The notes beneath the pieces were generated by a model, which was given only the letters and a program-made list of their open reading frames with translations, did not search any database and was not told the origin of the DNA. From Candidatus Aenigmatarchaeota archaeon (GTDB lineage Archaea; Aenigmatarchaeota; Aenigmatarchaeia; Aenigmatarchaeales; Aenigmatarchaeaceae), in contig JBDRJK010000011.1 of assembly GCA_043814985.1 (NCBI GenBank), positions 10,710-74,709 of the forward strand: 64,000 nt of DNA. The letters run 5' to 3'. The stretch's first letter is position 1. Each line of letters starts with the position of its first letter. A program made the translations under genes and the position numbers. This document shows, one piece after another, positions 1 to 64,000 of the stretch.

Positions 1-77
1 AATATAACAATGATGGATATTTTCATTATGTTAGAATCATAGAAGAAAACAATAATAGTACAGAAATTTTTGAAAAA

Positions 78-506
78 ATGAAAATGTTCTGGGAAAAGGA
101 GAAAAGAGTTCCGGAGGAATGGATATCAATTCGTAGTTTGCCTGGAATTTGGACAGCTATGTTTAGTCCCGAAAATACTTACAGTAGTGCTCAACCTCCT
201 ATTCACATACTTAGATTTTATTTCAAAGATGGATTTTTTGTTTATGACAACGAGAATCCAAGACATAGAAAGATATCAAAATCTTGGAAGACTGGGGGTA
301 GGAAGAACCCTTGGAAGAATTCAGAAAACATTCATGGAAATAGTATGGAAAAAAGAATGAAGGGGAATAAATATCCTTCTCATAAATGCTTTTATGAGGA
401 CAATAGTATTGGTGCAATAATTGGTTATCACGACTATATTTCTCCTGTAATCGTGCTTGAAGATTCTGTAGAAAAAGTTGAATTTTTGAGAAACTTTAAA
501 ATTTGA
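78..506 (+). CDS. hypothetical protein (142 aa), basic, no recognisable motif
   Basis: Open frame only; convergent with aCPSF1 gene; no signal peptide/TM seen. Confidence 0.25.
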   Translation: MKMFWEKEKRVPEEWISIRSLPGIWTAMFSPENTYSSAQPPIHILRFYFKDGFFVYDNENPRHRKISKSWKTGGRKNPWKNSENIHGNSMEKRMKGNKYPSHKCFYEDNSIGAIIGYHDYISPVIVLEDSVEKVEFLRNFKI

Positions 507-509
507 TAC

Positions 510-2393
510 TCACTTCAACCTGACAGTTTCCAAATTCTTAGGGCAAATAGTCTCAACCCTGAAAATCTTGTGCAAATCCCTTGCAAGCTCAACACACTTG
601 GAGCTCTCGCCGTGGTCGACTATAATCCTCTCTGGTCTTTGTTTCAATCTTGACAAATAGTTCAATATTTGCTTATGATCCGAGTGACCGCTCAGTCCCT
701 GCACATTGAATACCTCTAGGTTTATCGGGACAGCTGATGTCCGTCCGTTCTTGCTTTCCATTGGAACTTCCTTCCACCCCTTCTGCACCCTTCTTCCAAG
801 GCTTCCCTCTGCCTGATAAGAGACAAAGATAAGGCCGTTCTTCTCGTTGTCTGCCAGGTTCTTCAGCCACCAGACACTGGGGCCTCCGACAAGCATGCCG
901 GATGTTGCAATTATAACGCACGGCTCCCCGCTTTCCAGAATCTTTTTCCTGTCCTCAGTAGAGCCGACTCTTTTGAAAATCTCGTCAGTGAACGGGTTGA
1001 TGCCCTGCTGTAAAATTAATTTCTGCATTTCCCTGTTGAAATATTCGGGATAGGCAGTGTGGATTGCAGTCGCGTCCCAGACCATGCCGTCAATGTAAAT
1101 GGGATACTTGAAGCCCGACCTTGACAAAATTGCCATGGCATCTTGGGAACGCTCAACAGCAAAGCTGGGAATCAATGCAATGCCTCCTCTTTCGCATACT
1201 TTATTGCAGGCCTCGATAACCTGCGATTCCGAGTCCGCTCTTTTGGGAGTTATGTCCTCCCTTGCCCCATAAGTTGATTCAGTGATGACTGTCTCGGCTC
1301 TTGAAAAATTGTTGCTTGCTGGCTCTAACAGCATTGTTCTATCGAACTTGAAGTCCCCAGTATAAAGGACGTTGTGCATGCCGTTCCCAATATGGACGTG
1401 GACAAGAGAACCTCCCAGAATATGTCCTGAGTTCAACAAAGTCAGTCTCATGTCAGGGGTTATGTCAGACACCTCTTCATATTTGAGGCATATCGAGTGC
1501 TTGACAGCTTCCTTGATGCCCCTGGTCGTGTAAGGCGGGGTTCTCCCTTCCCTCTGCGTCAACTCAATGTAATCCATACATAGCAGAACCATCAGGTCCC
1601 TTGTGGGAGCTGTTAAATATAATGGCCCGTCATAGCCCATCTCATACAATAATGGAATCAAACCGCAGTGGTCCAAGTGGGCGTGTGACAGGACTATTGC
1701 ATTCAATTTGTTAATATCGAATTCAGGAGCAGTAAGATAGGGGAACTCGTTGTTGCCGGGCTTTATGCCACAATCTAATAATACCCTGCTTTCAGGCGTC
1801 TGCAATAATATGCATGACCTACCAACTTCCCTGAAGCCGCCCAGAGCTGTCATCCTGATCCATTCAGTTTCCTTCCACCCGCTGTGGATGTGCTTGCCTA
1901 CCTTGTTGAGGAAATCCTTCCTGAATTTCGAATTCTTGTACAGAATGTCCCTGAGAACTTTTACAATTTCAGATGGAATTACTGGAGCCCTCTTGACAGT
2001 AGGCAGCCACCATGTCTGCTTCTTAATTTCTCTTAGGTTCTCTCCACCTTTTCCAATTACCAGACCAGGTTTTTCTGCTTCAATTGTGACAGAGCCGAAC
2101 TCAGGCTCAAAGTCCATGTCGACCAAGCCAGCCTCCTTTGGGACAATAATCTTTATTATTTCCTTTGTCTCTTCAATGTCCCTGCAAATGGACGGGTCAG
2201 GCCTCAGTATCACCCTCTTCTTTATGGTCGACACCAGCATCTTTATCTCCTGACTATCTGAAACAAAGAAGTCCTTGCTCTTGGTGTAAAGAACTATCTC
2301 GCAGCCCTCGTACATTATGTCAGAAATCTTCGCATCTTTAGGAAGACTTTCCTTTACCCTGTCGAATAAATCACTAGTTTTTTCCTCTACCAT
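510..2393 (-). CDS. archaeal CPSF1-type beta-CASP ribonuclease with N-terminal KH domains
   Basis: 627 aa; metallo-beta-lactamase motif 'SHAHLDHCG', N-terminal KH-like 'VIGKGG', beta-CASP region; typical aCPSF1 length. Confidence 0.9.
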   Translation of the reverse strand: MVEEKTSDLFDRVKESLPKDAKISDIMYEGCEIVLYTKSKDFFVSDSQEIKMLVSTIKKRVILRPDPSICRDIEETKEIIKIIVPKEAGLVDMDFEPEFGSVTIEAEKPGLVIGKGGENLREIKKQTWWLPTVKRAPVIPSEIVKVLRDILYKNSKFRKDFLNKVGKHIHSGWKETEWIRMTALGGFREVGRSCILLQTPESRVLLDCGIKPGNNEFPYLTAPEFDINKLNAIVLSHAHLDHCGLIPLLYEMGYDGPLYLTAPTRDLMVLLCMDYIELTQREGRTPPYTTRGIKEAVKHSICLKYEEVSDITPDMRLTLLNSGHILGGSLVHVHIGNGMHNVLYTGDFKFDRTMLLEPASNNFSRAETVITESTYGAREDITPKRADSESQVIEACNKVCERGGIALIPSFAVERSQDAMAILSRSGFKYPIYIDGMVWDATAIHTAYPEYFNREMQKLILQQGINPFTDEIFKRVGSTEDRKKILESGEPCVIIATSGMLVGGPSVWWLKNLADNEKNGLIFVSYQAEGSLGRRVQKGWKEVPMESKNGRTSAVPINLEVFNVQGLSGHSDHKQILNYLSRLKQRPERIIVDHGESSKCVELARDLHKIFRVETICPKNLETVRLK

Positions 2394-2451
2394 AAAATTC
2401 CCTCTTTAAAGCAATTTCAAGAATAATAACAGTCTTCAATCATAAAAGCAA

Positions 2452-3081
2452 TCACGAATATTTTTTGACTTCCTGTTCAGACAGCTGCTTAAAGCCGTTT
2501 TTATCAATGACAGCAACCTCTATCCTCTTCCCGCCAGATGCGATATCCCTTTCCTTTGCAGCCTTGATAGCATTGATGACTAGGGCGATTGCATCTGCTG
2601 TTGTCATGTTCTCCTTGAAGCCAGCCTCTAAAACACCATAAGCAAATGGAGAACCAGATCCAGTCGAGTAGTACTTGTCATTGTGGTCATAACCGCCGAA
2701 CGGGTCAAACGAGTAAACATTAGGCTCCTTGTCAAAACCTGCCAGGATGAACTGGTTTATGTAAGGATAGTACTTGGAACCGTGCATTATGTTTGATAAA
2801 AGATTGGCTGCAGCCTTGACTGTTATTGGTCCCCTTTCAAGCTTGAATAAATTGAACTGCGCCTTTAGTAGTCTGACCATTGACTGGGCGTCGCCGACTC
2901 CTCCTGCTATTGTCAGGCCGATGTGGTCGTCCAGTTTGTATATCTTCTGCGCCAATTTCGAGTCCACCATGTAGCCCATTGTGGACTTCTGCTCTGCAGC
3001 TATGACAACAGAGTCCTTTGTAATCAGACCGATTGTAGTTGTTCCTTTTTTTACATCCATTAGTTCACCAGAATTTGACAA
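2452..3081 (-). CDS. psmB: proteasome subunit beta
   Basis: Propeptide followed by 'GTTTIGL' catalytic Thr region; 209 aa. Confidence 0.9.
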   Translation of the reverse strand: MSNSGELMDVKKGTTTIGLITKDSVVIAAEQKSTMGYMVDSKLAQKIYKLDDHIGLTIAGGVGDAQSMVRLLKAQFNLFKLERGPITVKAAANLLSNIMHGSKYYPYINQFILAGFDKEPNVYSFDPFGGYDHNDKYYSTGSGSPFAYGVLEAGFKENMTTADAIALVINAIKAAKERDIASGGKRIEVAVIDKNGFKQLSEQEVKKYS

Positions 3082-3123
3082 TTAATGATAATATGAAATG
3101 AATGTATATAAAGATTACGGTGA

Positions 3124-4569
3124 TTAGTAGGTCCTTGCGAAGTTGGCAACAACTTTGGCCTTTTTGCCGCAAACAATGCAGTTGCAGGACACTTTTCCCT
3201 GCTTGAATGGAATATTCGTTATCTTGGCTCCTGTTTCATCCTTTACCTTGTCCTCGCATTCCCTCTTTTCGCACCAACATGCTTGTATTATGCCGCCTTT
3301 TTCTAGGGCCTTCTTGAACTCCTCAAAGGTTTTGACCTTGTGTATGTTCTCGTTGAGGAACTTTGTTGCTTTATCCAATAGATTCTTGTGTATGTCGTCC
3401 AACAGGGCCTTTACTTTTGGAGCGACCTTATCAACTTTAACTATTTCCTTTTTACCGCTATCCCTTCTTACTAGCACCACCTGATTTTTCTCAACATCTT
3501 TAGGTCCTATCTCTATCCGCAATGGTACTCCCTTGAGTTCCCACTCGTTGAACTTGAAGCCAGGAGAGAAGCCGTCCCTATCATCAACATAAGTCCTGAA
3601 TTTTGTCTTGATTTCTTTATCCAATTTTCCAGCTTCCTTTACTATCTTGTCTCTTGTCTTTGAATTGTAAATCGGAACTATGACAACCTGGATGCTGGCA
3701 ACCTTTGGTGGAAGAACCAAGCCCTTGTCGTCTCCATGGGCAGCAATCATGACACCAATATTTCTTGTTGAAATAGCCCATGTGTTCTGCCAGGCAAACT
3801 TGTTCTCCTTTTTTTCATCAAGGAAAGTTATATTGAACGCCTTGGAGAATTTCTGCCCATCATGGTGGAAGTCAGGCCCCTGTATTGCCTTTCCATCGGG
3901 CAAGAGATGCTCTATGGTGGTTGTGAAGACAGCTCCAGCGAACTTTTCCTTGTCAGACTTCCTTCCCATTATTCCCGGCAAGGCCATGACATCTTCTGTG
4001 ATTTTTTTGTAAATATCCATGATTTGCTTCTCCTCACCCAAGGCCTCTTTTTCAGTTGCGAAAACAGTGTGTCCTTCATTCCAGAGGAACTCCCTTGTTC
4101 TCAAGAATGGAACAGCGTGCTTGAATTCCCATCTTATCACATTGTTCCACTGGTTGTATCTCATTGGCAAGTCTCTCCAGGACCTTATCCATTTTGAATA
4201 GCTTGGATACATTATTGTTTCGGAAGTAGGTCTTATAGCAAGTCTCTCATCAAGCTCACTGCTGCCGGTGTGGGTTACCCATGCGACCTCCGGTGAGAAG
4301 CCCTCAACATGCTCCTTTTCCTTGTTCAACAACCTCTCGGGAATTAATAAAGGAAAGTAAACATTCTTTATTCCTATTTTTTTGAACTCGTTGTCCGTGA
4401 ACTTTTGAATCTGCTCCCAGATGAAATATGCGTCAGGCCTCAGGATTATGCAGCCTGACACATCACTATACTCAGTCAGACCGGACTTCTGCAGAACCTC
4501 TAGGTACCACTTACCAAAATCTTCAGACTTTTTAAACGTTAACCCAAGCTCTTCGGACATTTGACTCAC
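3124..4569 (-). CDS. proS: prolyl-tRNA synthetase (archaeal/eukaryotic type)
   Basis: 481 aa class II aaRS; C-terminal Zn-binding Cys cluster 'CWCEKRECE...CNCIVCGK'. Confidence 0.85.
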   Translation of the reverse strand: MSQMSEELGLTFKKSEDFGKWYLEVLQKSGLTEYSDVSGCIILRPDAYFIWEQIQKFTDNEFKKIGIKNVYFPLLIPERLLNKEKEHVEGFSPEVAWVTHTGSSELDERLAIRPTSETIMYPSYSKWIRSWRDLPMRYNQWNNVIRWEFKHAVPFLRTREFLWNEGHTVFATEKEALGEEKQIMDIYKKITEDVMALPGIMGRKSDKEKFAGAVFTTTIEHLLPDGKAIQGPDFHHDGQKFSKAFNITFLDEKKENKFAWQNTWAISTRNIGVMIAAHGDDKGLVLPPKVASIQVVIVPIYNSKTRDKIVKEAGKLDKEIKTKFRTYVDDRDGFSPGFKFNEWELKGVPLRIEIGPKDVEKNQVVLVRRDSGKKEIVKVDKVAPKVKALLDDIHKNLLDKATKFLNENIHKVKTFEEFKKALEKGGIIQACWCEKRECEDKVKDETGAKITNIPFKQGKVSCNCIVCGKKAKVVANFARTY

Positions 4570-4650
4570 TTTTAATTTTGTTTCCTTTAATTTAAATCTA
4601 ATTTAAACCTTTATTAATTTTTACTTGCATAAACTATTAATCGTGATTCT

Positions 4651-5850
4651 ATGAAGATTGGGATTTTTTCTGATTGTCATTGTGGTTACAAGTACGATGA
4701 AGAGAGGGGAGAGGACAGCTTTATTGCTTTGAATGAGGCTATGGACAAGATCTCGGATTGCGACTTGATTTTGATAGCGGGCGATTTGTTCGATACTAGG
4801 ATTCCCAAGCCGGAAGTCTTCGCAAAAACCGCGAGGATACTCAGCAAGGCACAGAACATCCCCTCCAGGACAAATTTTTTAGAAATAATCAACAAGGAAA
4901 GGCGCGAGCTATCGCCCTCAGCCCTGAGGGGAATACCCATTGTTGTTATTCACGGGACGCACGAGAAGAGGAGCAAGTACATGATAAATCCCATGCAGTC
5001 ATTGGAGCATTCTGGCCTGGTTGTTCATCTTGATTCTGCCACAGCTGTCTTTGAAATTGACGGGGAGAAGGTTGCAATACACGGCATGAGCGGCGTCTCT
5101 GACAGGTACGCCAAAGACAAGCTAATGCAATGGGACCCGAAGCCTGTCCCGAACGCGAAGAACATCTTCATGATACACCAGAGCATTGACCCCTACATAT
5201 ATTCTCCTTTGGAACCGCCGTCAATAAAACTGGACGACCTTCCAAAGGGTTTTGACCTTTATGTTCTAGGCCATATGCACTGGAGCGAGATAAAGCCGTT
5301 CAAGGACGGCCAGCTTCTATTATGCGGGAGCACTGTCCCAACATCAATACACAAGATAGAGTCGGAACAGGGGAAGTTTATTTACAAGTACAACAATGTT
5401 GTTGAAAAGATACCTTTGGAGAAGCAGAGGAAAATAATCTGGAAGGAGTTCGAGGTATCGCCTAACATAATAGATACTGTTGAGAACTTTGTTCAGACAC
5501 TTTCATTGTCAAAGCCCAAGCCGATCATAAACATAAAGATAAAGGGGACTATTAAAAATGATGTCCTGCTGCCGAAATTCTCAAAGGTCGAGGAGAAGTT
5601 CAGCGAGAAGGCAATCATAAACATTAACAAGAACTTGCAGGTCGAGGGATTCCAAGAACAAATTGAGATGCTAAAGACACTGAGAGACCAGAGGCTCTCT
5701 CCCGAGGAGCATGGATTGAAAATTCTACAAGAAAATTTAAAGCAGGTTAATTGCGGTATAAAAGTTGATGAGATATTCGAATACTTGGTTGAAGGAAACA
5801 CAGATTTGATATTCAACCTGTTAATTGGTAATCAAAAGAGATTAGAATGA
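4651..5850 (+). CDS. mre11: DNA double-strand break repair nuclease Mre11
   Basis: Metallophosphoesterase motifs 'FSDCHCG','AGDLFD','HGTHE','GHMH'; 4-bp overlap with rad50. Confidence 0.9.
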   Translation: MKIGIFSDCHCGYKYDEERGEDSFIALNEAMDKISDCDLILIAGDLFDTRIPKPEVFAKTARILSKAQNIPSRTNFLEIINKERRELSPSALRGIPIVVIHGTHEKRSKYMINPMQSLEHSGLVVHLDSATAVFEIDGEKVAIHGMSGVSDRYAKDKLMQWDPKPVPNAKNIFMIHQSIDPYIYSPLEPPSIKLDDLPKGFDLYVLGHMHWSEIKPFKDGQLLLCGSTVPTSIHKIESEQGKFIYKYNNVVEKIPLEKQRKIIWKEFEVSPNIIDTVENFVQTLSLSKPKPIINIKIKGTIKNDVLLPKFSKVEEKFSEKAIININKNLQVEGFQEQIEMLKTLRDQRLSPEEHGLKILQENLKQVNCGIKVDEIFEYLVEGNTDLIFNLLIGNQKRLE

Positions 5851-8219
5851 TAACAAAAGTCAAGCTAAAAAATTGGAGAAGCCACTTGGATAGTGAATTT
5901 AATTTTTCCGATGGGACAAACTGTTTTGTGGGCTCAATGGGATCAGGCAAGACATCTGTGATGGATGCAATATGCTTTGGTCTGTTCGGAACATTCCTGC
6001 AATTGCAACAGAGAAAATTAAAACTGGAAGACATTGTGATGAAGAAACCAGTGAAAAAGGACAAGGCAGAAGTTTCTGTTTATTTTGACATCAATGGGAC
6101 AGAGTTCAATGTCAAGAGGATAATAGAGAACGGAAGGTCTTCAGCTGAGTTAAGGAAGAATGGTGAATTGATTGAGGGTCCCCATGCAACCAAGGTGACA
6201 AAAGAGGTTGAAAGGATATTGAAGATGGACTATGATTTGTTCACAAGAGCTGTATATTCTGAACAAAACCAATTGGACATGTTCCTGACAATACCGAAGG
6301 GAGAAAGAATGAAAAAGATTGACCAGCTGCTAGCAATAGACAAGTTTGAGAAGGCCAGGGCAAACACGAGGTCCTTGGTCAGCAGGTGCCTTGACCTGTT
6401 GAGGGAAAAGGAGAGGATTGTCAAGAACCTCGAGGCAGATGAGAGCCTGAAGAAGATTGAGTTGTTGAGAAGACAGTTTATGGAATACAAGGAAAAGGAA
6501 GTCAAGTTCAAAAAACAGCTGGAGGACATTGTCAAGAAAAAGTCAAGGACTGAAAAGGACATCATTGTTCTCAAGACACAGCAAAAAAGAATGCAGGAGA
6601 TAGAGGAAGAGAAAAAGAAGTTCACTGCATTGCTGGAGGTCACGGAAAAGGACATAGAAAAACTGAAGGACGAGCTGGTCGAGTTTGCGGAAATGACAAA
6701 GGACCAGATGGAAAAGGAAGCTGAAATAATATCAGGAGACATCCAAGAGCTTAACTTGCAAATAGAGAGCGAAAGACAAAGCATGGACAAGCTAAGGGGA
6801 GAATATGCAGAGGACAATGCTGCCATAAATCTGATAGAGTCAGAGCGGTTGCCGAAGGTCATGGAAAATGTCGAAGAGCTAAGGAGCATTGAAAAGAGAT
6901 TGAAGAAAAGTCCATTGAGAAAACTTGAATCCGAACTAAGCAAGAGCAGGAGTTCATTGGAGAATGGCCAGATAAAACTGCAAAAGTCAATTGTCAAACT
7001 TTCTGAGATAGAGGATTCAATTAATGAGTTGAATCTTGCTGGGAGCGCATGTCCTGTTTGTGATGGCAAGCTGCCGCCAGCAAAGAAAACCAAGCTGCTA
7101 ACAACAAAAAAGAAGAAAATAGATGAATTGAAAAAGGAAATTAAAAAACTTCAGCCAGATGTAATCAAGATTAAAAGATCAATAAATAAACTCGAGGAAG
7201 AAATCAACGAAACAAAATTATTGAAGCAGAAATTCGAGGAACTGAAGGATTCTGAAAAGGAAATGAGAAGCCTGAATGATCTGCTGAATAAATCCAAGTC
7301 AAAGACAAAGGTTTTCGATACCCAGAAGAGGATGTTCGAGAAAAACATACAGATGCTCGAGGACAGCCTCAGCAAATTCAGGGAAAAGCAGGAAAAAATC
7401 AAAAAGTTCCTATCAAAAGAGGAAGAGGTGACTGAAAAGCTTAACAGGTCAAAGAAGTACAGGCAGGATTTGGTCATGCTGGACAAGGAAAAGGAGCAGT
7501 ACCTGTCATTCTCCCCAGCAATCTTGGATAAGTACGAGTCAGACTACAGGTCTATCATTATTCTGGAAAGGGAGATAGAGACAAATCTGAAAAACCTTTC
7601 AACCATACTGGACGAGAAGAAAAATCTTCTTGACGAGATAAAAAGCAAAAAGGAAATGCTAGAAAACTTCATGCTTGAAATAAGAAAGACCCATGCAATA
7701 ACAGACCAGCTGAAACTTCTGGCAAACGCCCTTGTCATCACACAGGAACAATTGAGAAAGGAGTTCGTGTCAGCTGTCAACGAGGCAATGCAGACCATAT
7801 GGAACGAGCTCTACCCCTACAAGGACATCTACAACATTAGATTAGGTATTGAGGGCGGTGACTATGTCTTGCAATTACAGGATTCGACTGGATGGATACC
7901 TGCTGACGGAATCGCATCAGGTGGAGAAAGGTCAATGGCCGCCCTTACATTGAGGATTGCCTTTTCATTGGTTCTGGCTCCGCAGTTGAAATGGCTGGTT
8001 CTTGACGAGCCAACACATAATTTGGACAGCAGGGCTGTTGATGAGTTGGCAAATGTTCTAAGGGAGAGGATAAACAGCTTTGTCGACCAGGTGTTCCTGA
8101 TAACCCACGACCCCTCTCTGGAGAATGCTGTTTCCGGTTATCTGTACAGGTTGGATAGGGAGAAGGAGAAGGACGGCTTCACTAAAGTGTCACTTGTTTC
8201 AGGGCCTGATGTATTATAA
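5847..8219 (+). CDS. rad50: DNA double-strand break repair ATPase Rad50
   Basis: Walker A 'GSMGSGKTS', long coiled coil, zinc hook 'CPVCDG', ABC signature 'SGGERS', Walker B 'LVLDEP'. Confidence 0.9.
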   Translation: MITKVKLKNWRSHLDSEFNFSDGTNCFVGSMGSGKTSVMDAICFGLFGTFLQLQQRKLKLEDIVMKKPVKKDKAEVSVYFDINGTEFNVKRIIENGRSSAELRKNGELIEGPHATKVTKEVERILKMDYDLFTRAVYSEQNQLDMFLTIPKGERMKKIDQLLAIDKFEKARANTRSLVSRCLDLLREKERIVKNLEADESLKKIELLRRQFMEYKEKEVKFKKQLEDIVKKKSRTEKDIIVLKTQQKRMQEIEEEKKKFTALLEVTEKDIEKLKDELVEFAEMTKDQMEKEAEIISGDIQELNLQIESERQSMDKLRGEYAEDNAAINLIESERLPKVMENVEELRSIEKRLKKSPLRKLESELSKSRSSLENGQIKLQKSIVKLSEIEDSINELNLAGSACPVCDGKLPPAKKTKLLTTKKKKIDELKKEIKKLQPDVIKIKRSINKLEEEINETKLLKQKFEELKDSEKEMRSLNDLLNKSKSKTKVFDTQKRMFEKNIQMLEDSLSKFREKQEKIKKFLSKEEEVTEKLNRSKKYRQDLVMLDKEKEQYLSFSPAILDKYESDYRSIIILEREIETNLKNLSTILDEKKNLLDEIKSKKEMLENFMLEIRKTHAITDQLKLLANALVITQEQLRKEFVSAVNEAMQTIWNELYPYKDIYNIRLGIEGGDYVLQLQDSTGWIPADGIASGGERSMAALTLRIAFSLVLAPQLKWLVLDEPTHNLDSRAVDELANVLRERINSFVDQVFLITHDPSLENAVSGYLYRLDREKEKDGFTKVSLVSGPDVL

Positions 8220-8283
8220 ACTTAAAAAAAAGAGTTAAAAAATAAAAGTCAGCTTAATATCTTTTTCTACCGAATTAAGTTTT

Positions 8284-8799
8284 ATGGACGAAGACGGTGG
8301 AATTATGGGAGTTATAGACGAGTTCAGAGGAAGGCTCCCCAAGTTCCAGGACGGAAGAATAGACTATTCGAAATCCGACAAGGCTCCTGTCATAACTGTT
8401 TTTGTAAAATGCAAGAACAAGATTCTACTGCTGAAGCGGAGCAACAAGGTCAACGATTATCAGGGGAAATGGAATGCTGTTGCTGGCTATCTGGACAAGA
8501 TGATACCTGTGCAGGAAAAAGTTCTGGAGGAGATAGAGGAGGAGCTGGGGATTGAGAAGAAATGGATCATGTCAATACGCATTGGAAAGCCCTATGAAAT
8601 TGTGGACAGCGAAATAAACAAAACATGGATCGTCAATCCCGTGATTGTCGAATTAAAAGAATTCCCAAACATCAGACTAAACTTCGAACACACTGAGTTC
8701 AAGTGGATAAGAAAGGACGAACTGGTCAACTTTGACACTATTCCGAGACTGAAAAGCTTCTTTGAGGACTATGTGCACATGAGAACAATCATCTTTTGA
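8284..8799 (+). CDS. Nudix-family hydrolase (probable)
   Basis: Nudix-box-like 'AGYLD...EKVLEEIEEELGI'. Confidence 0.45.
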   Translation: MDEDGGIMGVIDEFRGRLPKFQDGRIDYSKSDKAPVITVFVKCKNKILLLKRSNKVNDYQGKWNAVAGYLDKMIPVQEKVLEEIEEELGIEKKWIMSIRIGKPYEIVDSEINKTWIVNPVIVELKEFPNIRLNFEHTEFKWIRKDELVNFDTIPRLKSFFEDYVHMRTIIF

Positions 8800-8841
8800 T
8801 AACATACTTAAATTAATAATCTTTGCAAATAAAATAAAACC

Positions 8842-9585
8842 ATGGAGATAAAATTTCTCACAGAGCCGGCATTGCTGTTAAAAAACAAAGTGTTGGTGGT
8901 GGCTGATTTGCACATTGGATTGGAGAATGAAATCCTCAAGTCGGGAATAACAGTGCCATCTCAGATTGAAAAGTTGAAAGAAAAGATTGACAATTTAATA
9001 AAGCAGACCAGAGCAAAACATCTTGTGTTTTTAGGCGACTTAAAGCACCAGGTCCCTTCAATTTCCTGGCAGGAGCAGAAGGAGATTCCTGAATTCCTGA
9101 ACCATTTTTCTAAATTAAAAGTTTCAATAGTCAAGGGAAACCACGACGGCAACATAGAGAGGCTGGCGCCAAAGGATATCGACATCTACGAACCCACAGG
9201 TTTTAAATTGGATAATTTCCTTTTGACACACGGTCAGGCTTGGCCTCTGAAAAAAGACTTGGGCGTTGAATATATTTTAATGGGTCATGTGCACCCTGCT
9301 GTAGAGTTCTGGAACGAGAACTTCAGAAGCACAGAGCCTTGCTGGATTAAATGTGGGATTGATAATGAGGAGCTTTTCAAGAAATACAAAATAAAGACTG
9401 ATGTCAAGCAAGGAATAGTGATGCCCGCTTTCAACCATTTAATTGGTGGTATGGCTTTCAACTCTGATGACTTCAAGCCACTTGGACCTCTGCTGAATAA
9501 TAATATATTAAAATGGAAAAAATCAGAAGTTTACCTTCTAGATGGAACATATTTAGGAAAGTTAGAAGATTTGAAACAAAAGTAA
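8842..9585 (+). CDS. ICC-like metallophosphoesterase (COG1407/PdeM-like)
   Basis: Calcineurin-like motifs 'VVADLHIG','FLGDLKH','GNHDG','LTHGQ','MGHVHP'. Confidence 0.6.
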   Translation: MEIKFLTEPALLLKNKVLVVADLHIGLENEILKSGITVPSQIEKLKEKIDNLIKQTRAKHLVFLGDLKHQVPSISWQEQKEIPEFLNHFSKLKVSIVKGNHDGNIERLAPKDIDIYEPTGFKLDNFLLTHGQAWPLKKDLGVEYILMGHVHPAVEFWNENFRSTEPCWIKCGIDNEELFKKYKIKTDVKQGIVMPAFNHLIGGMAFNSDDFKPLGPLLNNNILKWKKSEVYLLDGTYLGKLEDLKQK

Positions 9586-9595
9586 ACCAACTTTA

Positions 9596-9940
9596 TTAGA
9601 TGTAAACAAAAGAAGAAGTTATCCTTCTTCTCTCATCTTCCGGTATTTGTTCCAATTTCTCATTTACTTCCTTATAATCTCCTTCCCATATTCTTTTACC
9701 GTTTTTCTCAATATCATCTAAAAGATTTAGATGTGACAAAATTTTAACTGTTTTTCTTCTCTGCTTTTTATATTTTAAATTTTCTATTCTTTTTTGGGTT
9801 TCGTTACCCATTTCCTTTATTAAATTAGGTCGAATTTTATATTCTCCGCTCTGAATCATATATATTATTTTTCCAAATCTTGCATCCTGTTCTTCTATTG
9901 GTAAATCAAATTCGTCAATCGTTGATTTCATGTTTCCCAC
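9596..9940 (-). CDS. hypothetical basic protein (114 aa)
   Basis: ORF only. Confidence 0.3.
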   Translation of the reverse strand: MGNMKSTIDEFDLPIEEQDARFGKIIYMIQSGEYKIRPNLIKEMGNETQKRIENLKYKKQRRKTVKILSHLNLLDDIEKNGKRIWEGDYKEVNEKLEQIPEDERRRITSSFVYI

Positions 9941-9994
9941 TATAAAAAATAACAGAAAGTAGATATTTAAACTTAACCCTTCAGAATGAGTAAA

Positions 9995-10303
9995 CTACTC
10001 AACGGCCTTGACAGAGCCGCCCTTTCCTAATCCCAGTTGAAGTTCCTCTCTGAACTGCTTGGTAAAGCCGTTTGCCACCTCAACTTCCTTTCCCTTCTCA
10101 ATTCCTTCGCTCTGCTTTCCCCATAGAGTCAACTTTATAGAACCGGATCCGTCCTCAAGTGTAGCTTCAACAAGCTTTGTGACAGTTCCGAACTTAGTCA
10201 TGACTTCCCTGGGTTCAGACATTTCAGCAACAGTTGCTTTCAATTCTATGTTGTTCATTCCCGTTTTTAGTTCATTTATAGTTACCATATTATCAGTTAT
10301 CAA
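9995..10303 (-). CDS. ssb: single-OB-fold ssDNA-binding protein (SSB/RPA-like)
   Basis: Close pattern match to crenarchaeal-type SSB OB fold: 'ELKTGM..IELKATV...TKFG...LVEATLEDGSGSIKLTLWGKQ'. Confidence 0.7.
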   Translation of the reverse strand: MITDNMVTINELKTGMNNIELKATVAEMSEPREVMTKFGTVTKLVEATLEDGSGSIKLTLWGKQSEGIEKGKEVEVANGFTKQFREELQLGLGKGGSVKAVE

Positions 10304-10318
10304 TTATACTTTATAAAC

Positions 10319-10732
10319 TTATATTATTGTTCCTGTCCAATAAATCATCAATAATAGCACTAGTATCAGGAGATACTCGCCGAAGCCTCCTGTTTTTATG
10401 GGGCCGTTGAACTTGGGCTTCTTCACAGGCCAGAGAGGCATTATCCCCCTATGTGTCAGCGAGTCTCCGATTAAGTGGCTGAAGAACCCGATAGAAAGAA
10501 TTATTGCGGCAATCCTGTCCAACAGTCCTAATTGAAAACCTATGAAAAGGACTATCACCAAGAACCAGACATTGTGGAATACCTTCCTGTGGTATTTTCT
10601 GAACTTGAAATCAAAGTCAGGCAACAGAACTCCCACAAAGGCGAAGAGCGACATGTATATGGGGAAATCGAGGACAAACCCGAAAAGTATCAGGGTCAGA
10701 AAAGCGAATATTATGTGCGTCACTTTTTGCAT
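10319..10732 (-). CDS. membrane-bound metal-dependent hydrolase (DUF457/YdjM-like)
   Basis: 4 TM segments, His-rich 'FFSHLIGDSLTHRG'. Confidence 0.4.
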   Translation of the reverse strand: MQKVTHIIFAFLTLILFGFVLDFPIYMSLFAFVGVLLPDFDFKFRKYHRKVFHNVWFLVIVLFIGFQLGLLDRIAAIILSIGFFSHLIGDSLTHRGIMPLWPVKKPKFNGPIKTGGFGEYLLILVLLLMIYWTGTII

Positions 10733-10768
10733 AACAATATATACGAATGTTCTTTAAATCAATTTAAC

Positions 10769-11407
10769 ATGAAACTGAAAGCAGTGTTTTTCGATGTTGA
10801 TGGGACAATAATACCACTGGATGTTGTGGTCAAGGCATTTAAAGAGACGAGCGAGCACTTCAACATCAAGCCACCAAAAGACAAAAAATTGTTGAAAGAC
10901 ATAAAAGGGCTAAAGCTTATCGAGGCCATAAGAAAAGCCATACCAGAGGCAAGGCCAATTGAAAAGGAGTTCGCGGCTTACTTTGAAAAAATCCAGATAA
11001 AGAATTTTAAAAAATATTCAAGACTTCTTCCTTACGTCAAGACAACTTTCAGAGAAATAAAGAAGAAAAAAATAAAGATTGGAATTGTTACAACAAAGTT
11101 GAGGAGCGAGGCATTGGCAGTTGTTAGAGGTTACAAACTGCCTTTTGATGTTTTGATAGGAAATGATGATGTCAAAAGAAGGAAGCCACATCCTGAACCA
11201 GTTTTCAAAGCTTGCAAGAAACTAAGAGTAAAACCACAGGAGTGTATTTTTGTCGGGGACACTGATTTCGACATGCAGGCTGCAAGGTCTGCTGGTTGCG
11301 TTGCTGTGGGCGTCCTGACTGGGCATGGAAAAAGGAACAATTTAAAAAAATCAGGCGCGAACTTTATTATAAAGGATTTAAGGGAATTGAGGAAGCTAAT
11401 AAAATAA
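10769..11407 (+). CDS. HAD-superfamily hydrolase (phosphoglycolate phosphatase-like)
   Basis: Motif I 'FFDVDGTI', motif IV 'VGDTDFDMQAA'; start placed at MKLKAVFFDVDG (ORF-track extension overlaps opposite-strand gene). Confidence 0.8.
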   Translation: MKLKAVFFDVDGTIIPLDVVVKAFKETSEHFNIKPPKDKKLLKDIKGLKLIEAIRKAIPEARPIEKEFAAYFEKIQIKNFKKYSRLLPYVKTTFREIKKKKIKIGIVTTKLRSEALAVVRGYKLPFDVLIGNDDVKRRKPHPEPVFKACKKLRVKPQECIFVGDTDFDMQAARSAGCVAVGVLTGHGKRNNLKKSGANFIIKDLRELRKLIK

Positions 11408-11408
11408 G

Positions 11409-12887
11409 GTGATAAAGTTCAAAAAATTTTACGTGACAACAGCAATAGATTATGTCAATGCAGAGATACATATAGGACACGCATATCAAAAGGTTGTGGC
11501 AGATGTTTTATCCAGATGGAACAAGATTCTAGGCAATCAAGTATTCTTTTCAACAGGGACTGATGAGCATGGTAAGAAAGTTTCTCTGTCAGCTCAGAAA
11601 GCCGGTAAATCTCCAAAAGAATTTGTTGATGAGATTTCAGAAAGGAACAAGCAGGCTTGGAAAGTTTTGAATGTAGATTATGACAGGTTCATAAGGACAA
11701 CAGATGAAGATCATAAGAAAACAGTTTTAGAGTTCATAGACAAGATAAACAAGAATGGTGACATATACAAGGGAAAATACACTGGTCGCTATTGTGTTGG
11801 TTGTGAAAGATACTACACTGAGACAGAAATGCCAGGAAAGGTGTGTTCAATACACAAGGAACCATTAGAGGTGATAAGTGAGGATACATACTTCTTCAGA
11901 CTAAGTAAATATCAAAAATTCCTTTTAGATTTGTATGAAAAAAATCCTGAATTCGTTCTGCCAGAAGAGAGAAGGAACGAGATGGTTAACAGGGTAAAGG
12001 AAGGTTTGAAAGATTTATGCATAACAAGAACATCATTTGATTGGGGTATACCCTTTCCCCTTGAAAAAGGTTATATAGTTTATGTTTGGTTTGATGCTTT
12101 GATTAATTATTATACTGCAGTTAAGGACAAAGATTTTTGGCCTGCTGATGTTCACTTGCTAGGAAAGGACAATGGATGGTTCCATGCTGTGATATGGCCT
12201 GCAATGCTCAAGTCAGCAGGCATTGAACTTCCCAAGACAGTTTTCATTCATGGTTTCTTAACATTCAACGGAAGCAAGATATCAAAATCTCTGGGAAATG
12301 CTATATCACCTGTTACATTGGCAGAGAAATATGACACAGATTCAATAAGGTATTTCCTAATGAGGGAGATTCCTTTCGGACAGGATGGAGATTTTTCAGA
12401 AGAATCCTTGGTGAGCAGGCATAACTCGGAATTAGCTGACACATTAGGAAATCTTGTTAACAGGGTTCTTGTTCTGGTTGAGAAAAACTTTGGTGGCATT
12501 GTTCCAAAGTCAGGAGAGAAGGACAAACTAGCAGAGCTGGCTATTGAGACTCCTGAGAAAGTAAAAGCTTCTATCGAAGATTATCAATTCCACAATGCTC
12601 TTAATGATATATGGCATCTTATTTCCGAAGCAAACAAGTATATCAACGAAAACAAGGTATGGGAAATAAAAGACAAGAAGAAATTAGGCGGGATTATGTA
12701 CAATCTTCTGGAGACCTTGAGGTTCGTGTCAATTCTGACATACCCATTTATTCCAGAAACTGCTGAGAAAATAAGTGAACAGATAGGTTTGGAGAAAAAT
12801 TTCTCTTATGATGATTTGAAATGGGGACTACTAAAAGAAGGAATAAAAATAAGAAGAGGAGAAGTCCTCTTCAAAAAAATAAAATAA
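11409..12887 (+). CDS. metG: methionyl-tRNA synthetase (short form)
   Basis: HIGH motif 'AEIHIGHAY', KMSKS 'KISKS', Zn knuckle 'CVGCERYY...C'. Confidence 0.85.
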   Translation: MIKFKKFYVTTAIDYVNAEIHIGHAYQKVVADVLSRWNKILGNQVFFSTGTDEHGKKVSLSAQKAGKSPKEFVDEISERNKQAWKVLNVDYDRFIRTTDEDHKKTVLEFIDKINKNGDIYKGKYTGRYCVGCERYYTETEMPGKVCSIHKEPLEVISEDTYFFRLSKYQKFLLDLYEKNPEFVLPEERRNEMVNRVKEGLKDLCITRTSFDWGIPFPLEKGYIVYVWFDALINYYTAVKDKDFWPADVHLLGKDNGWFHAVIWPAMLKSAGIELPKTVFIHGFLTFNGSKISKSLGNAISPVTLAEKYDTDSIRYFLMREIPFGQDGDFSEESLVSRHNSELADTLGNLVNRVLVLVEKNFGGIVPKSGEKDKLAELAIETPEKVKASIEDYQFHNALNDIWHLISEANKYINENKVWEIKDKKKLGGIMYNLLETLRFVSILTYPFIPETAEKISEQIGLEKNFSYDDLKWGLLKEGIKIRRGEVLFKKIK

Positions 12888-13229
12888 TCAAACTCTTGCC
12901 ACGTGTGCGAAAGATGGTGTTATAACAATCCAGTCTTCATCAATGCCTGCTATGTCACCATTGATTGCCATGCAAGTTTTTCTCAATTTGTCAATAGCTC
13001 TCTTGAGTTCCGATATGTCCTTGCCTCTTAGGGCCTTTATCTTGACGAGAACTATGTTTCCATTTCTAACTTGCTTCTGGATTCTGTCAGAGTCTGCGAA
13101 ATCCTCAATCTTGTCAACCTTTATTGATATTTTCCCTGCAGGTTTTTCCAATTCGCTTGTGTCAAGCTCGATGAATTCCTCTTCTCCCATTTCCTTAAAA
13201 CCCCTTCCAAAAAGCCTTTCTAAAACCAT
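12888..13229 (-). CDS. sepF: cell division protein SepF-like (DUF552)
   Basis: N-terminal amphipathic 'LERLFGRGF', acidic linker 'FIELD', C-terminal 'DIAGIDEDWIVITPS' SepF core pattern. Confidence 0.55.
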   Translation of the reverse strand: MVLERLFGRGFKEMGEEEFIELDTSELEKPAGKISIKVDKIEDFADSDRIQKQVRNGNIVLVKIKALRGKDISELKRAIDKLRKTCMAINGDIAGIDEDWIVITPSFAHVARV

Positions 13230-13285
13230 TCACATCTACCTCCAAAATTATTATAATCTTAATTTATGCCCCAACACATAAATAT

Positions 13286-13537
13286 CTATTTCTGCACGCT
13301 TTCCAGAGCCGAAACTATGTTCCATATCTGGGTTCTGGTGTACATTGGTATGTTAGGATCATTAGAAACCTCATCCATGCTCGAGATGACCGTATTCACC
13401 CTCACAGCCATGTCTTCCTTCTCATCTTTCAGAATGACTAAGGATTCGTCGCATTTTGCCCTGATATTTCTAGGCACAGTCCTGTCGTTAGCGACCTGTT
13501 GGATAAAATTGATAACTTCCTCGAACATGAAAAACAC
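13286..13537 (-). CDS. UPF0147 family protein
   Basis: 83 aa; 'VPRNIR...DPNIPMYTRTQIWNIVSALE' matches archaeal UPF0147 signature. Confidence 0.5.
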   Translation of the reverse strand: MFFMFEEVINFIQQVANDRTVPRNIRAKCDESLVILKDEKEDMAVRVNTVISSMDEVSNDPNIPMYTRTQIWNIVSALESVQK

Positions 13538-13597
13538 CTTACCGTGAACATGATACTAGAAATTATCTTGGTCTCAAGTGTTTAAATTGTTTACTGT

Positions 13598-13963
13598 TTA
13601 ACTAGCTGCCTTTTCTTCCTGGTCCTTGAGAACCTCTTCCAGCCTTTCCTGACCTTGGTCCATTCTTTCCTTGAGCCTGTTCTCCTGCTTCTGCATGCTC
13701 TTGAGCCTTAAGTCAATGGTCTCTTTCCTCTCTTCCAGCTCTTTCTCCAGCTTTCCTTTCTCAGATTTTATCAGAATAGGCCCTACAGCCTTGAAAACAT
13801 CCTCGTTTTTCACTTTCTTCAACTCATCCAAAGCCTTGTCAATCTCCATGTTCTGGATGTTCAGGCTTTCCTTCTGTATTAGAACAGTCTGCATTTGCTG
13901 TTGGCATGCCTGCAAGTCCATCAAGACCTGCTGGGCTTCTGCCGTTATTTTCATTCCTTCCAT
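13598..13963 (-). CDS. pfdB: prefoldin subunit beta
   Basis: 121 aa coiled-coil-beta hairpin-coiled coil; terminal member of conserved superoperon. Confidence 0.85.
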   Translation of the reverse strand: MEGMKITAEAQQVLMDLQACQQQMQTVLIQKESLNIQNMEIDKALDELKKVKNEDVFKAVGPILIKSEKGKLEKELEERKETIDLRLKSMQKQENRLKERMDQGQERLEEVLKDQEEKAAS

Positions 13964-14179
13964 TCAAATCTCATCCATACTTATTGCAGTCCTTATCAGC
14001 TTCATGTAAGAGTTTATCCCGGCCAACAGCCCTGTCATGTCCCCTGACTCTATTGTCAGCACGAGCTTGTCTTGCTTGCCCTCCAGCTTCACGTCGAACT
14101 TCTTGGCGTCAATGTCAGGGCTTATTGCTTTTATGGCTGTCTCAGGGTCCTTACAATCTATCTCTATTTCTGCTTTCAT
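13964..14179 (-). CDS. KEOPS subunit Pcc1-like small protein
   Basis: 71 aa; conserved position between rpoP and pfdB in archaeal superoperon. Confidence 0.45.
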   Translation of the reverse strand: MKAEIEIDCKDPETAIKAISPDIDAKKFDVKLEGKQDKLVLTIESGDMTGLLAGINSYMKLIRTAISMDEI

Positions 14180-14180
14180 C

Positions 14181-14315
14181 CTAATCTGCTTTAACTTTTA
14201 CCACAGTTTCAGAGGCTTCCTTTAATATTATCTTGTACCCACAATAGGGGCACCTTACCTTTTCCTTCACCTTTTTGGGGTCGACCTCTTTCCTGCACTT
14301 AAGACATTTATACAT
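14181..14315 (-). CDS. rpoP: DNA-directed RNA polymerase subunit P (Rpc10/RpoP), 44 aa
   Basis: Not in ORF track (<60 aa). Translation MYKCLKCRKEVDPKKVKEKVRCPYCGYKIILKEASETVVKVKAD with C-x2-C...C-x2-C zinc ribbon; 2 nt after rpl37ae stop, abuts pcc1 start. Confidence 0.8.
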   Translation of the reverse strand: MYKCLKCRKEVDPKKVKEKVRCPYCGYKIILKEASETVVKVKAD

Positions 14316-14532
14316 TTTTATCACTCTTTGGAAAGTAAGCGCCACCGGCAAACTTGGTTTTGCACTTCTTGCAATACCAGATGCCTGAGGCGATCCTTTT
14401 CAGCACTGACCTCTCGCAATAGGGGCAGGTCCTCTTTTCTCTTGCTTTCTTCTCTACTTTAGCAATTATTTTCTTACCCTTAGTTCCATATCTAACACCG
14501 TATCTGCCTGTGCTACCAACTTTTTTGGTCAC
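14308..14532 (-). CDS. rpl37ae: ribosomal protein L37ae
   Basis: 'RTCPYCERS...YCKKCK' C4 zinc ribbon; 74 aa. Confidence 0.9.
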   Translation of the reverse strand: MTKKVGSTGRYGVRYGTKGKKIIAKVEKKAREKRTCPYCERSVLKRIASGIWYCKKCKTKFAGGAYFPKSDKNV

Positions 14533-15308
14533 TTAATCAACTTTCTTAGTTCTTTGCCTTTTAAAATTGACAAGTCTGCTGCTTTTAAAACTTCCTCTGT
14601 GCTTAGATAACCTGTTCCGCCCTTCTGTATTGAGCAGATGTCGCCCTTCTTGTTGGTTGTTATTGTTATCCTTGCGTCGAGGTTCTCCTCTTCCTCCAGA
14701 TTGATGTCAACCAAGAGGCTGCTGTTTATCTTGGCAACAGTTATTGCTATTGGCACGTCTCTGACTGGAAGCTTGCCTGTCTTTTCCTCTTGTATTACCT
14801 TTTCCTTGTCGTACTTTGGCATCTCTGCTGTCATGAGGGCAGCTATTGCTCCCAGGGCTGCAGCGTCAATCAAGTTTCCATCATAGTCTAAAACATGTAT
14901 GTCAACATTGACCATCCACACCTTTTCCCCTGATTCTATGCACAGCTTATCCAGTTCAATGCACTTGCTCTCCCTTATGCCCCTGTCTGTCACCCTTGAC
15001 GCCTCTATTGACTCTTCTCTTGGTGGTCCTTCCTCAAAGTCCGGTGATGCAACAGGAGACAGCTCTGTGTTAACAATCAAAACTCCCTCGTCCGGAACAT
15101 CTGCAAATGGTGCGCCAACAGACATCTTGACACCGGCTAGAATATGGGTGTTCCCTATCTTGACTCTGGCAGATCCCTCAGCATTTTTCATGACATTGGT
15201 CTCTATGCTTATTGGTCTGAACTCCTCGAATTTCCTCTCGTCCAATCTAGAGTTCTTCTCTACCAGTTTCCTTATGTAGCTTTCATTCATCTTCAACATT
15301 GTTTTCAC
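14529..15308 (-). CDS. rrp42: exosome complex component Rrp42 (RNase PH-like, inactive)
   Basis: RNase PH fold pattern; operon position after rrp41. Confidence 0.85.
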   Translation of the reverse strand: MKTMLKMNESYIRKLVEKNSRLDERKFEEFRPISIETNVMKNAEGSARVKIGNTHILAGVKMSVGAPFADVPDEGVLIVNTELSPVASPDFEEGPPREESIEASRVTDRGIRESKCIELDKLCIESGEKVWMVNVDIHVLDYDGNLIDAAALGAIAALMTAEMPKYDKEKVIQEEKTGKLPVRDVPIAITVAKINSSLLVDINLEEEENLDARITITTNKKGDICSIQKGGTGYLSTEEVLKAADLSILKGKELRKLIK

Positions 15309-16035
15309 CTGTTTTGTATTTTTCTTTCAAGGCCTGCTTCTGCTTCTCAAATAAATCTGCACAACCTTTTCTCGCGTATCCCAGCATCTTCTTTAATTCG
15401 TCCTTTGTTATTATGCCGTCCATCTGTAACAAGACAACTTTGTCCTCGTTGCCTATCATTGCTACTGCCATGTCAACGTCTCCGTAGTTGTCCTCCAGTC
15501 CTGCGACATCCACTATAATCTCGCCGTCAAGCTTTCCAACGCTGCATGATGTTACCAGGTTCCTCATTGGTATGCCGGCGTCCGCCATAGCCATTGAGGC
15601 AGCATTCAAGCCTGCGCACCTTGTAGTGCCGTCTGCCTGAATAATCTCCACGTACACCTTTATCAGTGATTTGGGGTAGTCCTCGAAAAAAATAACATTC
15701 GACAAGGCTTCCCTCAATACCTTTGATATTTCAGTTCCTCTCCTGCTTCTGCCAGGCCTTATTCTCTCCTTTGTTGAGAACGGTGCCATTGCATATCTGC
15801 ATTTTATTACAGCCCTTTGTGGGTCTTCAATATGCCTCGGATGTACAACGCTTGGACCATACACTGCTGCCAATGCGCGTGTGTTGCCAAAATTAAAAGT
15901 GGCAGAGCCTTCAGCTCTCTTTATCAAGCCTACTTCCATGCTTGTTGGCCTGAAATCCTCAAGGCCTCTTCCATCAAGCCTCTTGCCCTTGTCAATCATG
16001 TTTTTTGGTTTACCTACTTTTGCCATATCATTCAC
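15283..16035 (-). CDS. rrp41: exosome complex exonuclease Rrp41 (RNase PH)
   Basis: 'RLDGRGLEDFRP...' RNase PH N-terminus; 250 aa. Confidence 0.9.
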   Translation of the reverse strand: MNDMAKVGKPKNMIDKGKRLDGRGLEDFRPTSMEVGLIKRAEGSATFNFGNTRALAAVYGPSVVHPRHIEDPQRAVIKCRYAMAPFSTKERIRPGRSRRGTEISKVLREALSNVIFFEDYPKSLIKVYVEIIQADGTTRCAGLNAASMAMADAGIPMRNLVTSCSVGKLDGEIIVDVAGLEDNYGDVDMAVAMIGNEDKVVLLQMDGIITKDELKKMLGYARKGCADLFEKQKQALKEKYKTGENNVEDE

Positions 16036-16720
16036 CTTTCTCCAATAACAGGGATATCTTGTCTGTCAAGCCTGTTGTATGCGAATCTCTCTCAATTGTC
16101 AAAACAGCCTTTGTTGCCAGAGCTTCATTGTCTCCCTTTATCCAGATTACGCCGTTCTGTCCAACAATTATCTGGCACTTGGTCTTGTCCTTTATCAGCT
16201 CTATCATTGAGCCAGCCTTTCCTATGACCCTTGGGACCTTTGAAGGCATGATTTTCAATAGTCTTCCGCCAATCAATTTCCTTGTCCTCTGGTCGTCCAT
16301 TGTTAATTGGACTCTTTTTGTCTTGGAGACACTTAAAACTTTTGAATATATCACGTCTCCTATGTCATAGTAAACTGAGATATCTGTTTTATTCAAGTCA
16401 ACGTATTCGCCGACAGCCTCTCCTAAAAGCAGTATTGCTGTGTATGGGGAGTTTATGTTGACAATCCACATTGTTGTCTGCATGTCCTCTACAAAACCAA
16501 TAACTCCGTCCCTTGGTTTGGGAATGTAAACTCCTGCAAGAGGAATGACACTTACAAACCTTTCCTTTACTCTTGATAAACCCAGAATTTTTGATTTTAT
16601 TTGATTCTCATCCCTGAAACTTCCTTGGGATGGGAGAAAATCTAGGCCTGTTGCCAGAGGTTCTCCAGGAATTACCAGTTGCCTTTCATTAACTAAAAGT
16701 TCAGATTTTACTTCATTCAT
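16028..16720 (-). CDS. rrp4: exosome complex component Rrp4 (S1 + KH)
   Basis: N-terminal domain, S1 and KH 'IGKAGSMIELIK'. Confidence 0.85.
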   Translation of the reverse strand: MNEVKSELLVNERQLVIPGEPLATGLDFLPSQGSFRDENQIKSKILGLSRVKERFVSVIPLAGVYIPKPRDGVIGFVEDMQTTMWIVNINSPYTAILLLGEAVGEYVDLNKTDISVYYDIGDVIYSKVLSVSKTKRVQLTMDDQRTRKLIGGRLLKIMPSKVPRVIGKAGSMIELIKDKTKCQIIVGQNGVIWIKGDNEALATKAVLTIERDSHTTGLTDKISLLLEKGE

Positions 16721-16722
16721 TT

Positions 16723-17430
16723 TTATTCACCTACTCTTTTTATTATTTTAACCTCAACCTGCCCGTGGGTCAGGTTGTTCAGTCTATCATAAACTTCCTG
16801 CTGGATGCCAGCAGGTATCTCTATCATTGACAAAAGGCTTCCGTCAGAAGCCCACTCTTCTTTTAATAGGGTACCGAAGCTTCTTAAAATATTACTAGAC
16901 TTGCCCGCGAACGAGGAGGGTATCCTGATTGCAAGCTGTATCCTCTCTATCTTTATCGGCATGATGCTTTGTATGCTGTTTATCACACGGTCAATCTGCT
17001 CCTCGACCCTCTTGTCCAGGTCAACCCTTACCTTTGCCTCGTCCATTGCCCTCAGTATCCTGTCTGCAGGATGAGGGAGGTTGTTCTGCGGGTTAACACT
17101 CCTCTTGGAAATAATGTTTGCAATTGCTTTTGTTTTCTCCTCAATCATCTGCCTTCTTTGGTCAGTTGTAAGCTGGACCTCGCCATCTTTTATTATTGTC
17201 TTTACAATAACTTTCATGTCATTGGTCCCGAAGACCTTGTTGATGTTTTCCTTAGATGCTCTAAGACCCTTTTTAGAATCCTCGTAAACCTCTTCAGAGG
17301 CAATTATATCATCTAGAGCAATATCTTTACCCATCCTAAGTTCCAGTGCTCTCTCAGGATCAACAAGTATTTCAAACTTTTCTCCTGATTTTGACAACCT
17401 GGCTATAACAGCCTTTTCTACAGAAATCAT
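16723..17430 (-). CDS. ribosome maturation protein SBDS/Sdo1
   Basis: 235 aa; SBDS N-terminal FYSH-like region and position in superoperon. Confidence 0.85.
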   Translation of the reverse strand: MISVEKAVIARLSKSGEKFEILVDPERALELRMGKDIALDDIIASEEVYEDSKKGLRASKENINKVFGTNDMKVIVKTIIKDGEVQLTTDQRRQMIEEKTKAIANIISKRSVNPQNNLPHPADRILRAMDEAKVRVDLDKRVEEQIDRVINSIQSIMPIKIERIQLAIRIPSSFAGKSSNILRSFGTLLKEEWASDGSLLSMIEIPAGIQQEVYDRLNNLTHGQVEVKIIKRVGE

Positions 17431-17456
17431 TTAACCAACTTTGTAAATTATTCATA

Positions 17457-18152
17457 CTACCAGTACTTTTTGATGAATTTTAATCCATCGTTACCATGAT
17501 ATTTTTTAAATCCCTTACCATTAATGACAGCCAGTTCAATCTCTTCAGGTTTTAATCCCTTTTCTCCTACTTTCAAGGCCTTCACACCGAGCTTGATTGC
17601 TTCTTCCTCGCTTAGGTTCTCCTTCCACTGCTTCTTCAAAAGCTTCATTGCTTCTGGCGCTCCCCTTCCTATTACCTGTGCCTTCCAGCCGTAATATGCT
17701 GATGAGGGATCTATCTCGAAAAGCTGCGGGCCTTTCTCGTCTATTCCTCCAAGCAAGAAGGCAACTCCGAAAGGCCTTACGCCTCCGTATTGTGTGTACA
17801 GTTGCATCTTGTCGGATAATTCCTTGACTGCTCCCATGACATTTAACGGCTCGTCATAAGTCAGCTTGTAAACCTGTGCTTTAACCCTTCCCATGTCAAT
17901 TAGGACTCTTCCGTCTGCCATGAATCCTGATATGGCAGCTCCCAGATGGTCGTCTATCTGATGGACTTTCTCTCCGCTGCCGTCAGGCACTGCCAGCTCC
18001 ATTATTGGCTTTGATGCAATTAGAACAACTCCATTGCCAAATATCAAGCCTATTGAAGTTGTTCCCCTTTTAACAGCTTCCCTTGCATACTCTACCTGGA
18101 ACAACCTTCCATCAGGAGAAAATGTTACTATTGCCCTATCATAACCCATCAT
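17457..18152 (-). CDS. psmA: proteasome subunit alpha
   Basis: 'YDRAIVTFSPDGRLFQVEYA' alpha-subunit N-terminus. Confidence 0.9.
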   Translation of the reverse strand: MMGYDRAIVTFSPDGRLFQVEYAREAVKRGTTSIGLIFGNGVVLIASKPIMELAVPDGSGEKVHQIDDHLGAAISGFMADGRVLIDMGRVKAQVYKLTYDEPLNVMGAVKELSDKMQLYTQYGGVRPFGVAFLLGGIDEKGPQLFEIDPSSAYYGWKAQVIGRGAPEAMKLLKKQWKENLSEEEAIKLGVKALKVGEKGLKPEEIELAVINGKGFKKYHGNDGLKFIKKYW

Positions 18153-18221
18153 TTCTGGTATAGCTTGTATAATATCACCTTAGATGTTATTACTTTACAA
18201 TTTCTAACTTTATAAAGATTT

Positions 18222-18527
18222 TCATATATCTGATAGTTCTTTTTCTAGACCGTCCAGATCGAACTTAGCTCTGTATTCTTCCCAGCCTCTGATAAATTCA
18301 GTCCCCTTTTCTTTAAGATAATATAAGCTTTTTGTGGGACCACTTCCTGTTTCATTTTTCTCTGGCTTCCTATAACCAATATATTGCTTTTCTTCTAGAA
18401 ATTCTAAATATTTTGTGATTTCACCGCCAGTGTTACTTTTTCTTGAAATTGCTGATTGGCTTTTTCCATTTGAATTCTTAAGAGAATTCAATACGTCTAT
18501 ACACATTTCAAATTTACGCCTCCTCAT
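18222..18527 (-). CDS. small winged-helix protein (paralog 1)
   Basis: 101 aa; shares 'M.ID.L.S...Y...T.KG.EF...W..Y' pattern with next gene. Confidence 0.4.
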   Translation of the reverse strand: MRRRKFEMCIDVLNSLKNSNGKSQSAISRKSNTGGEITKYLEFLEEKQYIGYRKPEKNETGSGPTKSLYYLKEKGTEFIRGWEEYRAKFDLDGLEKELSDI

Positions 18528-18801
18528 TATTATTACCTACAGACGATTCCAATTCTTCTGCAAATTTTTTATACTGTTTCCATTCACTGAGAAAATCCAA
18601 TCCATTATCAGTTATAGCATAATGGGTCCTTTTCCCCACGCCCTCTGTTGAAGCATGTCCTCTTCGGATAGCCACGCGCAAATATTTTTTGGCAGTTGTT
18701 ATATTCGCGTTTGAGGAATACATAATTTTAGTTACCCCTTTCTTACTCTTTTCAATTGAACCTAATATATCCATATACAATTGAATTCTATTTCTTTTCA
18801 T
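18514..18801 (-). CDS. small winged-helix protein (paralog 2)
   Basis: 95 aa; 'MDILGSIEK...KYLRVAIRRG...YAITDNGLDFLSEWKQYKKF'. Confidence 0.4.
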   Translation of the reverse strand: MKRNRIQLYMDILGSIEKSKKGVTKIMYSSNANITTAKKYLRVAIRRGHASTEGVGKRTHYAITDNGLDFLSEWKQYKKFAEELESSVGNNNEEA

Positions 18802-18849
18802 GAAAGCACTAAGAATAATAAAAAAATTAAAGATTTAAACCCCCGCGAA

Positions 18850-19257
18850 TCAAGACGTGAATTCTGTTAATCTTGTTTCACCGAAGAACTTCATCTTGGC
18901 TGCCTTGATTGTTCCCGAGACTCCCAGCACCTTGACAACAACCCTTGTGTCACCTATCCTTTCCATCAATGCCAATGAAGCCCTGATATGCTCCACAGTT
19001 AAGTGAGAACATCTTATCAGGCCCATCTGTTTCTTCTCATCATAAATATCCCTTGCAATCCAGATGTCAGCCTCGGAAGAGCCATGCTCTCCTAAAAAGT
19101 TCAGGATGGAATGCCATATGCTGTTGATAAGGTCCTGCAGCAATACCTTCTCTTCCGATATCACCTGATAGGCAATGTACCTTCTCCTTCCCCTCAGGCT
19201 CGGGGGCAGTGATTTCGGTCTTCTATCATCCATACTAATCAACCACCTCAACACCAT
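18850..19257 (-). CDS. rnp2: RNase P protein component 2 (Pop5)
   Basis: 'LPPSLRGRRRYIAYQVISE...VKVLGVSGTIKAAKMKF' matches archaeal Pop5. Confidence 0.8.
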   Translation of the reverse strand: MVLRWLISMDDRRPKSLPPSLRGRRRYIAYQVISEEKVLLQDLINSIWHSILNFLGEHGSSEADIWIARDIYDEKKQMGLIRCSHLTVEHIRASLALMERIGDTRVVVKVLGVSGTIKAAKMKFFGETRLTEFTS

Positions 19258-19921
19258 CTGTTATTTTTGTGCCTTCCAAAGTCTTCATGTTGTTTTGGAT
19301 GATTTCCTGCGGGACAGACGTTACTCCATGGAATGCCTTGCCCAAGTCCAGACCAAGGACATTTGCCATTGACACCAATTCCCTTGGTGCCCTCATGTCC
19401 CAGATGCTCTTGGCTCCTGAAGAGATTATGACCGGTGTCCTGTATTGGTTTGTCAGGTTGATGTTCTTTGTTATATGGTTGAGTATATATGACCTGGGCT
19501 TCCTGAAAGAGTAAAGAATCTCCCTGAAGTTTATCTGGATTGCCATGTTGTTCCTTGTGGCGCATGCCAAGCACACCTGATCCAAGCCGCTGTCTATTCT
19601 TCCCAACTCTGGGTGGGCAAGTATGTCCACCCTCGGGTCCTCGCATGCAGCCCTGTTAATATTATAGTTGCCTCCGGCGACAACAACAACCATGGCATTC
19701 TCCCTGGCCTTGGTTATCATTTCCTTTAGTTCGGGAACATTCTTTGCCTGTATGTAGGCCCCTGCATAGACTTCTGTATTAGTCTCAAGCTTGCTGATTG
19801 CTTCCTTTAGCTTGTCTATATTTTCCTTGTTCTCAAAGGTATCGCATATTGCTATTCCAGTGTATCCCAGCTTCTGCGCAAACTCGACTATCTCTTGTAG
19901 TGTATTATCACCGCTGGACAA
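19235..19921 (-). CDS. rnp3: RNase P protein component 3 (Rpp30, PHP/TIM-barrel)
   Basis: 228 aa; Rpp30-like; 23-nt overlap with rnp2; operon position. Confidence 0.75.
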   Translation of the reverse strand: MSSGDNTLQEIVEFAQKLGYTGIAICDTFENKENIDKLKEAISKLETNTEVYAGAYIQAKNVPELKEMITKARENAMVVVVAGGNYNINRAACEDPRVDILAHPELGRIDSGLDQVCLACATRNNMAIQINFREILYSFRKPRSYILNHITKNINLTNQYRTPVIISSGAKSIWDMRAPRELVSMANVLGLDLGKAFHGVTSVPQEIIQNNMKTLEGTKITDGVEVVD

Positions 19922-20081
19922 ATTGCTCTGGATGTGTAAGTCGTAAAATTTCGTTCAAATCACCTTTTTAGAATTTGCTTTTTAAGTTTAAAAAATAGGT
20001 TGGAAAAAAAGAATTGTCAATTTTAGTGTATATAATTCTATTACCTTTTTATACCTAGAATTTAAATAATTTTTAGATAGT

Positions 20082-20654
20082 ATGCCAAACATTACGGAAA
20101 GTATACAAAAAGAAATGAAGAGCTTACCTACTAATTTTGTACTTATGGTATTAGTCGATTCTATTAATTATTCAAAGGTTAATTTAGGTATACTTGATTA
20201 TATTATAAATAAAATGCAGGTAGGCGGAGTTTATATCTCTGTAAACAGGCCGGCTGACAGTATGATAAAAACCTTACAAGAAAAAAACATTAACACAAAA
20301 AAGATGTTTTTTATAGATTGTATATCCAAGACAGTCAGTGGAAAGATGGAGAGGAAAGAAAACATTTTATACGCAACCTCACCAGAGAACCTAACTGATA
20401 TTGGTTTTGCAATATCACAAATAATAAAATCGACAAAATCACCAGATTATTTTTTATTTTTGGATTCAGTTTCGACTCTGTTGATATATAATAGTGTAAG
20501 AAGCGTTGCCAAATTCAGCCATTTTTTAATAAATATAATAAGAATGAATAATTTAAAAGGGGTTGTAATGTCCGTAGAAAAGGAAACAGATAAATTTGTT
20601 AGGAGAACGCTCTATGTTTTATCTGATAAAGTAATCAATTTTGGAGGCAAATAG
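20082..20654 (+). CDS. KaiC/RecA-fold-like (DUF835-like) cytoplasmic protein, no Walker A evident
   Basis: 190 aa; beta-alpha pattern 'VLMVLVDS...GGVYISVNRP...FFIDCIS...FLFLDSVSTL'. Confidence 0.3.
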   Translation: MPNITESIQKEMKSLPTNFVLMVLVDSINYSKVNLGILDYIINKMQVGGVYISVNRPADSMIKTLQEKNINTKKMFFIDCISKTVSGKMERKENILYATSPENLTDIGFAISQIIKSTKSPDYFLFLDSVSTLLIYNSVRSVAKFSHFLINIIRMNNLKGVVMSVEKETDKFVRRTLYVLSDKVINFGGK

Positions 20655-21042
20655 TATGGCTCAAATCCCATTTTTATTAGGTGTAACTTCCTTGCTTATC
20701 ATGATGGTAGCAGTAGTAATATTTACTATTTCTTATAGAAGACTCTCGAAAGGAGAGTTCAAAAAAATTTTAAAATGGCTGCTACTCGGATTTTATTTCA
20801 TGGTAATTCCTTATAGTTTATTTGTAAGTCGGGAAATAGGTTTATTAGAAGAATATCACGAAACTATAAGTTTGACTATATATTCTTTCATGGTTATCAC
20901 AGGTTTATGTATTCTTAAATCGTCATTTGTATTAAATAATTTTTCAAAAATTTTTGGGTTTGCTGATATAGGAGAAGAGTTCTCCAAAACATTCACAGAT
21001 AATAGCAAAAATACAAGTAAGAGAAAAGAGGAGGCTGGGTGA
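20641..21042 (+). CDS. integral membrane protein (4 TM)
   Basis: Hydrophobic segments; 14-nt overlap with upstream gene. Confidence 0.4.
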   Translation: MEANSMAQIPFLLGVTSLLIMMVAVVIFTISYRRLSKGEFKKILKWLLLGFYFMVIPYSLFVSREIGLLEEYHETISLTIYSFMVITGLCILKSSFVLNNFSKIFGFADIGEEFSKTFTDNSKNTSKRKEEAG

Positions 21043-21043
21043 A

Positions 21044-21829
21044 ATGAAAAGAAATGAATTGATAGGAATTGGAGCGGCAATAGCCATGCCTCTTTTGATT
21101 TATGGAATTTCTAATTTACAAGGAATATACTTTACCTTTTCGTCTATAGTCCTGCATTTTATAATAGAACTTTTTAGCATTATTGTGGGAATAGTAATAT
21201 TTTACTTTGCAGTTCAAGGATTTAGAAAAACAGGAGACAGACAAATTCTCTTATTAGGTTCTGCATTCTTGCTGCTGGGATTGATTGATATGTTTCATAC
21301 ATTTGCTTTCAAGAATATGCCCGCTATCATTGTTCCTACTGGGGCAGCATATGCCACTTACTATTGGATTTTAAGCAAAGTATTTGGAGTAGTTTTATTG
21401 TTTCTAAGCATTTTACTACCTAATGCTGTTGTCAATGAAAAATATAGAAAAAAACTAGTTTCGTGTGCTACAGTAAGCATAGTCATCTTTTCGCTTTTCA
21501 TTGGCTGGTTTGTTGCAAATTATATTGAAATCTTACCTCCAGTTTTTATTGAAGGGGTAGGCCTAACTCCATTAAAGATATACTTGGAATATTCTGTAAT
21601 GCTTTTGCTTGCTGTAACTTCTTTAATCTGTTTAAGAATGTTCATGAAAACCGGCAACAAAGTGTTGTACTGGTTTATTCTCGGCTTCATTTTCTTTATA
21701 ATGAGCGAACTAAGCTTTACATTCTACAAAGACGTATGGGATACTTACATATGGCTAGGGCATCTGTTCAAAGTTGCTTCTTACAGCCTCTTTCTAATGG
21801 GATTAGTCCGATTGGGTAAAAAATCTTAA
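21044..21829 (+). CDS. polytopic membrane protein (7-8 TM), sensor-domain-like
   Basis: 261 aa; TM helices; 'LLGLIDMFHTFAF' motif; immediately follows 20641 gene. Confidence 0.45.
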   Translation: MKRNELIGIGAAIAMPLLIYGISNLQGIYFTFSSIVLHFIIELFSIIVGIVIFYFAVQGFRKTGDRQILLLGSAFLLLGLIDMFHTFAFKNMPAIIVPTGAAYATYYWILSKVFGVVLLFLSILLPNAVVNEKYRKKLVSCATVSIVIFSLFIGWFVANYIEILPPVFIEGVGLTPLKIYLEYSVMLLLAVTSLICLRMFMKTGNKVLYWFILGFIFFIMSELSFTFYKDVWDTYIWLGHLFKVASYSLFLMGLVRLGKKS

Positions 21830-21901
21830 TTACTTTTTCTCAGGCTCATTTCTCTTAAACCTAGCAAAAACTAACTAAATAGACAAGAGTTTAAGATAAG
21901 A

Positions 21902-22153
21902 CTATTTCTTCATGCCTTTCAAGATGAAAGTGAAGATTAACCATGCTAAAAACCCGTATATCACGCCGTTGAAGACTGCTGAGACCATGGTTGTCGTGGC
22001 TATTCCCAATATTGGTTCATCGACAGCAGGAATTCCTAGTATGTCGTATATCTGTCTTCCAACTGGAAAGTCTGGATATATCAACGTAAATACCAATAAT
22101 ACCACGAAGACAATCAAGAATAATGTTGCACCTCTCATAATTTTAACTTTCAA
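21902..22153 (-). CDS. small membrane protein (2 TM)
   Basis: 83 aa hydrophobic. Confidence 0.35.
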   Translation of the reverse strand: MKVKIMRGATLFLIVFVVLLVFTLIYPDFPVGRQIYDILGIPAVDEPILGIATTTMVSAVFNGVIYGFLAWLIFTFILKGMKK

Positions 22154-22174
22154 GAAGGTCGGTTAAATACTTAA

Positions 22175-22717
22175 CTATTTCTTGCTCGGCTTGCTTCTTC
22201 TCTCAAAGCCCCTTTGCAGGCTTCTGGATTTCTTTCCCGCAGATGTCAAGCCTCTGAAAGCTCTTCTCTTGGTGTTGCAAACCCAATTCAATTTTTTATC
22301 ATTCTTTATGCATGAATGTTCTGGATCTACCATAATGACCTCGAACCACTTGTGCTTGCCATCCTCGGCAACGTAGTAAGAATTCAATACTTCAAGGTTG
22401 GGGAACTTCCTGTTGGCCCTCATCTCTGATATGTGCTGCATATTCATCTTGGGGTTCATCTTAGTAAGACCAGAGTGAGCAGGCTTCCTACCGCCAGAGG
22501 GCTTCTCCCTCTTCGAGGAACCCTTGCCAATCCTTATCCTTGTCATGACAAAGCCCTGCTTGGCCTTGTAGCCTAAGGCATGAGCCCTGTCCAGACGGGT
22601 GGGTTTGTCTATTCTTATTAGAACAGGTTCCTTTCTCCAAGAAATGAGCCTTTTCTTCATTACTTCTTTATGCTCTTCGCTTCTCCAAAATAATTTCATG
22701 TACTTTTGATAACCCAC
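22175..22717 (-). CDS. rpl15e: ribosomal protein L15e
   Basis: 'MGYQKYMKLFWRSEE...' L15e N-terminus; highly basic 180 aa. Confidence 0.9.
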   Translation of the reverse strand: MGYQKYMKLFWRSEEHKEVMKKRLISWRKEPVLIRIDKPTRLDRAHALGYKAKQGFVMTRIRIGKGSSKREKPSGGRKPAHSGLTKMNPKMNMQHISEMRANRKFPNLEVLNSYYVAEDGKHKWFEVIMVDPEHSCIKNDKKLNWVCNTKRRAFRGLTSAGKKSRSLQRGFERRSKPSKK

Positions 22718-22808
22718 TCACATCACCTTAAAGGTTTCAAGCTAATGAATATATAGATACCACGCAAGGGTTTTTATTCTTTATGGTTCTTAGAAAACTT
22801 TTTATATC

Positions 22809-23054
22809 TTGAATATTATAAAGAAATCAGGTGAATTAATGGGTATAGGTAAAATATTGATTGGAATCGTACTGGTCGTAATCGGCTTGTGGGCAATTGT
22901 ACCAATTTCCTGGAGCGGTTTGGGATTGTGGGAAGAACTGTACACAGTTGTCAAGGGCATTCTGCCAGCATTTGTAGTATTCATAGGAGCAGTGCTGGTC
23001 TGGATCGAGTCAGAAGAGCTGAAGGTTTCAAAGCCCAAGAGAAAAAGACGCTAG
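22809..23054 (+). CDS. small membrane protein (2 TM)
   Basis: 81 aa; hydrophobic, basic tail. Confidence 0.35.
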   Translation: MNIIKKSGELMGIGKILIGIVLVVIGLWAIVPISWSGLGLWEELYTVVKGILPAFVVFIGAVLVWIESEELKVSKPKRKRR

Positions 23055-24040
23055 ATTCTCAGGCTTTCTATTCTGTCTCTTTCAAGGGGGAAGACCTTTA
23101 CAGGCTTTACTAATTTTTCTTTTCCATATTTTACAAGAGTTTCTTCTTTAGAATCAGAGTATCTGGCTGTCAGCTTGGCTGCCAAGTTTATTGCCTTCTT
23201 TGTCTTCGGTCCTTTCAGAATCGTTATGGGGCTTCCCCAGTAGGGAGCTTCGAACATGTAGTCTGTTTTATTCTTCATTGCCTTTAGCATGTTGTTCTCA
23301 ATCTCGTTCCTGCCGACAATTATCTTGTTCTTCCCATGTCTGAAGTGCCTTCCCAGTTTCAACAGTTCAATGTCCTCTGGTTTAATTGCTCTCTTGTGCT
23401 TGAATAAATCTCTGATTTTTGCTGCGAACTCGGTATTGCAGAGTATGCAGCCTCCTGCAGGGTTTGGGAAATCCTTCAGCTTGAACCTTCTTGCCAGATC
23501 AAACTGCGGCTCCCTCCTTCTCCCGCTTATATCCAAAAGCTTGCTTCTGTCAACCCACTTCTTCTTTTCAGCCTCTGTTTCAGGCAACAGCTTTGCTGAC
23601 AAAGGTCTTAGCAGCTTCCCCTTTAATCCTGCTTTTGTCTCGATCAATTCCATGGCGCTTCTGTTCTGGCTCATCGGCCTTTCACCGACAACCTCTCCTG
23701 TGAAAATGAACTTGGCTTTTATTTTTTTGGCATAAACTTTTGCCTTTTTCAGCATGAATATCCTGCAATCGATGCAAGGGTTCATGCCGACTCCGTGACC
23801 GTGCTTTGGTTTTTTTACTAATCTAATATATTCCTGGAATTCTTTGCCCTTTGTCACATCAACAATATGCAAAGGAGTTTCTTCGACTTGTGTGAACTTG
23901 AAAGCGCAGTCAGATAGACAGCATCCCTTGAAGGGGAGCTTGAAGTGCAATGCTTCTACTCTTATTCCCTGCTCTTGTATTAGTTTTATTGCCAGTCTGC
24001 TGTCCAAACCGCCGGATAACAGTCCCAGTGCCTTTACCAT
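23051..24040 (-). CDS. PP-loop ATPase, ThiI/MnmA-like tRNA thiolation family
   Basis: 'LLSGGLDS' PP-loop; Cys motifs 'CIDCR'; start set at MVKALG (TATA-like 'tttttaaat' ~26 nt upstream; ORF-track start extends further). Confidence 0.55.
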   Translation of the reverse strand: MVKALGLLSGGLDSRLAIKLIQEQGIRVEALHFKLPFKGCCLSDCAFKFTQVEETPLHIVDVTKGKEFQEYIRLVKKPKHGHGVGMNPCIDCRIFMLKKAKVYAKKIKAKFIFTGEVVGERPMSQNRSAMELIETKAGLKGKLLRPLSAKLLPETEAEKKKWVDRSKLLDISGRRREPQFDLARRFKLKDFPNPAGGCILCNTEFAAKIRDLFKHKRAIKPEDIELLKLGRHFRHGKNKIIVGRNEIENNMLKAMKNKTDYMFEAPYWGSPITILKGPKTKKAINLAAKLTARYSDSKEETLVKYGKEKLVKPVKVFPLERDRIESLRI

Positions 24041-24110
24041 AATAGAAATCATTATAGAGAATTTAAAAACAATGCACAAGTTTAAATTTTTTTCTCCCTG
24101 AAATGTTATT

Positions 24111-24551
24111 ATGACAGACTCCGGAACACACATAAGATTAAGAGCGCATCATGTTGACACACTTTCTTATTTAGACGGTATATGGTCAAGGAATTTTCTT
24201 GGGATAGAATATGGCAAAAAATTTGTGGAGAACATGGAAGCATTGAAGAATAGAATTACGCCTGACACTTATATTGAAATCGTCTCAGGCTTGGATGACA
24301 TGTGCATTAATTTTGGGTGCCCTCGTGTTGAGTATTGCAGGGCAGGTGATTATGAAGCTTGGCGCAGGGATGTTATCAAGAGAATAGAGGAATCTGATTT
24401 AATACCTGTATTTAAAGAAGTCCTCAAAAAGAACGTGATTAAGAGCGAAAGCCCTGAGGCGCTTGATGCAGAAGCTATTGAAAGATACTATCTTAAAAAT
24501 ATTATTGATAGAGGCCCGATTCTCAAGTTTGAGAGCATTAAGAGATTTTGA
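24111..24551 (+). CDS. hypothetical Cys/His-containing protein (DUF1284-like?)
   Basis: 146 aa; 'RAHHV', 'CINFGCPRVEYC'. Confidence 0.3.
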   Translation: MTDSGTHIRLRAHHVDTLSYLDGIWSRNFLGIEYGKKFVENMEALKNRITPDTYIEIVSGLDDMCINFGCPRVEYCRAGDYEAWRRDVIKRIEESDLIPVFKEVLKKNVIKSESPEALDAEAIERYYLKNIIDRGPILKFESIKRF

Positions 24552-24586
24552 AAAATATTTAAGCCGGCTTTATCAAGCTATTATAT

Positions 24587-25063
24587 ATGAGGGAATCCCT
24601 GAAAACAGGATTTAATTTTGGCCTAACTTCAGGAATAATTACAACCCTTGGTCTTATGGTAGGATTGCATTCTGGGACGCACTCGACGCTTGCTGTTATC
24701 GGAGGCATTTTGACAATAGCAATAGCAGACGCTTTCTCTGATTCATTAGGTATTCATGTCTGCGAGGAGTCAGAGAACAAGCACACGACAAAGGAAATAT
24801 GGGAAGCTACAATCTCCACATTCTTGACCAAGTTCTTTTTCGCATTGACCTTTTTTATCCCGGTTTTTTTGTTTGAGCTTGATACAGCAATTATAGTAAG
24901 CATTGCATGGGGATTGTCAATGATAAGCGTTCTCAGTTTTAACATGGCTAGAAAGGAAAAGGAACCTTATTGGAAAGTTATAGGAGAGCATATTGCTATT
25001 GCACTTGTAGTTATAACCATAACTCATTTTGTCGGGGACTGGATAGCAGTTACGTTTGTTTAG
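24587..25063 (+). CDS. VIT1/CCC1-family-like membrane protein
   Basis: 'FGLTSGIITTLGLMVGL' Gly-rich TM pattern; 4-5 TM. Confidence 0.4.
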   Translation: MRESLKTGFNFGLTSGIITTLGLMVGLHSGTHSTLAVIGGILTIAIADAFSDSLGIHVCEESENKHTTKEIWEATISTFLTKFFFALTFFIPVFLFELDTAIIVSIAWGLSMISVLSFNMARKEKEPYWKVIGEHIAIALVVITITHFVGDWIAVTFV

Positions 25064-25070
25064 AATTAAG

Positions 25071-25087
25071 TCCTGCCCTCCGCATTA
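25071..25087. repeat. 17-bp GC-rich direct repeat 'tcctgccctccgcatta' (copy 1)
   Basis: Exact second copy at 25588..25604; brackets the PAS gene. Confidence 0.7.
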
Positions 25088-25152
25088 CGCTTGCCCTACA
25101 AAGAGTATGGGTTATTTTAAATCTTCTGACTTGCAAATAAATCTGTGTTTAA

Positions 25153-25557
25153 ATGATAGGACAAATACCAAAAGATGTTTTGGAATCATTATTAGAGACT
25201 ATTCCTGTAGAGTTTTCTATTCTTGATGAGAATGACAAAGTATTGGCTTGGAACAAGCATGACACAAGAATTTTCAAAAGACCTGAAGGTGTTATTGGAA
25301 GGGACGTCAGGAACTGCCATCCAAAAAAGAGCCTTGAAAAAGTAGAAAAAATAATACAAGAAATGAAAGATGGCAAAAGGGATGTGGTAGAATTCTACAT
25401 AGACTTACCTATCGGTGAAAGCAAGGATAAGCATAAGATTTTAATCAGATATTTTGCTCTGCGTGACAAGAAAAATAAATATCTGGGTTGTCTTGAGGTT
25501 ACTCAAGACATTACACATATCCAAAAGTTAAAGGGCGAAAAGAGACTACTTGATTGA
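25153..25557 (+). CDS. PAS-domain protein
   Basis: 134 aa; PAS-like fold pattern; flanked by 17-bp direct repeats. Confidence 0.45.
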   Translation: MIGQIPKDVLESLLETIPVEFSILDENDKVLAWNKHDTRIFKRPEGVIGRDVRNCHPKKSLEKVEKIIQEMKDGKRDVVEFYIDLPIGESKDKHKILIRYFALRDKKNKYLGCLEVTQDITHIQKLKGEKRLLD

Positions 25558-25587
25558 AGCTGGTAAAAAGTGGAATGATAGTAGCGT

Positions 25588-25604
25588 TCCTGCCCTCCGC
25601 ATTA
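25588..25604. repeat. 17-bp direct repeat (copy 2)
   Basis: Identical to 25071..25087. Confidence 0.7.
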
Positions 25605-25763
25605 ATCAATAAATAATTCCAGCAACAATTCTCTCTATGGAACTTTCTTCTAATGCTTCGCTTTGCGCTAAGTGTAAAGGACGAATATAATTTAATTTTC
25701 ATTAAGTTATTTTCACATAAGGTGGTTAATAATCAATAAATATTCCACCAACAATATTTAGTT

Positions 25764-26999
25764 ATGGATAATGGAATAGTTGATTTCTGGTCTTTACCCC
25801 ATGACAAAATTTATTTAAATTTAGAAAATGAATTAAAGGAAAAAATTTTCAATTCTTCAAAAGAATATGCTGGGAGCTGGAGCAAATTAGGAAAATGTCT
25901 TGGCCTTTCCCTAAACAAATATGGAAGCTGTAAAATTATAGAAAGTGCTAGATGTAAAAAATTTAGTTTATTTTTACTTGATAAAATTATAGATTATTTG
26001 AATTCTAATGGCGAGAAAATAGATAAGAAGAATATAGAAAAGAAAATAACAGTACTTTCCTCTAAAAGAGGAGGTTCAAACAAGTTAGCCAACAGTATTT
26101 TCAATCCAAAGATACCCTTTAATTTTAATACTGTTGACGGTGCTACTGTCCTTTCTTCCATTTTTTATGATGGTGGAATTAACAGCAACCTATTGCCTCA
26201 TTATAGTAATCCAGACAATGTAGAACTGAGGAAAAGTGTGTTCGATTCTTTCACAAATGTTTTTGGCACATTCAAATCTAAAAAAAGCAACCCCTTAGAA
26301 AATCCTCAGCTATACTTCCCAAAAATAGTCGGAGTAATTCTTGTTTATGGTTTAGGATTATCTTATGGAAGAAAAGTTGTAAATAATCCATCCATACCAG
26401 AATTCTTATTTGAATCCTCTGAAGAAATAAAATCATCATTTCTTCGACAAGCCTTTGATGATGAAGGCTCTGTCCACAAGACTAAAAGAAATATAAGTTT
26501 CAAATTGGCCTCTTCTTCTGAAAGACCTGCTAAACTTCTTACCGGTGTAAAATGTCTGTTAGAGAGTCTAAACATAGAGAGCAATGGTCCTCATTATGTT
26601 GATACATACAATACTAAGAACGGCATTACAGCTTCCAGATGGAGAATATCTGTAACACATCAAGATAATTTAAAAAAGTTTTATGAAAAAATTGGTTTTC
26701 ATTCATCCTATAAGAAAAATAGACTTAAGAATATTATTCATACATTAAAATACCCTCATTATTCTGTTAAAAATAGAAACAAAATTATTATAAAATCTTG
26801 CAGTGAACTTCAAAAAAGATACGGTTTTATAACTAGCAGAGAACTTGCAATACAAATCGACAGAAGTCGGGTCTTAGCTAAAAAGGTTATTCGAAAATTA
26901 GTAGATAGGAAAGTTCTCTTAGTTAAAGAATGCCGCCATGGAAATATGGGAGCTAAATATGTTTTAAGTGATAATTATGAATCTTTGTGTAAGATGTAA
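25764..26999 (+). CDS. LAGLIDADG-like double-motif endonuclease-like protein with C-terminal wHTH
   Basis: Motifs 'LSSIFYDGGIN' and 'SFLRQAFDDEGSV' (LAGLIDADG-like); C-terminal 'ITSRELAIQIDRSRVLAKKVIRKLVDRKVL'. Confidence 0.5.
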   Translation: MDNGIVDFWSLPHDKIYLNLENELKEKIFNSSKEYAGSWSKLGKCLGLSLNKYGSCKIIESARCKKFSLFLLDKIIDYLNSNGEKIDKKNIEKKITVLSSKRGGSNKLANSIFNPKIPFNFNTVDGATVLSSIFYDGGINSNLLPHYSNPDNVELRKSVFDSFTNVFGTFKSKKSNPLENPQLYFPKIVGVILVYGLGLSYGRKVVNNPSIPEFLFESSEEIKSSFLRQAFDDEGSVHKTKRNISFKLASSSERPAKLLTGVKCLLESLNIESNGPHYVDTYNTKNGITASRWRISVTHQDNLKKFYEKIGFHSSYKKNRLKNIIHTLKYPHYSVKNRNKIIIKSCSELQKRYGFITSRELAIQIDRSRVLAKKVIRKLVDRKVLLVKECRHGNMGAKYVLSDNYESLCKM

Positions 27000-28191
27000 A
27001 GGTACTAGGATTTTATGTGGAAAAAGTAGTTGTCCATTGTTGATAAAGTTCTATAGTTATATGAGAACTAAACCACTTATTGATTCGACTACTCTCAATG
27101 GTTCATCGCCACCAGCTTGCTTTGTAGGTTCTTATGGATATCCCAAGGTTTTCGTGGGGCCCTTGGTGCCGCCGAAACACGGTGACACCAGCTTCATGGA
27201 CACGCCTGAGATGTGGAGGGGCAAGACAATGTGGGACATAGTCGACTTCAGGTTCCAGCTGGTGAGGGGCAAGTTCGTGACTGATGTCAAGAACTTTGAG
27301 GGAAAGATAATCGAGCGGACTAGGGAGATTGCCCTGGCTCAGGAGTCTCCCAGTGCTGAGGTTGAGTTCAAGAACAAACCAAGAGGATTATCCTTTAACA
27401 GTGAGACACAGCCCTTTGGTCCGTCGGCAAATGTCATTGGCCTTAATATTGAAAACAAGGGCTACAACAAGAAAATAGAAAAAGCGTTCTACGACACTGA
27501 CCTGAAGGCTGTGCCTGCTGTTGTTGATCTTTACAAGAACGGCGTGCTGATTTCAAAAATACAGAAGGCTTTTTCTGTGGGTGCGTTTGGAATCGGAAAG
27601 AGCAGGAGATTCGTTCCAACGCGCTGGAGCATAACAGCTGTTGATGACATGATTTCAAAACATCTCATAGAGCAGGTAAAAACATTCCCGCTGATAAACG
27701 AGTATCTGGTTTACGAGCACGCTGCTTTGGACAACCGCTGGTTTGTTTTAATGATACCACACGAATGGAGTTACGAGCAGATGGAAGCGTGGTATCCCAA
27801 GACATTGTGGAACCCGTCTGATGCAATTGACATATCAACAGCATGGGAAGGTTTCAACGGACTAAAGGGCTATCCGGATACAGCTGGCTGCTACTTTTCC
27901 ACGAGGCTGGCTGCCACCGAGTACCTTGCCAATGAAAGGAGGCAGGCTGCTGTAATAGTATTCAGGGAAATCCATCCAGGTTACACTGTTCCTGTGGGTG
28001 TCTGGCACACCCGAGAGAGCATAAGGGATGCTGTCAAGAAAACTCCTGTTAGATTCAGCTCAATGAGTGGCGCCTTGGACTATCTGTCAAAGAAGATGAC
28101 CATACCTGTTAAGAGGTGGGTTGAAAAATCCAGTCTTCTTAGGAACCTGATGCGACAGAGAAAGCTGTCAGACTTCATCAAGCCTTTCTAA
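26968..28191 (+). CDS. NreA-like DNA repair protein (DUF650/DUF651)
   Basis: N-terminal 'CVRCKGTRILCGKSSCP' and 'PPACFVGSYGYP'; ~400 aa. Confidence 0.5.
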   Translation: MIIMNLCVRCKGTRILCGKSSCPLLIKFYSYMRTKPLIDSTTLNGSSPPACFVGSYGYPKVFVGPLVPPKHGDTSFMDTPEMWRGKTMWDIVDFRFQLVRGKFVTDVKNFEGKIIERTREIALAQESPSAEVEFKNKPRGLSFNSETQPFGPSANVIGLNIENKGYNKKIEKAFYDTDLKAVPAVVDLYKNGVLISKIQKAFSVGAFGIGKSRRFVPTRWSITAVDDMISKHLIEQVKTFPLINEYLVYEHAALDNRWFVLMIPHEWSYEQMEAWYPKTLWNPSDAIDISTAWEGFNGLKGYPDTAGCYFSTRLAATEYLANERRQAAVIVFREIHPGYTVPVGVWHTRESIRDAVKKTPVRFSSMSGALDYLSKKMTIPVKRWVEKSSLLRNLMRQRKLSDFIKPF

Positions 28192-28217
28192 GATAATTTA
28201 AAGTAAGGGCTGTGCTA

Positions 28218-28868
28218 CTAGATGCCCAATAACATTGCAAGGGATTCAGAATCATGTCTCACGAAAGTTGCTCTGGGCCATTTTTTCTTTTGCTCTTTCT
28301 TGATTCTGTTTAGAGTACTGTTGTCAAACGACCTATAATCATCTGTTGCTATATTACAACCGAGTTCCACTGAAGCTACTGCCACTGAGAAATCTCCATT
28401 CTCTTTCAGAATTTCTGAAATAACAGGATATTTTTTTCGATAATATTCGGTTGGCATGAAGGCATTGCATACATTTTCTTTATTTTTTCTTAACCATTGT
28501 TTTATGTTTTCAGTCCCAGCCTTTTTTTCAAAGTTTCTGAGTTCTGCATAAACGTTATTTGTTATTACAGGGCAAATACCAGCATCAATGAGAAGTCCTT
28601 CTTCAATAGCATCAACTATTTTCATTCCCCTTTTATGATAAATAATGCTCTTTTTCATCAGAAATCCTCTTTTTTTCCCGTATGCGTGTTGTTGGCATTT
28701 TAAAAATTCATTTATATTCCTGCTTTCTTTTGGAATTACTGACGATATTAAAATATTCGTGTCAAAGACACTAATGTTTTCCCTTGGAATATTTACAAAT
28801 TTCTCGAAATTAATTTCATCCATGTATATGGATTTTGGATTTAATTTTTCCAGTGTCTCCATAAGCAA
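28218..28868 (-). CDS. PIN-domain nuclease-like protein
   Basis: 'SVFDTNILISS' PIN N-terminal acidic motif. Confidence 0.4.
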   Translation of the reverse strand: MLMETLEKLNPKSIYMDEINFEKFVNIPRENISVFDTNILISSVIPKESRNINEFLKCQQHAYGKKRGFLMKKSIIYHKRGMKIVDAIEEGLLIDAGICPVITNNVYAELRNFEKKAGTENIKQWLRKNKENVCNAFMPTEYYRKKYPVISEILKENGDFSVAVASVELGCNIATDDYRSFDNSTLNRIKKEQKKKWPRATFVRHDSESLAMLLGI

Positions 28869-28986
28869 AAAATGTGTATAAAGCTTTAAAAGTCTTTAAT
28901 TGGACTTCTTGAAAGCTGTCAGACTCCATCAAGCCCTTCTGAATAAACTTAAAGTACGGGCTGTGCTATTAATAATAGGTGAAAAA

Positions 28987-29661
28987 ATGAAAACAATAGT
29001 CGTTTTGGCAAGTTTGATTCTAATAGTAAGCTTTGCAGTTACAGCATTCGCAGCACAGGAGCAAATAGGTGTTGGAACAACAGCAACAGCAGTGAAGACA
29101 GCAGCAACACCAGCTGCAATACCAGTTAATCAGAAGAACCAGTTCAAACAAACACTGAGAAATTACTTCAAACCAGTTAATCACGGCTACGGCATAGGCT
29201 TTACAGAAGAGACCTATATAACAGCGAAGTGGCACATCACCAATGTCAAGATTTTGCCAAGGGTCAATGTCAATACAATGATAAGGGAAGTTAAGCAAGG
29301 AAACAACACTGACTGGGATGCTTTGAGAACTAGGATAAGAGAAGCATTGAATGCAGGAACCACTACTGTGAAAAAAGGCAGGATAAGAATAGAGGGAAGG
29401 GATTATGCCTTGACCAATATAGTTGTTTCTAGCGAATCAATAACAGCAGACATAAACCAGGTACCGAACTATTCGGCATGCAAGAATGATGACTTATCTG
29501 CAGAGGATTGTGAAACCAGTTCTGAGAAAGTAGGTGATATCTCAATGACAAAGAAGACCAAGGCAAGCCAGGAAGTGGCAGGCCGTGAGAAAGTATGGGC
29601 TGGAACTTTGACTCTCAATGGCATAGGGTACACATTCGTTACCTTCGTATATCCAAAGTGA
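28987..29661 (+). CDS. secreted protein with signal peptide
   Basis: 'MKTIVVLASLILIVSFAVTAFAAQEQ'; start chosen at MKT (ORF-track start is upstream). Confidence 0.5.
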   Translation: MKTIVVLASLILIVSFAVTAFAAQEQIGVGTTATAVKTAATPAAIPVNQKNQFKQTLRNYFKPVNHGYGIGFTEETYITAKWHITNVKILPRVNVNTMIREVKQGNNTDWDALRTRIREALNAGTTTVKKGRIRIEGRDYALTNIVVSSESITADINQVPNYSACKNDDLSAEDCETSSEKVGDISMTKKTKASQEVAGREKVWAGTLTLNGIGYTFVTFVYPK

Positions 29662-29665
29662 TTGA

Positions 29666-29947
29666 ATGAACAAATTGATTATAGCTGTGGTTATAGTGAT
29701 AATAGCAGCTGTGGCAATAATGATGCTGCCTCCAGCTAAACAGGAAACAGGAACATCAGACACAGTTACAATTCAGGAAGGGGCAACAGCAGAACAGACA
29801 ACAGTGGACGAGTCATACCTTCTAGAGGATTTGTACATCAGCATGCTAGAAGAGGAAATGGATGCCCTGGATATGGAACAGACAGACTACAACAGCGAGA
29901 TGGAAGAACAACTAGCTTCTGATATGAGCCAATTCTATTACGAATGA
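29666..29947 (+). CDS. membrane-anchored acidic protein
   Basis: N-terminal TM 'LIIAVVIVIIAAVAIMML', acidic C-terminus. Confidence 0.4.
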   Translation: MNKLIIAVVIVIIAAVAIMMLPPAKQETGTSDTVTIQEGATAEQTTVDESYLLEDLYISMLEEEMDALDMEQTDYNSEMEEQLASDMSQFYYE

Positions 29948-29984
29948 TTTTCTTTTTCTTTTGTTTTAATTTATTTAGAATTAG

Positions 29985-30119
29985 TTATTGACTGAACAGT
30001 CCGAGTCTTCTTACTGCATCTCTGACAGCCTCGGACCTGTTAGGGTAAATGCCCTGTTCAATTAATTGATCAATCTTCTCTATCAATTCTCTTGTCAGCC
30101 TGATTTGTATTGGGTGCAT
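29985..30119 (-). CDS. ribbon-helix-helix (CopG-like) protein, 44 aa
   Basis: Not in ORF track; MHPIQIRLTRELIEKIDQLIEQGIYPNRSEAVRDAVRRLGLFSQ; RHH beta-strand + 'NRSEAVRDAVR' helix. Confidence 0.55.
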   Translation of the reverse strand: MHPIQIRLTRELIEKIDQLIEQGIYPNRSEAVRDAVRRLGLFSQ

Positions 30120-30329
30120 TTAATCACTTTAGAAAACTTGGACAGAAAAGGATTTAAGCTTGAATTTTTTTTGTGCTTCTATAAGTTTTCTTATAAAAGT
30201 GCGTAATTTGTAGGACAAGTGTTAGACAAACGTAGTTGATGCGTAATGCTGGAAAAGCAATAAATAGTTTCAGTTACCATTAATCTTTGTGTGTTTTACA
30301 CAAAAAAATATTCTATGTGAGGTGAGTAA

Positions 30330-31406
30330 ATGAGTTTAGTTAGTAAAAGATTGAAAGGTAGTTCCGGCGCTGTCAAGGGCGCAATTGTTCTACTCACACT
30401 CGCGTTCATAGTTGCTAGCGTGAGCTATGTAATACCTGCTTTGGCTGTTCATAGTTCATCTGCTGTAATCAGTCCAGAATGGGTTATACCAAGTTCTGAA
30501 TACACATTCACCATAAATGTAACACATACTTATGTTGGCGGTGACGCCATAAGGGAAGTTAGAATATACAATAATACGCCAGGACATGAGGGTTTTGTTT
30601 GCGGTGTTGCTCCTTCTGGATGGTGGCTTATTGACCAAACAGGAACTTCTAATTACTGCCAATACCAAACAAACACCAATTGGCTTTATTATGATGATTT
30701 TGAAGACTTTACTTTCAAGGCAACAATGATTCAGGCCGAATGTACTTTGGTCACATGTTCTCATCTTTTTAGAACATCAACAATAGATATCAAGGAACCA
30801 CAAGGAGAGTTGTTCTATAATCTACCTGAAGTAAAGGTTGATTGTTTTGATCCTATAACAACAAAAACATATGGGGATCCTAAAAAACTTTTAGATGAAC
30901 ATTGGATTAATTCTTCAACGCCAATAACACTCACAGCAACAGATAATAAGGACTGTGATTCTGGTGTTGATTACATAAAGTATAGGTACTGTCTTGATTC
31001 CGGCTGTTATGAAGGCGAACCATGTGACTGTAGGGATGATCCTTGGACTACAGTAGATGACTATACAGATACATTCACAATTCCAGAAGATTCTGAACAC
31101 TGTATAGAATTTTATGCTGTAGACAATGTAGGTAATGATGAAAAGATAAAATCGCAGTGTGTTTTTGTTGACAATCAACCGCCTTATTCTGTTAAGGAAG
31201 TTGGTGATCCAAAGCTCCCACAGGATATAGAGGAAGAAGGTAGCGGAGATGCAGGATGGTCGACAGAAGGAGAATATAATTCACCGACCCATTCAGCAAA
31301 GCTTTATGTTGCAAACGGAGGAAATGACTGGGCTGGAGTTGATATAGAAGTTGATAAAGCTTTAAAAGATATTACTGAATTATCATTTTGGGAGAAAGTA
31401 GCATGA
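30330..31406 (+). CDS. N-terminal segment (signal peptide + first Ig-like Cys-rich repeat) of giant surface protein; interrupted
   Basis: Signal peptide 'AIVLLTLAFIVASVSYVIPALA'; repeat 'ITLTATDNKDCDSGVDYIKYRY...CIEFYAVDNVGNDE...QCVFVDNQPP'; ends at TGA 31404-31406 with downstream ORF open in +1 frame. Confidence 0.6.
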   Translation: MSLVSKRLKGSSGAVKGAIVLLTLAFIVASVSYVIPALAVHSSSAVISPEWVIPSSEYTFTINVTHTYVGGDAIREVRIYNNTPGHEGFVCGVAPSGWWLIDQTGTSNYCQYQTNTNWLYYDDFEDFTFKATMIQAECTLVTCSHLFRTSTIDIKEPQGELFYNLPEVKVDCFDPITTKTYGDPKKLLDEHWINSSTPITLTATDNKDCDSGVDYIKYRYCLDSGCYEGEPCDCRDDPWTTVDDYTDTFTIPEDSEHCIEFYAVDNVGNDEKIKSQCVFVDNQPPYSVKEVGDPKLPQDIEEEGSGDAGWSTEGEYNSPTHSAKLYVANGGNDWAGVDIEVDKALKDITELSFWEKVA

Positions 31407-31422
31407 TGACACATTCGTAGAA

Positions 31423-34400
31423 ATGGATGGGGCATTGGGACCGCTAGGCAGTACATTTGACTGGACAAAGATAGATGCTCTTGCTACACCAAGATGGTGG
31501 ACACCTAATGCTGGTGGAGATGGTTTATCTGGAGCTGGATATGGTTATACTGTACCACCTGCTCTCTATGATACATTCACCAATCTTTTGACTAAAATTG
31601 ATGACGGAACTTGGGATACGAATATTCCTGACACCAATGTGAAAGTAAAACTAATAAAACTAGTTATAGGTGGCTCAGGAAGTTGGATGAATGAAACAGC
31701 ATTTGTAGATGATTTAAGTTTGAATAATGTCATCATAATGTCTGAACCACCAGAATATTGGGTAACTCAAAATACATCAATAACATTGGATTGTGTAGAT
31801 CCAGAGCCTCATCCAGTTGATCAAGAAACTTTGTGCTATAGAGTATCTTTACACGATGATGGATTGGAGTATATAACAAACAATCCAGGTAAATATTGTG
31901 ACACCTTCGGAGGAACAAAAGACGAAGATTGGTGTTGTGTAAATGTTGGTGTCAACCCACTACCAATTCATTTCTTAGAAGATTCACACCATAACCTGGA
32001 ATACTTCTGTGAAGACTATCTTGGCAATACAGAAAGTCCATTTAATATACAGTGGTATTATGTTGATACTGTACCGCCAGCAACGACCAAAACATATGAG
32101 CCTGGTGTGTATGTAGACGGAAATACAGAGTATGCAGACACTGTTCATAGAGTAATATTGGAATCAGATGACGTAGGCGATATTTGTGTAATTGGTTTGG
32201 ATGAAATATATTATAGGGTCAGAGTTTTGAAGAACCCGAACAACTGGCATTACTGTTATGACGGTTGTGACGGATGGAACGGAATACCAGACCATTTGGA
32301 AGCTTTCCAAGCAACCCCATGGTTAACCTATGATGTGCCATTCGGTTTGCCAGAGGAATCTTGTAACGTTATTGAATATTATGCTGTAGACAGTTTAGGA
32401 AACGAAGAAACAGTTAAAAGACAGTGTGTATTCTATGATGCAACAGACCCAGTGACTGAAAAGAGTTATGGAGAGCCATTCTTCAGTCCTGATGGAAATG
32501 TTACAAAGTGGATAAACACAAGTACTGAAATAACCCTTGCTGCAACAGACCCCGAACCACATCCTTCTGGTGTTAAGGAAACAAATTATAGAGTAACATT
32601 ACTAGGAAGCAATGAGGCATGTGAAAGTAATAGTAGATGCCAAGAAATAAAAATAGATGGGGGTGGTTGGACACCATATACGGTCCCATTTACAATTGGA
32701 GAAGAATCATGCCATTTGATTGAATATTATAGCGTTGATAATGTCGATAAAGATGAGGACATAAATAGGCAGTGTGTATTTGTTGAAGACACAGCACCAA
32801 CTATTTTGGAAAAGACAGTCGGTCAGCCAAGTTTTGAGAGAGAAGGAAAGACTTACATATCAGGCCAGAGTCCAATAACCATGAGATGTGAGGATCGGGG
32901 AGACCACCCAGTAGATTATGTCTCAATGTGGTACAGATACAGGGTGAGTGATGACTGTGCAACGTGGGGACCTTGGATTACAGACGGTTGCCAGGATCAA
33001 GTTGTGAACGGATGGTGTGATCCAACAGGACAAGGTGTAGTTGAAAAGACAATATACTTCCCACAAGACTCCTGCCATGAATTAGAATACTATTGTGTGG
33101 ACGCACTAGGCAACGAGGCACAGCATGAATTCGAGATTGATGTTGTTGACAATCAGGCACCTGAAATAGAAAAAATAATAGTCGGTCCGCAATGGGGAGA
33201 CTGTCCACCTGGAGAAGGTGATACATGCTTTGTTGACAGTGCAACCGAGATAATTGTTAATGCAAGCGATCCAGAGCCACATCCAGCAGGTGAAGTGCTT
33301 TGTGATTGGAATGTTGTTGTAAAGAATGTTGCAGGAGCAGAGATTGACAGTTATGGAGATAGTGGAATTACTCCACCATTCCCAATAACCTTCCCAGAAG
33401 AATCGTTCCACGAATTAACAATAGATTGTTATGATAGACTTGGAAATAATGCATACGATTTTGAAGTTTTCGAAGCTGATCATACATCACCTTTAATTTT
33501 GAAGAGTTACAATCCAGAAGAAATATATCGCGAAGGCAATGGATGGTGGGCAGAGTGGATAGACTCAGATACAGAAATAAACATTGAAGTAACTGACGAT
33601 GGAGATCATAAATCAGGAATTAAAGAAGTCAAGTATCGTTATACAAGACAAGACAATGATGAATATTGTAACTACACTGTTGAAGACCAATATGAGTGTG
33701 AAGATGCAGTCGGAACTGGTGTTTGGACATATGTTGACCCAGCAGATTTTGATGACTTTACTTTCCAAATACCACAAGACTCATGTCACTTAATTGAAAT
33801 AGTAGCAACAGACAATGTAGATAAAGAAAATTATCATAAACAGTGTGTATACGTTGACAATCAAGGACCAGACCCATTGAAAGAAGTATATGATCCAAAA
33901 GCAATGTGGACTCCAGGTATAGACGGAGATCAACCAAGTTACTTCTATCCTGAAGAAACTGCACATTGTTGGGATGGAACAGAGTTTTCAATAGACTGCT
34001 GGAAAGTTACAATGATGACAAGAATATCTCTTGACTGCGAAGACAAGCAGCCACACCCAGTTGATCATGAAGGCGTTTGCTTCAAAGTTGGTTTGGATGG
34101 AGAAGACGCAACTGAAGAATACTGTAACAGCAATGAAGAAGTATCCTGTGTCTTAGATTGCACTGATAACGAAAATGACATCAAGGGAGAAATGATTGAT
34201 GGTTGGTGTTGTGTCGATGGTACAATAGAAAACTTTTATTTCCAAGAAGAAACAGAGCACAACCTAAAGTATTATTGTACTGATGCTTTAGGAAATGTAG
34301 GACCAGAAGACGAAGAGAAGTTCAAGGTTGAAGGAACAACATTTGAAATACCATTGTACAAGAAGTGGAACTTGATATCAGTGCCATTTGTATTATTGGA

Positions 34401-35055
34401 CGACGACCCAGAAGTGGTATTCAATAATGTAAAAGAAAACATAATATCAGTCTGGGCATATGACGGAGACAAGGTATTATGTGGTCAAGAGTGGTGCGTA
34501 TGGACACCAGGAGATGGTCCAGATAATCTAAGAATAATACCAGGTTGGGGTTATTGGGTATTGACAAACCTGACAGAAGAACCAGTAGAGGTATTGATTG
34601 GAGGAAGCTTGTTCAGTCCAAGAACAACGCCACCAAGCAGGGATTTGGTTTCAGGATGGAACCTGATTGGTTACTATGGAACAAGTTGGGAACTGTATGA
34701 ATGTGGAGACTTTGAGCCAACATGCAGACCAGGAATCAATTGGTTCCCAGGCAAGTACATATACGGAGACCAAGTATACTGCGCCTTGAACTCGCTGGTA
34801 GACACACAAGAAGGATATCCAAGATGGAGTTCATTGTGGAGTTACATAAGCTGTGGAAGTCACACTGCATATTGGTTAGGATTGAACACATGTGCAGACC
34901 CAGATAGTCCACTACAATCAAACCTTGACAGAATGTATGCAGGTCGTGGATACTGGTTAGAGTTGGATGTAGCAGACATGTATGCACCAGCAACAACTTG
35001 TCTATGGAACAGTGACTATGAATGCAGATGGTCAGGCGGCGGAATAATACCTTAG
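31423..35055 (+). CDS. giant Cys-rich surface protein, >=7 Ig-like repeat modules plus Trp-rich C-terminal domain (continuation of 30330 ORF)
   Basis: 1210 aa; modules 'TLDCVDPEPHP...YRV...EESCHxIEYYxVDxxGNxE...QCVFVD'; no own signal peptide. Confidence 0.7.
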   Translation: MDGALGPLGSTFDWTKIDALATPRWWTPNAGGDGLSGAGYGYTVPPALYDTFTNLLTKIDDGTWDTNIPDTNVKVKLIKLVIGGSGSWMNETAFVDDLSLNNVIIMSEPPEYWVTQNTSITLDCVDPEPHPVDQETLCYRVSLHDDGLEYITNNPGKYCDTFGGTKDEDWCCVNVGVNPLPIHFLEDSHHNLEYFCEDYLGNTESPFNIQWYYVDTVPPATTKTYEPGVYVDGNTEYADTVHRVILESDDVGDICVIGLDEIYYRVRVLKNPNNWHYCYDGCDGWNGIPDHLEAFQATPWLTYDVPFGLPEESCNVIEYYAVDSLGNEETVKRQCVFYDATDPVTEKSYGEPFFSPDGNVTKWINTSTEITLAATDPEPHPSGVKETNYRVTLLGSNEACESNSRCQEIKIDGGGWTPYTVPFTIGEESCHLIEYYSVDNVDKDEDINRQCVFVEDTAPTILEKTVGQPSFEREGKTYISGQSPITMRCEDRGDHPVDYVSMWYRYRVSDDCATWGPWITDGCQDQVVNGWCDPTGQGVVEKTIYFPQDSCHELEYYCVDALGNEAQHEFEIDVVDNQAPEIEKIIVGPQWGDCPPGEGDTCFVDSATEIIVNASDPEPHPAGEVLCDWNVVVKNVAGAEIDSYGDSGITPPFPITFPEESFHELTIDCYDRLGNNAYDFEVFEADHTSPLILKSYNPEEIYREGNGWWAEWIDSDTEINIEVTDDGDHKSGIKEVKYRYTRQDNDEYCNYTVEDQYECEDAVGTGVWTYVDPADFDDFTFQIPQDSCHLIEIVATDNVDKENYHKQCVYVDNQGPDPLKEVYDPKAMWTPGIDGDQPSYFYPEETAHCWDGTEFSIDCWKVTMMTRISLDCEDKQPHPVDHEGVCFKVGLDGEDATEEYCNSNEEVSCVLDCTDNENDIKGEMIDGWCCVDGTIENFYFQEETEHNLKYYCTDALGNVGPEDEEKFKVEGTTFEIPLYKKWNLISVPFVLLDDDPEVVFNNVKENIISVWAYDGDKVLCGQEWCVWTPGDGPDNLRIIPGWGYWVLTNLTEEPVEVLIGGSLFSPRTTPPSRDLVSGWNLIGYYGTSWELYECGDFEPTCRPGINWFPGKYIYGDQVYCALNSLVDTQEGYPRWSSLWSYISCGSHTAYWLGLNTCADPDSPLQSNLDRMYAGRGYWLELDVADMYAPATTCLWNSDYECRWSGGGIIP

Positions 35056-35226
35056 TAAAAACGCTGCCCTTTCCTTTATTTTTATTTGATCAAAGGTGAG
35101 AATCTTGAACAGAAAAGTTATGTATATGGCAATTACGCTTGCATATGGAATGGGGGCTTTAATTGCGCCGAAAATAATAGTTAAGCTTTTATCCTTTTCG
35201 GCTTAACTATAAGCAGGTAATAAAAA

Positions 35227-35982
35227 ATGAACCAAAAATTGATGTTGACTACATTTGTTGGTATTATGTTACTTTCTAATTTAGTTTTGGCAGTGCCAAT
35301 CGCCCATCAATTTTATGGCAATGTCAGTATTAACGGAAGTCCAGCTCCGGATGGAACAACTGTTGTTGCTAAAATAGACGGAACAGAGGTTGGAAGCACA
35401 ACAACTAAAGGTGGAAAGTATGGTTATGACCCAGTATTCATAATATCACTTTCTTCTATACAATCTGGAAGAACAATTAATTTTTTTGTTAATGGAAATC
35501 AAGCAAATGAAAACTTTCAATCTTGTTATGATTTTGCTTGTAGCACAGAATTAGATTTAACAGCTACAGGTGAAACAACTTCTGGCACTACAACAACTAC
35601 TACAGGCGGCGGAGCTCCTAGCGGTGGCGGTTCCACACCATCAACAGAAACCACAACTGAAACAACCGAAACTACAGAAGAGGGTTGCCAGGAGAGATGG
35701 ACTTGTTCAGACTGGGGAGCATGTGAGAACGGCATCCAGACAAGAGTTTGTGAAGACATAAACAACTGCGGAACAAACAGTGGAGAACCGTTCTCATCTC
35801 AGCCATGTGCAACTGTTGGAGAGGAAGCAGAAGCATCAGTTGGACCATCAGGATTCTTCCTACTAACGCCGACCAACCTGTTGATAGGGTCAGTTGTTTT
35901 AATAATAGTCGCGGCAATCACAATCTTTCTATTAAGAAGAAAATCCGAAAACATCGTACTGCCGCCCAAAGCGCTTCTTTAA
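35227..35982 (+). CDS. secreted Thr-rich protein with TSP1-like Cys motif and C-terminal TM anchor
   Basis: Signal peptide; 'TTTTTTGGG...TETTETTE' linker; 'CQERWTCSDWGACENGIQTRVCEDINNCG'; C-terminal TM + 'RRK'. Confidence 0.55.
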   Translation: MNQKLMLTTFVGIMLLSNLVLAVPIAHQFYGNVSINGSPAPDGTTVVAKIDGTEVGSTTTKGGKYGYDPVFIISLSSIQSGRTINFFVNGNQANENFQSCYDFACSTELDLTATGETTSGTTTTTTGGGAPSGGGSTPSTETTTETTETTEEGCQERWTCSDWGACENGIQTRVCEDINNCGTNSGEPFSSQPCATVGEEAEASVGPSGFFLLTPTNLLIGSVVLIIVAAITIFLLRRKSENIVLPPKALL

Positions 35983-36049
35983 AATTTATTCTGTAGTGCT
36001 TGCGTAATGTCAGATAGGCATAAAACTTTTTCCTACTAATTAAAAGTGA

Positions 36050-36802
36050 ATGTCCAAGAAAAATAAGTTTCTCTTTATAATAGTATTGTCGATAGTTTTG
36101 TCGTCTTCGTTAGCCTATGCTATGATAAATTTCCCAGACTTCAAGATCTTCCCGACAATATACGATGAGATAATGCCGAATGAATTGCTTGAGGAGCTGA
36201 AGATTATTGACAGGCTGTCTTTCGTCAAGCTGGCCCAGCACGGCTACAGCCACGGCACAAATGAAAGCCGCCTTGATGTTTTGAAAGGCTACAAGATTCT
36301 GGAATACGATTACGGCTTGGACATAGAATACTATATCCCGCCTTATGATATTCCCCATGCATTCCCCGTGCCCGAAAAAATTTTCTACATACCGGAAAAG
36401 GCCGAGGGCATATACTATGAAAAGGAGAAGATGGACTACGGCCAGTCTTCAGTTGATGATAAATGGACAATGGCCATCCATATTCAGAACGAGATAAACA
36501 CTACTTGGCTGGACGAGATATCAGAGGGAAAGGAGATTGATTACTTCCGTATTGATGACATCAACACGGACATAGTTGATGTAGATACCCAAAAAAACAG
36601 GATATACACCATGATCAACTTCTGCGGCTATAAGAACTGCACCCTTGTTCTGGGTATCATTCCTGTTGTTCCTAGGATGCAGGAGTCGGACAAAAGCTAC
36701 CTTTTCTTCAACAAGGCAATGATAGCCTTGGGCATAATGATGATACTCCCCATATACCTTTTCTACTTTTTGAGTTACCAGTTCCATTGGTGGTTAAAAT
36801 GA
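36050..36802 (+). CDS. membrane-anchored extracytoplasmic protein, weak polysaccharide-deacetylase-like (DUF2334-like 'HGYSH')
   Basis: N-terminal signal/TM, C-terminal TM; 16-nt overlap with GT2 gene. Confidence 0.3.
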   Translation: MSKKNKFLFIIVLSIVLSSSLAYAMINFPDFKIFPTIYDEIMPNELLEELKIIDRLSFVKLAQHGYSHGTNESRLDVLKGYKILEYDYGLDIEYYIPPYDIPHAFPVPEKIFYIPEKAEGIYYEKEKMDYGQSSVDDKWTMAIHIQNEINTTWLDEISEGKEIDYFRIDDINTDIVDVDTQKNRIYTMINFCGYKNCTLVLGIIPVVPRMQESDKSYLFFNKAMIALGIMMILPIYLFYFLSYQFHWWLK

Positions 36803-37845
36803 ATAATGTATCAAGCATCATAATACCGGTCTATAATGAAGAGAAGATTATCATGAATATGCTCAAAAAGAATGTCAAGGTTTTTGAAAACAGCAATATG
36901 GACATCAAGGAGATAATCGTGGTTGATGACGGTTCCATTGACAACTCAAAGAAGGAGATTAAGAGATTCATAAGGGATTACAAAGGCAATATTGACATCA
37001 GGCTGATTCCCCACACAACAAACATGGGAAAGGCCCAGGCTCTTAACACGGGGATAAGGCACGCCAATGGGGAATACGTTCTCTTGTCTGATTCGGACTC
37101 TTTCATGGATGTTGAGGCGCCTGAAAAGATTATTCTGAAGATGAGAGAGACAGGGGCTTCATGTATTGTAGGACATGTTGTGCCTGCTCAGAACACCCTT
37201 CTGACGCGCCTGCAGAGGATGGAGTATGACTTTGACCAAAAGGTAATAAGAAGGGTGCAGTCCCTGTACACCAACGTGATATCAATTCCAGGACCGCTGT
37301 ATTTCACCAAAAAGAGCATTGTTGAAAAGATAAAATTCGACAAGTACAGCATTGTCGAGGATTTCAAGATCGGGATTGAGATGAACAAGAAGAGGCAAAG
37401 GATAGTCCCGACTGATGCCGTGGTATACTCTTATGCCCCTACCAACTTTTCGCAGCTCAGGAAGCAGAGGCTCAGATGGTTCGGGGGAGTATTGAAGGAG
37501 ACCCTGAGAAACAAGGATGTCTGGAAGACCAACCCGTTCTATTTTTCCAACGTGCTGATGTGCTTCACGTCGTTCTTCTTCACCATATCAACCGTAACTT
37601 TGTTTGGCCTGATGCTTTACTTCGCTACAAACCTGCCCAACCTGCTGGTAAACTTCGTGCTGTTCTTCCTTTTCTTCTGCTTTACAATTTCAGCTGTTTA
37701 TGCCCTGTCTATAAGAAGGTTCGAGTTGGACACTTTCCTGGCATTCCCGCTCTATCTGACCTTCTTGTTCATAGTCAGGACAGAGGTTGTCATAAAAGTT
37801 GTTTTGAACAGGAAGTTCGTTTGGGGGACAAGGGAATACCGTTAA
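36787..37845 (+). CDS. family-2 glycosyltransferase, processive synthase type (QxxRW)
   Basis: 'VVDDGSID', 'LLSDSDSF' DxD, 'QRLRWFGG'; 4 C-terminal TM helices. Confidence 0.8.
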   Translation: MVVKMNNVSSIIIPVYNEEKIIMNMLKKNVKVFENSNMDIKEIIVVDDGSIDNSKKEIKRFIRDYKGNIDIRLIPHTTNMGKAQALNTGIRHANGEYVLLSDSDSFMDVEAPEKIILKMRETGASCIVGHVVPAQNTLLTRLQRMEYDFDQKVIRRVQSLYTNVISIPGPLYFTKKSIVEKIKFDKYSIVEDFKIGIEMNKKRQRIVPTDAVVYSYAPTNFSQLRKQRLRWFGGVLKETLRNKDVWKTNPFYFSNVLMCFTSFFFTISTVTLFGLMLYFATNLPNLLVNFVLFFLFFCFTISAVYALSIRRFELDTFLAFPLYLTFLFIVRTEVVIKVVLNRKFVWGTREYR

Positions 37846-38165
37846 TCAGTAGTGTTTCCCTTTAGGAGAATTTCAATTATCTGCGGCAAAGAATTGTTTA
37901 TTGTATTGACAATATTCTCCAGTATCCTGTTGAACAAATAGCCCAATGCACTGTTCGCCCTTTCTGCCAGAACATTAGTGATGTTAGTACCTTCAAACAA
38001 ATCCAAGATATCAGAGACCCTGGTCTGGTTGAACACGGTTATGTTGGGAAGCCCCCTGATGGTGATGTTGGGGATCCTTATGGTTATGTTGGGAATAGTT
38101 ATACCTTGGGCCATCACAACAGGAGAAAGTAGCAGGAACACCGCAAAAACCAGAAAGGCTTTCAT
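37842..38165 (-). CDS. small secreted protein with 'IPNITIR' repeats and many N-x-T sequons
   Basis: Signal peptide 'MKAFLVFAVFLLLSPVVMAQG'. Confidence 0.45.
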   Translation of the reverse strand: MKAFLVFAVFLLLSPVVMAQGITIPNITIRIPNITIRGLPNITVFNQTRVSDILDLFEGTNITNVLAERANSALGYLFNRILENIVNTINNSLPQIIEILLKGNTTD

Positions 38166-38236
38166 GAAGAATAGATTAAATTTTCAACTTAAATATTTAT
38201 CAAGTTTTAATACTGCTTTATTTCCTACGGGTCAGT

Positions 38237-38253
38237 GATTAAGTATTTAAAAC
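38237..38253 (+). promoter_or_regulatory. BRE/TATA promoter element 'gattaagtatttaaaac' ~25 nt upstream of ATG 38273 (leaderless)
   Basis: Archaeal TATA 'tatttaaa'; identical 16-mer reused at 38726. Confidence 0.4.
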
Positions 38254-38272
38254 TTACTGTTTAATTGCTCTT

Positions 38273-38698
38273 ATGAATAAGATATCCTTGAGAATTATTG
38301 AGCCTGTTGACAAGAACAATGATCTTGGAATAATGGCAAGGCTCATACCCGAAGTAAGGATAATATGCTCGAACCAGATAAGGGCGGGCATTCTTCATTT
38401 AATGGTCAACTCTCCGGAGACAATGCACTCCATGAGCGTTGAGAACATGTGTTTTAAACTGGGGATAAGACAGTCTGTTGCCATCCATCACTTGGAAAGG
38501 ATGATTGAGTGGAGGCTGATCGAGGTCAAGAAGAACCAGAGGTACGGCAACAAGACCAGAAGGAGCATATGGGGTCTGAACCTTAAGCATCCCAACTGGA
38601 TAACAGAATGCTACAAGAGCGTAAGGTCACACTTTTTCTCAGAAAAAGAGCTTGACAAGATAACAAACATAAACAAAAGCCTTAGAATTTACAGCTAA
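38273..38698 (+). CDS. putative wHTH transcriptional regulator
   Basis: 141 aa; 'AGILHLMVNSPETMHSMSVENMCFKLGIRQSVAIHHLERMIEWRLIEV' HTH-like. Confidence 0.35.
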   Translation: MNKISLRIIEPVDKNNDLGIMARLIPEVRIICSNQIRAGILHLMVNSPETMHSMSVENMCFKLGIRQSVAIHHLERMIEWRLIEVKKNQRYGNKTRRSIWGLNLKHPNWITECYKSVRSHFFSEKELDKITNINKSLRIYS

Positions 38699-38725
38699 TG
38701 TCGTATTCTTGTACAAGGAAAATCC

Positions 38726-38741
38726 GATTAAGTATTTAAAC
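38726..38741 (+). promoter_or_regulatory. second copy of promoter box 'gattaagtatttaaac' upstream of a ~200-nt leader/ncRNA candidate
   Basis: Identical 16-mer to 38237; followed by GC-rich palindromic block 38851..38940. Confidence 0.35.
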
Positions 38742-38970
38742 TTTTAATGTTCTGTATCACTCCTGTAATAATCCTGTACAGTTTCTGTGCGTAATTTGTC
38801 TCAGAGGGGATTAAATAATTCTTAATTTTATTCTGTTTATGATTAAATTTCTAGAAAGTCTAGAGATGAGTCTAGCGCCGAGGAGGGGCGCTATATCAAG
38901 CTGAGGTTCACCGCGAGGCTTAGGTTTTCCTAGGGAGACAAAATACCCAAAATATTATGGTGAAATTAAT

Positions 38971-39642
38971 ATGAATAACAAAATAATCGCAGCAATTCTT
39001 GGTCTTTTGATGGTAGCATCACCAGCACTAGCATGGAATGTTAACATAGATGCAACTGTTAATAATGCAGTAGCAGGTATATTTGGTGCAGGTGCAGGTA
39101 GTGATACTGGTTTCAGTTATGCAGTTTCTTCAACTGGTGGAATAAGTGGAAGCGGTAACATTGATTTACACGGTGGAGGCAGCAATAACGGTGGAGGAAT
39201 GGGATTAGAAATAGGCGGATCAGGAGCAGAAGGAAACATATTCGCTACACACGACTTAACAGTAATCGGATGCTGTGCAGGACAATGTCCATGCCCAACA
39301 GGTTATGTATATGATGCATCTTCAGCTGTAGAAATAACAGGTGGAGATAACGTAGAACTAGAATTAAAAGGCGGAGCAGGTGAAGAAGGAGCAGGACAAA
39401 AGCTCAAAGTCGGTGGACATGACAACTCAATAGATGCCGGGACAGTTCAAGTAGAAATGGCTTCAAGCCTAACAGTTGACGGAGAAACATCAAGTCATGT
39501 AATGGGCGCATACGGAGAAAACGTATGGTTCAAAGCATTTGGAAAGCAAAAACTTGATGCAGTAGACTGTGCTGTAAACGGATTCTTTGTATCTGTAATG
39601 GGTTTCAGAGAAGCTGTTTGCGATGGCGATAACTGCGATTAA
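38971..39642 (+). CDS. secreted Gly-rich protein
   Basis: Signal peptide 'AAILGLLMVASPALAW'; Gly-rich; 'CCAGQCPCPTG'. Confidence 0.5.
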   Translation: MNNKIIAAILGLLMVASPALAWNVNIDATVNNAVAGIFGAGAGSDTGFSYAVSSTGGISGSGNIDLHGGGSNNGGGMGLEIGGSGAEGNIFATHDLTVIGCCAGQCPCPTGYVYDASSAVEITGGDNVELELKGGAGEEGAGQKLKVGGHDNSIDAGTVQVEMASSLTVDGETSSHVMGAYGENVWFKAFGKQKLDAVDCAVNGFFVSVMGFREAVCDGDNCD

Positions 39643-39772
39643 TTAAGAACATAATCAAAAAAATCGACTCCCCTTTTTCCTTTTATTTTTTAAGGAATTA
39701 AAAATCGAAAGTTTGACTTGATACCTAATGGGTATTTAAAGTTAACTTTTTATTATTATAAAGTGGTAAAAA

Positions 39773-40804
39773 ATGAAGAAAACATTAACAGGATTCGTGA
39801 TTTTATCAATTCTATTAGTATTATCAGTAAACATCGCTATTGCTGAAGAAGAGAGCGTATCATTCGATGTAACTGAGAATGAGACAAACAGCAGCTATAC
39901 TGTAAACATAGACATACAAATCTCAGGAAACGATACTCATGTAAGAGATGACCTATACGGAACAGCAACTGGTTCAGGACCAAGGGATGTGATTTTGGGA
40001 GGTGCTGAATTTGATCATAATAGCGAAGTTAGAGAGATTTGCTATCAGCCAAGCTTACAAGCATATTTTAACCAAATAGGAGACATACCACCATCAGGTT
40101 TTGCAGCATATCTAAAATCTTTGGGATATGATGATGAATCTCATATAAGTTTTATATGGAGTTTGTGCCAGCAAGAGTACATCAACCAACAGCAAGACGC
40201 ATGGTCAACAGACTCTGGCGTACAACCAACTGATATGGTCCGTTACATTACAGGTTCCATAGACTGGTTGTTGGGAAGAGAAGCAAATCCTTTAGACGGA
40301 TACAAAAAGATAGGAGTTGCCTTGGACAGTTACTTTGCTTCTGATAGGGATGTTTGGCTTCTGGTAAACAGAATAAACATTCTGGAGGTAAGAATAGAAG
40401 CATTGGAAAAGACAATAGAAAGAATCGCTTCTGAGGAATACTGTGAAATGAAGGTTGAAGCTCTAATGAAATATAATTTGAGCTATGTCAAGTGCGGAGA
40501 GAACTCGACCATCTATGCAAGAGTCGATCCAAACGAATTTGGTTTCAACATAATCGGTTACACTAACGAGGATCAATGCGCTGTAGAATGGGGATGTACA
40601 GATTGGAGTGAATGCGAGAACGGAATCCAGACTAGAAGATGTTCTGATGCAAACATGTGCGGAAGATATGAAAATAAACCAGAAGAAACACAGGTATGTG
40701 CAGTGGTTCAAGAAGATATAGAAGAGCCAGATTTAACTTATGTTTCAGTCAAGGAAGTCCTTCCAACAATACAGAGCTTGCTTCTGCCTTTGTTCGTGGT
40801 CTGA
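39773..40804 (+). CDS. secreted protein with TSP1-like Cys motif
   Basis: Signal peptide; 'EWGCTDWSECENGIQTRRCSDANMCG' paralogous to motif in 35227 gene. Confidence 0.5.
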   Translation: MKKTLTGFVILSILLVLSVNIAIAEEESVSFDVTENETNSSYTVNIDIQISGNDTHVRDDLYGTATGSGPRDVILGGAEFDHNSEVREICYQPSLQAYFNQIGDIPPSGFAAYLKSLGYDDESHISFIWSLCQQEYINQQQDAWSTDSGVQPTDMVRYITGSIDWLLGREANPLDGYKKIGVALDSYFASDRDVWLLVNRINILEVRIEALEKTIERIASEEYCEMKVEALMKYNLSYVKCGENSTIYARVDPNEFGFNIIGYTNEDQCAVEWGCTDWSECENGIQTRRCSDANMCGRYENKPEETQVCAVVQEDIEEPDLTYVSVKEVLPTIQSLLLPLFVV

Positions 40805-40837
40805 AAGCGTAACAGACCCTTTTGATTTTATTTTCTA

Positions 40838-40968
40838 CTTTGAATAGAGAGTATGTCCCCGTTCTTCAGCTCATAGTCAGCAGAGACTCTCTTCTTTGTC
40901 CTAGCATCGATTGCTCCAATGAACTTGTCACCAATATCAGTGTGAACCTTGTAGGCAAAGTCAAGGGC
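40838..40968 (-). pseudogene. orphan 3'-terminal fragment (~44 codons, TGS domain end) of an Obg-family GTPase gene; diverged direct repeat of 44122..44252
   Basis: ~88% nt identity to 3' end of 44112..45242 gene; encoded peptide [44 protein letters not shown] differs by 1 aa; upstream in-frame stop. Confidence 0.6.
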
Positions 40969-41011
40969 CTGTAGGTATCAACTTTATATTATTGTTGTCA
41001 GAATTATAATA

Positions 41012-43129
41012 ATGAAGAAAGTTATTTTATTTTCTATAATAGCAATAGTCTTGCTGAGCTCAATAACATTGGCAATGACAGACGTGAGAGCGTCAAATAT
41101 TAAATCTAATAGAGTTATAGCGCGCACAAATTCTCTAGCAGACAGGATGCTATTCAGAATGCAGGGGTGCAAAATAATTCACGAGCTGGAAGATGCGACT
41201 GCAATGAATTGCCCAGAGGCAATTGCTTCGAGATTCGAGCAAGATGAAGTTCTTTATATAATGGATTTACAAGCAGACCAACAGATAGGGGCGGACAAGG
41301 TTTGGGCTTTGGGTTATGACGGTTCTGGGGTAACAGTCGCGGTTTTGGATACAGGAGTTGATTATGACCATCAGGAGCTGTCAGACAGCATAGTTGGAGG
41401 TATAAGCTTTGTCTCATACACATCTAGCTATTCTGATGACCATGGACATGGAACACATGTCTCAGGAATAATAACTGCCAATGGTGTTGTAGCCTCTGCA
41501 GAAGGCGTTGCGCCAGGAGCAAAGGTATGGATGGCAAAAGTTTGCGATTCTGGTGGTTCTTGCTATACGAGCGATATAGCAGCTGCGATTGATTATGTTG
41601 TTGATGGGCCTGATGGTGCACCAAATACAGGAGACGAACCAGCAAAGATAATGAGCATAAGCTTGGGCGGCGGAGGAACTTCTAGGTCAAATTGTGATAA
41701 TGATTACTTGGCTTCAAAAGTTAACTGGGCAGTAAGCAAGGGTGTGACTGTTGTAGCAGCAGCAGGCAATACCGGAAGAGTAGTTAGCAGCCCTGGTTGT
41801 GCAAGCGGGGCAATAGCAGTTGGGGCAGTTGACAAAGGCGATGTAAGACCATCTTGGTCTGGCTCAGGCAGTGCGTTAGATATAGTTGCACCAGGGGTAA
41901 GCATTTATTCTAGTTTGCCGGGCGGCGCTTATGCGTCTTGGAGCGGTACTTCAATGGCAACACCGCATGTTTCAGCAACAGTGGCTTTGATGAGGCAGGT
42001 GAACCCGAGCTTAACAGACAGTCAAATCAAAAGCATACTTTATTCAACAGCCAAAGATTTAGGAAGTGCAGGATGGGATAGATATTATGGCTGGGGAAGA
42101 GTCGACGCCTACAATGCATACTTGGCTGTTAAACCAATAGAACCTGAATGCACAATTGATTCAGAATGTGATGACGGATTATACTGTAATGGAGCTGAGA
42201 CATGTATTTCAGGAGTTTGCCAATCAGGAGCATCTGTTGGCTGTTCCTATTTAGATAATCAATGCAATGTTGGAATTTGTGATGAAGCTTCAGATAGTTG
42301 TGTGGCACAACCAAGACCCGACGGAACTTCTTGTAATGACGGTTTGTTCTGTAATGTAGGAGAAACCTGTCAGGCTGGAGCATGCGGCGGAGGAGAGGCT
42401 TACACCTGTGGTGTTAATGACACTTGTACTATTGCTTCTTGTGATGAATCATCAGATAGCTGTTCAAGTTCACCAGTAGCAGACGGAACAACATGTGACG
42501 ATAATTTGTTTTGCACAGTGTATGACGCTTGTACAAGCGGTATTTGCGGTGGAGAACAAATAAACTGTAATGACGGTGTAGGATGCACTGTTGATTCTTG
42601 CAACGAGGGAACAGGCTCTTGCGATAACACGCCGGATAATTCAATATGTGATGATGAAATATATTGTAATGGTGTGGAAACATGCCATGCAACATCAGAT
42701 TGCCAGGCGGGAATCCCAGTAAATTGTAATGATAATAATTTTTGTACAGCAGATAGTTGCGTTGAAGGTTTAAAAACATGTGAAAACGTCTGGGAGGCAT
42801 GTGGTTCGACGGATGGATGCTGCGGACCCGATTGCAATAGTATAAATGATCCAGACTGTGCAACAGCTGTTAAATGCTGGAGCGGAGATTACCAATATCT
42901 CTACAGGAATTCGAATCAGATGAAAAAATTCTGCAAGTGTGCAATGGGTATTTATGGATACAATAGTTACAGTTATAGTTGGGGAAGGGAAACAGTTTAT
43001 TATTATTTAGACTCGGGAAACAATGAAGAGTGGGATACAAATTCAAGGTCATCATATCTTCCAGTAAACAAAGTAGTTTGTGCAGACGGTGAACCATACT
43101 CGACTGGCGAAGATTACTACTACGGTTAA
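41012..43129 (+). CDS. secreted subtilisin-like serine protease (S8) with C-terminal Cys-rich repeats
   Basis: Signal peptide; Asp 'VAVLDTGVD', His 'HGHGTHVSG', Ser 'GTSMATPHVS'; >=6 repeats 'CxDGLYCNGAETC'. Confidence 0.85.
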   Translation: MKKVILFSIIAIVLLSSITLAMTDVRASNIKSNRVIARTNSLADRMLFRMQGCKIIHELEDATAMNCPEAIASRFEQDEVLYIMDLQADQQIGADKVWALGYDGSGVTVAVLDTGVDYDHQELSDSIVGGISFVSYTSSYSDDHGHGTHVSGIITANGVVASAEGVAPGAKVWMAKVCDSGGSCYTSDIAAAIDYVVDGPDGAPNTGDEPAKIMSISLGGGGTSRSNCDNDYLASKVNWAVSKGVTVVAAAGNTGRVVSSPGCASGAIAVGAVDKGDVRPSWSGSGSALDIVAPGVSIYSSLPGGAYASWSGTSMATPHVSATVALMRQVNPSLTDSQIKSILYSTAKDLGSAGWDRYYGWGRVDAYNAYLAVKPIEPECTIDSECDDGLYCNGAETCISGVCQSGASVGCSYLDNQCNVGICDEASDSCVAQPRPDGTSCNDGLFCNVGETCQAGACGGGEAYTCGVNDTCTIASCDESSDSCSSSPVADGTTCDDNLFCTVYDACTSGICGGEQINCNDGVGCTVDSCNEGTGSCDNTPDNSICDDEIYCNGVETCHATSDCQAGIPVNCNDNNFCTADSCVEGLKTCENVWEACGSTDGCCGPDCNSINDPDCATAVKCWSGDYQYLYRNSNQMKKFCKCAMGIYGYNSYSYSWGRETVYYYLDSGNNEEWDTNSRSSYLPVNKVVCADGEPYSTGEDYYYG

Positions 43130-43138
43130 AAATTCTTT

Positions 43139-43564
43139 TTATTTCCTGCTCTGTACGGGAAGGTATTTCTCTGTAAGCTCTTTTTTCATAGAAAAAATTT
43201 TGTTTATTATTTCCTTTCCTTGCCCAAATTCAATCTTTGTTCCATAATAATTTATGCTGTTCCTTATCCATCTCAATCTGTCAAACTTCCCATAGTCAAA
43301 GCCCTTGAGCAAGTCTTTCAGTAGTTCCCCTATGCAGACGTGTGATAGAACCTTGTAGCCCTTGGAAATGCAGACTGCCTCCAGAACCTCCCTCAGAGAA
43401 TCATAGGCAAGGGAGACATAAGCAGATATGTTTATGCTGTCAATCGGCGCCTTCCTTACTGCCATCTCCTTTATGTAGGACATTTCTAACAATGACTTGA
43501 CAAGCTCCCCATCTATTCTAGCCTTCTTTATCAACCCTTTCTCAAAGCATTCACTTAAGTCCAT
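43139..43564 (-). CDS. HEPN-domain protein (partner of MNT)
   Basis: 141 aa all-alpha; 'RLRWIRNSINYYG' HEPN-like R-x4-6-N/H motif; 10-nt overlap with MNT gene. Confidence 0.5.
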   Translation of the reverse strand: MDLSECFEKGLIKKARIDGELVKSLLEMSYIKEMAVRKAPIDSINISAYVSLAYDSLREVLEAVCISKGYKVLSHVCIGELLKDLLKGFDYGKFDRLRWIRNSINYYGTKIEFGQGKEIINKIFSMKKELTEKYLPVQSRK

Positions 43565-44103
43565 TCAATACTACCCTCTATGGCTATGCCGTTCAGCACG
43601 TTGCTGATAAGATGCTTGTTTTTAAGCTCTTTAACATTCTTTACCACAAAGAGTTGTAGCGTTCTGTTCAACCTCTTTTCAAACTTCCTGGTTTGAGGAA
43701 ATTCCTTTGTCTTCTCGGAGACAACCAGCAGGTCGAAATCGCTTGTTTTTGTGTCAAGACCACTCGCGGCAGAGCCAAAAAGGACAATTGCCGGTTTCAT
43801 ATAGAATGCGTTCAAGGCAGCGACCAGACCCGATTTCCTCAGCTTCCTTATGTTATAGTAGGTCTTCAGGTCCCTGTAGGAGTCGCTTTCAAGGTCCGAC
43901 CTGTACAGATTGAAGCCCCTTTCCTTCCTTTCCTTCAGAAGGCCCTCCTTTGCCATTCTTTTCAGTTCCTTGCTCGCAGTCGCCGGTGAGATTTCCGAAA
44001 GCCTGGCAACCTCCCTGACATTGAATTCCTTGGCAGGGTCCTCAAAGAATATTTTCAGTATGTTTAATTTATTGAACATATGTTTAATTTTATGAACAGA
44101 CAT
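43555..44103 (-). CDS. wHTH + minimal nucleotidyltransferase (MNT)
   Basis: 'VLFGSAASGLDTKTSDFDLLVV' GS-x9-DxD; N-terminal wHTH. Confidence 0.65.
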   Translation of the reverse strand: MSVHKIKHMFNKLNILKIFFEDPAKEFNVREVARLSEISPATASKELKRMAKEGLLKERKERGFNLYRSDLESDSYRDLKTYYNIRKLRKSGLVAALNAFYMKPAIVLFGSAASGLDTKTSDFDLLVVSEKTKEFPQTRKFEKRLNRTLQLFVVKNVKELKNKHLISNVLNGIAIEGSIEWT

Positions 44104-44111
44104 TTAAATAA

Positions 44112-45242
44112 TTATCTTCTGCTTTGAATAGAGAGTATGTCTCCGTTCTTCAGCTCATAGTCGGCAGAGACTCTTTTCTTTGTCCTAGCATCGATTGCTC
44201 CAATGAACTTATCACCGATGTCCGTATGGACCTTGTACGCCATGTCCAAGGCAGTTGACCCCTTGGGTAAGAGAAACACGTCTGGAAGAACATTGCCCTT
44301 CTTGTCAGACATTTTGGATTCGTTCTCAACAGGAAAAACAGCAATGTAATTAAGGAATTCAAAGACAGCCTTGTTCAGGCAGTCCTGGACACCGGTTGAA
44401 CCATACTTGTCAAGAACAACCTTCCTTATCAGCTCAAGGCCCTTTTTCTGGTTCTCGTTCAGCTCCTTTTTTATTTCAAATGTCTTGCTTCCAGGGACAT
44501 AGTCAATGAAACTTACCTTGGATGCAGTCCTCAGAGTTATCTCTGCCTCAGCAGAGCAGGGAACAATGGTCAGCTCAGGAAAATCACCCTTCATCCTTTC
44601 CAGATTGTCATGAGAGCTCGGCAAGTCAATTTTGTTGGCAGCTATAAGAATCTGTTTTGAAAGCTTTCTCAGCTCCCTTGCCAAACCCAAGGGTTCCAGC
44701 CCAGCCTCGTTAAGAGCAGTTTCAATGTGATCGGGCTTGATTCCCAGACCAGACAAGATATCAGATGCCTTCTCCTTGTCCCTTATCTTGGCAAGGTTCC
44801 TCTTGATGACTGAAGCAAACCAGAGCTCAATCTCATTCTCCAGGAACTTCACGTCTTCAGAGGGATTGTGCTTGTCTGTTGCATTGCCCTCAGCATCTGT
44901 TTTCCCAGACGCGTCGACAATATGTATCAGCATATCTGTCTGTATGATGTCAGTCAAGAACCTGTTACCCAAGCCTTTCCCCTCGTGGGCTCCTGGAATC
45001 AAACCAGCAACATCCCACAGCTTTACAGGTATCATCCTTGTCCCGTTAACGCACTGGGAGTTCTTGGGGCTGCACTTCAAGCCCAGTTCCTTGCAAGGAC
45101 AGTCTGTAGTAACATAGGCAACACCAACATTGGGTTTGATCGTGGTGAACGGCCTTGAGGATATTGGGACGTCAATCATGGTCGAAGACTTGAAAAAACT
45201 CGACTTACCGGAAGATGGTTTACCGCAGATAGCAATTTCCAT
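44112..45242 (-). CDS. Obg-family GTPase with C-terminal TGS domain (Ygr210/MJ1332-like)
   Basis: G1 'GKPSSGKSSFF', G3 'DVAGLIPGA', Cys-rich insert, TGS '[13 protein letters not shown]'. Confidence 0.8.
   Translation of the reverse strand: MEIAICGKPSSGKSSFFKSSTMIDVPISSRPFTTIKPNVGVAYVTTDCPCKELGLKCSPKNSQCVNGTRMIPVKLWDVAGLIPGAHEGKGLGNRFLTDIIQTDMLIHIVDASGKTDAEGNATDKHNPSEDVKFLENEIELWFASVIKRNLAKIRDKEKASDILSGLGIKPDHIETALNEAGLEPLGLARELRKLSKQILIAANKIDLPSSHDNLERMKGDFPELTIVPCSAEAEITLRTASKVSFIDYVPGSKTFEIKKELNENQKKGLELIRKVVLDKYGSTGVQDCLNKAVFEFLNYIAVFPVENESKMSDKKGNVLPDVFLLPKGSTALDMAYKVHTDIGDKFIGAIDARTKKRVSADYELKNGDILSIQSRR
44122..44252. repeat. 131-bp direct repeat (3' end of GTPase gene), partner of 40838..40968
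   Basis: ~88% identity; mostly synonymous differences. Confidence 0.7.
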
Positions 45243-45314
45243 GTTTTATCACAAATTTTTACTATGCTTAACAATACAAAATAATTTATATTAAGGTTTG
45301 ATTAATATATCCTT

Positions 45315-45818
45315 ATGCAAACCCCTTTGTGCCATGATTGTTTGACATCTAAAAACTTGTGCGATACATGTCACTCAAAGCTAGAAAACAACGAGCTGAC
45401 TGAAAAGGAAATCAGTGTTCTGAGATTCATCTACAACCTGAGCACCAAGACGATGAGCTTGCAGGACATCAAGATTGTAAAGGTAATTGACAGAGGAGTC
45501 CTTCTCATAATAACAGGAAGAGGGAATGCAGCAAGACTGGTTGGCAAGGGAGGCGCTGTTGTCAAGCTTATAGCAAAAAAATTCAAGAAGTCAATAAGAA
45601 TCCTGGAAGAGGCCTCCAACATCAAGGACTTCGTGGAGGAACTGGTCACGCCAGCCAAGGTCAACGGCATAAACACCCTGTACAGGGACAACGAGGAGAT
45701 ATTCAGGGTGAGAGTCCCTGAGATACAGAAGAACCATTTGTTACTTTCTCAGGAAGACTTTTCCAGTGTTATTTCAAGCTTCTACGACAAGAAGGTCGAG
45801 CTTGTTTTCGACATCTAA
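45315..45818 (+). CDS. KH-domain RNA-binding protein with N-terminal Zn ribbon
   Basis: 'CHDC...CDTCH' and KH 'VGKGGAVVK'. Confidence 0.45.
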   Translation: MQTPLCHDCLTSKNLCDTCHSKLENNELTEKEISVLRFIYNLSTKTMSLQDIKIVKVIDRGVLLIITGRGNAARLVGKGGAVVKLIAKKFKKSIRILEEASNIKDFVEELVTPAKVNGINTLYRDNEEIFRVRVPEIQKNHLLLSQEDFSSVISSFYDKKVELVFDI

Positions 45819-46435
45819 ATCAATTTTATCTTCTTTGCAATCTTCTTGATTGGCAGGATTAGTACTATCGATCCGATTAGGAATCCGTTTATCGAGCCTG
45901 ATAATATATCGAAGGGATAGTGAACCCCGATGTAGATTCTGCTAATGCCGACCAGCAAGGCCAATGCGAAGAACAGTTTGCTGAACTTCTTGTAGAACGA
46001 GCCAAGTACCACTGCTCCCGAGAACGCCCTTTGAGTATGGCCAGAGGGGAAGCTGGGGCCAAGGTCCATCTCAAGGCTGAGAAAATTCAGGTCCGAAAGG
46101 TTCTCAAACGGCCTGGGCCTGGAAATTAGGAACTTGAGGAAAAACAGGGACACTGTGTCTATTATGAAGGCAAGGACAAGGTAGATTGATGCCTTCCTCT
46201 TGCCCCTCATCCAGAGCAGCATTACTGCCACTATCCAGAAGACTGACGAGCCCAGATAAGTTATAAACACAAAGAAGGGATCTAGCAAAGGGTTTGATAT
46301 TGAGTTTACAGCGAGAAAAAGCTGTTGGTCGAACGCCATTATCTGGTCCAAGAACAGTAAGGAGACCGCGTAAATCGTAACACCAATAAGTATTTTCCTT
46401 TTCAATTCCATAAAAGTATTTAGATATAAAGGCAA
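45815..46435 (-). CDS. PAP2-family phosphatase (membrane)
   Basis: 'PSGHT', 'SRIYIGVHYPFD' PAP2 motifs; 5-6 TM. Confidence 0.8.
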   Translation of the reverse strand: MPLYLNTFMELKRKILIGVTIYAVSLLFLDQIMAFDQQLFLAVNSISNPLLDPFFVFITYLGSSVFWIVAVMLLWMRGKRKASIYLVLAFIIDTVSLFFLKFLISRPRPFENLSDLNFLSLEMDLGPSFPSGHTQRAFSGAVVLGSFYKKFSKLFFALALLVGISRIYIGVHYPFDILSGSINGFLIGSIVLILPIKKIAKKIKLI

Positions 46436-46449
46436 TATATAATGATTTT

Positions 46450-46716
46450 ATGAGGAAGATAGTAACTCTGATGGTGCTGGCGTTTATAGTTTTTTCAATA
46501 GCAACAGCACTACTTCTTTTTGAAATAATATTCGGAGGAGGGTTAGAGGATTACAGCGTCATAATATGGAACTTTGCAATTTCCATTGTTTTGGTCATTA
46601 TTGCGATAACCATTATCAGGTACAGGCATGACAAGAAGAAAAGGGGAAAGAAAGAGAAAAAGGAAGTTGTATATTATGAGGCAGAAGGCGATGACTACAG
46701 AACAGAGTATTATTAA
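46450..46716 (+). CDS. small membrane protein with basic/acidic tail
   Basis: 2 TM helices. Confidence 0.35.
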   Translation: MRKIVTLMVLAFIVFSIATALLLFEIIFGGGLEDYSVIIWNFAISIVLVIIAITIIRYRHDKKKRGKKEKKEVVYYEAEGDDYRTEYY

Positions 46717-46738
46717 ATTTTAAAACTTAATTCTAATT

Positions 46739-47548
46739 ATGCCGACAAATGTTACTATTGGTTATGCCAAGGCCCAGGCGAGGTACCTTAGCGCAAAGAC
46801 CAAGGAAGAGAAGATTGCTGCTCTAGAAGATATGATAAGCGAGGCGCCTTCCCACAAGGGCGGGGAGAACCTTAGGAAGCAGCTGAAGCAGAGGCTGGCA
46901 AAGATGAAGCAGCAAAAGGAGGCCAGCACCTCGAGAAATAGTTTCAACATTCCCAAGAAAGGCGATGCCCAAGTCTGCATTCTAGGCATGACGCAAACAG
47001 GCAAATCAACCATATTGACTATACTGACCAATGCCAGACCGAAAATATCTCCACACAAGTTTACAACAGAAAAGCCCCAGATAGGGACAGTGGATTATCA
47101 AGGCGTTAAGATACAGATGATAGAGATACCATCCACATTCAAACCAATGTTCATGAGCATAGTGCACAGCTCTGACGCATTGGTTCTGGTTTACAGGAAC
47201 AAGGATGATTTAGAAAAGATAAAGGACATAATGTCCAAGTTCAGAATCAGAAAGAAATACATAGCAATAAGCAGGGACGAGGAACCCGAGAAGATAAAGG
47301 AAAAGCTATGGGGCATTCTTGGTCTGATAAAGATATTCTGCAAGGAGCCTGGCCAGAAGCCAGAGAAAACCCCAATGGTTCTGAAAGAAGGCTCGACTGT
47401 GGAGGATGCTGCAAGTGACCTTCACAAGGACTTTTCAAAATATTTCAAGTTCGCAAGGGTGTGGGGTTCCTCAAAGTTTCCAGGTGAAAAGGTCGGTCCG
47501 GAATACAAGCTGGAGGACGGAGACGTGCTGGAAGTCCACATAACTTAA
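46739..47548 (+). CDS. DRG-family GTPase (short) with TGS domain
   Basis: DRG-like N-terminal helix, G1 'GMTQTGKST', C-terminal TGS 'EYKLEDGDVLEVH'. Confidence 0.55.
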   Translation: MPTNVTIGYAKAQARYLSAKTKEEKIAALEDMISEAPSHKGGENLRKQLKQRLAKMKQQKEASTSRNSFNIPKKGDAQVCILGMTQTGKSTILTILTNARPKISPHKFTTEKPQIGTVDYQGVKIQMIEIPSTFKPMFMSIVHSSDALVLVYRNKDDLEKIKDIMSKFRIRKKYIAISRDEEPEKIKEKLWGILGLIKIFCKEPGQKPEKTPMVLKEGSTVEDAASDLHKDFSKYFKFARVWGSSKFPGEKVGPEYKLEDGDVLEVHIT

Positions 47549-48252
47549 GAAAATTTCAATCCCTTCAAATCATTATATAATTCTAAAAATGATTTTCTCA
47601 TTTGATTTGTTTTCTGTTCATTGGTTTCAATTCCATATACCATCTTGAAAAGCCTTTCAAAGTTCCTTGGTTTCTTCTTTAATTCAAGAATCTCGTTAAA
47701 GAGATTGTCTTCACTTGAGGGTCTTGTGTCGTTTAGTATAAACAATGCATGAGACATACTGTTCCATTCCCTCATTAAGAACATGTTCTTTTCTAAATTG
47801 CTTGGAGGTGTATTTTTCAATTTGTCAGCATACAATTGTGACTCTTCAATGTAGGTTTTAAAGGCCTCTTTTTTCTTTTGTTTTGGGACTGATATTATAT
47901 AATTCTTCAATTTTTCAAGGATTTTACCAGGATCGTATAAAGCAAGGGCATTCATGACCAATCCTGAAGCCAACCAACAACCAACTTCAAAATTGATTTC
48001 GGAAACCAATCCTTTTTCTGTGTTGTAATTAAAGTCTATTATAATCCCACTGATTTTTTCATGCCTTATGTTAAAAATATCTAGATTTTCAGGAATTTTC
48101 TTAACGATTATCAATAAATCTATGTCCGAACCCTCTCTTAACCTGTCAGTCGCTAGAGAGCCGTACGCAAGAACGGCAATTAAATTCGAATCCTCCTTTA
48201 GCTTACTAGTGGCATCATTCGCTATTTTGAGATACTTTTCTCTTAATTTCAT
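47545..48252 (-). CDS. nucleotidyltransferase-domain protein (Pol-beta superfamily) with helical C-terminal domain
   Basis: 'YGSLATDRLREGSDIDLLI' GS...DxD. Confidence 0.55.
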   Translation of the reverse strand: MKLREKYLKIANDATSKLKEDSNLIAVLAYGSLATDRLREGSDIDLLIIVKKIPENLDIFNIRHEKISGIIIDFNYNTEKGLVSEINFEVGCWLASGLVMNALALYDPGKILEKLKNYIISVPKQKKKEAFKTYIEESQLYADKLKNTPPSNLEKNMFLMREWNSMSHALFILNDTRPSSEDNLFNEILELKKKPRNFERLFKMVYGIETNEQKTNQMRKSFLELYNDLKGLKFS

Positions 48253-48309
48253 ACAACCAATTAATCATTTTTTGGGCGTTTATAAATATTTATCAGAACA
48301 AATAGTAGT

Positions 48310-48681
48310 ATGGAGATTTCTAAGAGGAATATGCCTTTGCCTGACAACTGGTATTCTGCAATAGAAAAGAGCAAGGAGAAGGCAAGGAAGCTGCTAAACC
48401 AGGTAATTGCAGTTGATTTGAACACTTCGATAGTTGTCGGCAGGCTGGAGGATGTCTCGCTGGACAAGCTTTTCAGGATACAGTACCCGTTCTGCAAGTT
48501 AACACTGAGCATGTCAAAGAAGTACAGGATCGACGAAAAGCTGGACAAGTCTTCTGCCGGCGACCAGATAGCGTTCGTGAACAAGCCGCGGATGATAATG
48601 GACATGACTGAATTATCAACAAAGTTCCCGAGGATACATGAGGACACCCATGTTGACATAAAGAGAGGAAGGTTTGGATAA
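48310..48681 (+). CDS. hypothetical protein (123 aa)
   Basis: ORF only; abuts Zn-ribbon gene. Confidence 0.3.
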   Translation: MEISKRNMPLPDNWYSAIEKSKEKARKLLNQVIAVDLNTSIVVGRLEDVSLDKLFRIQYPFCKLTLSMSKKYRIDEKLDKSSAGDQIAFVNKPRMIMDMTELSTKFPRIHEDTHVDIKRGRFG

Positions 48682-48872
48682 TGGCTTTGAAACAGATTGA
48701 ATCAAGAGAGGACAGGAGCGAGGACAGAGCCCCGTGCCCAAGATGCGGCGAAAAGGCACTGATAATAGATGGCAGATTCATCAGGTGGCTCACATGCCCG
48801 AGCTGCAAGTTCAAGAAGCTTATAGAGAAACAGGACGAGAGTACAAGGGTAAGGGTAGTATCTCTTAAGTAA
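48681..48872 (+). CDS. C4 zinc-ribbon protein (63 aa)
   Basis: 'CPRCGEKA...CPSCKFK'. Confidence 0.4.
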   Translation: MALKQIESREDRSEDRAPCPRCGEKALIIDGRFIRWLTCPSCKFKKLIEKQDESTRVRVVSLK

Positions 48873-48904
48873 TTATTTTAAATGACACTCGTCATAATTC
48901 TATT

Positions 48905-50266
48905 ATGTTAAACAATTATTCTCCAAAAATAAGGAATGTTCTGAAAAAGGGTAAGATAAAGGTTGGAGACAGGATTTCTGTTACAAAAGGTAAGAAGACT
49001 TATGAGGGCCTGTTGATGCCTAGAGCCGAGATAGGAGATTTGAATTCTATTGTAATTAAATTGGATAATGGTTACAACATAGGCATAAGGTTTGAGAAAG
49101 GAACAAAAGTTAATAAGAGCAAGAAGAGAGAGCCCAGGAAAATCAAGGATGAGATGAAGTTCGAGATGGGTAAGGAGAAGTTCAAGAAACTGAAATTCGA
49201 TCCTAAGAAGCCTAAAGTAGCTCTTATAATGACTGGTGGAACTATTGCTTCTAGAGTTGATTACAAGACAGGCGGTGTCAGAGCCTTGGAAAAGCCAGAG
49301 GAGCTTGTGGCCAATGTTCCTGAACTGAAGGATATAATCTACATAAAGGATGTTTCCACTCCCTTTAGGAAGATGTCTGAGGACTTGGGTCCAAAGGACT
49401 GGCAGAAGTTGGCAAAGGTAGTAGCAAGAGAATTGAATAAAAACAGGGGAGTGATAATTGCTCATGGAACAGACACTATGCATTATACTGCTGCTGCCTT
49501 GTCTTTCATGCTGAAGAACGTCTCCAAGCCAGTTGTTTTAGTTGGTTCACAGAGGTCTTCTGACAGAGGAAGTTCTGATTCTTCAATGAACCTTATCTGC
49601 GCTGCCCATGTTGCCATATCAGACATCGGGGAAGTTGGAATATGCATGCACGGCTCAACAGACGACCATTACTGCTATTTCACAAGAGGAGTAAGTGCAC
49701 GAAAACTTCATAGTACCAGAAGAGATGCTTTTAAGTCAGTTAACGAGCCGCCCCTGGCAAAAGTCTTTCCAAGCGGCAAGATTTCAATTATTAACAAGAA
49801 TCATAAGAAAAGGGGTGATAAGAAAGTAATAGCTGATGTCAAGTTCGAGCCCAAGGTTGCTTTACTGAAAGTTTATCCAGGAAGCGATCCAGAGATTATG
49901 GAATTTTTGCTCAAGAAAGGCTACAAGGGATTTGTCATTGAGGGAACTGGAATGGGACATGTTCCTACATCAGCTGAAAAGTCCTGGATACCTACCATTA
50001 AGAAATTGACAAAGAAGGGCATACCAGTTGTCATCACAACGCAGACAATATACGGCAGGGTCAATCCTGATGTTTACACGAACCTGAGAATCCTGTTCCA
50101 CGAGGCAGGGGCGATTCCTGCGGAAGATATGCTTAGTGAAGTTGCATACATAAAACTTGGTTGGTTGCTAGCACATTATAAGAATATAAACGATGTAAGG
50201 AAAATGATGTTAACCAACATGGTGGGAGAAATAAGAGACAGGTCTACTATTGATTCCTTCTTTTAG
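48905..50266 (+). CDS. gatD: Glu-tRNA(Gln) amidotransferase subunit D
   Basis: Asparaginase-like 'IMTGGTIAS', 'AHGTDTMHYTAAALS'; N-terminal GatD-specific domain. Confidence 0.85.
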   Translation: MLNNYSPKIRNVLKKGKIKVGDRISVTKGKKTYEGLLMPRAEIGDLNSIVIKLDNGYNIGIRFEKGTKVNKSKKREPRKIKDEMKFEMGKEKFKKLKFDPKKPKVALIMTGGTIASRVDYKTGGVRALEKPEELVANVPELKDIIYIKDVSTPFRKMSEDLGPKDWQKLAKVVARELNKNRGVIIAHGTDTMHYTAAALSFMLKNVSKPVVLVGSQRSSDRGSSDSSMNLICAAHVAISDIGEVGICMHGSTDDHYCYFTRGVSARKLHSTRRDAFKSVNEPPLAKVFPSGKISIINKNHKKRGDKKVIADVKFEPKVALLKVYPGSDPEIMEFLLKKGYKGFVIEGTGMGHVPTSAEKSWIPTIKKLTKKGIPVVITTQTIYGRVNPDVYTNLRILFHEAGAIPAEDMLSEVAYIKLGWLLAHYKNINDVRKMMLTNMVGEIRDRSTIDSFF

Positions 50267-51458
50267 CAGAGAAGATGGAATCCCGGTTTTTAATGAAAAT
50301 TTTTACTGAATTCATATCCTTATTAATATTTTCCCTCCCTTCATTATTGACTTTCTTGTATTGTAGAATTTTATTTAAGAGTGCCAATTTTTTATACGGG
50401 TTTAATTCAAAGATGTCATTTTTGTATAGCTTCAGAAAACCATCTAGATTCGTTATTATAATTCTAGGAGGAGATGTTGATGTGGCCTTTGAAGGGGACG
50501 ACTTTATATCTAAAAGATTTAGGCATTGGTTTGCCACAGCTAATTCATTATTGTTAACTGAAGCGAATTGAACTGCTCTATCATAACTTCCTACGTAAGC
50601 CTCTCCGGCTAAATAACCTTTGAGATAGTATACTGCTAACTTTCTGTTGCCAATTACTTTCTCTTTAACATGCTCCAATAGTTTTAATATGACTCTTCTA
50701 AAGATGGTGTTATTGTAATAGATATCTGTAGAACCCCATGGAACATTTTTCCTCATCTTGCCCTTTGTATTTTTAGTATAGTGTGGCGAACTAGATTGCT
50801 CATTATTGGGACTTAATTTTGTAGTTTTTAGCCAAAACTCTCTAGATGCCTTTTCATCAGATTCTGTATACTTTCTCTTAAGTTTTCCATTGAAGATTAT
50901 TCTCCATTTCAGTTTTTCAGGGCTTATTTTAAAGAATTTGAAAAAATCTAAAATCCTTTGTATCATAACAGGTTCGCTGTTAACAAATTCTAAGCTCTTT
51001 GGATTAGTCTTTGTCGCTTCAGCCACTAACAGACCGCAAGAAGACACAATTAACTCATTTAAGGGTATTTCTTTAGGGATAAACATGTAATGATTTTTAT
51101 AGCCTTTGTTGTAGTGTGAAGTACTGTACCAAAGATATGAATAATTTTCTGGTACAACTTTTTTGATTTCTATCCTTTTTACCAGCCTCCATTTATCTGA
51201 GAATCTGAATGATTTATTGATTTTTCTTCCTTCCGTTCTTTTGACAATTTTCTTATTTTCAAGATTTGATAGGACTTTTCTTACTGTCCTCTTTTTATAG
51301 TTTGAGGACTTGTATATTTCTTTTGTTGTTTTGGAACCATCTTGCAACAAGTCCGTGACCCTCAAATCCAAAGGCATTTTGTCTATAATTTTTTCTCCAC
51401 TATTCGAGACTTTAATTTTACTGTCATTTTTTACCAATTCCTTTGTTAGAATTTTCAT
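50247..51458 (-). CDS. LAGLIDADG-like double-motif endonuclease-like protein with N-terminal wHTH
   Basis: 'CGLLVAEAT' and 'YLKGYLAGEAYVG' motifs; wHTH 'TKEIYKSSNYKKRTVRKVLSNLENKKIV'; sits between gatD and gatE, 20-nt overlap with gatD. Confidence 0.45.
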   Translation of the reverse strand: MKILTKELVKNDSKIKVSNSGEKIIDKMPLDLRVTDLLQDGSKTTKEIYKSSNYKKRTVRKVLSNLENKKIVKRTEGRKINKSFRFSDKWRLVKRIEIKKVVPENYSYLWYSTSHYNKGYKNHYMFIPKEIPLNELIVSSCGLLVAEATKTNPKSLEFVNSEPVMIQRILDFFKFFKISPEKLKWRIIFNGKLKRKYTESDEKASREFWLKTTKLSPNNEQSSSPHYTKNTKGKMRKNVPWGSTDIYYNNTIFRRVILKLLEHVKEKVIGNRKLAVYYLKGYLAGEAYVGSYDRAVQFASVNNNELAVANQCLNLLDIKSSPSKATSTSPPRIIITNLDGFLKLYKNDIFELNPYKKLALLNKILQYKKVNNEGRENINKDMNSVKIFIKNRDSIFSAKRRNQ

Positions 51459-51586
51459 ATATCTTAGTTCCTCTATCTATATTTAAAAAGTTTTGTACAA
51501 CTTATATAAGTGCTAAAAAAATGTTAATTGGTATTATGATAGATATTACAAAGAGGACAGAGATAGAGACTTTTATGGTGTAGAAA

Positions 51587-51898
51587 ATGGTAGAAATGAC
51601 AAAACAAGAAGAATTTTTAAATTTAATAGAGAAAATTGACGGAAAGAATCCAAGATTGTTTTTGGAACTGTTTATGAAAAAATATAATCATGAAATAACT
51701 GATTATTGTTATGTGACAAGTTGCGAGCACAATCATATTGAAGGTACTTCCCACAAAGCTTTCTTTTATGAGATATTGGACGGTTCCCAATTGTGGGTAA
51801 AGGATTCCATAGGTAAGATAGTCACCATATCTTACAATAATTACAGAAAAGATGTCATGGAAGTCTGGAGGGAGCGTCAAAAAAGGAGGAATGGCTAG
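51587..51898 (+). CDS. hypothetical protein (103 aa)
   Basis: ORF abutting gatE start. Confidence 0.3.
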   Translation: MVEMTKQEEFLNLIEKIDGKNPRLFLELFMKKYNHEITDYCYVTSCEHNHIEGTSHKAFFYEILDGSQLWVKDSIGKIVTISYNNYRKDVMEVWRERQKRRNG

Positions 51899-53341
51899 AT
51901 GACCGATTACAAAAAGATAGGTTTCAAATGTGGAATAGAAATTCATAATCGTCTAGACACGAAAACAAAACTGTTCTGCAACTGCAAACCAAGATTCTCT
52001 GAATCAAAACCAATCTCATTAATCAAGAGAAAACTCAGGGCAGTGGCAGGAGAAACTGGACAAGTGGATGTTGCTGCATTATATGAATATCTGAGAGATA
52101 GGACATTCTTCTACCAGTGCTATCCTGATGAAACATGTTTGATATGCATAGACGAGGAGCCTCCAAAGTCTGTAAACAAGGAAGCATTGAATGTTTCGTT
52201 GCAGGTAGCAAAGCTTTTGAAAGCGGAAATACCAGATGAAATCCATATAATGAGGAAAACTGTTATTGATGGTTCTAACACCTGCGCCTTCCAGAGAACA
52301 GCAATCGTAGGTATGAACGGAGTCTTGAAGACATCACAAGGAGACGTTGGAATAACTAATATTTCTTTGGAGGAAGAATCAGCAGGCAAAGTAAAAAAAG
52401 AAGGCAATGAACTAACCTACAGATTAGACAGATTGGGCATTCCTCTTGTTGAAATGGGGACAGCACCTGACATAAAGAGTCCTGAGCATGCAAAAGAAGT
52501 TGCTGAGAAGCTGGGAATGATGATAAGGTCAACAGGCAAGAGCCAGAGAGGTATTGGTGTTACAAGACAGGACGTCAATGTTTCAATCAAAGGTGGAGCA
52601 AGAGTCGAGATAAAGGGAGTTCAAGAATTGGACATGATACCCCAGCTGATTAATAATGAAATCAAGAGGCAGCAGGAAATGATAAAGAAAGGAAAGAAAC
52701 CCAAAGAAGAAACCAGAATAGCAAAAGCAGATGGGACAACCGAATTCACAAGGCCCCTGCCAGGAGGAGAACGATTATACCCGGAGACTGATCTGGAGAG
52801 CATTGTAATTACAAAGCCATTCCTTTCAAAGATAAAGGTTCCTGAGACATGGGACCAGAAGGCAAAAAGATTCAAGAACAAATTGCCAAAAGAAATGGTT
52901 GATCAAATACTAAGAAGCGAATACTTGGATTTGTTTGAAAAGTTTTCCAAAACTTACAATCCTGTTTTGGTTGCCAATACATTCACATCAACTGTAAAGG
53001 ACTTGAGTCGCCAAGGTCTTGAGACAGAATTTACTGAAGAACAGTTTGATAATATTTTCTCTTCTGTTAAGAACAAAACAATTTCAAAGGAAGCTATACC
53101 TAACATTCTGGAAATAGTTGCCAGGGAAAAAACTTCTGTTGAGCAGGCAATAAAGAAGAGCGGCCTCAAGGGCATGTCAGAGGATGATTTGAGAAAGATA
53201 GTGAAGAAAGTAATTGAAAAACACCCTAACCTAGTCGAGCAAAAAAGAATCCCCCCTCTAATGGGAATAGTAATGAAGGAAGTCAGGGGAAGGATATCTG
53301 GCAAGACAGTTGCTAAAATTCTGAACGAAGAATTAAAGTAA
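51899..53341 (+). CDS. gatE: Glu-tRNA(Gln) amidotransferase subunit E (short, GatB-sized)
   Basis: 'IGFKCGIEIHNRLDTKTKLFCNC' GatE/GatB N-terminus; C-terminal YqeY/GatB domain; partner gatD nearby. Confidence 0.7.
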   Translation: MTDYKKIGFKCGIEIHNRLDTKTKLFCNCKPRFSESKPISLIKRKLRAVAGETGQVDVAALYEYLRDRTFFYQCYPDETCLICIDEEPPKSVNKEALNVSLQVAKLLKAEIPDEIHIMRKTVIDGSNTCAFQRTAIVGMNGVLKTSQGDVGITNISLEEESAGKVKKEGNELTYRLDRLGIPLVEMGTAPDIKSPEHAKEVAEKLGMMIRSTGKSQRGIGVTRQDVNVSIKGGARVEIKGVQELDMIPQLINNEIKRQQEMIKKGKKPKEETRIAKADGTTEFTRPLPGGERLYPETDLESIVITKPFLSKIKVPETWDQKAKRFKNKLPKEMVDQILRSEYLDLFEKFSKTYNPVLVANTFTSTVKDLSRQGLETEFTEEQFDNIFSSVKNKTISKEAIPNILEIVAREKTSVEQAIKKSGLKGMSEDDLRKIVKKVIEKHPNLVEQKRIPPLMGIVMKEVRGRISGKTVAKILNEELK

Positions 53342-54286
53342 TCATTCTAGAAATTCCACAAAGTCAACTTTCCCATCATTGTTCATATCAAGACCATCGA
53401 CAACCCTGGCATAGTGTTTCTTGTTGTAAGAATTACCTGAACATAATTCGTCAAACTTCAACAAAAAAGCCAATAAAGCAGCCTTTGTTCCTTTGTATCT
53501 CCTTCCACTGACAACCAGTATGCTCTTCTTCTTGTCATAGGGATTCTTTATCTTGACAATTATGCCGTAGCTTTCGTCAGAATAAGACTTCTTTGATATC
53601 TCTGAATAGAAGCTGTCAAAGTAATTGTCCTTGTACTTTACTTTTCCGAACTTTATTGGCAGCTTGGAATTGATCTTGGCTGTTATGGAATTGACAGAAG
53701 GGCCTCCAATGAGAATCAGATTGTTCTTCAAATCCTCTTTGCTTAATTCTGTATCAAATCTGACACAATCACCAGGAACGTAATTCAAGAAAGTCCCGAA
53801 AAACAAGGCCAAGTTGGTTGCATAGACACCATCATGACCTCTTTCCTTTGTGGGGCCATGTGGCTCAGGGCTTCCTATTACAATAGTGGCATTGAACTTG
53901 CCGTTTTGGATGAACGGTTCTAGGAACTTTTCATGCTCCTGCTTCATTTCAAAGAACTTTGATGACGGCTGCAAGGGCTTTAGGACCAAGACAAGAGCAG
54001 GGTCTGTTATTGAATAATACTTGGTTATTGCCCCCTGCCTCCTCTCCTCTCTAATTACTTTGATTAGATTGGACTTTTCCAGATTCCTTATGTGGTAGTA
54101 TATCTTCTGTTCGTGCATTTTCAATTTCTTACCCATTTCCTTGGGATAGTAGGGCTTCTCAGCTAACAAACCTAATATTTTCCATGCAAGAGGAGAAAGC
54201 GCAACTTTCAATTCATCGGGTTTCAGTATCCTTGCAGGCAAACTTGTTGGTTTCCCGTTTTTCTCCTCAACTATCCACGTCATCAT
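53342..54286 (-). CDS. wHTH (ArsR-like) protein with C-terminal EF-hand-like Ca-binding loop
   Basis: 'LAWKILGLLAEKPYYPKEMGKKL...IYYHIRNLEKSNLI'; C-terminal 'DMNNDGKVDFVEFLE'. Confidence 0.4.
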   Translation of the reverse strand: MMTWIVEEKNGKPTSLPARILKPDELKVALSPLAWKILGLLAEKPYYPKEMGKKLKMHEQKIYYHIRNLEKSNLIKVIREERRQGAITKYYSITDPALVLVLKPLQPSSKFFEMKQEHEKFLEPFIQNGKFNATIVIGSPEPHGPTKERGHDGVYATNLALFFGTFLNYVPGDCVRFDTELSKEDLKNNLILIGGPSVNSITAKINSKLPIKFGKVKYKDNYFDSFYSEISKKSYSDESYGIIVKIKNPYDKKKSILVVSGRRYKGTKAALLAFLLKFDELCSGNSYNKKHYARVVDGLDMNNDGKVDFVEFLE

Positions 54287-54442
54287 ACCACTATAAAATA
54301 TTTTTTAATACTATTATAATATTTTTAATAACACTTATATTTAAAATTTTCTATATTTTATTTATCGATTCAGAAAAAAAGCAGGGGAGATAAAACCCCA
54401 AGGGGCTTCCGATAATAAAATAAGCGTCTCCCTCTGCTTTTT

Positions 54443-54697
54443 ATGGTTATTAACATGAGTGAAAAAAATATTCGAAGAGTATATCCTAGTAAATTTAGAG
54501 GTCCAATTCCATCTAGTGCTTATCTTCATGAATGTTGCAGTGGTTGTCCGTATGTGAATGATATGAGTTCTGAGTTAAGTGGTTTTGAAAGGTTTGACAA
54601 ATGCTCTGAATGTATACCCAAATTAGACGAAGCCTATAGTGGACGCAAGCCCTTTGAATTCAACACAGAAACATTAGAAATAACAATAATAAAATAA
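54443..54697 (+). CDS. small Cys-containing hypothetical protein
   Basis: 'CCSGCPY...CSEC'. Confidence 0.3.
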   Translation: MVINMSEKNIRRVYPSKFRGPIPSSAYLHECCSGCPYVNDMSSELSGFERFDKCSECIPKLDEAYSGRKPFEFNTETLEITIIK

Positions 54698-54744
54698 AAA
54701 ATAATATAGAAAAAACTAAACATCTAATTCTTACTTTAGGTTCT

Positions 54745-55164
54745 CTATCTTCTTAGCTTTGCGCCTATGAAGCCGCCAATCAGTCCTAAGACCAAACCCA
54801 CTAGAGCCATTTGTGGTAATGCATACCAAGGATTTGCAGTTAAGGAACCAAGTATTCCTCCTATTAGGTCGTTTAGCCAGCCACCTAAAGGAATTCCCAA
54901 GACTGGTACTAAACCACCAATTGTACCACCAATTATGCCACCGACCAAGCCTGCCATTAGACCATGAATTGCTCCCTTAAATGGTGTTGCACCGCGTCCC
55001 ATGTAGATACCTGCAATCAAAGCGCCTATTGCTATTGCGTATATTGCAAAGTCTGCTAAGAACCATGCAATCACAATAGCAACGATTATGTAGACCAAAG
55101 AACCTATTAACAATTTTTTCATGTAGGTCATAATTTCACCTTTTCTTAAGATGAATAACCTCAA
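54745..55164 (-). CDS. Gly-rich integral membrane protein
   Basis: 3-4 TM; GxxxG repeats. Confidence 0.4.
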   Translation of the reverse strand: MRLFILRKGEIMTYMKKLLIGSLVYIIVAIVIAWFLADFAIYAIAIGALIAGIYMGRGATPFKGAIHGLMAGLVGGIIGGTIGGLVPVLGIPLGGWLNDLIGGILGSLTANPWYALPQMALVGLVLGLIGGFIGAKLRR

Positions 55165-55177
55165 ATATAAAGTTTAC

Positions 55178-56479
55178 TTAAACGGTTTCTGCGAACAAAT
55201 AGGAATAACCAGCTTTTATGACCCTGATTCTCAAGAATTTGCCAAGAGCACCAGTCTCTTCTATTAGAACTGGTTTGTAGGCAAAGTTCCTACCAATCCA
55301 CTGGTTCTCCCCCTTACCTTTCTTTGAGAACAGGACCTCTCCCTCCCAGCCAACCCACTTCCTGTTATTCTCCAGGGTTATCTCTCTTGAAAGCTTTGAG
55401 AGAACAGCGCTCCTCTTAATAACAATGTTGGGGTCTAGCTGTTCCATTTTTGAGGCTGGAGTGTTCGGCCTTGTCCCGTATTTTGACACATTAACCCAGT
55501 CAGGCCTCATTCTTTTTACTAATTCAAGGGTGTTGTTGAACTGCTCCTCAGTCTCTCCAGGGAAGCCGACAATCACATCAGTCCACACTTGGCATCTTAG
55601 GTTATCCCTGAATTCTTTGACAATGCTCTCAAATTGTCCTATATAATATGCTCTATTCATCCTTCTCAGCACCTCATTGTCTCCTGACTGGACAGGCAGG
55701 TGCAGGAAGTTGTATATCTTGTCGCTCCTGTAGGCTTGGATCAAGTCTGGAAGAATTAGAAGAACATTGTTGGGGTTCATCATGCCTATTCTCACTAGGA
55801 ACTTTCCAGGAATTCTTGATATGTCCTTCATGAGTTCTGGCAGCTTTCCATTGCCATACGAGGCATTGTCCTGCGAGGTTATCCATATCTCCTTGCAGCC
55901 CTGGTTAACAGAATCCGAAACTTCTTTCAGTATTTTTTCCTTTGGATAAGAGAACAAATTCCCTTTGGCTATCCTGACGCAACAGTAGTTGCAATTGGAA
56001 TTGCAACCACTTGAGATTGGCACTATGCCTATTACTGGATTCTTTCTTGTCTTGGGCAAACATAACTTCACTTCATCTGACTTTCCCAAGAACTCAATTT
56101 TTCTTCCTTCCAAAGTCTTCTTGACAGCTTCAACAATCTTCTTGACATGATGTGTGCTTACTAAGCTGGCATTGGGAGCAATCTTAACAAGTTTCCAGTA
56201 AATTCCCTCAGGCATGCACCCGGATATAATCAATTTCTTTTCAGGATAATTCTTTTGCAGTTCACCTAATCTGTATATTATTTTTTGTTCTGTTGTGTTT
56301 TTGACATAACAAGTAACAAGAATTGTCAAATCAGCTGCTTTCTCGTTTTCAACAATCCTGAAGCCAGCCTCTTCCAACAACCCTGAAATTATCTCTGATT
56401 CGTTTTGGGATGCAGAACAGCCGTAGGATTCAATGTAGATATTCACTTTAAGAATTATTTCTCCAAAACTTATATTCAT
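55178..56479 (-). CDS. radical-SAM methylthiotransferase (MtaB/CDKAL1-like) with TRAM domain
   Basis: MTTase N-domain, 'SSGCNSNCNYCCV' CxxxCxxC, C-terminal TRAM. Confidence 0.85.
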   Translation of the reverse strand: MNISFGEIILKVNIYIESYGCSASQNESEIISGLLEEAGFRIVENEKAADLTILVTCYVKNTTEQKIIYRLGELQKNYPEKKLIISGCMPEGIYWKLVKIAPNASLVSTHHVKKIVEAVKKTLEGRKIEFLGKSDEVKLCLPKTRKNPVIGIVPISSGCNSNCNYCCVRIAKGNLFSYPKEKILKEVSDSVNQGCKEIWITSQDNASYGNGKLPELMKDISRIPGKFLVRIGMMNPNNVLLILPDLIQAYRSDKIYNFLHLPVQSGDNEVLRRMNRAYYIGQFESIVKEFRDNLRCQVWTDVIVGFPGETEEQFNNTLELVKRMRPDWVNVSKYGTRPNTPASKMEQLDPNIVIKRSAVLSKLSREITLENNRKWVGWEGEVLFSKKGKGENQWIGRNFAYKPVLIEETGALGKFLRIRVIKAGYSYLFAETV

Positions 56480-56874
56480 TCTCCGATAACTGATACCACG
56501 ACTTCCCTCTCCCTCTCCCCTGTGTCAAAGTTGGCAACCATTATCTCCTGCCAGGTCCCAAGAAGCATTTTGCCGTTTTTCACAGGAACATTTTGGCTGT
56601 TTCCTATCAAGCTGGACCTTATATGGGAACGAGCGTTCTCAGTATGGTGATATATCTGATACTTCCCAGCTATTTTTTCCAGGCTGTTTTTCAGGTCTTC
56701 CAGAAGCATTGGATCATCCTCGTTTATCAACAAGCCACTTGTGGCTCCAACAGAGAACATAACACAGATACCGTTTTTTATTTTTGATTTTCTAACAATG
56801 CTTTCAACCTTTCCGGTTATGTTTGAGAAACCCTCTGATTTAACTTTCACCTTTATTGTGTCCGTGTAGGTCAT
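56476..56874 (-). CDS. YjbQ/UPF0047 family protein
   Basis: 132 aa; 'GICVMFSVGATSGLLINEDD...HHTENARSH'. Confidence 0.8.
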   Translation of the reverse strand: MTYTDTIKVKVKSEGFSNITGKVESIVRKSKIKNGICVMFSVGATSGLLINEDDPMLLEDLKNSLEKIAGKYQIYHHTENARSHIRSSLIGNSQNVPVKNGKMLLGTWQEIMVANFDTGEREREVVVSVIGE

Positions 56875-56905
56875 ATAATTAAATTCGTTGGAGAATTATA
56901 AAAGA

Positions 56906-57586
56906 CTACTTTTCAACAAACTTGGCGTCCTTTATTTCATAAACTCCAGAGTTATCTTTCCATACTTTCTCTGCCTTTGTTATTTCCAATTTTTTTGAGA
57001 ATAAAGGACAGTCAAGAACAAAAGTTTCAAACTCCCCTCCCTCGCCAACTATGCTGATGTTGTGTTTCTTTTCCAATTTCAATAAATCCTTTATGCAGGC
57101 ATCGTCTATTTTTCTTCCCAGCCAGCTCTCGTCAAAACCGTCAGCAGCAACAGCAGTTATTATTATTTCAAAACCATTTTTGAGCATTTCCCTCAGGAGC
57201 TTTTCAGGGTTCATTCCCCACAGAGGTGCCAATAGTTTCAACTTAAGCTCCTTGCAAACCTTCTCAACCCTGTCCCTCTGATACTTGCTTGCGATTGCCC
57301 CGCAGACAACACCCTCAGCATCAAGATTTTTTAGCAGTATCTCCAAGTCCCTAACCTCCTGCTCTTTTATTCCCAAAGATTCCTTGGAAACCATCTGAAT
57401 TCCCATAAGCCTTGACTGCATTAGTGTTAATCCAATGTTAGGCGTGTGGTACATGTAGCTGTCAGGATTCTTGGAATGGATGGTTGCCGCATACTTTACT
57501 TCATGATCATCTTGTTTTGCCTTGTAAATGGCGTATATCGAGTCTTTTCCACCGGAAACCAAGGCTATCAATTTCATTTTAATCAA
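56906..57586 (-). CDS. diphthine-ammonia ligase-like PP-loop ATPase (MJ0570 family)
   Basis: 'LVSGGKDS' PP-loop; ~226 aa. Confidence 0.6.
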   Translation of the reverse strand: MIKMKLIALVSGGKDSIYAIYKAKQDDHEVKYAATIHSKNPDSYMYHTPNIGLTLMQSRLMGIQMVSKESLGIKEQEVRDLEILLKNLDAEGVVCGAIASKYQRDRVEKVCKELKLKLLAPLWGMNPEKLLREMLKNGFEIIITAVAADGFDESWLGRKIDDACIKDLLKLEKKHNISIVGEGGEFETFVLDCPLFSKKLEITKAEKVWKDNSGVYEIKDAKFVEK

Positions 57587-57642
57587 CTAAATAACTTATA
57601 AATACTTTATTTATTATTATTTATAATCAACGAGGAATTCTT

Positions 57643-58185
57643 ATGGCGTTTCATATAAAAATCGAAAATGTTGTTGCTTCATCTTCTTTGAATGTTCCCA
57701 TAAAGCTCGAAAAGCTTGTTGCTAGTCTTGATAATATTGAATACGAGCCAGAACAGTTTCCTGGTCTGGTGTTGAGATTAAAACAACCAAAGGCAGCTGC
57801 TTTGATTTTTTCTTCGGGTAAAATTGTTTGCACAGGTGCCAAGTCTCCGAAAGAGGCAAAAATAGCTATATCAAAGATAGTCAGGAAAATGAACAAGATT
57901 GGCTTAAAGATACCCAAGAACCACAAGGTAAGGCTAGAGAACATTGTTGCATCTGCGAAACTGGACAGAGAATTGAACCTGAACAATATTGCTTTTACTT
58001 TGGAAAACACTGAATACGAACCAGAGCAGTTTCCTGGCCTGGTTTATAGAATGGACGACCCGAGGGTCACTTTTCTTCTTTTTGGTAGTGGCAAAATTAT
58101 TTGTACTGGCGGAAGAAGTGTAGCAGATGTGAAGAGAGCAGTTGCAAAGGCAGACAAACGATTAAGAAGATTAAAGAAGAAGTGA
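57643..58185 (+). CDS. tbp: TATA-box-binding protein
   Basis: Two direct repeats 'LENTEYEPEQFPGLVYR...FxSGKIxCTG'. Confidence 0.9.
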   Translation: MAFHIKIENVVASSSLNVPIKLEKLVASLDNIEYEPEQFPGLVLRLKQPKAAALIFSSGKIVCTGAKSPKEAKIAISKIVRKMNKIGLKIPKNHKVRLENIVASAKLDRELNLNNIAFTLENTEYEPEQFPGLVYRMDDPRVTFLLFGSGKIICTGGRSVADVKRAVAKADKRLRRLKKK

Positions 58186-58190
58186 TTTTT

Positions 58191-60194
58191 ATGGACGTGG
58201 AAAAGTTTGAAGAGTTTTTTAGCCAATACTATGAAAAAGATTTGCTAGCGGCAGCTGCAAAAGGAGACAAGGCAATAACTGTTGACTTCGAGCTTCTTGA
58301 CAAGTTTGACCCTGAACTGGCTGACAAGCTGATTAACGAGCCTGAAGAGGTTCTTGGTTATGCGAGAGATGCCATATCGAACATTGATTTGCCTGAGGGA
58401 AGCGTGGAAATAGAACCGAGATTCAATAACATTCCCAAAGAGTTCAACATAAGGATAAGGAATTTAAGATCCAAACACATAGGAAAGTTTGTTTCTCTTG
58501 ACGGTGTTGTTAGAAGGGCTTCTGAGGTAAAGCCAGAAATTTCTGTTGCTATTTTTGAGTGCCCTTTGTGTCAGGAAAGGATTGAAGTAAAACAGGCAGA
58601 AAGGGCAATAAAGCCGCCTACAAGATGCACCAATTTGGAGTGCAGGGTAAAGACCGGTTTTGTTGAGGTCGATAAGAAATTGTTTGATGCCAGGTGGATT
58701 TTTATAGAGGAGCCTTTTGAGATCGTTAGTGGTGAGAGACCAGGAGAAGTTTCTGTTTATCTTAAGAACGATTTGACAAGTCCCAGGATGCAGAGGAAAA
58801 CTGATCCTGGAAACAGGCTCAGAGTCAATGGTGTTCTCAAGGAAATAAGAAGAGTAGCCAAGGGAAGGGGAAAGATACAAATGGATATTTATGTTGATGC
58901 GAATTATGTCGAGCCTACAGAGATGGAGTGGGAGGAAGTCATAATATCTCCTGAGGACGAGGCAAGGATAAAAGGTTTGGCAGCTGACCCTGATGTCTAT
59001 GATAAAATAGTTGCTTCGATTGCTCCATCAATATATGGAATGGATGAGATCAAGAAGGCAGTGATGTTTCAATTGTTCGGAGGAGTTCAACACATACTTC
59101 CTGACAGAACCAAGATAAGAGGAGACATTCATGTTTTGCTTATTGGTGACCCTTCAACAGGAAAGAGTCAGTTGCTAAAATTAATAGCATCAATAATTCC
59201 AAGAGGAAAGTATGTCGGTGGCAGTGGAGCAACTGCTGCTGGTCTGACAGCTACAGTTGTCAAGGACGAGGAATTTCTGGGAGGCTGGGTTCTTGAGGCA
59301 GGTGCAATGGTTCTGGCAAACAAGGGCGTTTTGGCCATTGACGAATTCGACAAGATGTCCAAGGATGACCAGATTGCAATGCATGAGGCACTTGAACAGC
59401 AGACTGTTTCAGTAGCAAAAGCTTCTATTGTTGCCACGCTGCCTGCGCAGGTTTCTGTTCTGGCAGGTTCAAACCCCAAGTTCTTCAGGTTCGATCCGTA
59501 CAAGTCTGTTGCTGAACAGGTGGATATACCTGACACATTGCTGGCCAGGTTTGACTTGAAATTTGCTTTGAAGGATGTTCCGGACAAGGAAAGGGACAAC
59601 AAATTGGCAACCCATATTCTGGAGACAAGGCTTGAGCCAAACAGGGTCAAGCCTCTGATAGAGCCCGAGTTCCTGAGAAAGTATATTGCATACTGTAGGA
59701 AGAACTCCAAGCCCAAGATGACAAGGGAGGCTGCCGAGAGGCTGAAGAATTTCTATCTTGACATGAGGGGCATGTATACTGGAGAGGACACAATAGCAAT
59801 TACTTTAAGACAGAACGAAGGTCTGATGAGACTGTCAGAGGCGGCAGCCAAGATAAGGCTGTCAGAAAAGGTGGAAGCCAAGGATGCTGAGAGAGCGATC
59901 AGCGTGATGAAGTTCTCAATACAGCAACTAGGCTATGATTACGAGACAGGTAAAATTGATATTGATAGAACAGATGGCGTTCCCGCATCGCAGAGAAGCA
60001 AGATACACACTATCTTGGATATAATTGACATGCTTGAGAAGAAGCTCGGCAAGCCTGTTGCAAAGGAGGAGATAATAACAACAGCAGAGGAACAAGGTAT
60101 TAAAGTTTCAGATACAGAAGATTTATTGAGAAGATTGAAAACAGAAGGCTCTATATTCGAGCCAAGAATAAATTATGTTGAGAGGATAAGATAA
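58191..60194 (+). CDS. mcm: MCM replicative helicase
   Basis: Zn finger 'CPLCQ...C.NLEC', Walker A 'GDPSTGKSQLL', Walker B 'DEFDKM', Arg finger 'SRFDL'; start set at MDVEKFEEFF (ORF-track start overlaps tbp). Confidence 0.9.
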   Translation: MDVEKFEEFFSQYYEKDLLAAAAKGDKAITVDFELLDKFDPELADKLINEPEEVLGYARDAISNIDLPEGSVEIEPRFNNIPKEFNIRIRNLRSKHIGKFVSLDGVVRRASEVKPEISVAIFECPLCQERIEVKQAERAIKPPTRCTNLECRVKTGFVEVDKKLFDARWIFIEEPFEIVSGERPGEVSVYLKNDLTSPRMQRKTDPGNRLRVNGVLKEIRRVAKGRGKIQMDIYVDANYVEPTEMEWEEVIISPEDEARIKGLAADPDVYDKIVASIAPSIYGMDEIKKAVMFQLFGGVQHILPDRTKIRGDIHVLLIGDPSTGKSQLLKLIASIIPRGKYVGGSGATAAGLTATVVKDEEFLGGWVLEAGAMVLANKGVLAIDEFDKMSKDDQIAMHEALEQQTVSVAKASIVATLPAQVSVLAGSNPKFFRFDPYKSVAEQVDIPDTLLARFDLKFALKDVPDKERDNKLATHILETRLEPNRVKPLIEPEFLRKYIAYCRKNSKPKMTREAAERLKNFYLDMRGMYTGEDTIAITLRQNEGLMRLSEAAAKIRLSEKVEAKDAERAISVMKFSIQQLGYDYETGKIDIDRTDGVPASQRSKIHTILDIIDMLEKKLGKPVAKEEIITTAEEQGIKVSDTEDLLRRLKTEGSIFEPRINYVERIR

Positions 60195-60195
60195 C

Positions 60196-60942
60196 ATGGA
60201 TATCAAAAGATTAACAGCAAAAAAAGCTTCTGCAAAGGAAATAGTTGACGGCAAGTTTGTGAAGAGGGAAGGCTTCCAGAGCAGTTATGTTCTTACCAAT
60301 TTAGGAAGAAGGCTCTCAAGGGTCAGGGTTGTGGGCGTGATAGTTAACAGGTTCATAAGCGATGACGAGAAATATGCCACAGTTACTCTGGACGATTCCA
60401 CGCAGACAATCAGATGCAAGGTTTTTGTCAACACCAAGATACTTGATGGCTTTGGCCCTGGGGATTTTGTAGATGTTTTCGGAAAGCTCAGGGAGTACAA
60501 CGGGGAGGTTTACATGATGCCCGAGATATTGAGAAAGGCTGATGCTAATCTGGAAACATTAAGGATGTTGGAGATGGAGAAGATTTTCAGGGAGCAAAAG
60601 GAAAAAATAAAGAAAATCCAAGAGCTCCAAAATCAGACTTCTGACTTGAAAGAATTGAGGTCATTGGTCAAAGACTCGATGACCCTGGAAGATTTGGAAG
60701 GAATTCTTGAGGCCCAGGAAATGATTGAGGACATTGTCGAGGAAAAGACTGTTACATCCACTGAAATAAAGGGCAAGATACTTAAGTTAATAGAAAAGCT
60801 AGACGAGGGAAAGGGAGCTGACTACCAGGACATCCTGAAAAAATCAGGATTCTCCGAGAACGAGGTCGACTTTGCAATCCAGGACCTGCTGGAAACAGGC
60901 GTTTGCTACGAGCCAACTCCTGGCAAGATAAGGAAGTTGTGA
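60196..60942 (+). CDS. RPA32/Stn1-like OB-fold protein with C-terminal winged helix
   Basis: OB 'RVRVVGVIVNRF...YATVTLDDSTQTIRCKVF'; C-terminal wH 'ENEVDFAIQDLLETGVCYEP'. Confidence 0.5.
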   Translation: MDIKRLTAKKASAKEIVDGKFVKREGFQSSYVLTNLGRRLSRVRVVGVIVNRFISDDEKYATVTLDDSTQTIRCKVFVNTKILDGFGPGDFVDVFGKLREYNGEVYMMPEILRKADANLETLRMLEMEKIFREQKEKIKKIQELQNQTSDLKELRSLVKDSMTLEDLEGILEAQEMIEDIVEEKTVTSTEIKGKILKLIEKLDEGKGADYQDILKKSGFSENEVDFAIQDLLETGVCYEPTPGKIRKL

Positions 60943-60943
60943 T

Positions 60944-61351
60944 ATGGATTATGAAAAACTATTGAATAAAGCTTATGAGAATCTTCCTAAGGTCGAGGAG
61001 ACAACAGAGAGGTTTGAGGTCCCTGAAGTTGACAGCATGATCCAGGGAAGGCAGACAATAATAAAGAACTTCTCCCAGATATGCGAGGCCCTGAGAAGGG
61101 AGCCCAAGCATGTAATAAAATTCTTGACAAAGGAACTGGCAACGCCAGCAGGCTTTGACGGTGTCAGGGCAACATTCCAGTCAAAGCTTCCGGGAAGGAT
61201 GATACAGACCAAGCTCGGAGTCTATGTCAGGGACTATGTCATATGCAAGGAGTGCGGGAAGCCCGACACAAAACTAGTCAAAGAGGACAGGTTAACTTTC
61301 TTGAGATGTGAGGCATGTGGAGCCAAGGCCTCTCTCAAGTCAATAAAGTGA
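60944..61351 (+). CDS. eif2b: translation initiation factor 2 subunit beta
   Basis: 'CKECGKPDT...CEACGA' C4 ribbon; aIF2-beta core. Confidence 0.85.
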   Translation: MDYEKLLNKAYENLPKVEETTERFEVPEVDSMIQGRQTIIKNFSQICEALRREPKHVIKFLTKELATPAGFDGVRATFQSKLPGRMIQTKLGVYVRDYVICKECGKPDTKLVKEDRLTFLRCEACGAKASLKSIK

Positions 61352-61355
61352 AGCA

Positions 61356-61751
61356 ATGAAAGGCCAATTTTTCGTGATGGCTACTGTGATAATGATACTC
61401 ACTCTTATGGCTCTTATTCGCTACTTCTACGATTTTTCAGATATCAATCTTCCAAGACTCAAGGAAGTGAGCGAGCTTAATTACATACCTTTCGTTAAAG
61501 AGACTTTAATTGATACTATCAACTCTTATAACGGAAACTGCAACAAGCTCCAGGACGATTTAACTTTCACAAAAGACTTTCTGGAAAGCAGGATGATTGG
61601 AAGAGGAATGAATCTTAACATAGACTATCAATTATTCTGCATTCCACCAAATCCTCCAGATGCTGATTTCAATTTCACCATAACCACGTCGAATCTTTAC
61701 ACGGAAACAGTTTTCTTATTTTCAGACGAAATGCCACCGCCACCACCATAG
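61356..61751 (+). CDS. small pilin-like protein (class III signal-peptide-like N-terminus)
   Basis: 'MKGQFFVMATVIMILTLMALI'; ends PPPPP. Confidence 0.4.
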   Translation: MKGQFFVMATVIMILTLMALIRYFYDFSDINLPRLKEVSELNYIPFVKETLIDTINSYNGNCNKLQDDLTFTKDFLESRMIGRGMNLNIDYQLFCIPPNPPDADFNFTITTSNLYTETVFLFSDEMPPPPP

Positions 61752-61786
61752 TTAAGCATATTTTAAACCAGAATAAATATTATATT

Positions 61787-64000
61787 ATGCGAGGCGTATC
61801 CGTTATCATAGCTACTGTACTAGTTCTGATGATATCGGCTTCTCTAGTCACTCTCGGCTATACATTTTTCACAGAAATCAGCGATGAAGCCACAGATGTT
61901 GCTCGAAAGACAACAGAAAAAAGATTTTCTGCTATTGGAGCTGACATGGTAGTTGAGTCTGTGTCAGGCAGAAATATCTATGTTAGAAACACTGGAAGGA
62001 CCAACCTTACTGCGTTTAGCGTTTATGTTAATGAGTTACCTGTATCCTTTTCAATTGATAAAGAGACACTGCAGCCAGGCGAGACAGCAACCATTACATT
62101 GAATGCTGATCCTGTTGGCCTGATAGAGGTTTACTCGGCACAGGGCGGTCCAGCAGACTATTATATTCCAGGTCCAGGAGTATGCGGTGATAGTATTCTT
62201 GACATCTTGGAAGACTGTGATCCTCCAGGATCAGACAGTAGTGAATGCTCTTGCTCAGGCATTGACGGCTGTAATGGAGATGATTATTATGATTATCCGC
62301 CATTCGGGGACTGTACAGCCTTGTGCGAGTGTGACACTGGACCAGGTTCAGGGGAGCCTTGCGAACCAACCATAACTTATGACGACCCCGGTTGTCTCGG
62401 TCCTTGTGATATAGATGGTACAGCCTGCGATACAGGGAGCCAATGCTGTAATGGTATGTGCGTGGAAGGAATCTGCGGGCCCTGTGTTTCTGGTACAAAC
62501 TGTGGAGAAAGATGTAGTGACGGCTCTTATGATTTTGATGACATAATTAACCCACATACTTGTGAAGGTTCCACAAACGATGCCTGTAATGTTCTATTAG
62601 GAGTAGGAGAGGGTGACTGTGATTGTGATGCAAACTGTCAACAGCCTGGTTTAATCTGTGATGAAATACCTGGTACTGATTATTGTGTTGTATCAGGAGG
62701 AGGCGGTTTAATTGGCTTCTGGAATTTTGATGGAAATACCTTGGATAGCTCTGGTAATGGAAACGATGGGACAAATAACGGGGCAAGCTGGGTTAGTGGT
62801 ATATCTGGTCAGGCTCTTGATTTTAATAACTTAGAAGGCGACTATGTTAATGTTGACGATTCTCCTAGCTTAGATGTAGACTATATAACATTATCAACAT
62901 GGATATACGTCAATCAATATTTGAATGATCAAAGAATTGTTTCAAGAGAATACGGAACAACCGAACCTTACAATATATACTCATTAATACTTTCAGGAAC
63001 TGGTGAGAGGAAGCTTCAGTTCAGAATTGCTCGAGACGGCCAAGCGACAAGAGATATTATAACAAGCGATGCTGATATCCCATTGAATACGTGGACTCAT
63101 GTCGCTGCAACATACGACGGGAGCACTGCTGTTGTTTACATAAACGGAGACCCTAATAAAACCATTTTAGGTTTGCCAGGAACTATCATAGATAGCGACA
63201 GACCAGTTCTCATAGGTTCAAGTGAATTCTATACACCGAGATTTTTCGACGGAATTATTGACGAGGTTGAAATTTGGGACAGGGCATTAACTCCAGCAGA
63301 AATACAAGCAGAATACCAGCAATATGCACCTTCTGGTCTAATTGGTTTCTGGGGTTTGGACGGTGATGCTACTGATAGTACTCCAAATAATAATGACGGA
63401 ACAGAAGTTAACATTGATTCTAGTGATTGGAAAACAGGAGCAGATTGTGTATCAGGAGGTTGCTTAGAATTAAATGGAGTGGATGAATACATTAATATAC
63501 CAAGCATAGTTCCGGACCCTTCACAAGGTACATTTGAGGCATGGTTTAAACCGAATAATTTGCATGCAGGTATGATACTTTATGTTGGCCAATCAGGAGG
63601 AAATGGTCTGGGCGGCGAGCAAGAACTCCATATAAACGCTTGGAGTAGTGGAGCAGTGAATGGTTATTATGGAGGTGGTGTATTACTAGAATTAGAGGCT
63701 GGTTCATATAATGTTGGTGGATGGAATCATATTGCATATACCTATAACAACAATGGTGCATGTGAGTTATACTTAAATGGTGCTCCAATTGGTAGTGGAA
63801 CACTCTCTGGGACAGTACAGACGAATTTATGGGAGGTTTCAACAAAGATAGGCAGACCATCTGCAAATGAACGATATTTCAATGGATTATTGGATGAGGT
63901 TAAAGTTTGGAACAGAGTATTAACTCCAGCAGAAGTTCAGCAAGAATATATAGATAATGTACCAAGCATGGGAGGTGAGATAGGCTTCTGGAAGTTTGAT
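61787..64000 (+). CDS. partial (5') giant secreted protein: pilin-like N-terminus, Cys-rich region, >=3 LamG/ConA-like lectin domains; continues beyond window
   Basis: Not in ORF track (no stop in window). 738 codons with no stop; 'MRGVSVIIATVLVLMISASLVTLGYTFF'; repeated 'GLIGFW.FDG......GNGNDGT' and 'W.HVAATYDG....YINGD' LamG_3 signatures. Confidence 0.7.
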   Translation, partial: MRGVSVIIATVLVLMISASLVTLGYTFFTEISDEATDVARKTTEKRFSAIGADMVVESVSGRNIYVRNTGRTNLTAFSVYVNELPVSFSIDKETLQPGETATITLNADPVGLIEVYSAQGGPADYYIPGPGVCGDSILDILEDCDPPGSDSSECSCSGIDGCNGDDYYDYPPFGDCTALCECDTGPGSGEPCEPTITYDDPGCLGPCDIDGTACDTGSQCCNGMCVEGICGPCVSGTNCGERCSDGSYDFDDIINPHTCEGSTNDACNVLLGVGEGDCDCDANCQQPGLICDEIPGTDYCVVSGGGGLIGFWNFDGNTLDSSGNGNDGTNNGASWVSGISGQALDFNNLEGDYVNVDDSPSLDVDYITLSTWIYVNQYLNDQRIVSREYGTTEPYNIYSLILSGTGERKLQFRIARDGQATRDIITSDADIPLNTWTHVAATYDGSTAVVYINGDPNKTILGLPGTIIDSDRPVLIGSSEFYTPRFFDGIIDEVEIWDRALTPAEIQAEYQQYAPSGLIGFWGLDGDATDSTPNNNDGTEVNIDSSDWKTGADCVSGGCLELNGVDEYINIPSIVPDPSQGTFEAWFKPNNLHAGMILYVGQSGGNGLGGEQELHINAWSSGAVNGYYGGGVLLELEAGSYNVGGWNHIAYTYNNNGACELYLNGAPIGSGTLSGTVQTNLWEVSTKIGRPSANERYFNGLLDEVKVWNRVLTPAEVQQEYIDNVPSMGGEIGFWKFD

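What the first reader, a model, noticed from the sequence alone, without database searches (positions are those of the whole stretch)
50247..51458. Free-standing LAGLIDADG-like endonuclease-like gene wedged between gatD and gatE on the opposite strand
gatD and gatE are normally adjacent and co-transcribed in archaea. Here a 403-aa minus-strand gene separates them and overlaps the gatD 3' end by 20 nt. Its product has an N-terminal wHTH and two LAGLIDADG-like motifs, 'CGLLVAEAT' and 'YLKGYLAGEAYVG'. This could be a homing-endonuclease-like selfish insertion into an essential operon, or a domesticated DNA-binding derivative.
Basis: partly seen in the sequence, partly recalled or inferred. Interest (0 to 1): 0.6.

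Follow-up and report, generated by a model that had tools for sequence, protein, structure and literature searches.

The report
Homing-endonuclease cassette that re-tails archaeal gatD
The gene between gatD and gatE is a free-standing LAGLIDADG homing-endonuclease gene in a small mobile cassette that inserted into the end of the essential gatD gene, brought its own replacement gatD end, and left the original end behind as a dead remnant, an arrangement known from fungal mitochondria but, as far as I could find, not described in archaea.

Summary
A 403-aa minus-strand ORF (50247-51458) overlaps the gatD stop by 20 nt and encodes an N-terminal winged helix plus a double-LAGLIDADG core. The model has pLDDT 86, and its best PDB fold matches are I-DmoI and the endonuclease-associated TliVMA intein. 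The position-8 glutamates E147 and E286 are invariant down to 34% identity.

It is an insertion. Close Aenigmatarchaeota relatives have gatD-gatE or gatD-orf103-gatE with no such gene. The window keeps a remnant of the native gatD 3' end at 51539-51583, on the far side of the inserted gene. The working gatD carries a different tail, shared with another carrier genome.

All 21 distinct family loci recovered sit at the gatD 3' end. Thirteen of 19 tested keep a native-type gatD pseudo-end. In 10 of 12 Pacearchaeota/Woesearchaeota-type loci aligned, that pseudo-end starts at the same KLGW|VLGH codons.

The linked host marker GatE places carriers among non-carriers. The gene is under purifying selection (dN/dS 0.10-0.22), has low GC and lower dS than its flanks.

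Best reading: an active homing cassette that repairs its target. Nuclease activity is inferred, not shown. I rate it a new variant of a known kind (fungal mitochondrial mORFs). Interest is about 0.6.

The parts
50247..51458 (-). The inserted gene ('HL'): a 403-aa free-standing wHTH + double-LAGLIDADG protein, putatively a homing endonuclease.
   Evidence: The ORF is listed. Homologs of 374-410 aa (27 proteins counting the window's own, 36-71% identity) were found. The structure model has pLDDT 86.3 and pTM 0.85. Its PDB fold matches are I-DmoI, the endonuclease-associated TliVMA intein, the bI3 maturase and I-Tsp061I. dN/dS is 0.10-0.22. GC is 0.321 against a window mean of 0.403.
51222..51353 (-). 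Winged helix-turn-helix (aa 36-79), a likely accessory DNA-binding domain.
   Evidence: Pfam TrmB scores 27.4 bits, above its cut-off. A family profile hits MarR/ZitR-type wHTH chains in the PDB. Helices 30-40, 45-52 and 56-68 plus a beta wing appear in the model.
51018..51056 (-). LAGLIDADG helix 1 (aa 135-147), ending in the invariant E147; K150 follows.
   Evidence: The helix is in the DSSP of the model. G142, A146, E147 and K150 are invariant in 27 and in 14 more divergent sequences.
50601..50645 (-). LAGLIDADG helix 2 (aa 272-286), ending in the invariant E286; Q297 follows.
   Evidence: The helix is in the DSSP of the model. G281, G285, E286, A287 and Q297 are invariant. The weak Pfam LAGLIDADG_3 hit covers aa 277-345.
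50121..50266 (+). Cassette-linked replacement 3' end of gatD. This tract resembles the gatD of carrier genome L001 rather than that of the closest non-carrier L015, and ends in the variant tail ...GEIRDRSTIDSFF*.
   Evidence: Informative sites switch from L015-like to L001-like at about 50120. The C-termini are compared. The functional tail shares only 25/42 nt with the native L015 tail. GC is 0.349 here against 0.418 in the rest of gatD.
51459..51515 (-). The gene's own upstream region, with TATA-like boxes. It is conserved with the carrier relative L001, and similarity to L001 stops abruptly at ...GTGCTA.
   Evidence: The window and L001 were aligned. The reading as an archaeal promoter is my inference from the A/T-rich TTTAAA/TATATAA boxes.
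51539..51583 (+). Remnant (pseudo-3' end) of the native gatD: IDITKRTEIETFMV*. It was displaced by the insertion and now lies just upstream of orf103. It may extend back to 51516.
   Evidence: It shares 35/45 nt with the functional gatD end of non-carrier L015, and 23/24 over the last 24 nt. Its protein-level score is 63 against a shuffle maximum of 40.
48905..50266 (+). gatD, the target and host gene (453 aa). It remains intact through the cassette-borne tail.
   Evidence: NCBIfam GatD equivalog, 522 bits. Pfam GatD_N plus both Asparaginase domains.
51587..51898 (+). orf103, a small conserved ORF that abuts gatE. It belongs to the native gatD-orf103-gatE arrangement, not to the cassette.
   Evidence: In L015 it lies directly between gatD and gatE, at 86% aa and 278/312 nt identity. 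It has no Pfam or NCBIfam match.
51899..53341 (+). gatE (480 aa), the downstream host gene.
   Evidence: NCBIfam GatE equivalog, 573 bits. It groups with non-carrier L015 in 199/200 bootstraps.

Best explanation
The gene belongs to a mobile cassette of about 1.4 kb. The cassette has three parts: a replacement gatD 3' end, the wHTH-LAGLIDADG gene (HL) on the opposite strand, and that gene's own short promoter.

Shown:
- The cassette is inserted inside the 3' end of gatD.
- The displaced native gatD end survives beyond the cassette as a pseudo-end.
- The same architecture recurs at the same gatD codons in different host backgrounds across DPANN archaea.
- The gene is intact and under purifying selection everywhere it was found.

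Inferred:
- The protein is an active monomeric LAGLIDADG homing endonuclease. Its wHTH extends DNA recognition.
- It cuts cassette-free gatD alleles near the conserved KLGW|VLGH codons. In the window's Aenigmatarchaeota-type cassette the displaced remnant begins 11-21 codons further downstream, so the junction may differ or the remnant may be partly deleted.
- Double-strand-break repair from a carrier allele copies the cassette, co-converts the neighbouring part of gatD, and leaves the resident tail stranded.
- The cassette-borne tail keeps GatD functional and presumably makes the allele resistant to cutting. This would let a selfish element live in an essential gene without an intron or intein.
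For: Fold and active-site motifs:
- The model has pLDDT 86.3 and pTM 0.85.
- Foldseek top PDB hits are all LAGLIDADG proteins. I-DmoI gives TM 0.69-0.70 at probability 1.0.
- E147, K150, E286 and Q297 are invariant down to 34% identity.
- LAGLIDADG_3 matches 26/27 members.

Insertion:
- Empty sites occur in relatives: L017 (gatD-21 nt-gatE) and L015 (gatD-orf103-gatE).
- The native-type remnant lies at 51539-51583.
- The window's gatD switches from L015-like to carrier-like (L001) at about 50120.
- The cassette is a low-GC island.

Site specificity:
- 21 of 21 distinct loci carry the gene at the gatD 3' end: 20 convergent and abutting, 1 co-directional.
- Other neighbours vary.
- The remnant begins at the W|V codons of KLGWVLGH, within a few nt, in 10 Pace-type loci. 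It follows a conserved cassette end of about 42 nt.

Foreign tail versus native remnant:
- 13/19 occupied loci keep a remnant, scoring 63-145 against shuffle maxima of 54 or less.
- Cassette-borne tails are uniformly 114 nt. Remnants copy the 84-nt or 99-102-nt tails of different non-carrier lineages. For example, the L009 remnant shares 81/101 nt with the L025 native tail.

Horizontal spread:
- In the GatE tree carriers are interleaved with non-carriers. L009+L025 is supported 200/200, WIN+L015 199/200, and a clade of all carriers 0/200.
- In the GatD tree the 8 Pace-type carriers group together (120/200).
- The C-terminal half of carrier gatD resembles other carriers rather than the GatE sister.
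- HL dS (0.63-1.08) is lower than that of gatE and the gatD 5' half for the same genome pairs.
- HL identity is uncorrelated with GatE identity (r=0.06).

Functional gene:
- dN/dS is 0.10-0.22 and no pseudogenised copy was seen.

Precedent:
- Fungal mitochondrial mORFs have the same inserted C-terminus, endonuclease ORF and native C*-terminus layout. Endonuclease-driven mobility was shown biochemically for the Allomyces element (PMC3630166).
Against: - No cleavage activity or target site was tested. LAGLIDADG proteins can lose nuclease activity and become maturases or regulators.
- No degenerate copies were found, and conservation is strong. That pattern is also what a host-beneficial, domesticated gene would show.
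- The 8 Pace-type carriers form one clade for GatD, although support is only 60%. A single old insertion plus vertical descent could explain part of the distribution.
- The trees are NJ trees on single proteins.
- The dS comparison may be biased by the AT-rich composition of the gene.
- Some carrier alleles (e.g. L004) have the same DNA as empty alleles at the presumed junction, so the basis of immunity is unclear.
- The window-type remnant starts 11-21 codons downstream of the Pace-type junction, so the insertion point may not be identical.
- Six of 19 loci show no clear remnant. Two of those had too little upstream sequence to test.
- The sample of empty sites was chosen by peptide patterns of the window's GatD, so carrier frequency cannot be estimated.
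Confidence: 0.7

Rival explanations
1. It is a domesticated LAGLIDADG DNA-binding protein, analogous to WhiA. An old homing-endonuclease insertion at gatD has been kept by the host as a transcription factor or chromatin protein, is inherited vertically, and is no longer mobile.
For: - The wHTH fusion is typical of archaeal regulators.
- Every copy is intact, with dN/dS of 0.10-0.22.
- Databases name some members DeoR/HTH regulators.
- WhiA appears among the fold hits.
- The Pace-type carriers form one GatD clade, 120/200.
Against: - Both motif glutamates, plus K150 and Q297, are invariant. From my own knowledge, WhiA has lost these residues.
- The distribution is patchy, and close relatives have clean empty sites.
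- Carriers are interleaved with non-carriers for the linked host marker GatE.
- Remnants match different native lineages, while the cassette tail is uniform.
- The gene sits at the 3' end of gatD, not near any promoter. In one locus it is in the opposite orientation but still at the gatD end.
- Its GC is low.
Confidence: 0.17
2. It is a functional partner or regulator of the GatDE amidotransferase. It could be an RNA- or tRNA-binding maturase-like protein, or an antisense or convergent-transcription regulator of gatD. On this reading the linkage to gatD reflects function rather than targeting.
For: - Linkage to gatD is strict in 21/21 loci.
- The tail-to-tail overlap (from 2-nt gaps up to 55-nt overlaps) forces convergent transcripts.
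- Some LAGLIDADG proteins bind RNA; the bI3 maturase is among the fold hits.
- A second LAGLIDADG family in the same window is likewise always next to one host gene, Nre.
Against: - Most DPANN gatD loci lack the gene entirely (0/20). GatDE therefore does not need it.
- This reading does not explain the duplicated gatD tails, the native remnants or the uniform cassette tail.
- Orientation is not fixed.
Confidence: 0.06
3. It is an integrase- or transposase-type element, or an intron- or intein-encoded endonuclease, rather than a free-standing homing cassette.
For: Replacement of a gene's 3' end with a displaced direct repeat resembles integration of integrative elements into tRNA or protein genes.
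Against: - The insert holds a single gene and no integrase or transposase.
- No terminal inverted repeats were found.
- No tRNA and no intron RNA family reach significance.
- The gene is on the strand opposite to gatD, so it cannot be an in-frame intein.
- Pfam finds only wHTH and LAGLIDADG.
Confidence: 0.02

Closest known systems
Fungal mitochondrial mobile ORF elements (mORFs) with a carried C-terminus: Allomyces macrogynus atp6; Glomus sp. atp6, atp9, cox2, nad3; Rhizopus atp9; Mortierella cox2 (PMC3630166)
   Same: - A LAGLIDADG (or GIY-YIG) endonuclease ORF is inserted in the 3' part of an essential gene.
- The element brings a divergent, foreign copy of the gene's C-terminal coding region, which is the one used.
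- The native C*-terminus is left downstream as an unused duplicate. It is more similar to the gene of close relatives than the inserted copy is.
- Distribution is patchy and implies horizontal transfer.
   Different: - This case is in archaeal (DPANN) chromosomes, not organelles.
- The target is gatD.
- The endonuclease gene is on the opposite strand with its own promoter. In the mitochondrial cases it is fused in phase or co-transcribed.
- The protein carries an N-terminal wHTH.
- One cassette family is locked to one site across at least two DPANN lineages, at 33-78% protein identity.
I-DmoI and other archaeal monomeric double-motif LAGLIDADG homing endonucleases (I-Tsp061I and the homing-endonuclease-associated TliVMA intein)
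   Same: - It has a two-domain alpha-beta-beta-alpha-beta-beta-alpha pseudo-dimer fold (TM 0.69-0.70 on I-DmoI).
- An acidic residue sits at position 8 of each LAGLIDADG helix.
- An E-x-x-K and a downstream Q recall E117/K120 and Q42 of I-DmoI. Those residue names come from PDB entry titles; the mapping is my inference.
   Different: - Sequence identity is only 10-12%.
- The gene is free-standing, not intron- or intein-encoded.
- About 130 extra N-terminal residues (wHTH plus a beta-hairpin region) and a long C-terminal helix are present.
- Both acidic residues are glutamate.
Free-standing homing endonucleases of phages (intronless homing such as T4 SegF/SegG; collaborative homing in cyanophage psbA). 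This comparison rests on my own knowledge.
   Same: An endonuclease gene without intron or intein lies next to the gene it targets. It spreads by break repair with co-conversion of flanking markers.
   Different: - Those enzymes are mostly GIY-YIG or HNH and sit between genes.
- They do not replace the end of the target gene or leave a displaced remnant.
- Their hosts are phages.
WhiA (DUF199): a bacterial LAGLIDADG + HTH transcription factor
   Same: It combines a LAGLIDADG scaffold with a helix-turn-helix DNA-binding domain. It appears among the fold hits (3hyi and 3hyj).
   Different: - In WhiA the HTH is C-terminal.
- WhiA has lost the catalytic acidic residues and is near-universal and vertically inherited in Gram-positive bacteria (my own knowledge).
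- Here the wHTH is N-terminal, the glutamates are invariant and the distribution is patchy.

Membership tests
LAGLIDADG homing endonuclease superfamily (Pfam LAGLIDADG_3 / I-DmoI-like fold) | Two LAGLIDADG helices packed at the centre of an alpha-beta-beta-alpha-beta-beta-alpha x2 pseudo-dimer. | tested here: met
   The model has pLDDT 86.3 and pTM 0.85, with helices 135-147 and 272-286 each followed by beta strands. Foldseek top hits are I-DmoI, the TliVMA intein, bI3 and I-Tsp061I at probability 1.0.
LAGLIDADG homing endonuclease superfamily (Pfam LAGLIDADG_3 / I-DmoI-like fold) | A sequence-profile match to a curated LAGLIDADG model. | tested here: met
   The window protein alone is sub-threshold (E=0.063, 14 bits against a 22.5-bit cut-off). 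However, 26/27 family members match LAGLIDADG_3 at E<=0.01, the best at 6e-14.
LAGLIDADG homing endonuclease superfamily (Pfam LAGLIDADG_3 / I-DmoI-like fold) | A conserved acidic metal-binding residue at the C-terminal end of each LAGLIDADG helix. | tested here: met
   E147 and E286 are invariant in 27 sequences and in 14 sequences down to 34% identity. They lie at the last helix positions.
LAGLIDADG homing endonuclease superfamily (Pfam LAGLIDADG_3 / I-DmoI-like fold) | Site-specific double-strand cleavage of a long (about 20-bp) target. | not testable with these tools
   This needs purified protein and gatD substrates.
Mobile homing element (population-genetic definition) | Patchy presence at one conserved site, with clean empty sites in relatives. 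| tested here: met
   The gene is present at the gatD 3' end in 21/21 loci. It is absent from 20/20 GatD loci of species representatives. Empty sites are L017 and L015, and gatD-> <-DUF1003 in L029 and L030 against gatD-> <-HL <-DUF1003 in L002.
Mobile homing element (population-genetic definition) | Co-conversion of flanking target sequence and a phylogeny incongruent with the host. | tested here: met
   The breakpoint lies at about 50120. The GatE and GatD trees conflict, with bootstraps. Sliding windows are. dS rises in the order HL, gatD 3' half, then gatD 5' half and gatE. Caveat: these are NJ trees on single genes, and composition is AT-biased.
mORF-type element with carried C-terminus (fungal mitochondria) | The target gene's 3' coding end is duplicated on both sides of the endonuclease ORF. 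| tested here: met
   In the window the functional tail is 50225-50266 and the remnant is 51539-51583. Remnants occur in 13/19 loci.
mORF-type element with carried C-terminus (fungal mitochondria) | The inserted end is divergent or foreign, and the native remnant is closer to the gene of relatives. | tested here: met
   In the window the remnant shares 35/45 nt with L015 against 25/42 nt for the functional tail. The L009 remnant shares 81/101 nt with L025. Cassette tails are uniformly 114 nt, while remnants are 84 or 99-102 nt like the local native types.
mORF-type element with carried C-terminus (fungal mitochondria) | The endonuclease ORF is in phase with, or co-transcribed with, the host gene. 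| tested here: not met
   The gene is on the opposite strand in 20/21 loci and has its own conserved upstream block. In the one co-directional locus it is separated from gatD by 172 nt.
WhiA-like domesticated LAGLIDADG regulators | Loss of the catalytic acidic residues, a C-terminal HTH, and near-universal vertical inheritance. | tested here: not met
   The glutamates are invariant. The wHTH is N-terminal. The distribution is patchy.
Intein- or group-I-intron-encoded endonuclease | The gene is embedded in a splicing element (Hint domain in frame, or intron RNA). | tested here: not met
   The gene is on the strand opposite to gatD. No Hint domain was found. No Rfam intron family reaches E<=1.

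The most novel reading that the evidence does not exclude
DPANN archaea host a lineage of free-standing wHTH-LAGLIDADG homing endonucleases that invade the essential gatD gene without an intron or intein. They do so by carrying a replacement gene end. On this reading the cassette moves horizontally between Aenigmatarchaeota and Nanoarchaeota-type (Pacearchaeota/Woesearchaeota) genomes, drags gatD sequence with it, and so drives mosaic evolution of an essential translation gene. It would be the first chromosomal prokaryotic counterpart of the mitochondrial mORF strategy. It would also be a natural two-module (wHTH + LAGLIDADG) meganuclease scaffold.
Probability: 0.55. Interest if true: 0.7.

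Novelty: new variant of a known kind. Interest (0 to 1): 0.6.

Why it matters
Homing endonucleases are thought to survive in essential genes by hiding in self-splicing introns or inteins. This cassette shows a third strategy in cellular prokaryotic chromosomes: replace the part of the gene you destroy. Until now that strategy was documented for fungal mitochondria (PMC3630166).

If the nuclease is active, four things follow:
- It explains why gatD and gatE are split in some DPANN genomes.
- It provides a mechanism for localised horizontal exchange inside an essential translation gene of ultra-small, host-dependent archaea.
- It supplies a datable marker of DNA exchange between DPANN lineages, through the remnant types.
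- It adds a compact wHTH-LAGLIDADG architecture of possible use for meganuclease engineering.

For annotation, family members are currently named 'HTH domain-containing protein', 'DeoR family regulator' or 'hypothetical'. The displaced gatD pseudo-ends are not recognised.

Tried and rejected
- Sequence search of the PDB with the single protein and with the family profile found only wHTH regulators. It found no LAGLIDADG chain. Only the fold comparison identified the core.
- No family member was found on viral contigs, so no vector for transfer was identified.
- No terminal inverted repeats or significant direct repeats bound the insert, apart from the diverged gatD tails. This rejects a transposon reading.
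- No tRNA and no Rfam family were found. This rejects intron and tRNA-integration readings.
- I first read the remnant as extending 22 codons ('KKMLIGIM...'). The upstream 27 nt are only 11/27 identical to the native sequence, so only 51539-51583 is claimed firmly.
- A possible short remnant in L001 ('CTTGGTGTGAAAGATG') is too short to assess.
- For the second LAGLIDADG gene (25764-26999), I tested whether a duplicated Nre end flanks it. The window gave a marginal match (8/500 shuffles reach it) and relatives gave none, so I do not claim one.
- One context look-up failed because the protein was not on record (P0020). Its locus was recovered later as L042.
Full report
**1. Observation**

The window holds a 403-aa ORF on the minus strand at 50247-51458.
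- gatD runs 48905-50266 on the plus strand (NCBIfam GatD equivalog, 522 bits). gatE runs 51899-53341 (GatE equivalog, 573 bits).
- The ORF overlaps the gatD stop region by 20 nt, tail to tail.
- A 103-aa ORF (51587-51898) abuts the gatE start.
- The ORF product is 100% identical to an NCBI protein of a Candidatus Aenigmatarchaeota MAG, annotated only as an HTH-domain protein.

**2. The protein**

- Pfam finds a TrmB-type winged helix at aa 36-79, above threshold. It also finds a sub-threshold LAGLIDADG_3 match at aa 277-345.
- The 27 proteins found (the window's own plus 26 homologs, 36-71% identity to it) are all 374-410 aa. Twenty-six of the 27 match LAGLIDADG_3 at E<=0.01, the best at 6e-14.
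- An AlphaFold2 model built on that alignment is confident (pLDDT 86.3, pTM 0.85). It shows two long helices, 135-147 and 272-286, each followed by beta strands.
- Foldseek against the PDB returns only LAGLIDADG proteins at the top. These are the homing-endonuclease-associated TliVMA intein, I-DmoI (TM 0.69-0.70 on the target), the bI3 maturase, I-Tsp061I, E-DreI and WhiA.
The family consensus is GFFDAEGSK and YLRGYFAGEAYVG.
- E147 and E286 occupy position 8 of the motifs, at the helix ends. They are invariant, together with G142, A146, K150, G281, G285 and Q297, in 27 sequences and in a broader set down to 34% identity.
- The E-x-x-K and downstream Q recall E117/K120 and Q42 of I-DmoI. Those residue names come from the PDB titles; the mapping is my inference.
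- The active-site signature is therefore retained. From my own knowledge, WhiA has lost it.
- A profile search of 1.84 billion representatives finds 454 LAGLIDADG relatives. Only about ten 50%-identity clusters share the full wHTH + core architecture.

**3. It is an insertion inside gatD**

I searched GTDB species representatives with the window's GatD and obtained 20 loci. None encodes a relative of the gene (tblastn).

Among close Aenigmatarchaeota relatives:
- L017 has gatD followed by gatE after 21 nt.
- L015 has gatD-orf103-gatE. Its GatE is 85% identical to the window's and its orf103 is 86% identical.

Aligning L015 to the window gives three segments:
- The gatD sequences match up to codons ...GEI, near 50236.
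- The window then continues with a different tail (RDRSTIDSFF*). That tail is shared with L001, a genome that also carries the gene (RDRSTIDSSY*).
- The native tail reappears at 51539-51583 (IDITKRTEIETFMV*). It shares 35/45 nt with L015, and 23/24 over the last 24 nt. It sits immediately before orf103, exactly as in L015.

Further signs of foreign origin:
- The functional tail shares only 25/42 nt with the native one.
- Informative sites show the window's gatD is mostly L015-like until about 50120 and L001-like from there to the stop. GC drops from 0.418 to 0.349 at the same place.
- The gene itself has GC 0.321 against 0.403 for the window. That places it in the lowest 3.5% of equally long windows.
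- A 57-nt block upstream of the gene (51459-51515), with TATA-like boxes, is conserved with L001. Homology then ends abruptly.

The inserted unit is therefore: replacement gatD end, the gene on the opposite strand, and its promoter. No inverted repeats, tRNA or intron RNA are present.

**4. The architecture is general and site-specific**

- Context look-ups and a metagenome scan gave 21 distinct loci with a family member.
- In 20 of them gatD is convergent and abutting. The spacing ranges from a 2-nt gap to a 55-nt overlap, and this holds down to 33% protein identity.
- In one locus (L054) gatD is co-directional, 172 nt upstream.
- Other neighbours differ. gatE may lie on either side or be absent.
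- In 13 of 19 loci tested, the region just upstream of the gene holds a gatD pseudo-3' end in gatD orientation. Scores are 63-145 against shuffle maxima of 54 or less.
- In the Pacearchaeota/Woesearchaeota-type loci a conserved cassette end of about 42 nt (...AAACTATTTAAAYYTTTCTAT...) is followed directly by the remnant.
- In 10 of the 12 such loci aligned, the remnant starts within a few nt of the W|V codons of the conserved KLGWVLGH motif.
- All cassette-borne functional tails are 114 nt (...KEWAKNKEKIKEIMLKDFCGEINKRILxETFLY*). The remnants reproduce the 84-nt or 99-102-nt native tails of different non-carrier lineages.
- Examples: the L009 remnant shares 81/101 nt with the L025 native tail, and the L011 and L034 remnants match the short L031 type, including its terminal RLEK*.
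- Matching occupied and empty configurations also exist in this group. L029 and L030 have gatD-> <-DUF1003, while L002, L007 and L011 have gatD-> <-gene <-DUF1003.

**5. Evidence for horizontal spread**

- GatE is the linked host gene beyond the remnant. In its tree, carriers are interleaved with non-carriers. L009+L025 is supported 200/200, window+L015 199/200, and L039+L028+L030 199/200. A clade of all carriers gets 0/200.
- In the GatD tree the eight Pace-type carriers group together, 120/200.
- Sliding windows show the C-terminal half of carrier GatD resembles other carriers rather than the GatE sister.
- For the same genome pairs, synonymous divergence of the gene (0.63-1.08) is lower than that of the gatD 3' half. 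The gatD 5' half and gatE are higher still, at 0.93-3.2 or saturated. AT-rich composition may bias this comparison.
- Identity of the gene between carriers does not track GatE identity (r=0.06).
- The gene is under purifying selection (dN/dS 0.10-0.22). No decayed copy was seen.

**6. Mechanism (inferred)**

This is the pattern described for mobile endonuclease ORFs of fungal mitochondria. In Allomyces atp6 and Glomus atp6, atp9, cox2 and nad3, an inserted foreign C-terminus and an endonuclease ORF are followed by the native C*-terminus. Endonuclease-driven mobility was shown biochemically for the Allomyces element (PMC3630166).

I therefore propose the following sequence:
- The protein cuts cassette-free gatD near the insertion point.
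- Repair from a carrier allele copies the cassette. The left crossover falls inside gatD, which produces the co-conversion.
- The right end pairs with, or joins to, the resident tail, which survives as the remnant.
- The carried tail keeps GatD whole and presumably resistant to cutting.

Three points remain unshown or unexplained:
- Cleavage, the exact target and the basis of immunity are not shown.
- Some carrier alleles are identical to empty ones at the junction.
- The window-type remnant begins 11-21 codons downstream of the Pace-type junction. This is either a different junction or a later deletion.

**7. Rivals**

- A domesticated regulator (WhiA-like) would explain the wHTH and the intactness. 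It would not explain the invariant glutamates, the empty sites, the host-type remnants or the 3'-end location.
- A GatDE partner or antisense regulator would explain the linkage. It would not explain absence from most gatD loci or the duplicated tails.
- Transposon, integrase, intron and intein readings fail on content and strand.

**8. Comparison and novelty**

- Full-text searches found no paper combining LAGLIDADG with gatD. None of the six papers that mention both LAGLIDADG and DPANN describes this arrangement, judged from their titles and abstracts.
- The protein belongs to the LAGLIDADG superfamily, a known kind.
- The element works like a mitochondrial mORF, but it differs in four ways. 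It is in archaeal chromosomes. It is on the opposite strand with its own promoter. It has a wHTH fusion. It forms one family fixed on gatD across DPANN lineages.
- I rate it a new variant of a known kind, with interest of about 0.6.

Noticed in passing
window 25764-26999 (+), with Nre at 26968-28191 (+): A second free-standing LAGLIDADG_3 gene (411 aa, E=1.9e-8) lies in another low-GC island. Its C-terminus looks like a wHTH (WhiA-like order). It overlaps the start of the archaeal Nre gene by 32 nt. It is only remotely related to the gatD-linked family. Its own family (17 hits) sits next to Nre in 3/3 contexts: co-directional upstream in two, and convergent in one member at 44% identity. No convincing duplicated Nre end was found.
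   Followed up: partly
window 51899-53341 (+): GatE here is 480 aa. The NCBIfam GatE models (622-630 positions) match it in two stretches, the best ending at residue 263 of the protein and position 265 of the 630-position model. This suggests it lacks the internal insertion domain of canonical GatE. The same short form (about 453-484 aa) occurs in all DPANN loci examined.
   Followed up: no
window 51587-51898 (+); L015 1053-1364: A 103-aa ORF is tightly coupled to gatE (its stop overlaps the gatE start, ATGA). It is 86% identical in relative L015, where it sits between gatD and gatE. It has no Pfam or NCBIfam match. It is Cys/His-rich in its middle part (CYVTSCEHNH). Function unknown.
   Followed up: partly
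L017 1-737: This cassette-free relative has a hybrid gatD end. The upstream part matches the carrier type (KLGWLLAHYKDI...). The last codons are native type (...GEITRRSEVETFLV*). gatE follows after 21 nt and there is no orf103. This is the product expected if a cassette were lost by recombination between the carried tail and the remnant, but that was not tested.
   Followed up: no
L002 8572-9954; L004 8520-9881; L007 9362-10735; L009 9801-11165: In Pacearchaeota/Woesearchaeota-type loci a second GatB_N/GatB_Yqey protein lies divergently upstream of gatD. It is 453-460 aa and only 26-28% identical to the window GatE. The true GatE orthologue (40-43% identical) lies elsewhere, next to an AspRS-like gene.
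   Followed up: no
L002 12554-13158 (-): Another LAGLIDADG_3 gene is called about 5 kb from the gatD-linked one in the same Pace-type genome. DPANN genomes may carry several such genes.
   Followed up: no
L050 806-1897 and L051 1472-2563: A distant relative of the LAGLIDADG core (P0037, 363 aa, matches only from about aa 100 of the family profile, i.e. not the wHTH part) lies co-directionally upstream of a PEP-utilising enzyme (PPDK/PEP synthase-like) gene and overlaps it by 20 nt. It may be another gene-specific association.
   Followed up: no
window 19600-21900: A third low-GC island (down to 0.29) holds a DUF835/DUF7504 protein, an unassigned 133-aa ORF and a MASE3 membrane sensor. No endonuclease was detected.
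   Followed up: partly
L023 (JBAZBJ010000018.1): A contig labelled 'Parcubacteria group bacterium' carries archaeal-type gatD and gatE that are 47% and 42% identical to the window's. It is probably a mis-binned DPANN contig.
   Followed up: no
L015 and L018 (same MAG, CAYQXC01): Two contigs of one MAG each end inside gatD and cover overlapping parts of it (aa 107-453 and aa 1-353), at different identity to the window. One shows an apparent frameshift. The assembly may have broken at gatD because of strain-level polymorphism.
   Followed up: no

Follow-up and report, generated by a model that had tools for sequence, protein, structure and literature searches.

How lectin-type domains might be carried to the surface of a tiny, probably host-dependent archaeon is the question raised by the gene at the end of the stretch of Aenigmatarchaeota DNA analysed here (64,000 nucleotides, hereafter the window). 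To our knowledge, host recognition and attachment in DPANN archaea are largely unknown. The product of this gene, annotated in GenBank only as a "LamG-like" protein, is most likely a surface or pilus-borne adhesin of a design known in principle, in which a pilin-type N-terminal module carries a large lectin-type cargo. A preliminary description of the locus had recognised the pilin-type N-terminus, the LamG domains and the non-coding nature of the opposite-strand ORFs, which stand; its pairing of the gene with the preceding one is not supported as stated.

The frame that opens at 61787 on the plus strand runs through 738 codons to position 64000 with zero stops, and its translation begins MRGVSVIIATVLVLMISASLVTLGY. 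Computed from the local base composition, the chance of 738 stop-free codons is ~6e-23, and the other five frames contain 29-84 stops each over 61787-64000. The gene is missing from the ORF list only because that listing skipped frames running off the end of the sequence. All 738 of 738 residues are identical (100%) to GenBank MFH1473594.1 (P0161), a protein of 1333 aa from a Candidatus Aenigmatarchaeota MAG, on a 90.8-kb contig; the full length is taken from this database protein, and the window, whose end cuts the gene, thus holds the 5' 738 of 1333 codons. The open frame that had been described from 61787 is therefore confirmed and its 3' end supplied, while the "giant" protein turns out to be a real gene with a large, not giant, product. 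Exactly five minus-strand ORFs of >=60 aa lie within 62094..63866 (134, 69, 79, 92 and 106 aa). Since the plus-strand frame that they overlap matches Laminin_G_3 at E=7e-59 and is identical to a deposited protein, and carries all the homology, these ORFs are non-coding shadows, as had been supposed. The AT-rich intergenic spacer before the gene (61752..61786, plus strand) contains a TATA-like TTTTAAA at 61762-61768, read from the sequence, which suggests that the gene has its own promoter and a leader that is short or absent; no Shine-Dalgarno-like purine run precedes the ATG within this spacer.

Several lines of evidence indicate that residues 1-128 are, by profile comparison and predicted structure, a complete archaeal type IV pilin module homologous to solved pilins. 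The N-terminus, MRG|VSVIIATVLVLMISASLVTLGY, has the short charged leader and ~20-residue hydrophobic stretch of a class III signal, and we infer that an A24 prepilin peptidase would cut after Gly3 (R-G|V-S), removing the three-residue leader M-R-G (61787..61795, plus strand). This motif agrees with the processing sites tabulated in PMC4371748, where the FlaFind-predicted sites of archaeal pilins characterised in vivo include UpsA KA|IS, AapA/B RA|LS and Haloferax PilA RA|VS. Within the family, 110 of 149 members start with M[KR][GAS], and 103 of these 110 combine V/I at +1 with Ser at +2. The alignment has 12 invariant columns in the first 27 residues, a degree of conservation far beyond that of Sec signals and characteristic of helices in a filament core. 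The mature module (aa 4-128; 61796..62170, plus strand) is predicted to consist of an alpha-1 helix followed by a beta-sandwich head; according to a hydropathy scan, aa 4-28 form the sole TM-like segment of the entire protein, and a C-terminal anchor is absent. When the PDB was searched with the module profile (A1), the Pyrobaculum calidifontis pilus subunit 8fk7 was matched at E=4.7e-7 and end to end, positions 2-129 aligning with chain residues 6-140; FlaF and FlaG were not reached in this search. Identity to solved archaeal pilins is only 16-22%.

The AF2 model of the module comprises a helix (residues 2-50) and seven strands (54-127) forming a beta-sandwich, the head being modelled at pLDDT 85-93 and the helix-to-head linker (residues 21-50) at 45-55. 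With this model as the Foldseek query the best nine matches are all archaeal pilins or FlaF/FlaG, among them the archaeal type IV pilins 8fk7, 6nav, 6w8x, 8q30 and 8tib; the best E-values, 2.7e-5 to 2e-4, belong to FlaG (5tuh) and FlaF/FlaG (5tug, 6pbk). Superposition on full pilins gives an rmsd of 11-13 A because the orientation of the helix differs. The class-III-signal-like start of the preliminary description is thus not only borne out but exceeded, the signal being the beginning of a complete pilin module. No Pfam model attains its gathering threshold within the module, and all matches of the protein to the curated pilin HMMs of NCBIfam fall far under their cut-offs. Membership in UpsA or UpsB (NF046073/NF046074) is likewise rejected, with 21 bits against a cut-off of 130 and 22.6 bits against 70, respectively, leaving these proteins as remote homologues only.

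Behind the module the protein continues into a stalk and an array of LamG domains, which are predicted to be extracellular in character. The stalk (aa 131-305; 62177..62701, plus strand) is acidic and Cys-rich, with 26 Cys and 36 Asp/Glu against 1 Lys/Arg. A sequence search of the PDB found no relative of it; similar Cys-rich modules are present in the proteins P0004, P0009, P0005 and P0166, and a different Cys-rich type occurs in P0001 and in the C-terminal extensions of some homologues of the small protein encoded upstream. The first LamG domain (aa 306-515; 62702..63331, plus strand) has its best Laminin_G_3 stretch at 351-507 and the anchor motifs GFWNFD at aa 310 and DEVEIWDR at aa 492, and finds the PDB relative 4qvs at E=1.8e-10. 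The second (aa 516-727; 63332..63967, plus strand), with a second Laminin_G_3 stretch and anchors at aa 520 and 703, is an internal repeat of the first (34% identity), while a third is cut by the window end after its first 11 residues (aa 728-738; 63968..64000, plus strand), with GFWKFD at aa 733. Beyond it, the third domain extends to ~aa 955 and is followed by a Cys-containing 170-aa domain (956-1125), with no sequence relative in the PDB and a homologous segment in P0005, and by a fourth LamG domain (1126-1333). The two stretches in the window score 198.8 bits for Laminin_G_3 (PF13385) against a gathering cut-off of 27.6 (the E=7e-59 given above), and the four stretches of the full-length protein 368.8 bits. 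The HMM search that had been advised thus found the LamG domains; of the at least three such domains claimed for the window, two are complete there and a third is represented by its 11 residues, while the full product has four. The relatives of these domains in the PDB are 4qvs and 5hon; from the superfamily we infer that they may bind carbohydrates or glycoproteins.

The pilin module belongs to a large family that lies outside Pfam above threshold, its members being either free-standing, at ~130 aa, or fused to varied cargo. A HMMER search with the module profile returned 1635 cluster representatives, in almost all of which the module starts at residue 1; in a sample of 149 members, 31 are free-standing (<150 aa) and 118 have extra C-terminal sequence. 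The free-standing members of ~130 aa are candidate major pilins, and a six-frame hmmsearch found no second copy of the module in the window. The boundary between module and cargo is also where the locus departs from its syntenic relative L001. In a blastn comparison the two share an HSP over 56910-62164 at 86.3% identity, and in 60-nt windows the identity drops from 75-90% to 32-47% after 62160. Protein identity follows the same course, the neighbouring genes reaching 93-98%, the pilin module 76% and the cargo 28-40%. Since collinear DNA identity with this close relative ends at codon 126 (62164), at what looks like a recombination-type breakpoint, the cargo appears to have been swapped behind a conserved pilin handle; the position of the breakpoint at the pilin/cargo junction suggests a binding specificity that differs between strains. 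The cargo is not marked by an anomaly of base composition, its region having a GC content of 39.5-46% compared with 40.3% for the window.

Taken together, sequence and model make it reasonably probable that the product of the gene is an archaeal type IV pilin of modular build, in which a pilin "handle" carries an adhesin cargo. According to this proposal, an A24 prepilin peptidase would remove the three-residue leader, after which the protein would dock through its hydrophobic alpha-1 helix into a filament resembling a type IV pilus, whose building blocks would be the family's own free-standing ~130-aa pilins. Given its bulky cargo, the pilin-LamG protein would probably be a tip or sparse minor subunit, and the disulfide-rich stalk would keep the LamG array off the filament, where it could bind glycans or glycoproteins of a host, a neighbour or a surface. 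The cargo would be exchangeable between genomes, and host attachment would be its obvious use in a DPANN archaeon. Against such a filament-borne adhesin it may be held that the model superposes loosely on full pilins and has a low-confidence linker, that the scores with curated pilin HMMs are low, that a cargo of ~1200 aa may fit only at the filament tip, that the best Foldseek E-values go to FlaG and FlaF, and that the 64-kb window contains no pilus machinery.

These last points fit a different arrangement, which we regard as distinctly less probable without dismissing it, where the protein would be a membrane-tethered surface lectin that never polymerises, its helix serving as an anchor or as a bindosome- or pseudopilus-like stub and its stalk and LamG domains crossing the S-layer. 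FlaF and FlaG sit anchored in the membrane rather than serving as filament subunits in vivo, and anchoring by an N-terminal helix is known from them and from the class III-signal sugar-binding proteins of Sulfolobus. FlaG 5tuh and FlaF/FlaG 5tug and 6pbk are the top Foldseek matches to the head, a free-standing relative (P0162) has weak ArlF and BasA matches, one homologue has been named "archaellum component FlaF" by JGI, assembly genes were not found nearby, and the 118 of 149 members with C-terminal extras would suit a general handle for anchoring and display. The profile, however, aligns over its whole length with 8fk7, a true filament subunit, and not with FlaF/FlaG, the 130-aa free-standing members resemble major pilins, processing is favoured by the conserved [KR]-G|[VI]-S site, and the archaellum operon context is absent. 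Membership in FlaF/FlaG was rejected, ArlF giving 19.5 bits against a cut-off of 110, and only with the relative P0162. Highly improbable, in our view, is a soluble LamG protein secreted by Sec and cut by signal peptidase I, e.g., after I-S-A-S (residues 16-19). The N-terminus does combine a positively charged n-region with a hydrophobic core, and residues 17-19 are small; at the corresponding site in the locus L006 lies a LamG protein with a plain Sec-type signal, and LamG proteins are listed among Sec substrates in the DPANN literature (PMC9563170). Nevertheless, the hydrophobic stretch runs to ~residue 28 and lies inside a 128-residue pilin-homologous module that includes a beta-sandwich head, and 12 invariant columns in the first 27 with a near-invariant G3-V4-S5 would be unusual for Sec signals, which are usually less conserved; a plain Sec signal was thus judged unlikely from the module homology, the N-terminal conservation and the length of the hydrophobic run.

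The gene immediately upstream (61356..61751, plus strand; MFH1473593.1, "hypothetical protein") encodes a small protein of 131 aa that begins MKGQFFVMATVIMILTLMALI, as had been reported, and was proposed to form a type-IV-pilus-like or tethered adhesin pair with its neighbour. The start is class III-like (MKG|QFF), the N-terminus contains one hydrophobic helix, two Cys are conserved, and the tail is poly-Pro. None of its 40 homologues has a Pfam domain, and in their alignment (A2) the motif MKGQFF..ATVIMI.TLM is near-invariant and C62 and C95 are conserved. The conserved Cys residues and NFT/NFS sequons mark it as a predicted extracytoplasmic protein. [quoted passage not shown] The MKG|Q start also recalls the EppA-processed Epd pilins, whose site is KG|Q[VLI]; Glu at +5 is common in EppA substrates (PMC4371748).

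The pairing is nonetheless unlikely. The small-protein gene is linked to aIF2-beta, which it directly follows in 7 of 7 loci (the window and L001-L006, with L003 and L005 showing the same gene orders as L002 and L004), and not to pilus genes. In L002-L005, four of the seven, it is flanked by neither a LamG nor a pilin gene, while its neighbour in L006 is the LamG protein with the plain Sec-type signal; the pilin-LamG gene, moreover, appears to have its own AT-rich upstream region. The AF2 model of the small protein (pLDDT 80.8) has a helix at 3-28, three more helices and a 3-stranded sheet, a predicted fold with no significant PDB match: Foldseek matched no solved pilin (best E=0.046), and the profile gave no PDB matches. 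The pilin-like part comprises only the first ~26 residues (MKG|QFF and the hydrophobic helix), and position +5 is Met rather than Glu. The proposed adhesin pair is thus weakened by the constant association with aIF2-beta, by the loci with no LamG neighbour and by a predicted fold that matches no solved pilin.

The filament proposed for the modular pilin would also call for assembly genes, and the preliminary description had advised a search for a prepilin peptidase and a pilus ATPase. In the 64-kb window neither was found, nor was a platform protein (Pfam, ~40 ORFs), and tblastn of the window with the ATPase and peptidase of a relative gave no match; FlaH/I/J genes are likewise absent from the window. 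An A24 peptidase with YD and GGGD motifs is encoded in the close relative L002, ~5 kb downstream of the syntenic site, and L008 encodes, 4 kb away from a free-standing member of the pilin family, an ATPase resembling FlaI (399 bits, cut-off 550). No platform protein was identified in any locus examined.

Among known systems, the archaeal type IV pilins (8fk7, a flagellar-like AT4P of P. calidifontis; 6nav, 6w8x, 8q30 (Aap) and 8tib, from Sulfolobales pili; UpsA/UpsB) share with the module a short basic leader ending in [KR]-[GA], a hydrophobic helix and a beta-sandwich in ~130 aa, whereas they stop after the head and the window protein runs ~1200 residues further. FlaF and FlaG (ArlF/ArlG) share the N-terminal hydrophobic helix and an archaellin/pilin-like beta-sandwich, and we know of no lectin cargo on them. 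In S. sanguinis, PilC consists of a pilin moiety, an Ig and a ConA-like lectin module and was proposed to bind glycans at the pilus tip (PMC9934059), while PilB joins a pilin to a vWA domain. The design of PilC, a class III signal and pilin moiety with a lectin-superfamily module grafted behind, is the same; the pilin moiety here, however, belongs to the archaeal beta-sandwich type, with no detectable relationship to its bacterial counterpart, four LamG domains and a Cys-rich stalk take the place of one lectin module, and the gene lies outside a pil locus. With its pilin at 1-128, stalk at 131-305 and four LamG domains, the protein is a modular type IV pilin in the sense of the Pelicic lab by architecture, not by homology. 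Another combination of filament subunit and LamG is TafC, a minor subunit of the Tat-fimbriae of Haloarcula hispanica that was modelled as a tip adhesin (PMC11821415). In the LamG region the two proteins are homologous (NCBIfam TafC, E=1.7e-17, aa 319-512), whereas TafC relies on Tat export and donor-strand exchange and the N-terminus of the window protein has a single Arg, no twin-arginine motif and a domain of type IV pilus type; membership in TafC (NF052521) was rejected, with 63.6 bits against a cut-off of 410, from the LamG part only.

In DPANN archaea, LamG proteins are reported as expanded and sometimes linked to type IV pilus loci (PMC5498576), those of Mia14/ARMAN-2 and the Undinarchaeales arCOG07813 having the same LamG_3 domains and a presumed role in host or cell-cell contact. 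Large class III-signal adhesins have also been predicted in archaeal type IV pilus loci (Makarova et al. 2016). These accounts treat the proteins either as LamG proteins with a signal peptide or, unclassified, as "adhesin or minor pilin". An in-frame fusion of a complete pilin domain to LamG repeats, a large family both free-standing and fused, and a cargo-swap breakpoint are absent from the excerpts of the DPANN LamG and type IV pilus literature considered here.

Because both modular pilins and class III-signal adhesins of archaea were already accepted as concepts, this locus overturns no current ideas. Its interest lies in joining two observations on DPANN archaea, the missing pilin annotation and the abundance of LamG; published DPANN genome papers place "no pilins annotated" beside many LamG proteins (PMC9563170, PMC5498576). 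In this lineage the pilin genes lie among housekeeping genes, so that operon-based searches miss them. A "LamG-like" GenBank protein that begins with a bona fide pilin module is thus a specific candidate for a filament-borne host adhesin, and the cargo-swap breakpoint suggests strain-level variation in what it binds. More tentatively, the Aenigmatarchaeota pilin family (M-[KR]-G|[VI]-S) may be a universal polymerisable handle, with hypervariable cargo, LamG arrays as well as other domains, recombined exactly at the junction and the aIF2-beta-linked MKG|Q protein acting as a priming or capping minor pilin. If so, near-identical strains would show different host-binding tips on the same filament, an archaeal analogue of bacterial tip-adhesin switching and modular pilins that would offer a molecular handle on the host specificity of DPANN archaea.

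The reading frame that opens at position 61787 of the forward strand, starting MRGVSVIIATVLVLMISASLVTLGY, runs without a stop for 738 codons to the end of the window (61787-64000), as the preliminary description had claimed; with the local base composition, a stop-free stretch of this length has a chance of about 6e-23, and each of the other five frames over the interval carries 29-84 stops. The ORF list lacks the gene only because ORFs running off the window end were excluded, and the five ORFs (>=60 aa) on the minus strand across 62094-63866, already suspected to be shadows of it, were borne out as such. Pfam assigned Laminin_G_3 to the frame with E=7e-59 and 198.8 bits (cut-off 27.6) over two full stretches, and only the beginning of a third LamG domain, from aa 728, falls inside the window; LamG domains are thus present, although the earlier count of "at least three" was slightly generous for the window itself. 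A profile search recovered the full-length product (P0161, GenBank MFH1473594.1, on a 90.8-kb MAG contig), which has 1333 aa and matches the 738 residues encoded in the window with 100% identity. It comprises a pilin module (aa 1-128), an acidic Cys-rich stalk (aa 131-305) with 26 Cys and 36 D/E versus 1 K/R, three LamG domains (aa 306-515, 516-727 and 728-955), a domain to which no family is assigned (aa 956-1125), and a fourth LamG domain (aa 1126-1333). The only hydrophobic segment of the full-length protein spans residues 4-28, and it contains no C-terminal anchor.

The pilin module was analysed with a profile, A1, built from an alignment of the N-terminal ~130 residues in eight homologues, in which 12 of the first 27 columns are invariant. 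Against the PDB this profile gave one convincing match, 8fk7 chain A (E=4.7e-7; profile positions 2-129 aligned with chain residues 6-140), and a weak additional one to the Iho670 adhesion-filament helix. The AlphaFold2 model has a long N-terminal helix (2-50) followed by a seven-strand beta-sandwich (54-127) with a head pLDDT of 85-93; its nine best Foldseek matches in the PDB are FlaG and FlaF/FlaG (5tuh, 5tug, 6pbk), 8fk7 and Sulfolobales pili (6nav, 6w8x, 8q30, 8tib), and beyond these nine there is no match below E=0.005. NCBIfam matches were weak and sub-threshold, to UpsA/UpsB for the pilin-LamG protein and to UpsA/UpsB/ArlF/BasA for its free-standing relatives. The leader consists only of M-R-G; 110 of 149 family members start with M[KR][GAS], then V/I, and Ser follows in 103 of the 110. 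This motif agrees with the sites predicted by FlaFind in archaeal pilins characterised in vivo, namely UpsA (KA↓IS), AapA/B (RA↓LS) and Haloferax PilA (RA↓VS) (PMC4371748). Profile match, predicted fold and leader motif together show a complete pilin module at the N-terminus, so that the start, previously described as class III signal-like, had been read correctly but understated.

Searching with A1 retrieved 1635 cluster representatives at E<=1e-3, of which 623 pass E<=1e-10; the module nearly always begins at residue 1. Among the 149 sampled members, 31 are shorter than 150 aa, that is, free-standing and pilin-sized, 62 measure 250-400 aa and 46 are longer; in ten members searched against Pfam, the pilin module stays below the gathering score of every family. 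Other genome matches to the N-terminal module lie in Aenigmatarchaeota MAGs. Free-standing members of 132 aa are found at a conserved site, flanked by a DHH (GAN/RecJ-like) gene on one side and the gene for ribosomal protein S3Ae on the other, in three loci of related Aenigmatarchaeota (L007, 938-1336; L008, 10001-10399; L009, 1172-1570), and at the same site in a fourth, L012 (6182-7108), the module is fused to a different cargo of 180 aa, for a total of 308 aa. This site is a candidate major pilin locus and, being fixed beside the DHH and S3Ae genes, it implies that the pilin genes of the lineage are scattered among housekeeping genes; Makarova et al. (PMC4858521) describe stand-alone archaeal pilins as scattered likewise.

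The preliminary description had proposed a search for a prepilin peptidase and a pilus ATPase; neither was found within the 64-kb window, where Pfam on ~40 ORFs and tblastn detected no T2SSE/FlaI ATPase, FlaJ/TadC or Peptidase_A24. The comparison locus L002 encodes an A24 peptidase, recognisable by its YD and GGGD motifs, ~5 kb beyond the syntenic site; by synteny, the window's own genome would have its peptidase past the window end. L008 has a FlaI-like ATPase, whose 399 bits fall short of the equivalog cut-off of 550, 4 kb from the free-standing pilin. A Heimdallarchaeota contig, L014, also matches the pilin helix over a short N-terminal segment (residues 1-31) at 60-152, and ~2 kb from it carries a FlaI-like ATPase (1963-3387) 43% identical to the Aenigmatarchaeota one.

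The remaining window encodes archaeal housekeeping proteins: FttA, proteasome alpha and beta, ProRS, Mre11/Rad50, MetRS, exosome, SBDS, RNase P p30, Nre, GatD/E, TBP, MCM, an OB-fold protein and aIF2-beta. No tRNA gene was detected by ARAGORN in the 64 kb, nor any Rfam family at the gathering threshold. The mechanical MCM ORF (58101-60194) begins at a TTG within the TBP gene; ATG 58191 (MDVEKFEEFF...) is the likely true start, since it yields 667 aa as in the orthologues, with 92.8% identity to the close relative L001. This MCM is intein-free, and that of L006 (5449-8577), a locus of another Aenigmatarchaeota MAG, contains an intein with LAGLIDADG; just upstream of Nre, a 411-aa ORF (25764-26999) has a LAGLIDADG_3 homing-endonuclease domain as its sole Pfam match. 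On the minus strand, 53342-54286 encodes 314 aa with an N-terminal HTH (HTH_20/PadR/ArsR-like) and an "S-layer like family, outer domain" (S_layer_C), an architecture also kept in L002 and L006. Positions 30330-43129 form a surface-protein island, which includes two proteins with OmpL47-type beta-barrel domains, one of 358 aa and signal-anchored, the other of 1210 aa with 48 Cys and no signal; their ORFs, in different frames and only 16 nt apart (31406/31423), may belong to a single gene broken by a frameshift or assembly error. Two further proteins of the island, each ~250 aa long, combine an N-terminal signal with a C-terminal TM anchor, and the island also encodes a GT2 glycosyltransferase, a 48-Cys S8 subtilase and two secreted orphans.

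Preceding the pilin-LamG gene, the ORF at 61356-61751 encodes a small protein of 131 aa beginning MKGQFFVMATVIMILTLMALI, deposited under the adjacent accession MFH1473593.1 as a "hypothetical protein". All seven loci, L001-L006 and the window, keep the block TBP-MCM-OB-fold-aIF2-beta-small protein, with RFC-large and RFC-small beyond it on the opposite strand; L003 and L005 duplicate the arrangements seen in L002 and L004. The small-protein gene (~120 aa; 8125-8481 in L001, 10001-10363 in L002, 10001-10393 in L004, 10001-10621 in L006) always lies directly 3' of the aIF2-beta gene, at times overlapping it, within this replication/translation gene block. Only three loci have a LamG gene between it and RFC: the window (1333 aa), L001 (698 aa, with a pilin N-terminus) and L006 (10833-14468; LamG + PA14, 1211 aa), in which an ordinary Sec-type signal takes the place of the pilin module; L002-L005 have none. 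The site between the small-protein gene and RFC looks like a hotspot where LamG surface genes vary.

None of the 40 small-protein homologues has a Pfam domain. Common to them are NFT/NFS sequons, two conserved Cys and an N-terminus, MKGQFF..ATVIMI.TLM, that hardly varies, and a few of them end in a Cys-rich module, like that of the adhesin orthologue P0001, and a poly-Pro tail; these features indicate that the small protein is extracytoplasmic. Its KG↓Q start resembles the sites of EppA-type pilins, but its +5 residue is Met. The AlphaFold2 model (pLDDT 80.8) has no significant PDB fold match, and the profile has no PDB match either. The small protein goes with aIF2-beta, a conserved association that it does not have with the LamG gene. 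The suggestion that the two genes form an adhesin pair is weak; a PilA-PilC-like partnership, which has a precedent (PMC9934059), is possible but not supported.

In the comparison with L001, protein identity is 93-98% for the neighbours, 68% for the small protein, 76% for the pilin module and 28-40% for the stalk and LamG domains. At the DNA level a single collinear alignment of 86.3% covers 56910-62164 and ends at codon 126, past which identity falls to 32-47%, except for a 120-nt patch at the conserved LamG1 start. The break is a recombination-type boundary at the pilin/cargo junction and points to cargo swapping; GC content bears no foreign signature.

The design has precedents, and GenBank already annotates the gene, only as "LamG-like". 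PilC of S. sanguinis combines a pilin with a ConA-like lectin at the pilus tip (PMC9934059). Haloarchaeal TafC joins a filament-subunit domain to LamG, but it is Tat-exported and assembled by donor-strand exchange (PMC11821415), and the pilin-LamG protein scores below the cut-off of its HMM. From archaeal T4P loci, large adhesins with class III signals were already predicted (PMC4858521), and the LamG expansion in DPANN, sometimes close to T4P loci, is already reported (PMC5498576). Within the portions of this literature covered, no description was found of a fusion between a complete archaeal pilin domain and a LamG array, of the size of the family or its lack of an above-threshold Pfam match, or of a sharp cargo-exchange breakpoint.

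The pilin module, the processing-site motif and the extracellular lectin cargo make it reasonably probable that the pilin-LamG protein is a modular type IV pilin. The main rival is a membrane anchor that does not polymerise, FlaF/FlaG- or bindosome-like, for which we would allow perhaps a minor share of the probability. That the protein is a plain Sec-secreted lectin is unlikely, since the hydrophobic helix is too long and too conserved and the whole module is homologous to the pilin family. As a modular pilin, the protein would be cut by an A24 peptidase after Gly3, and its alpha-1 helix would insert into a filament of free-standing family members, probably at the tip, from where the disulfide-rich stalk would hold out the four LamG domains to bind host or surface glycans or glycoproteins.
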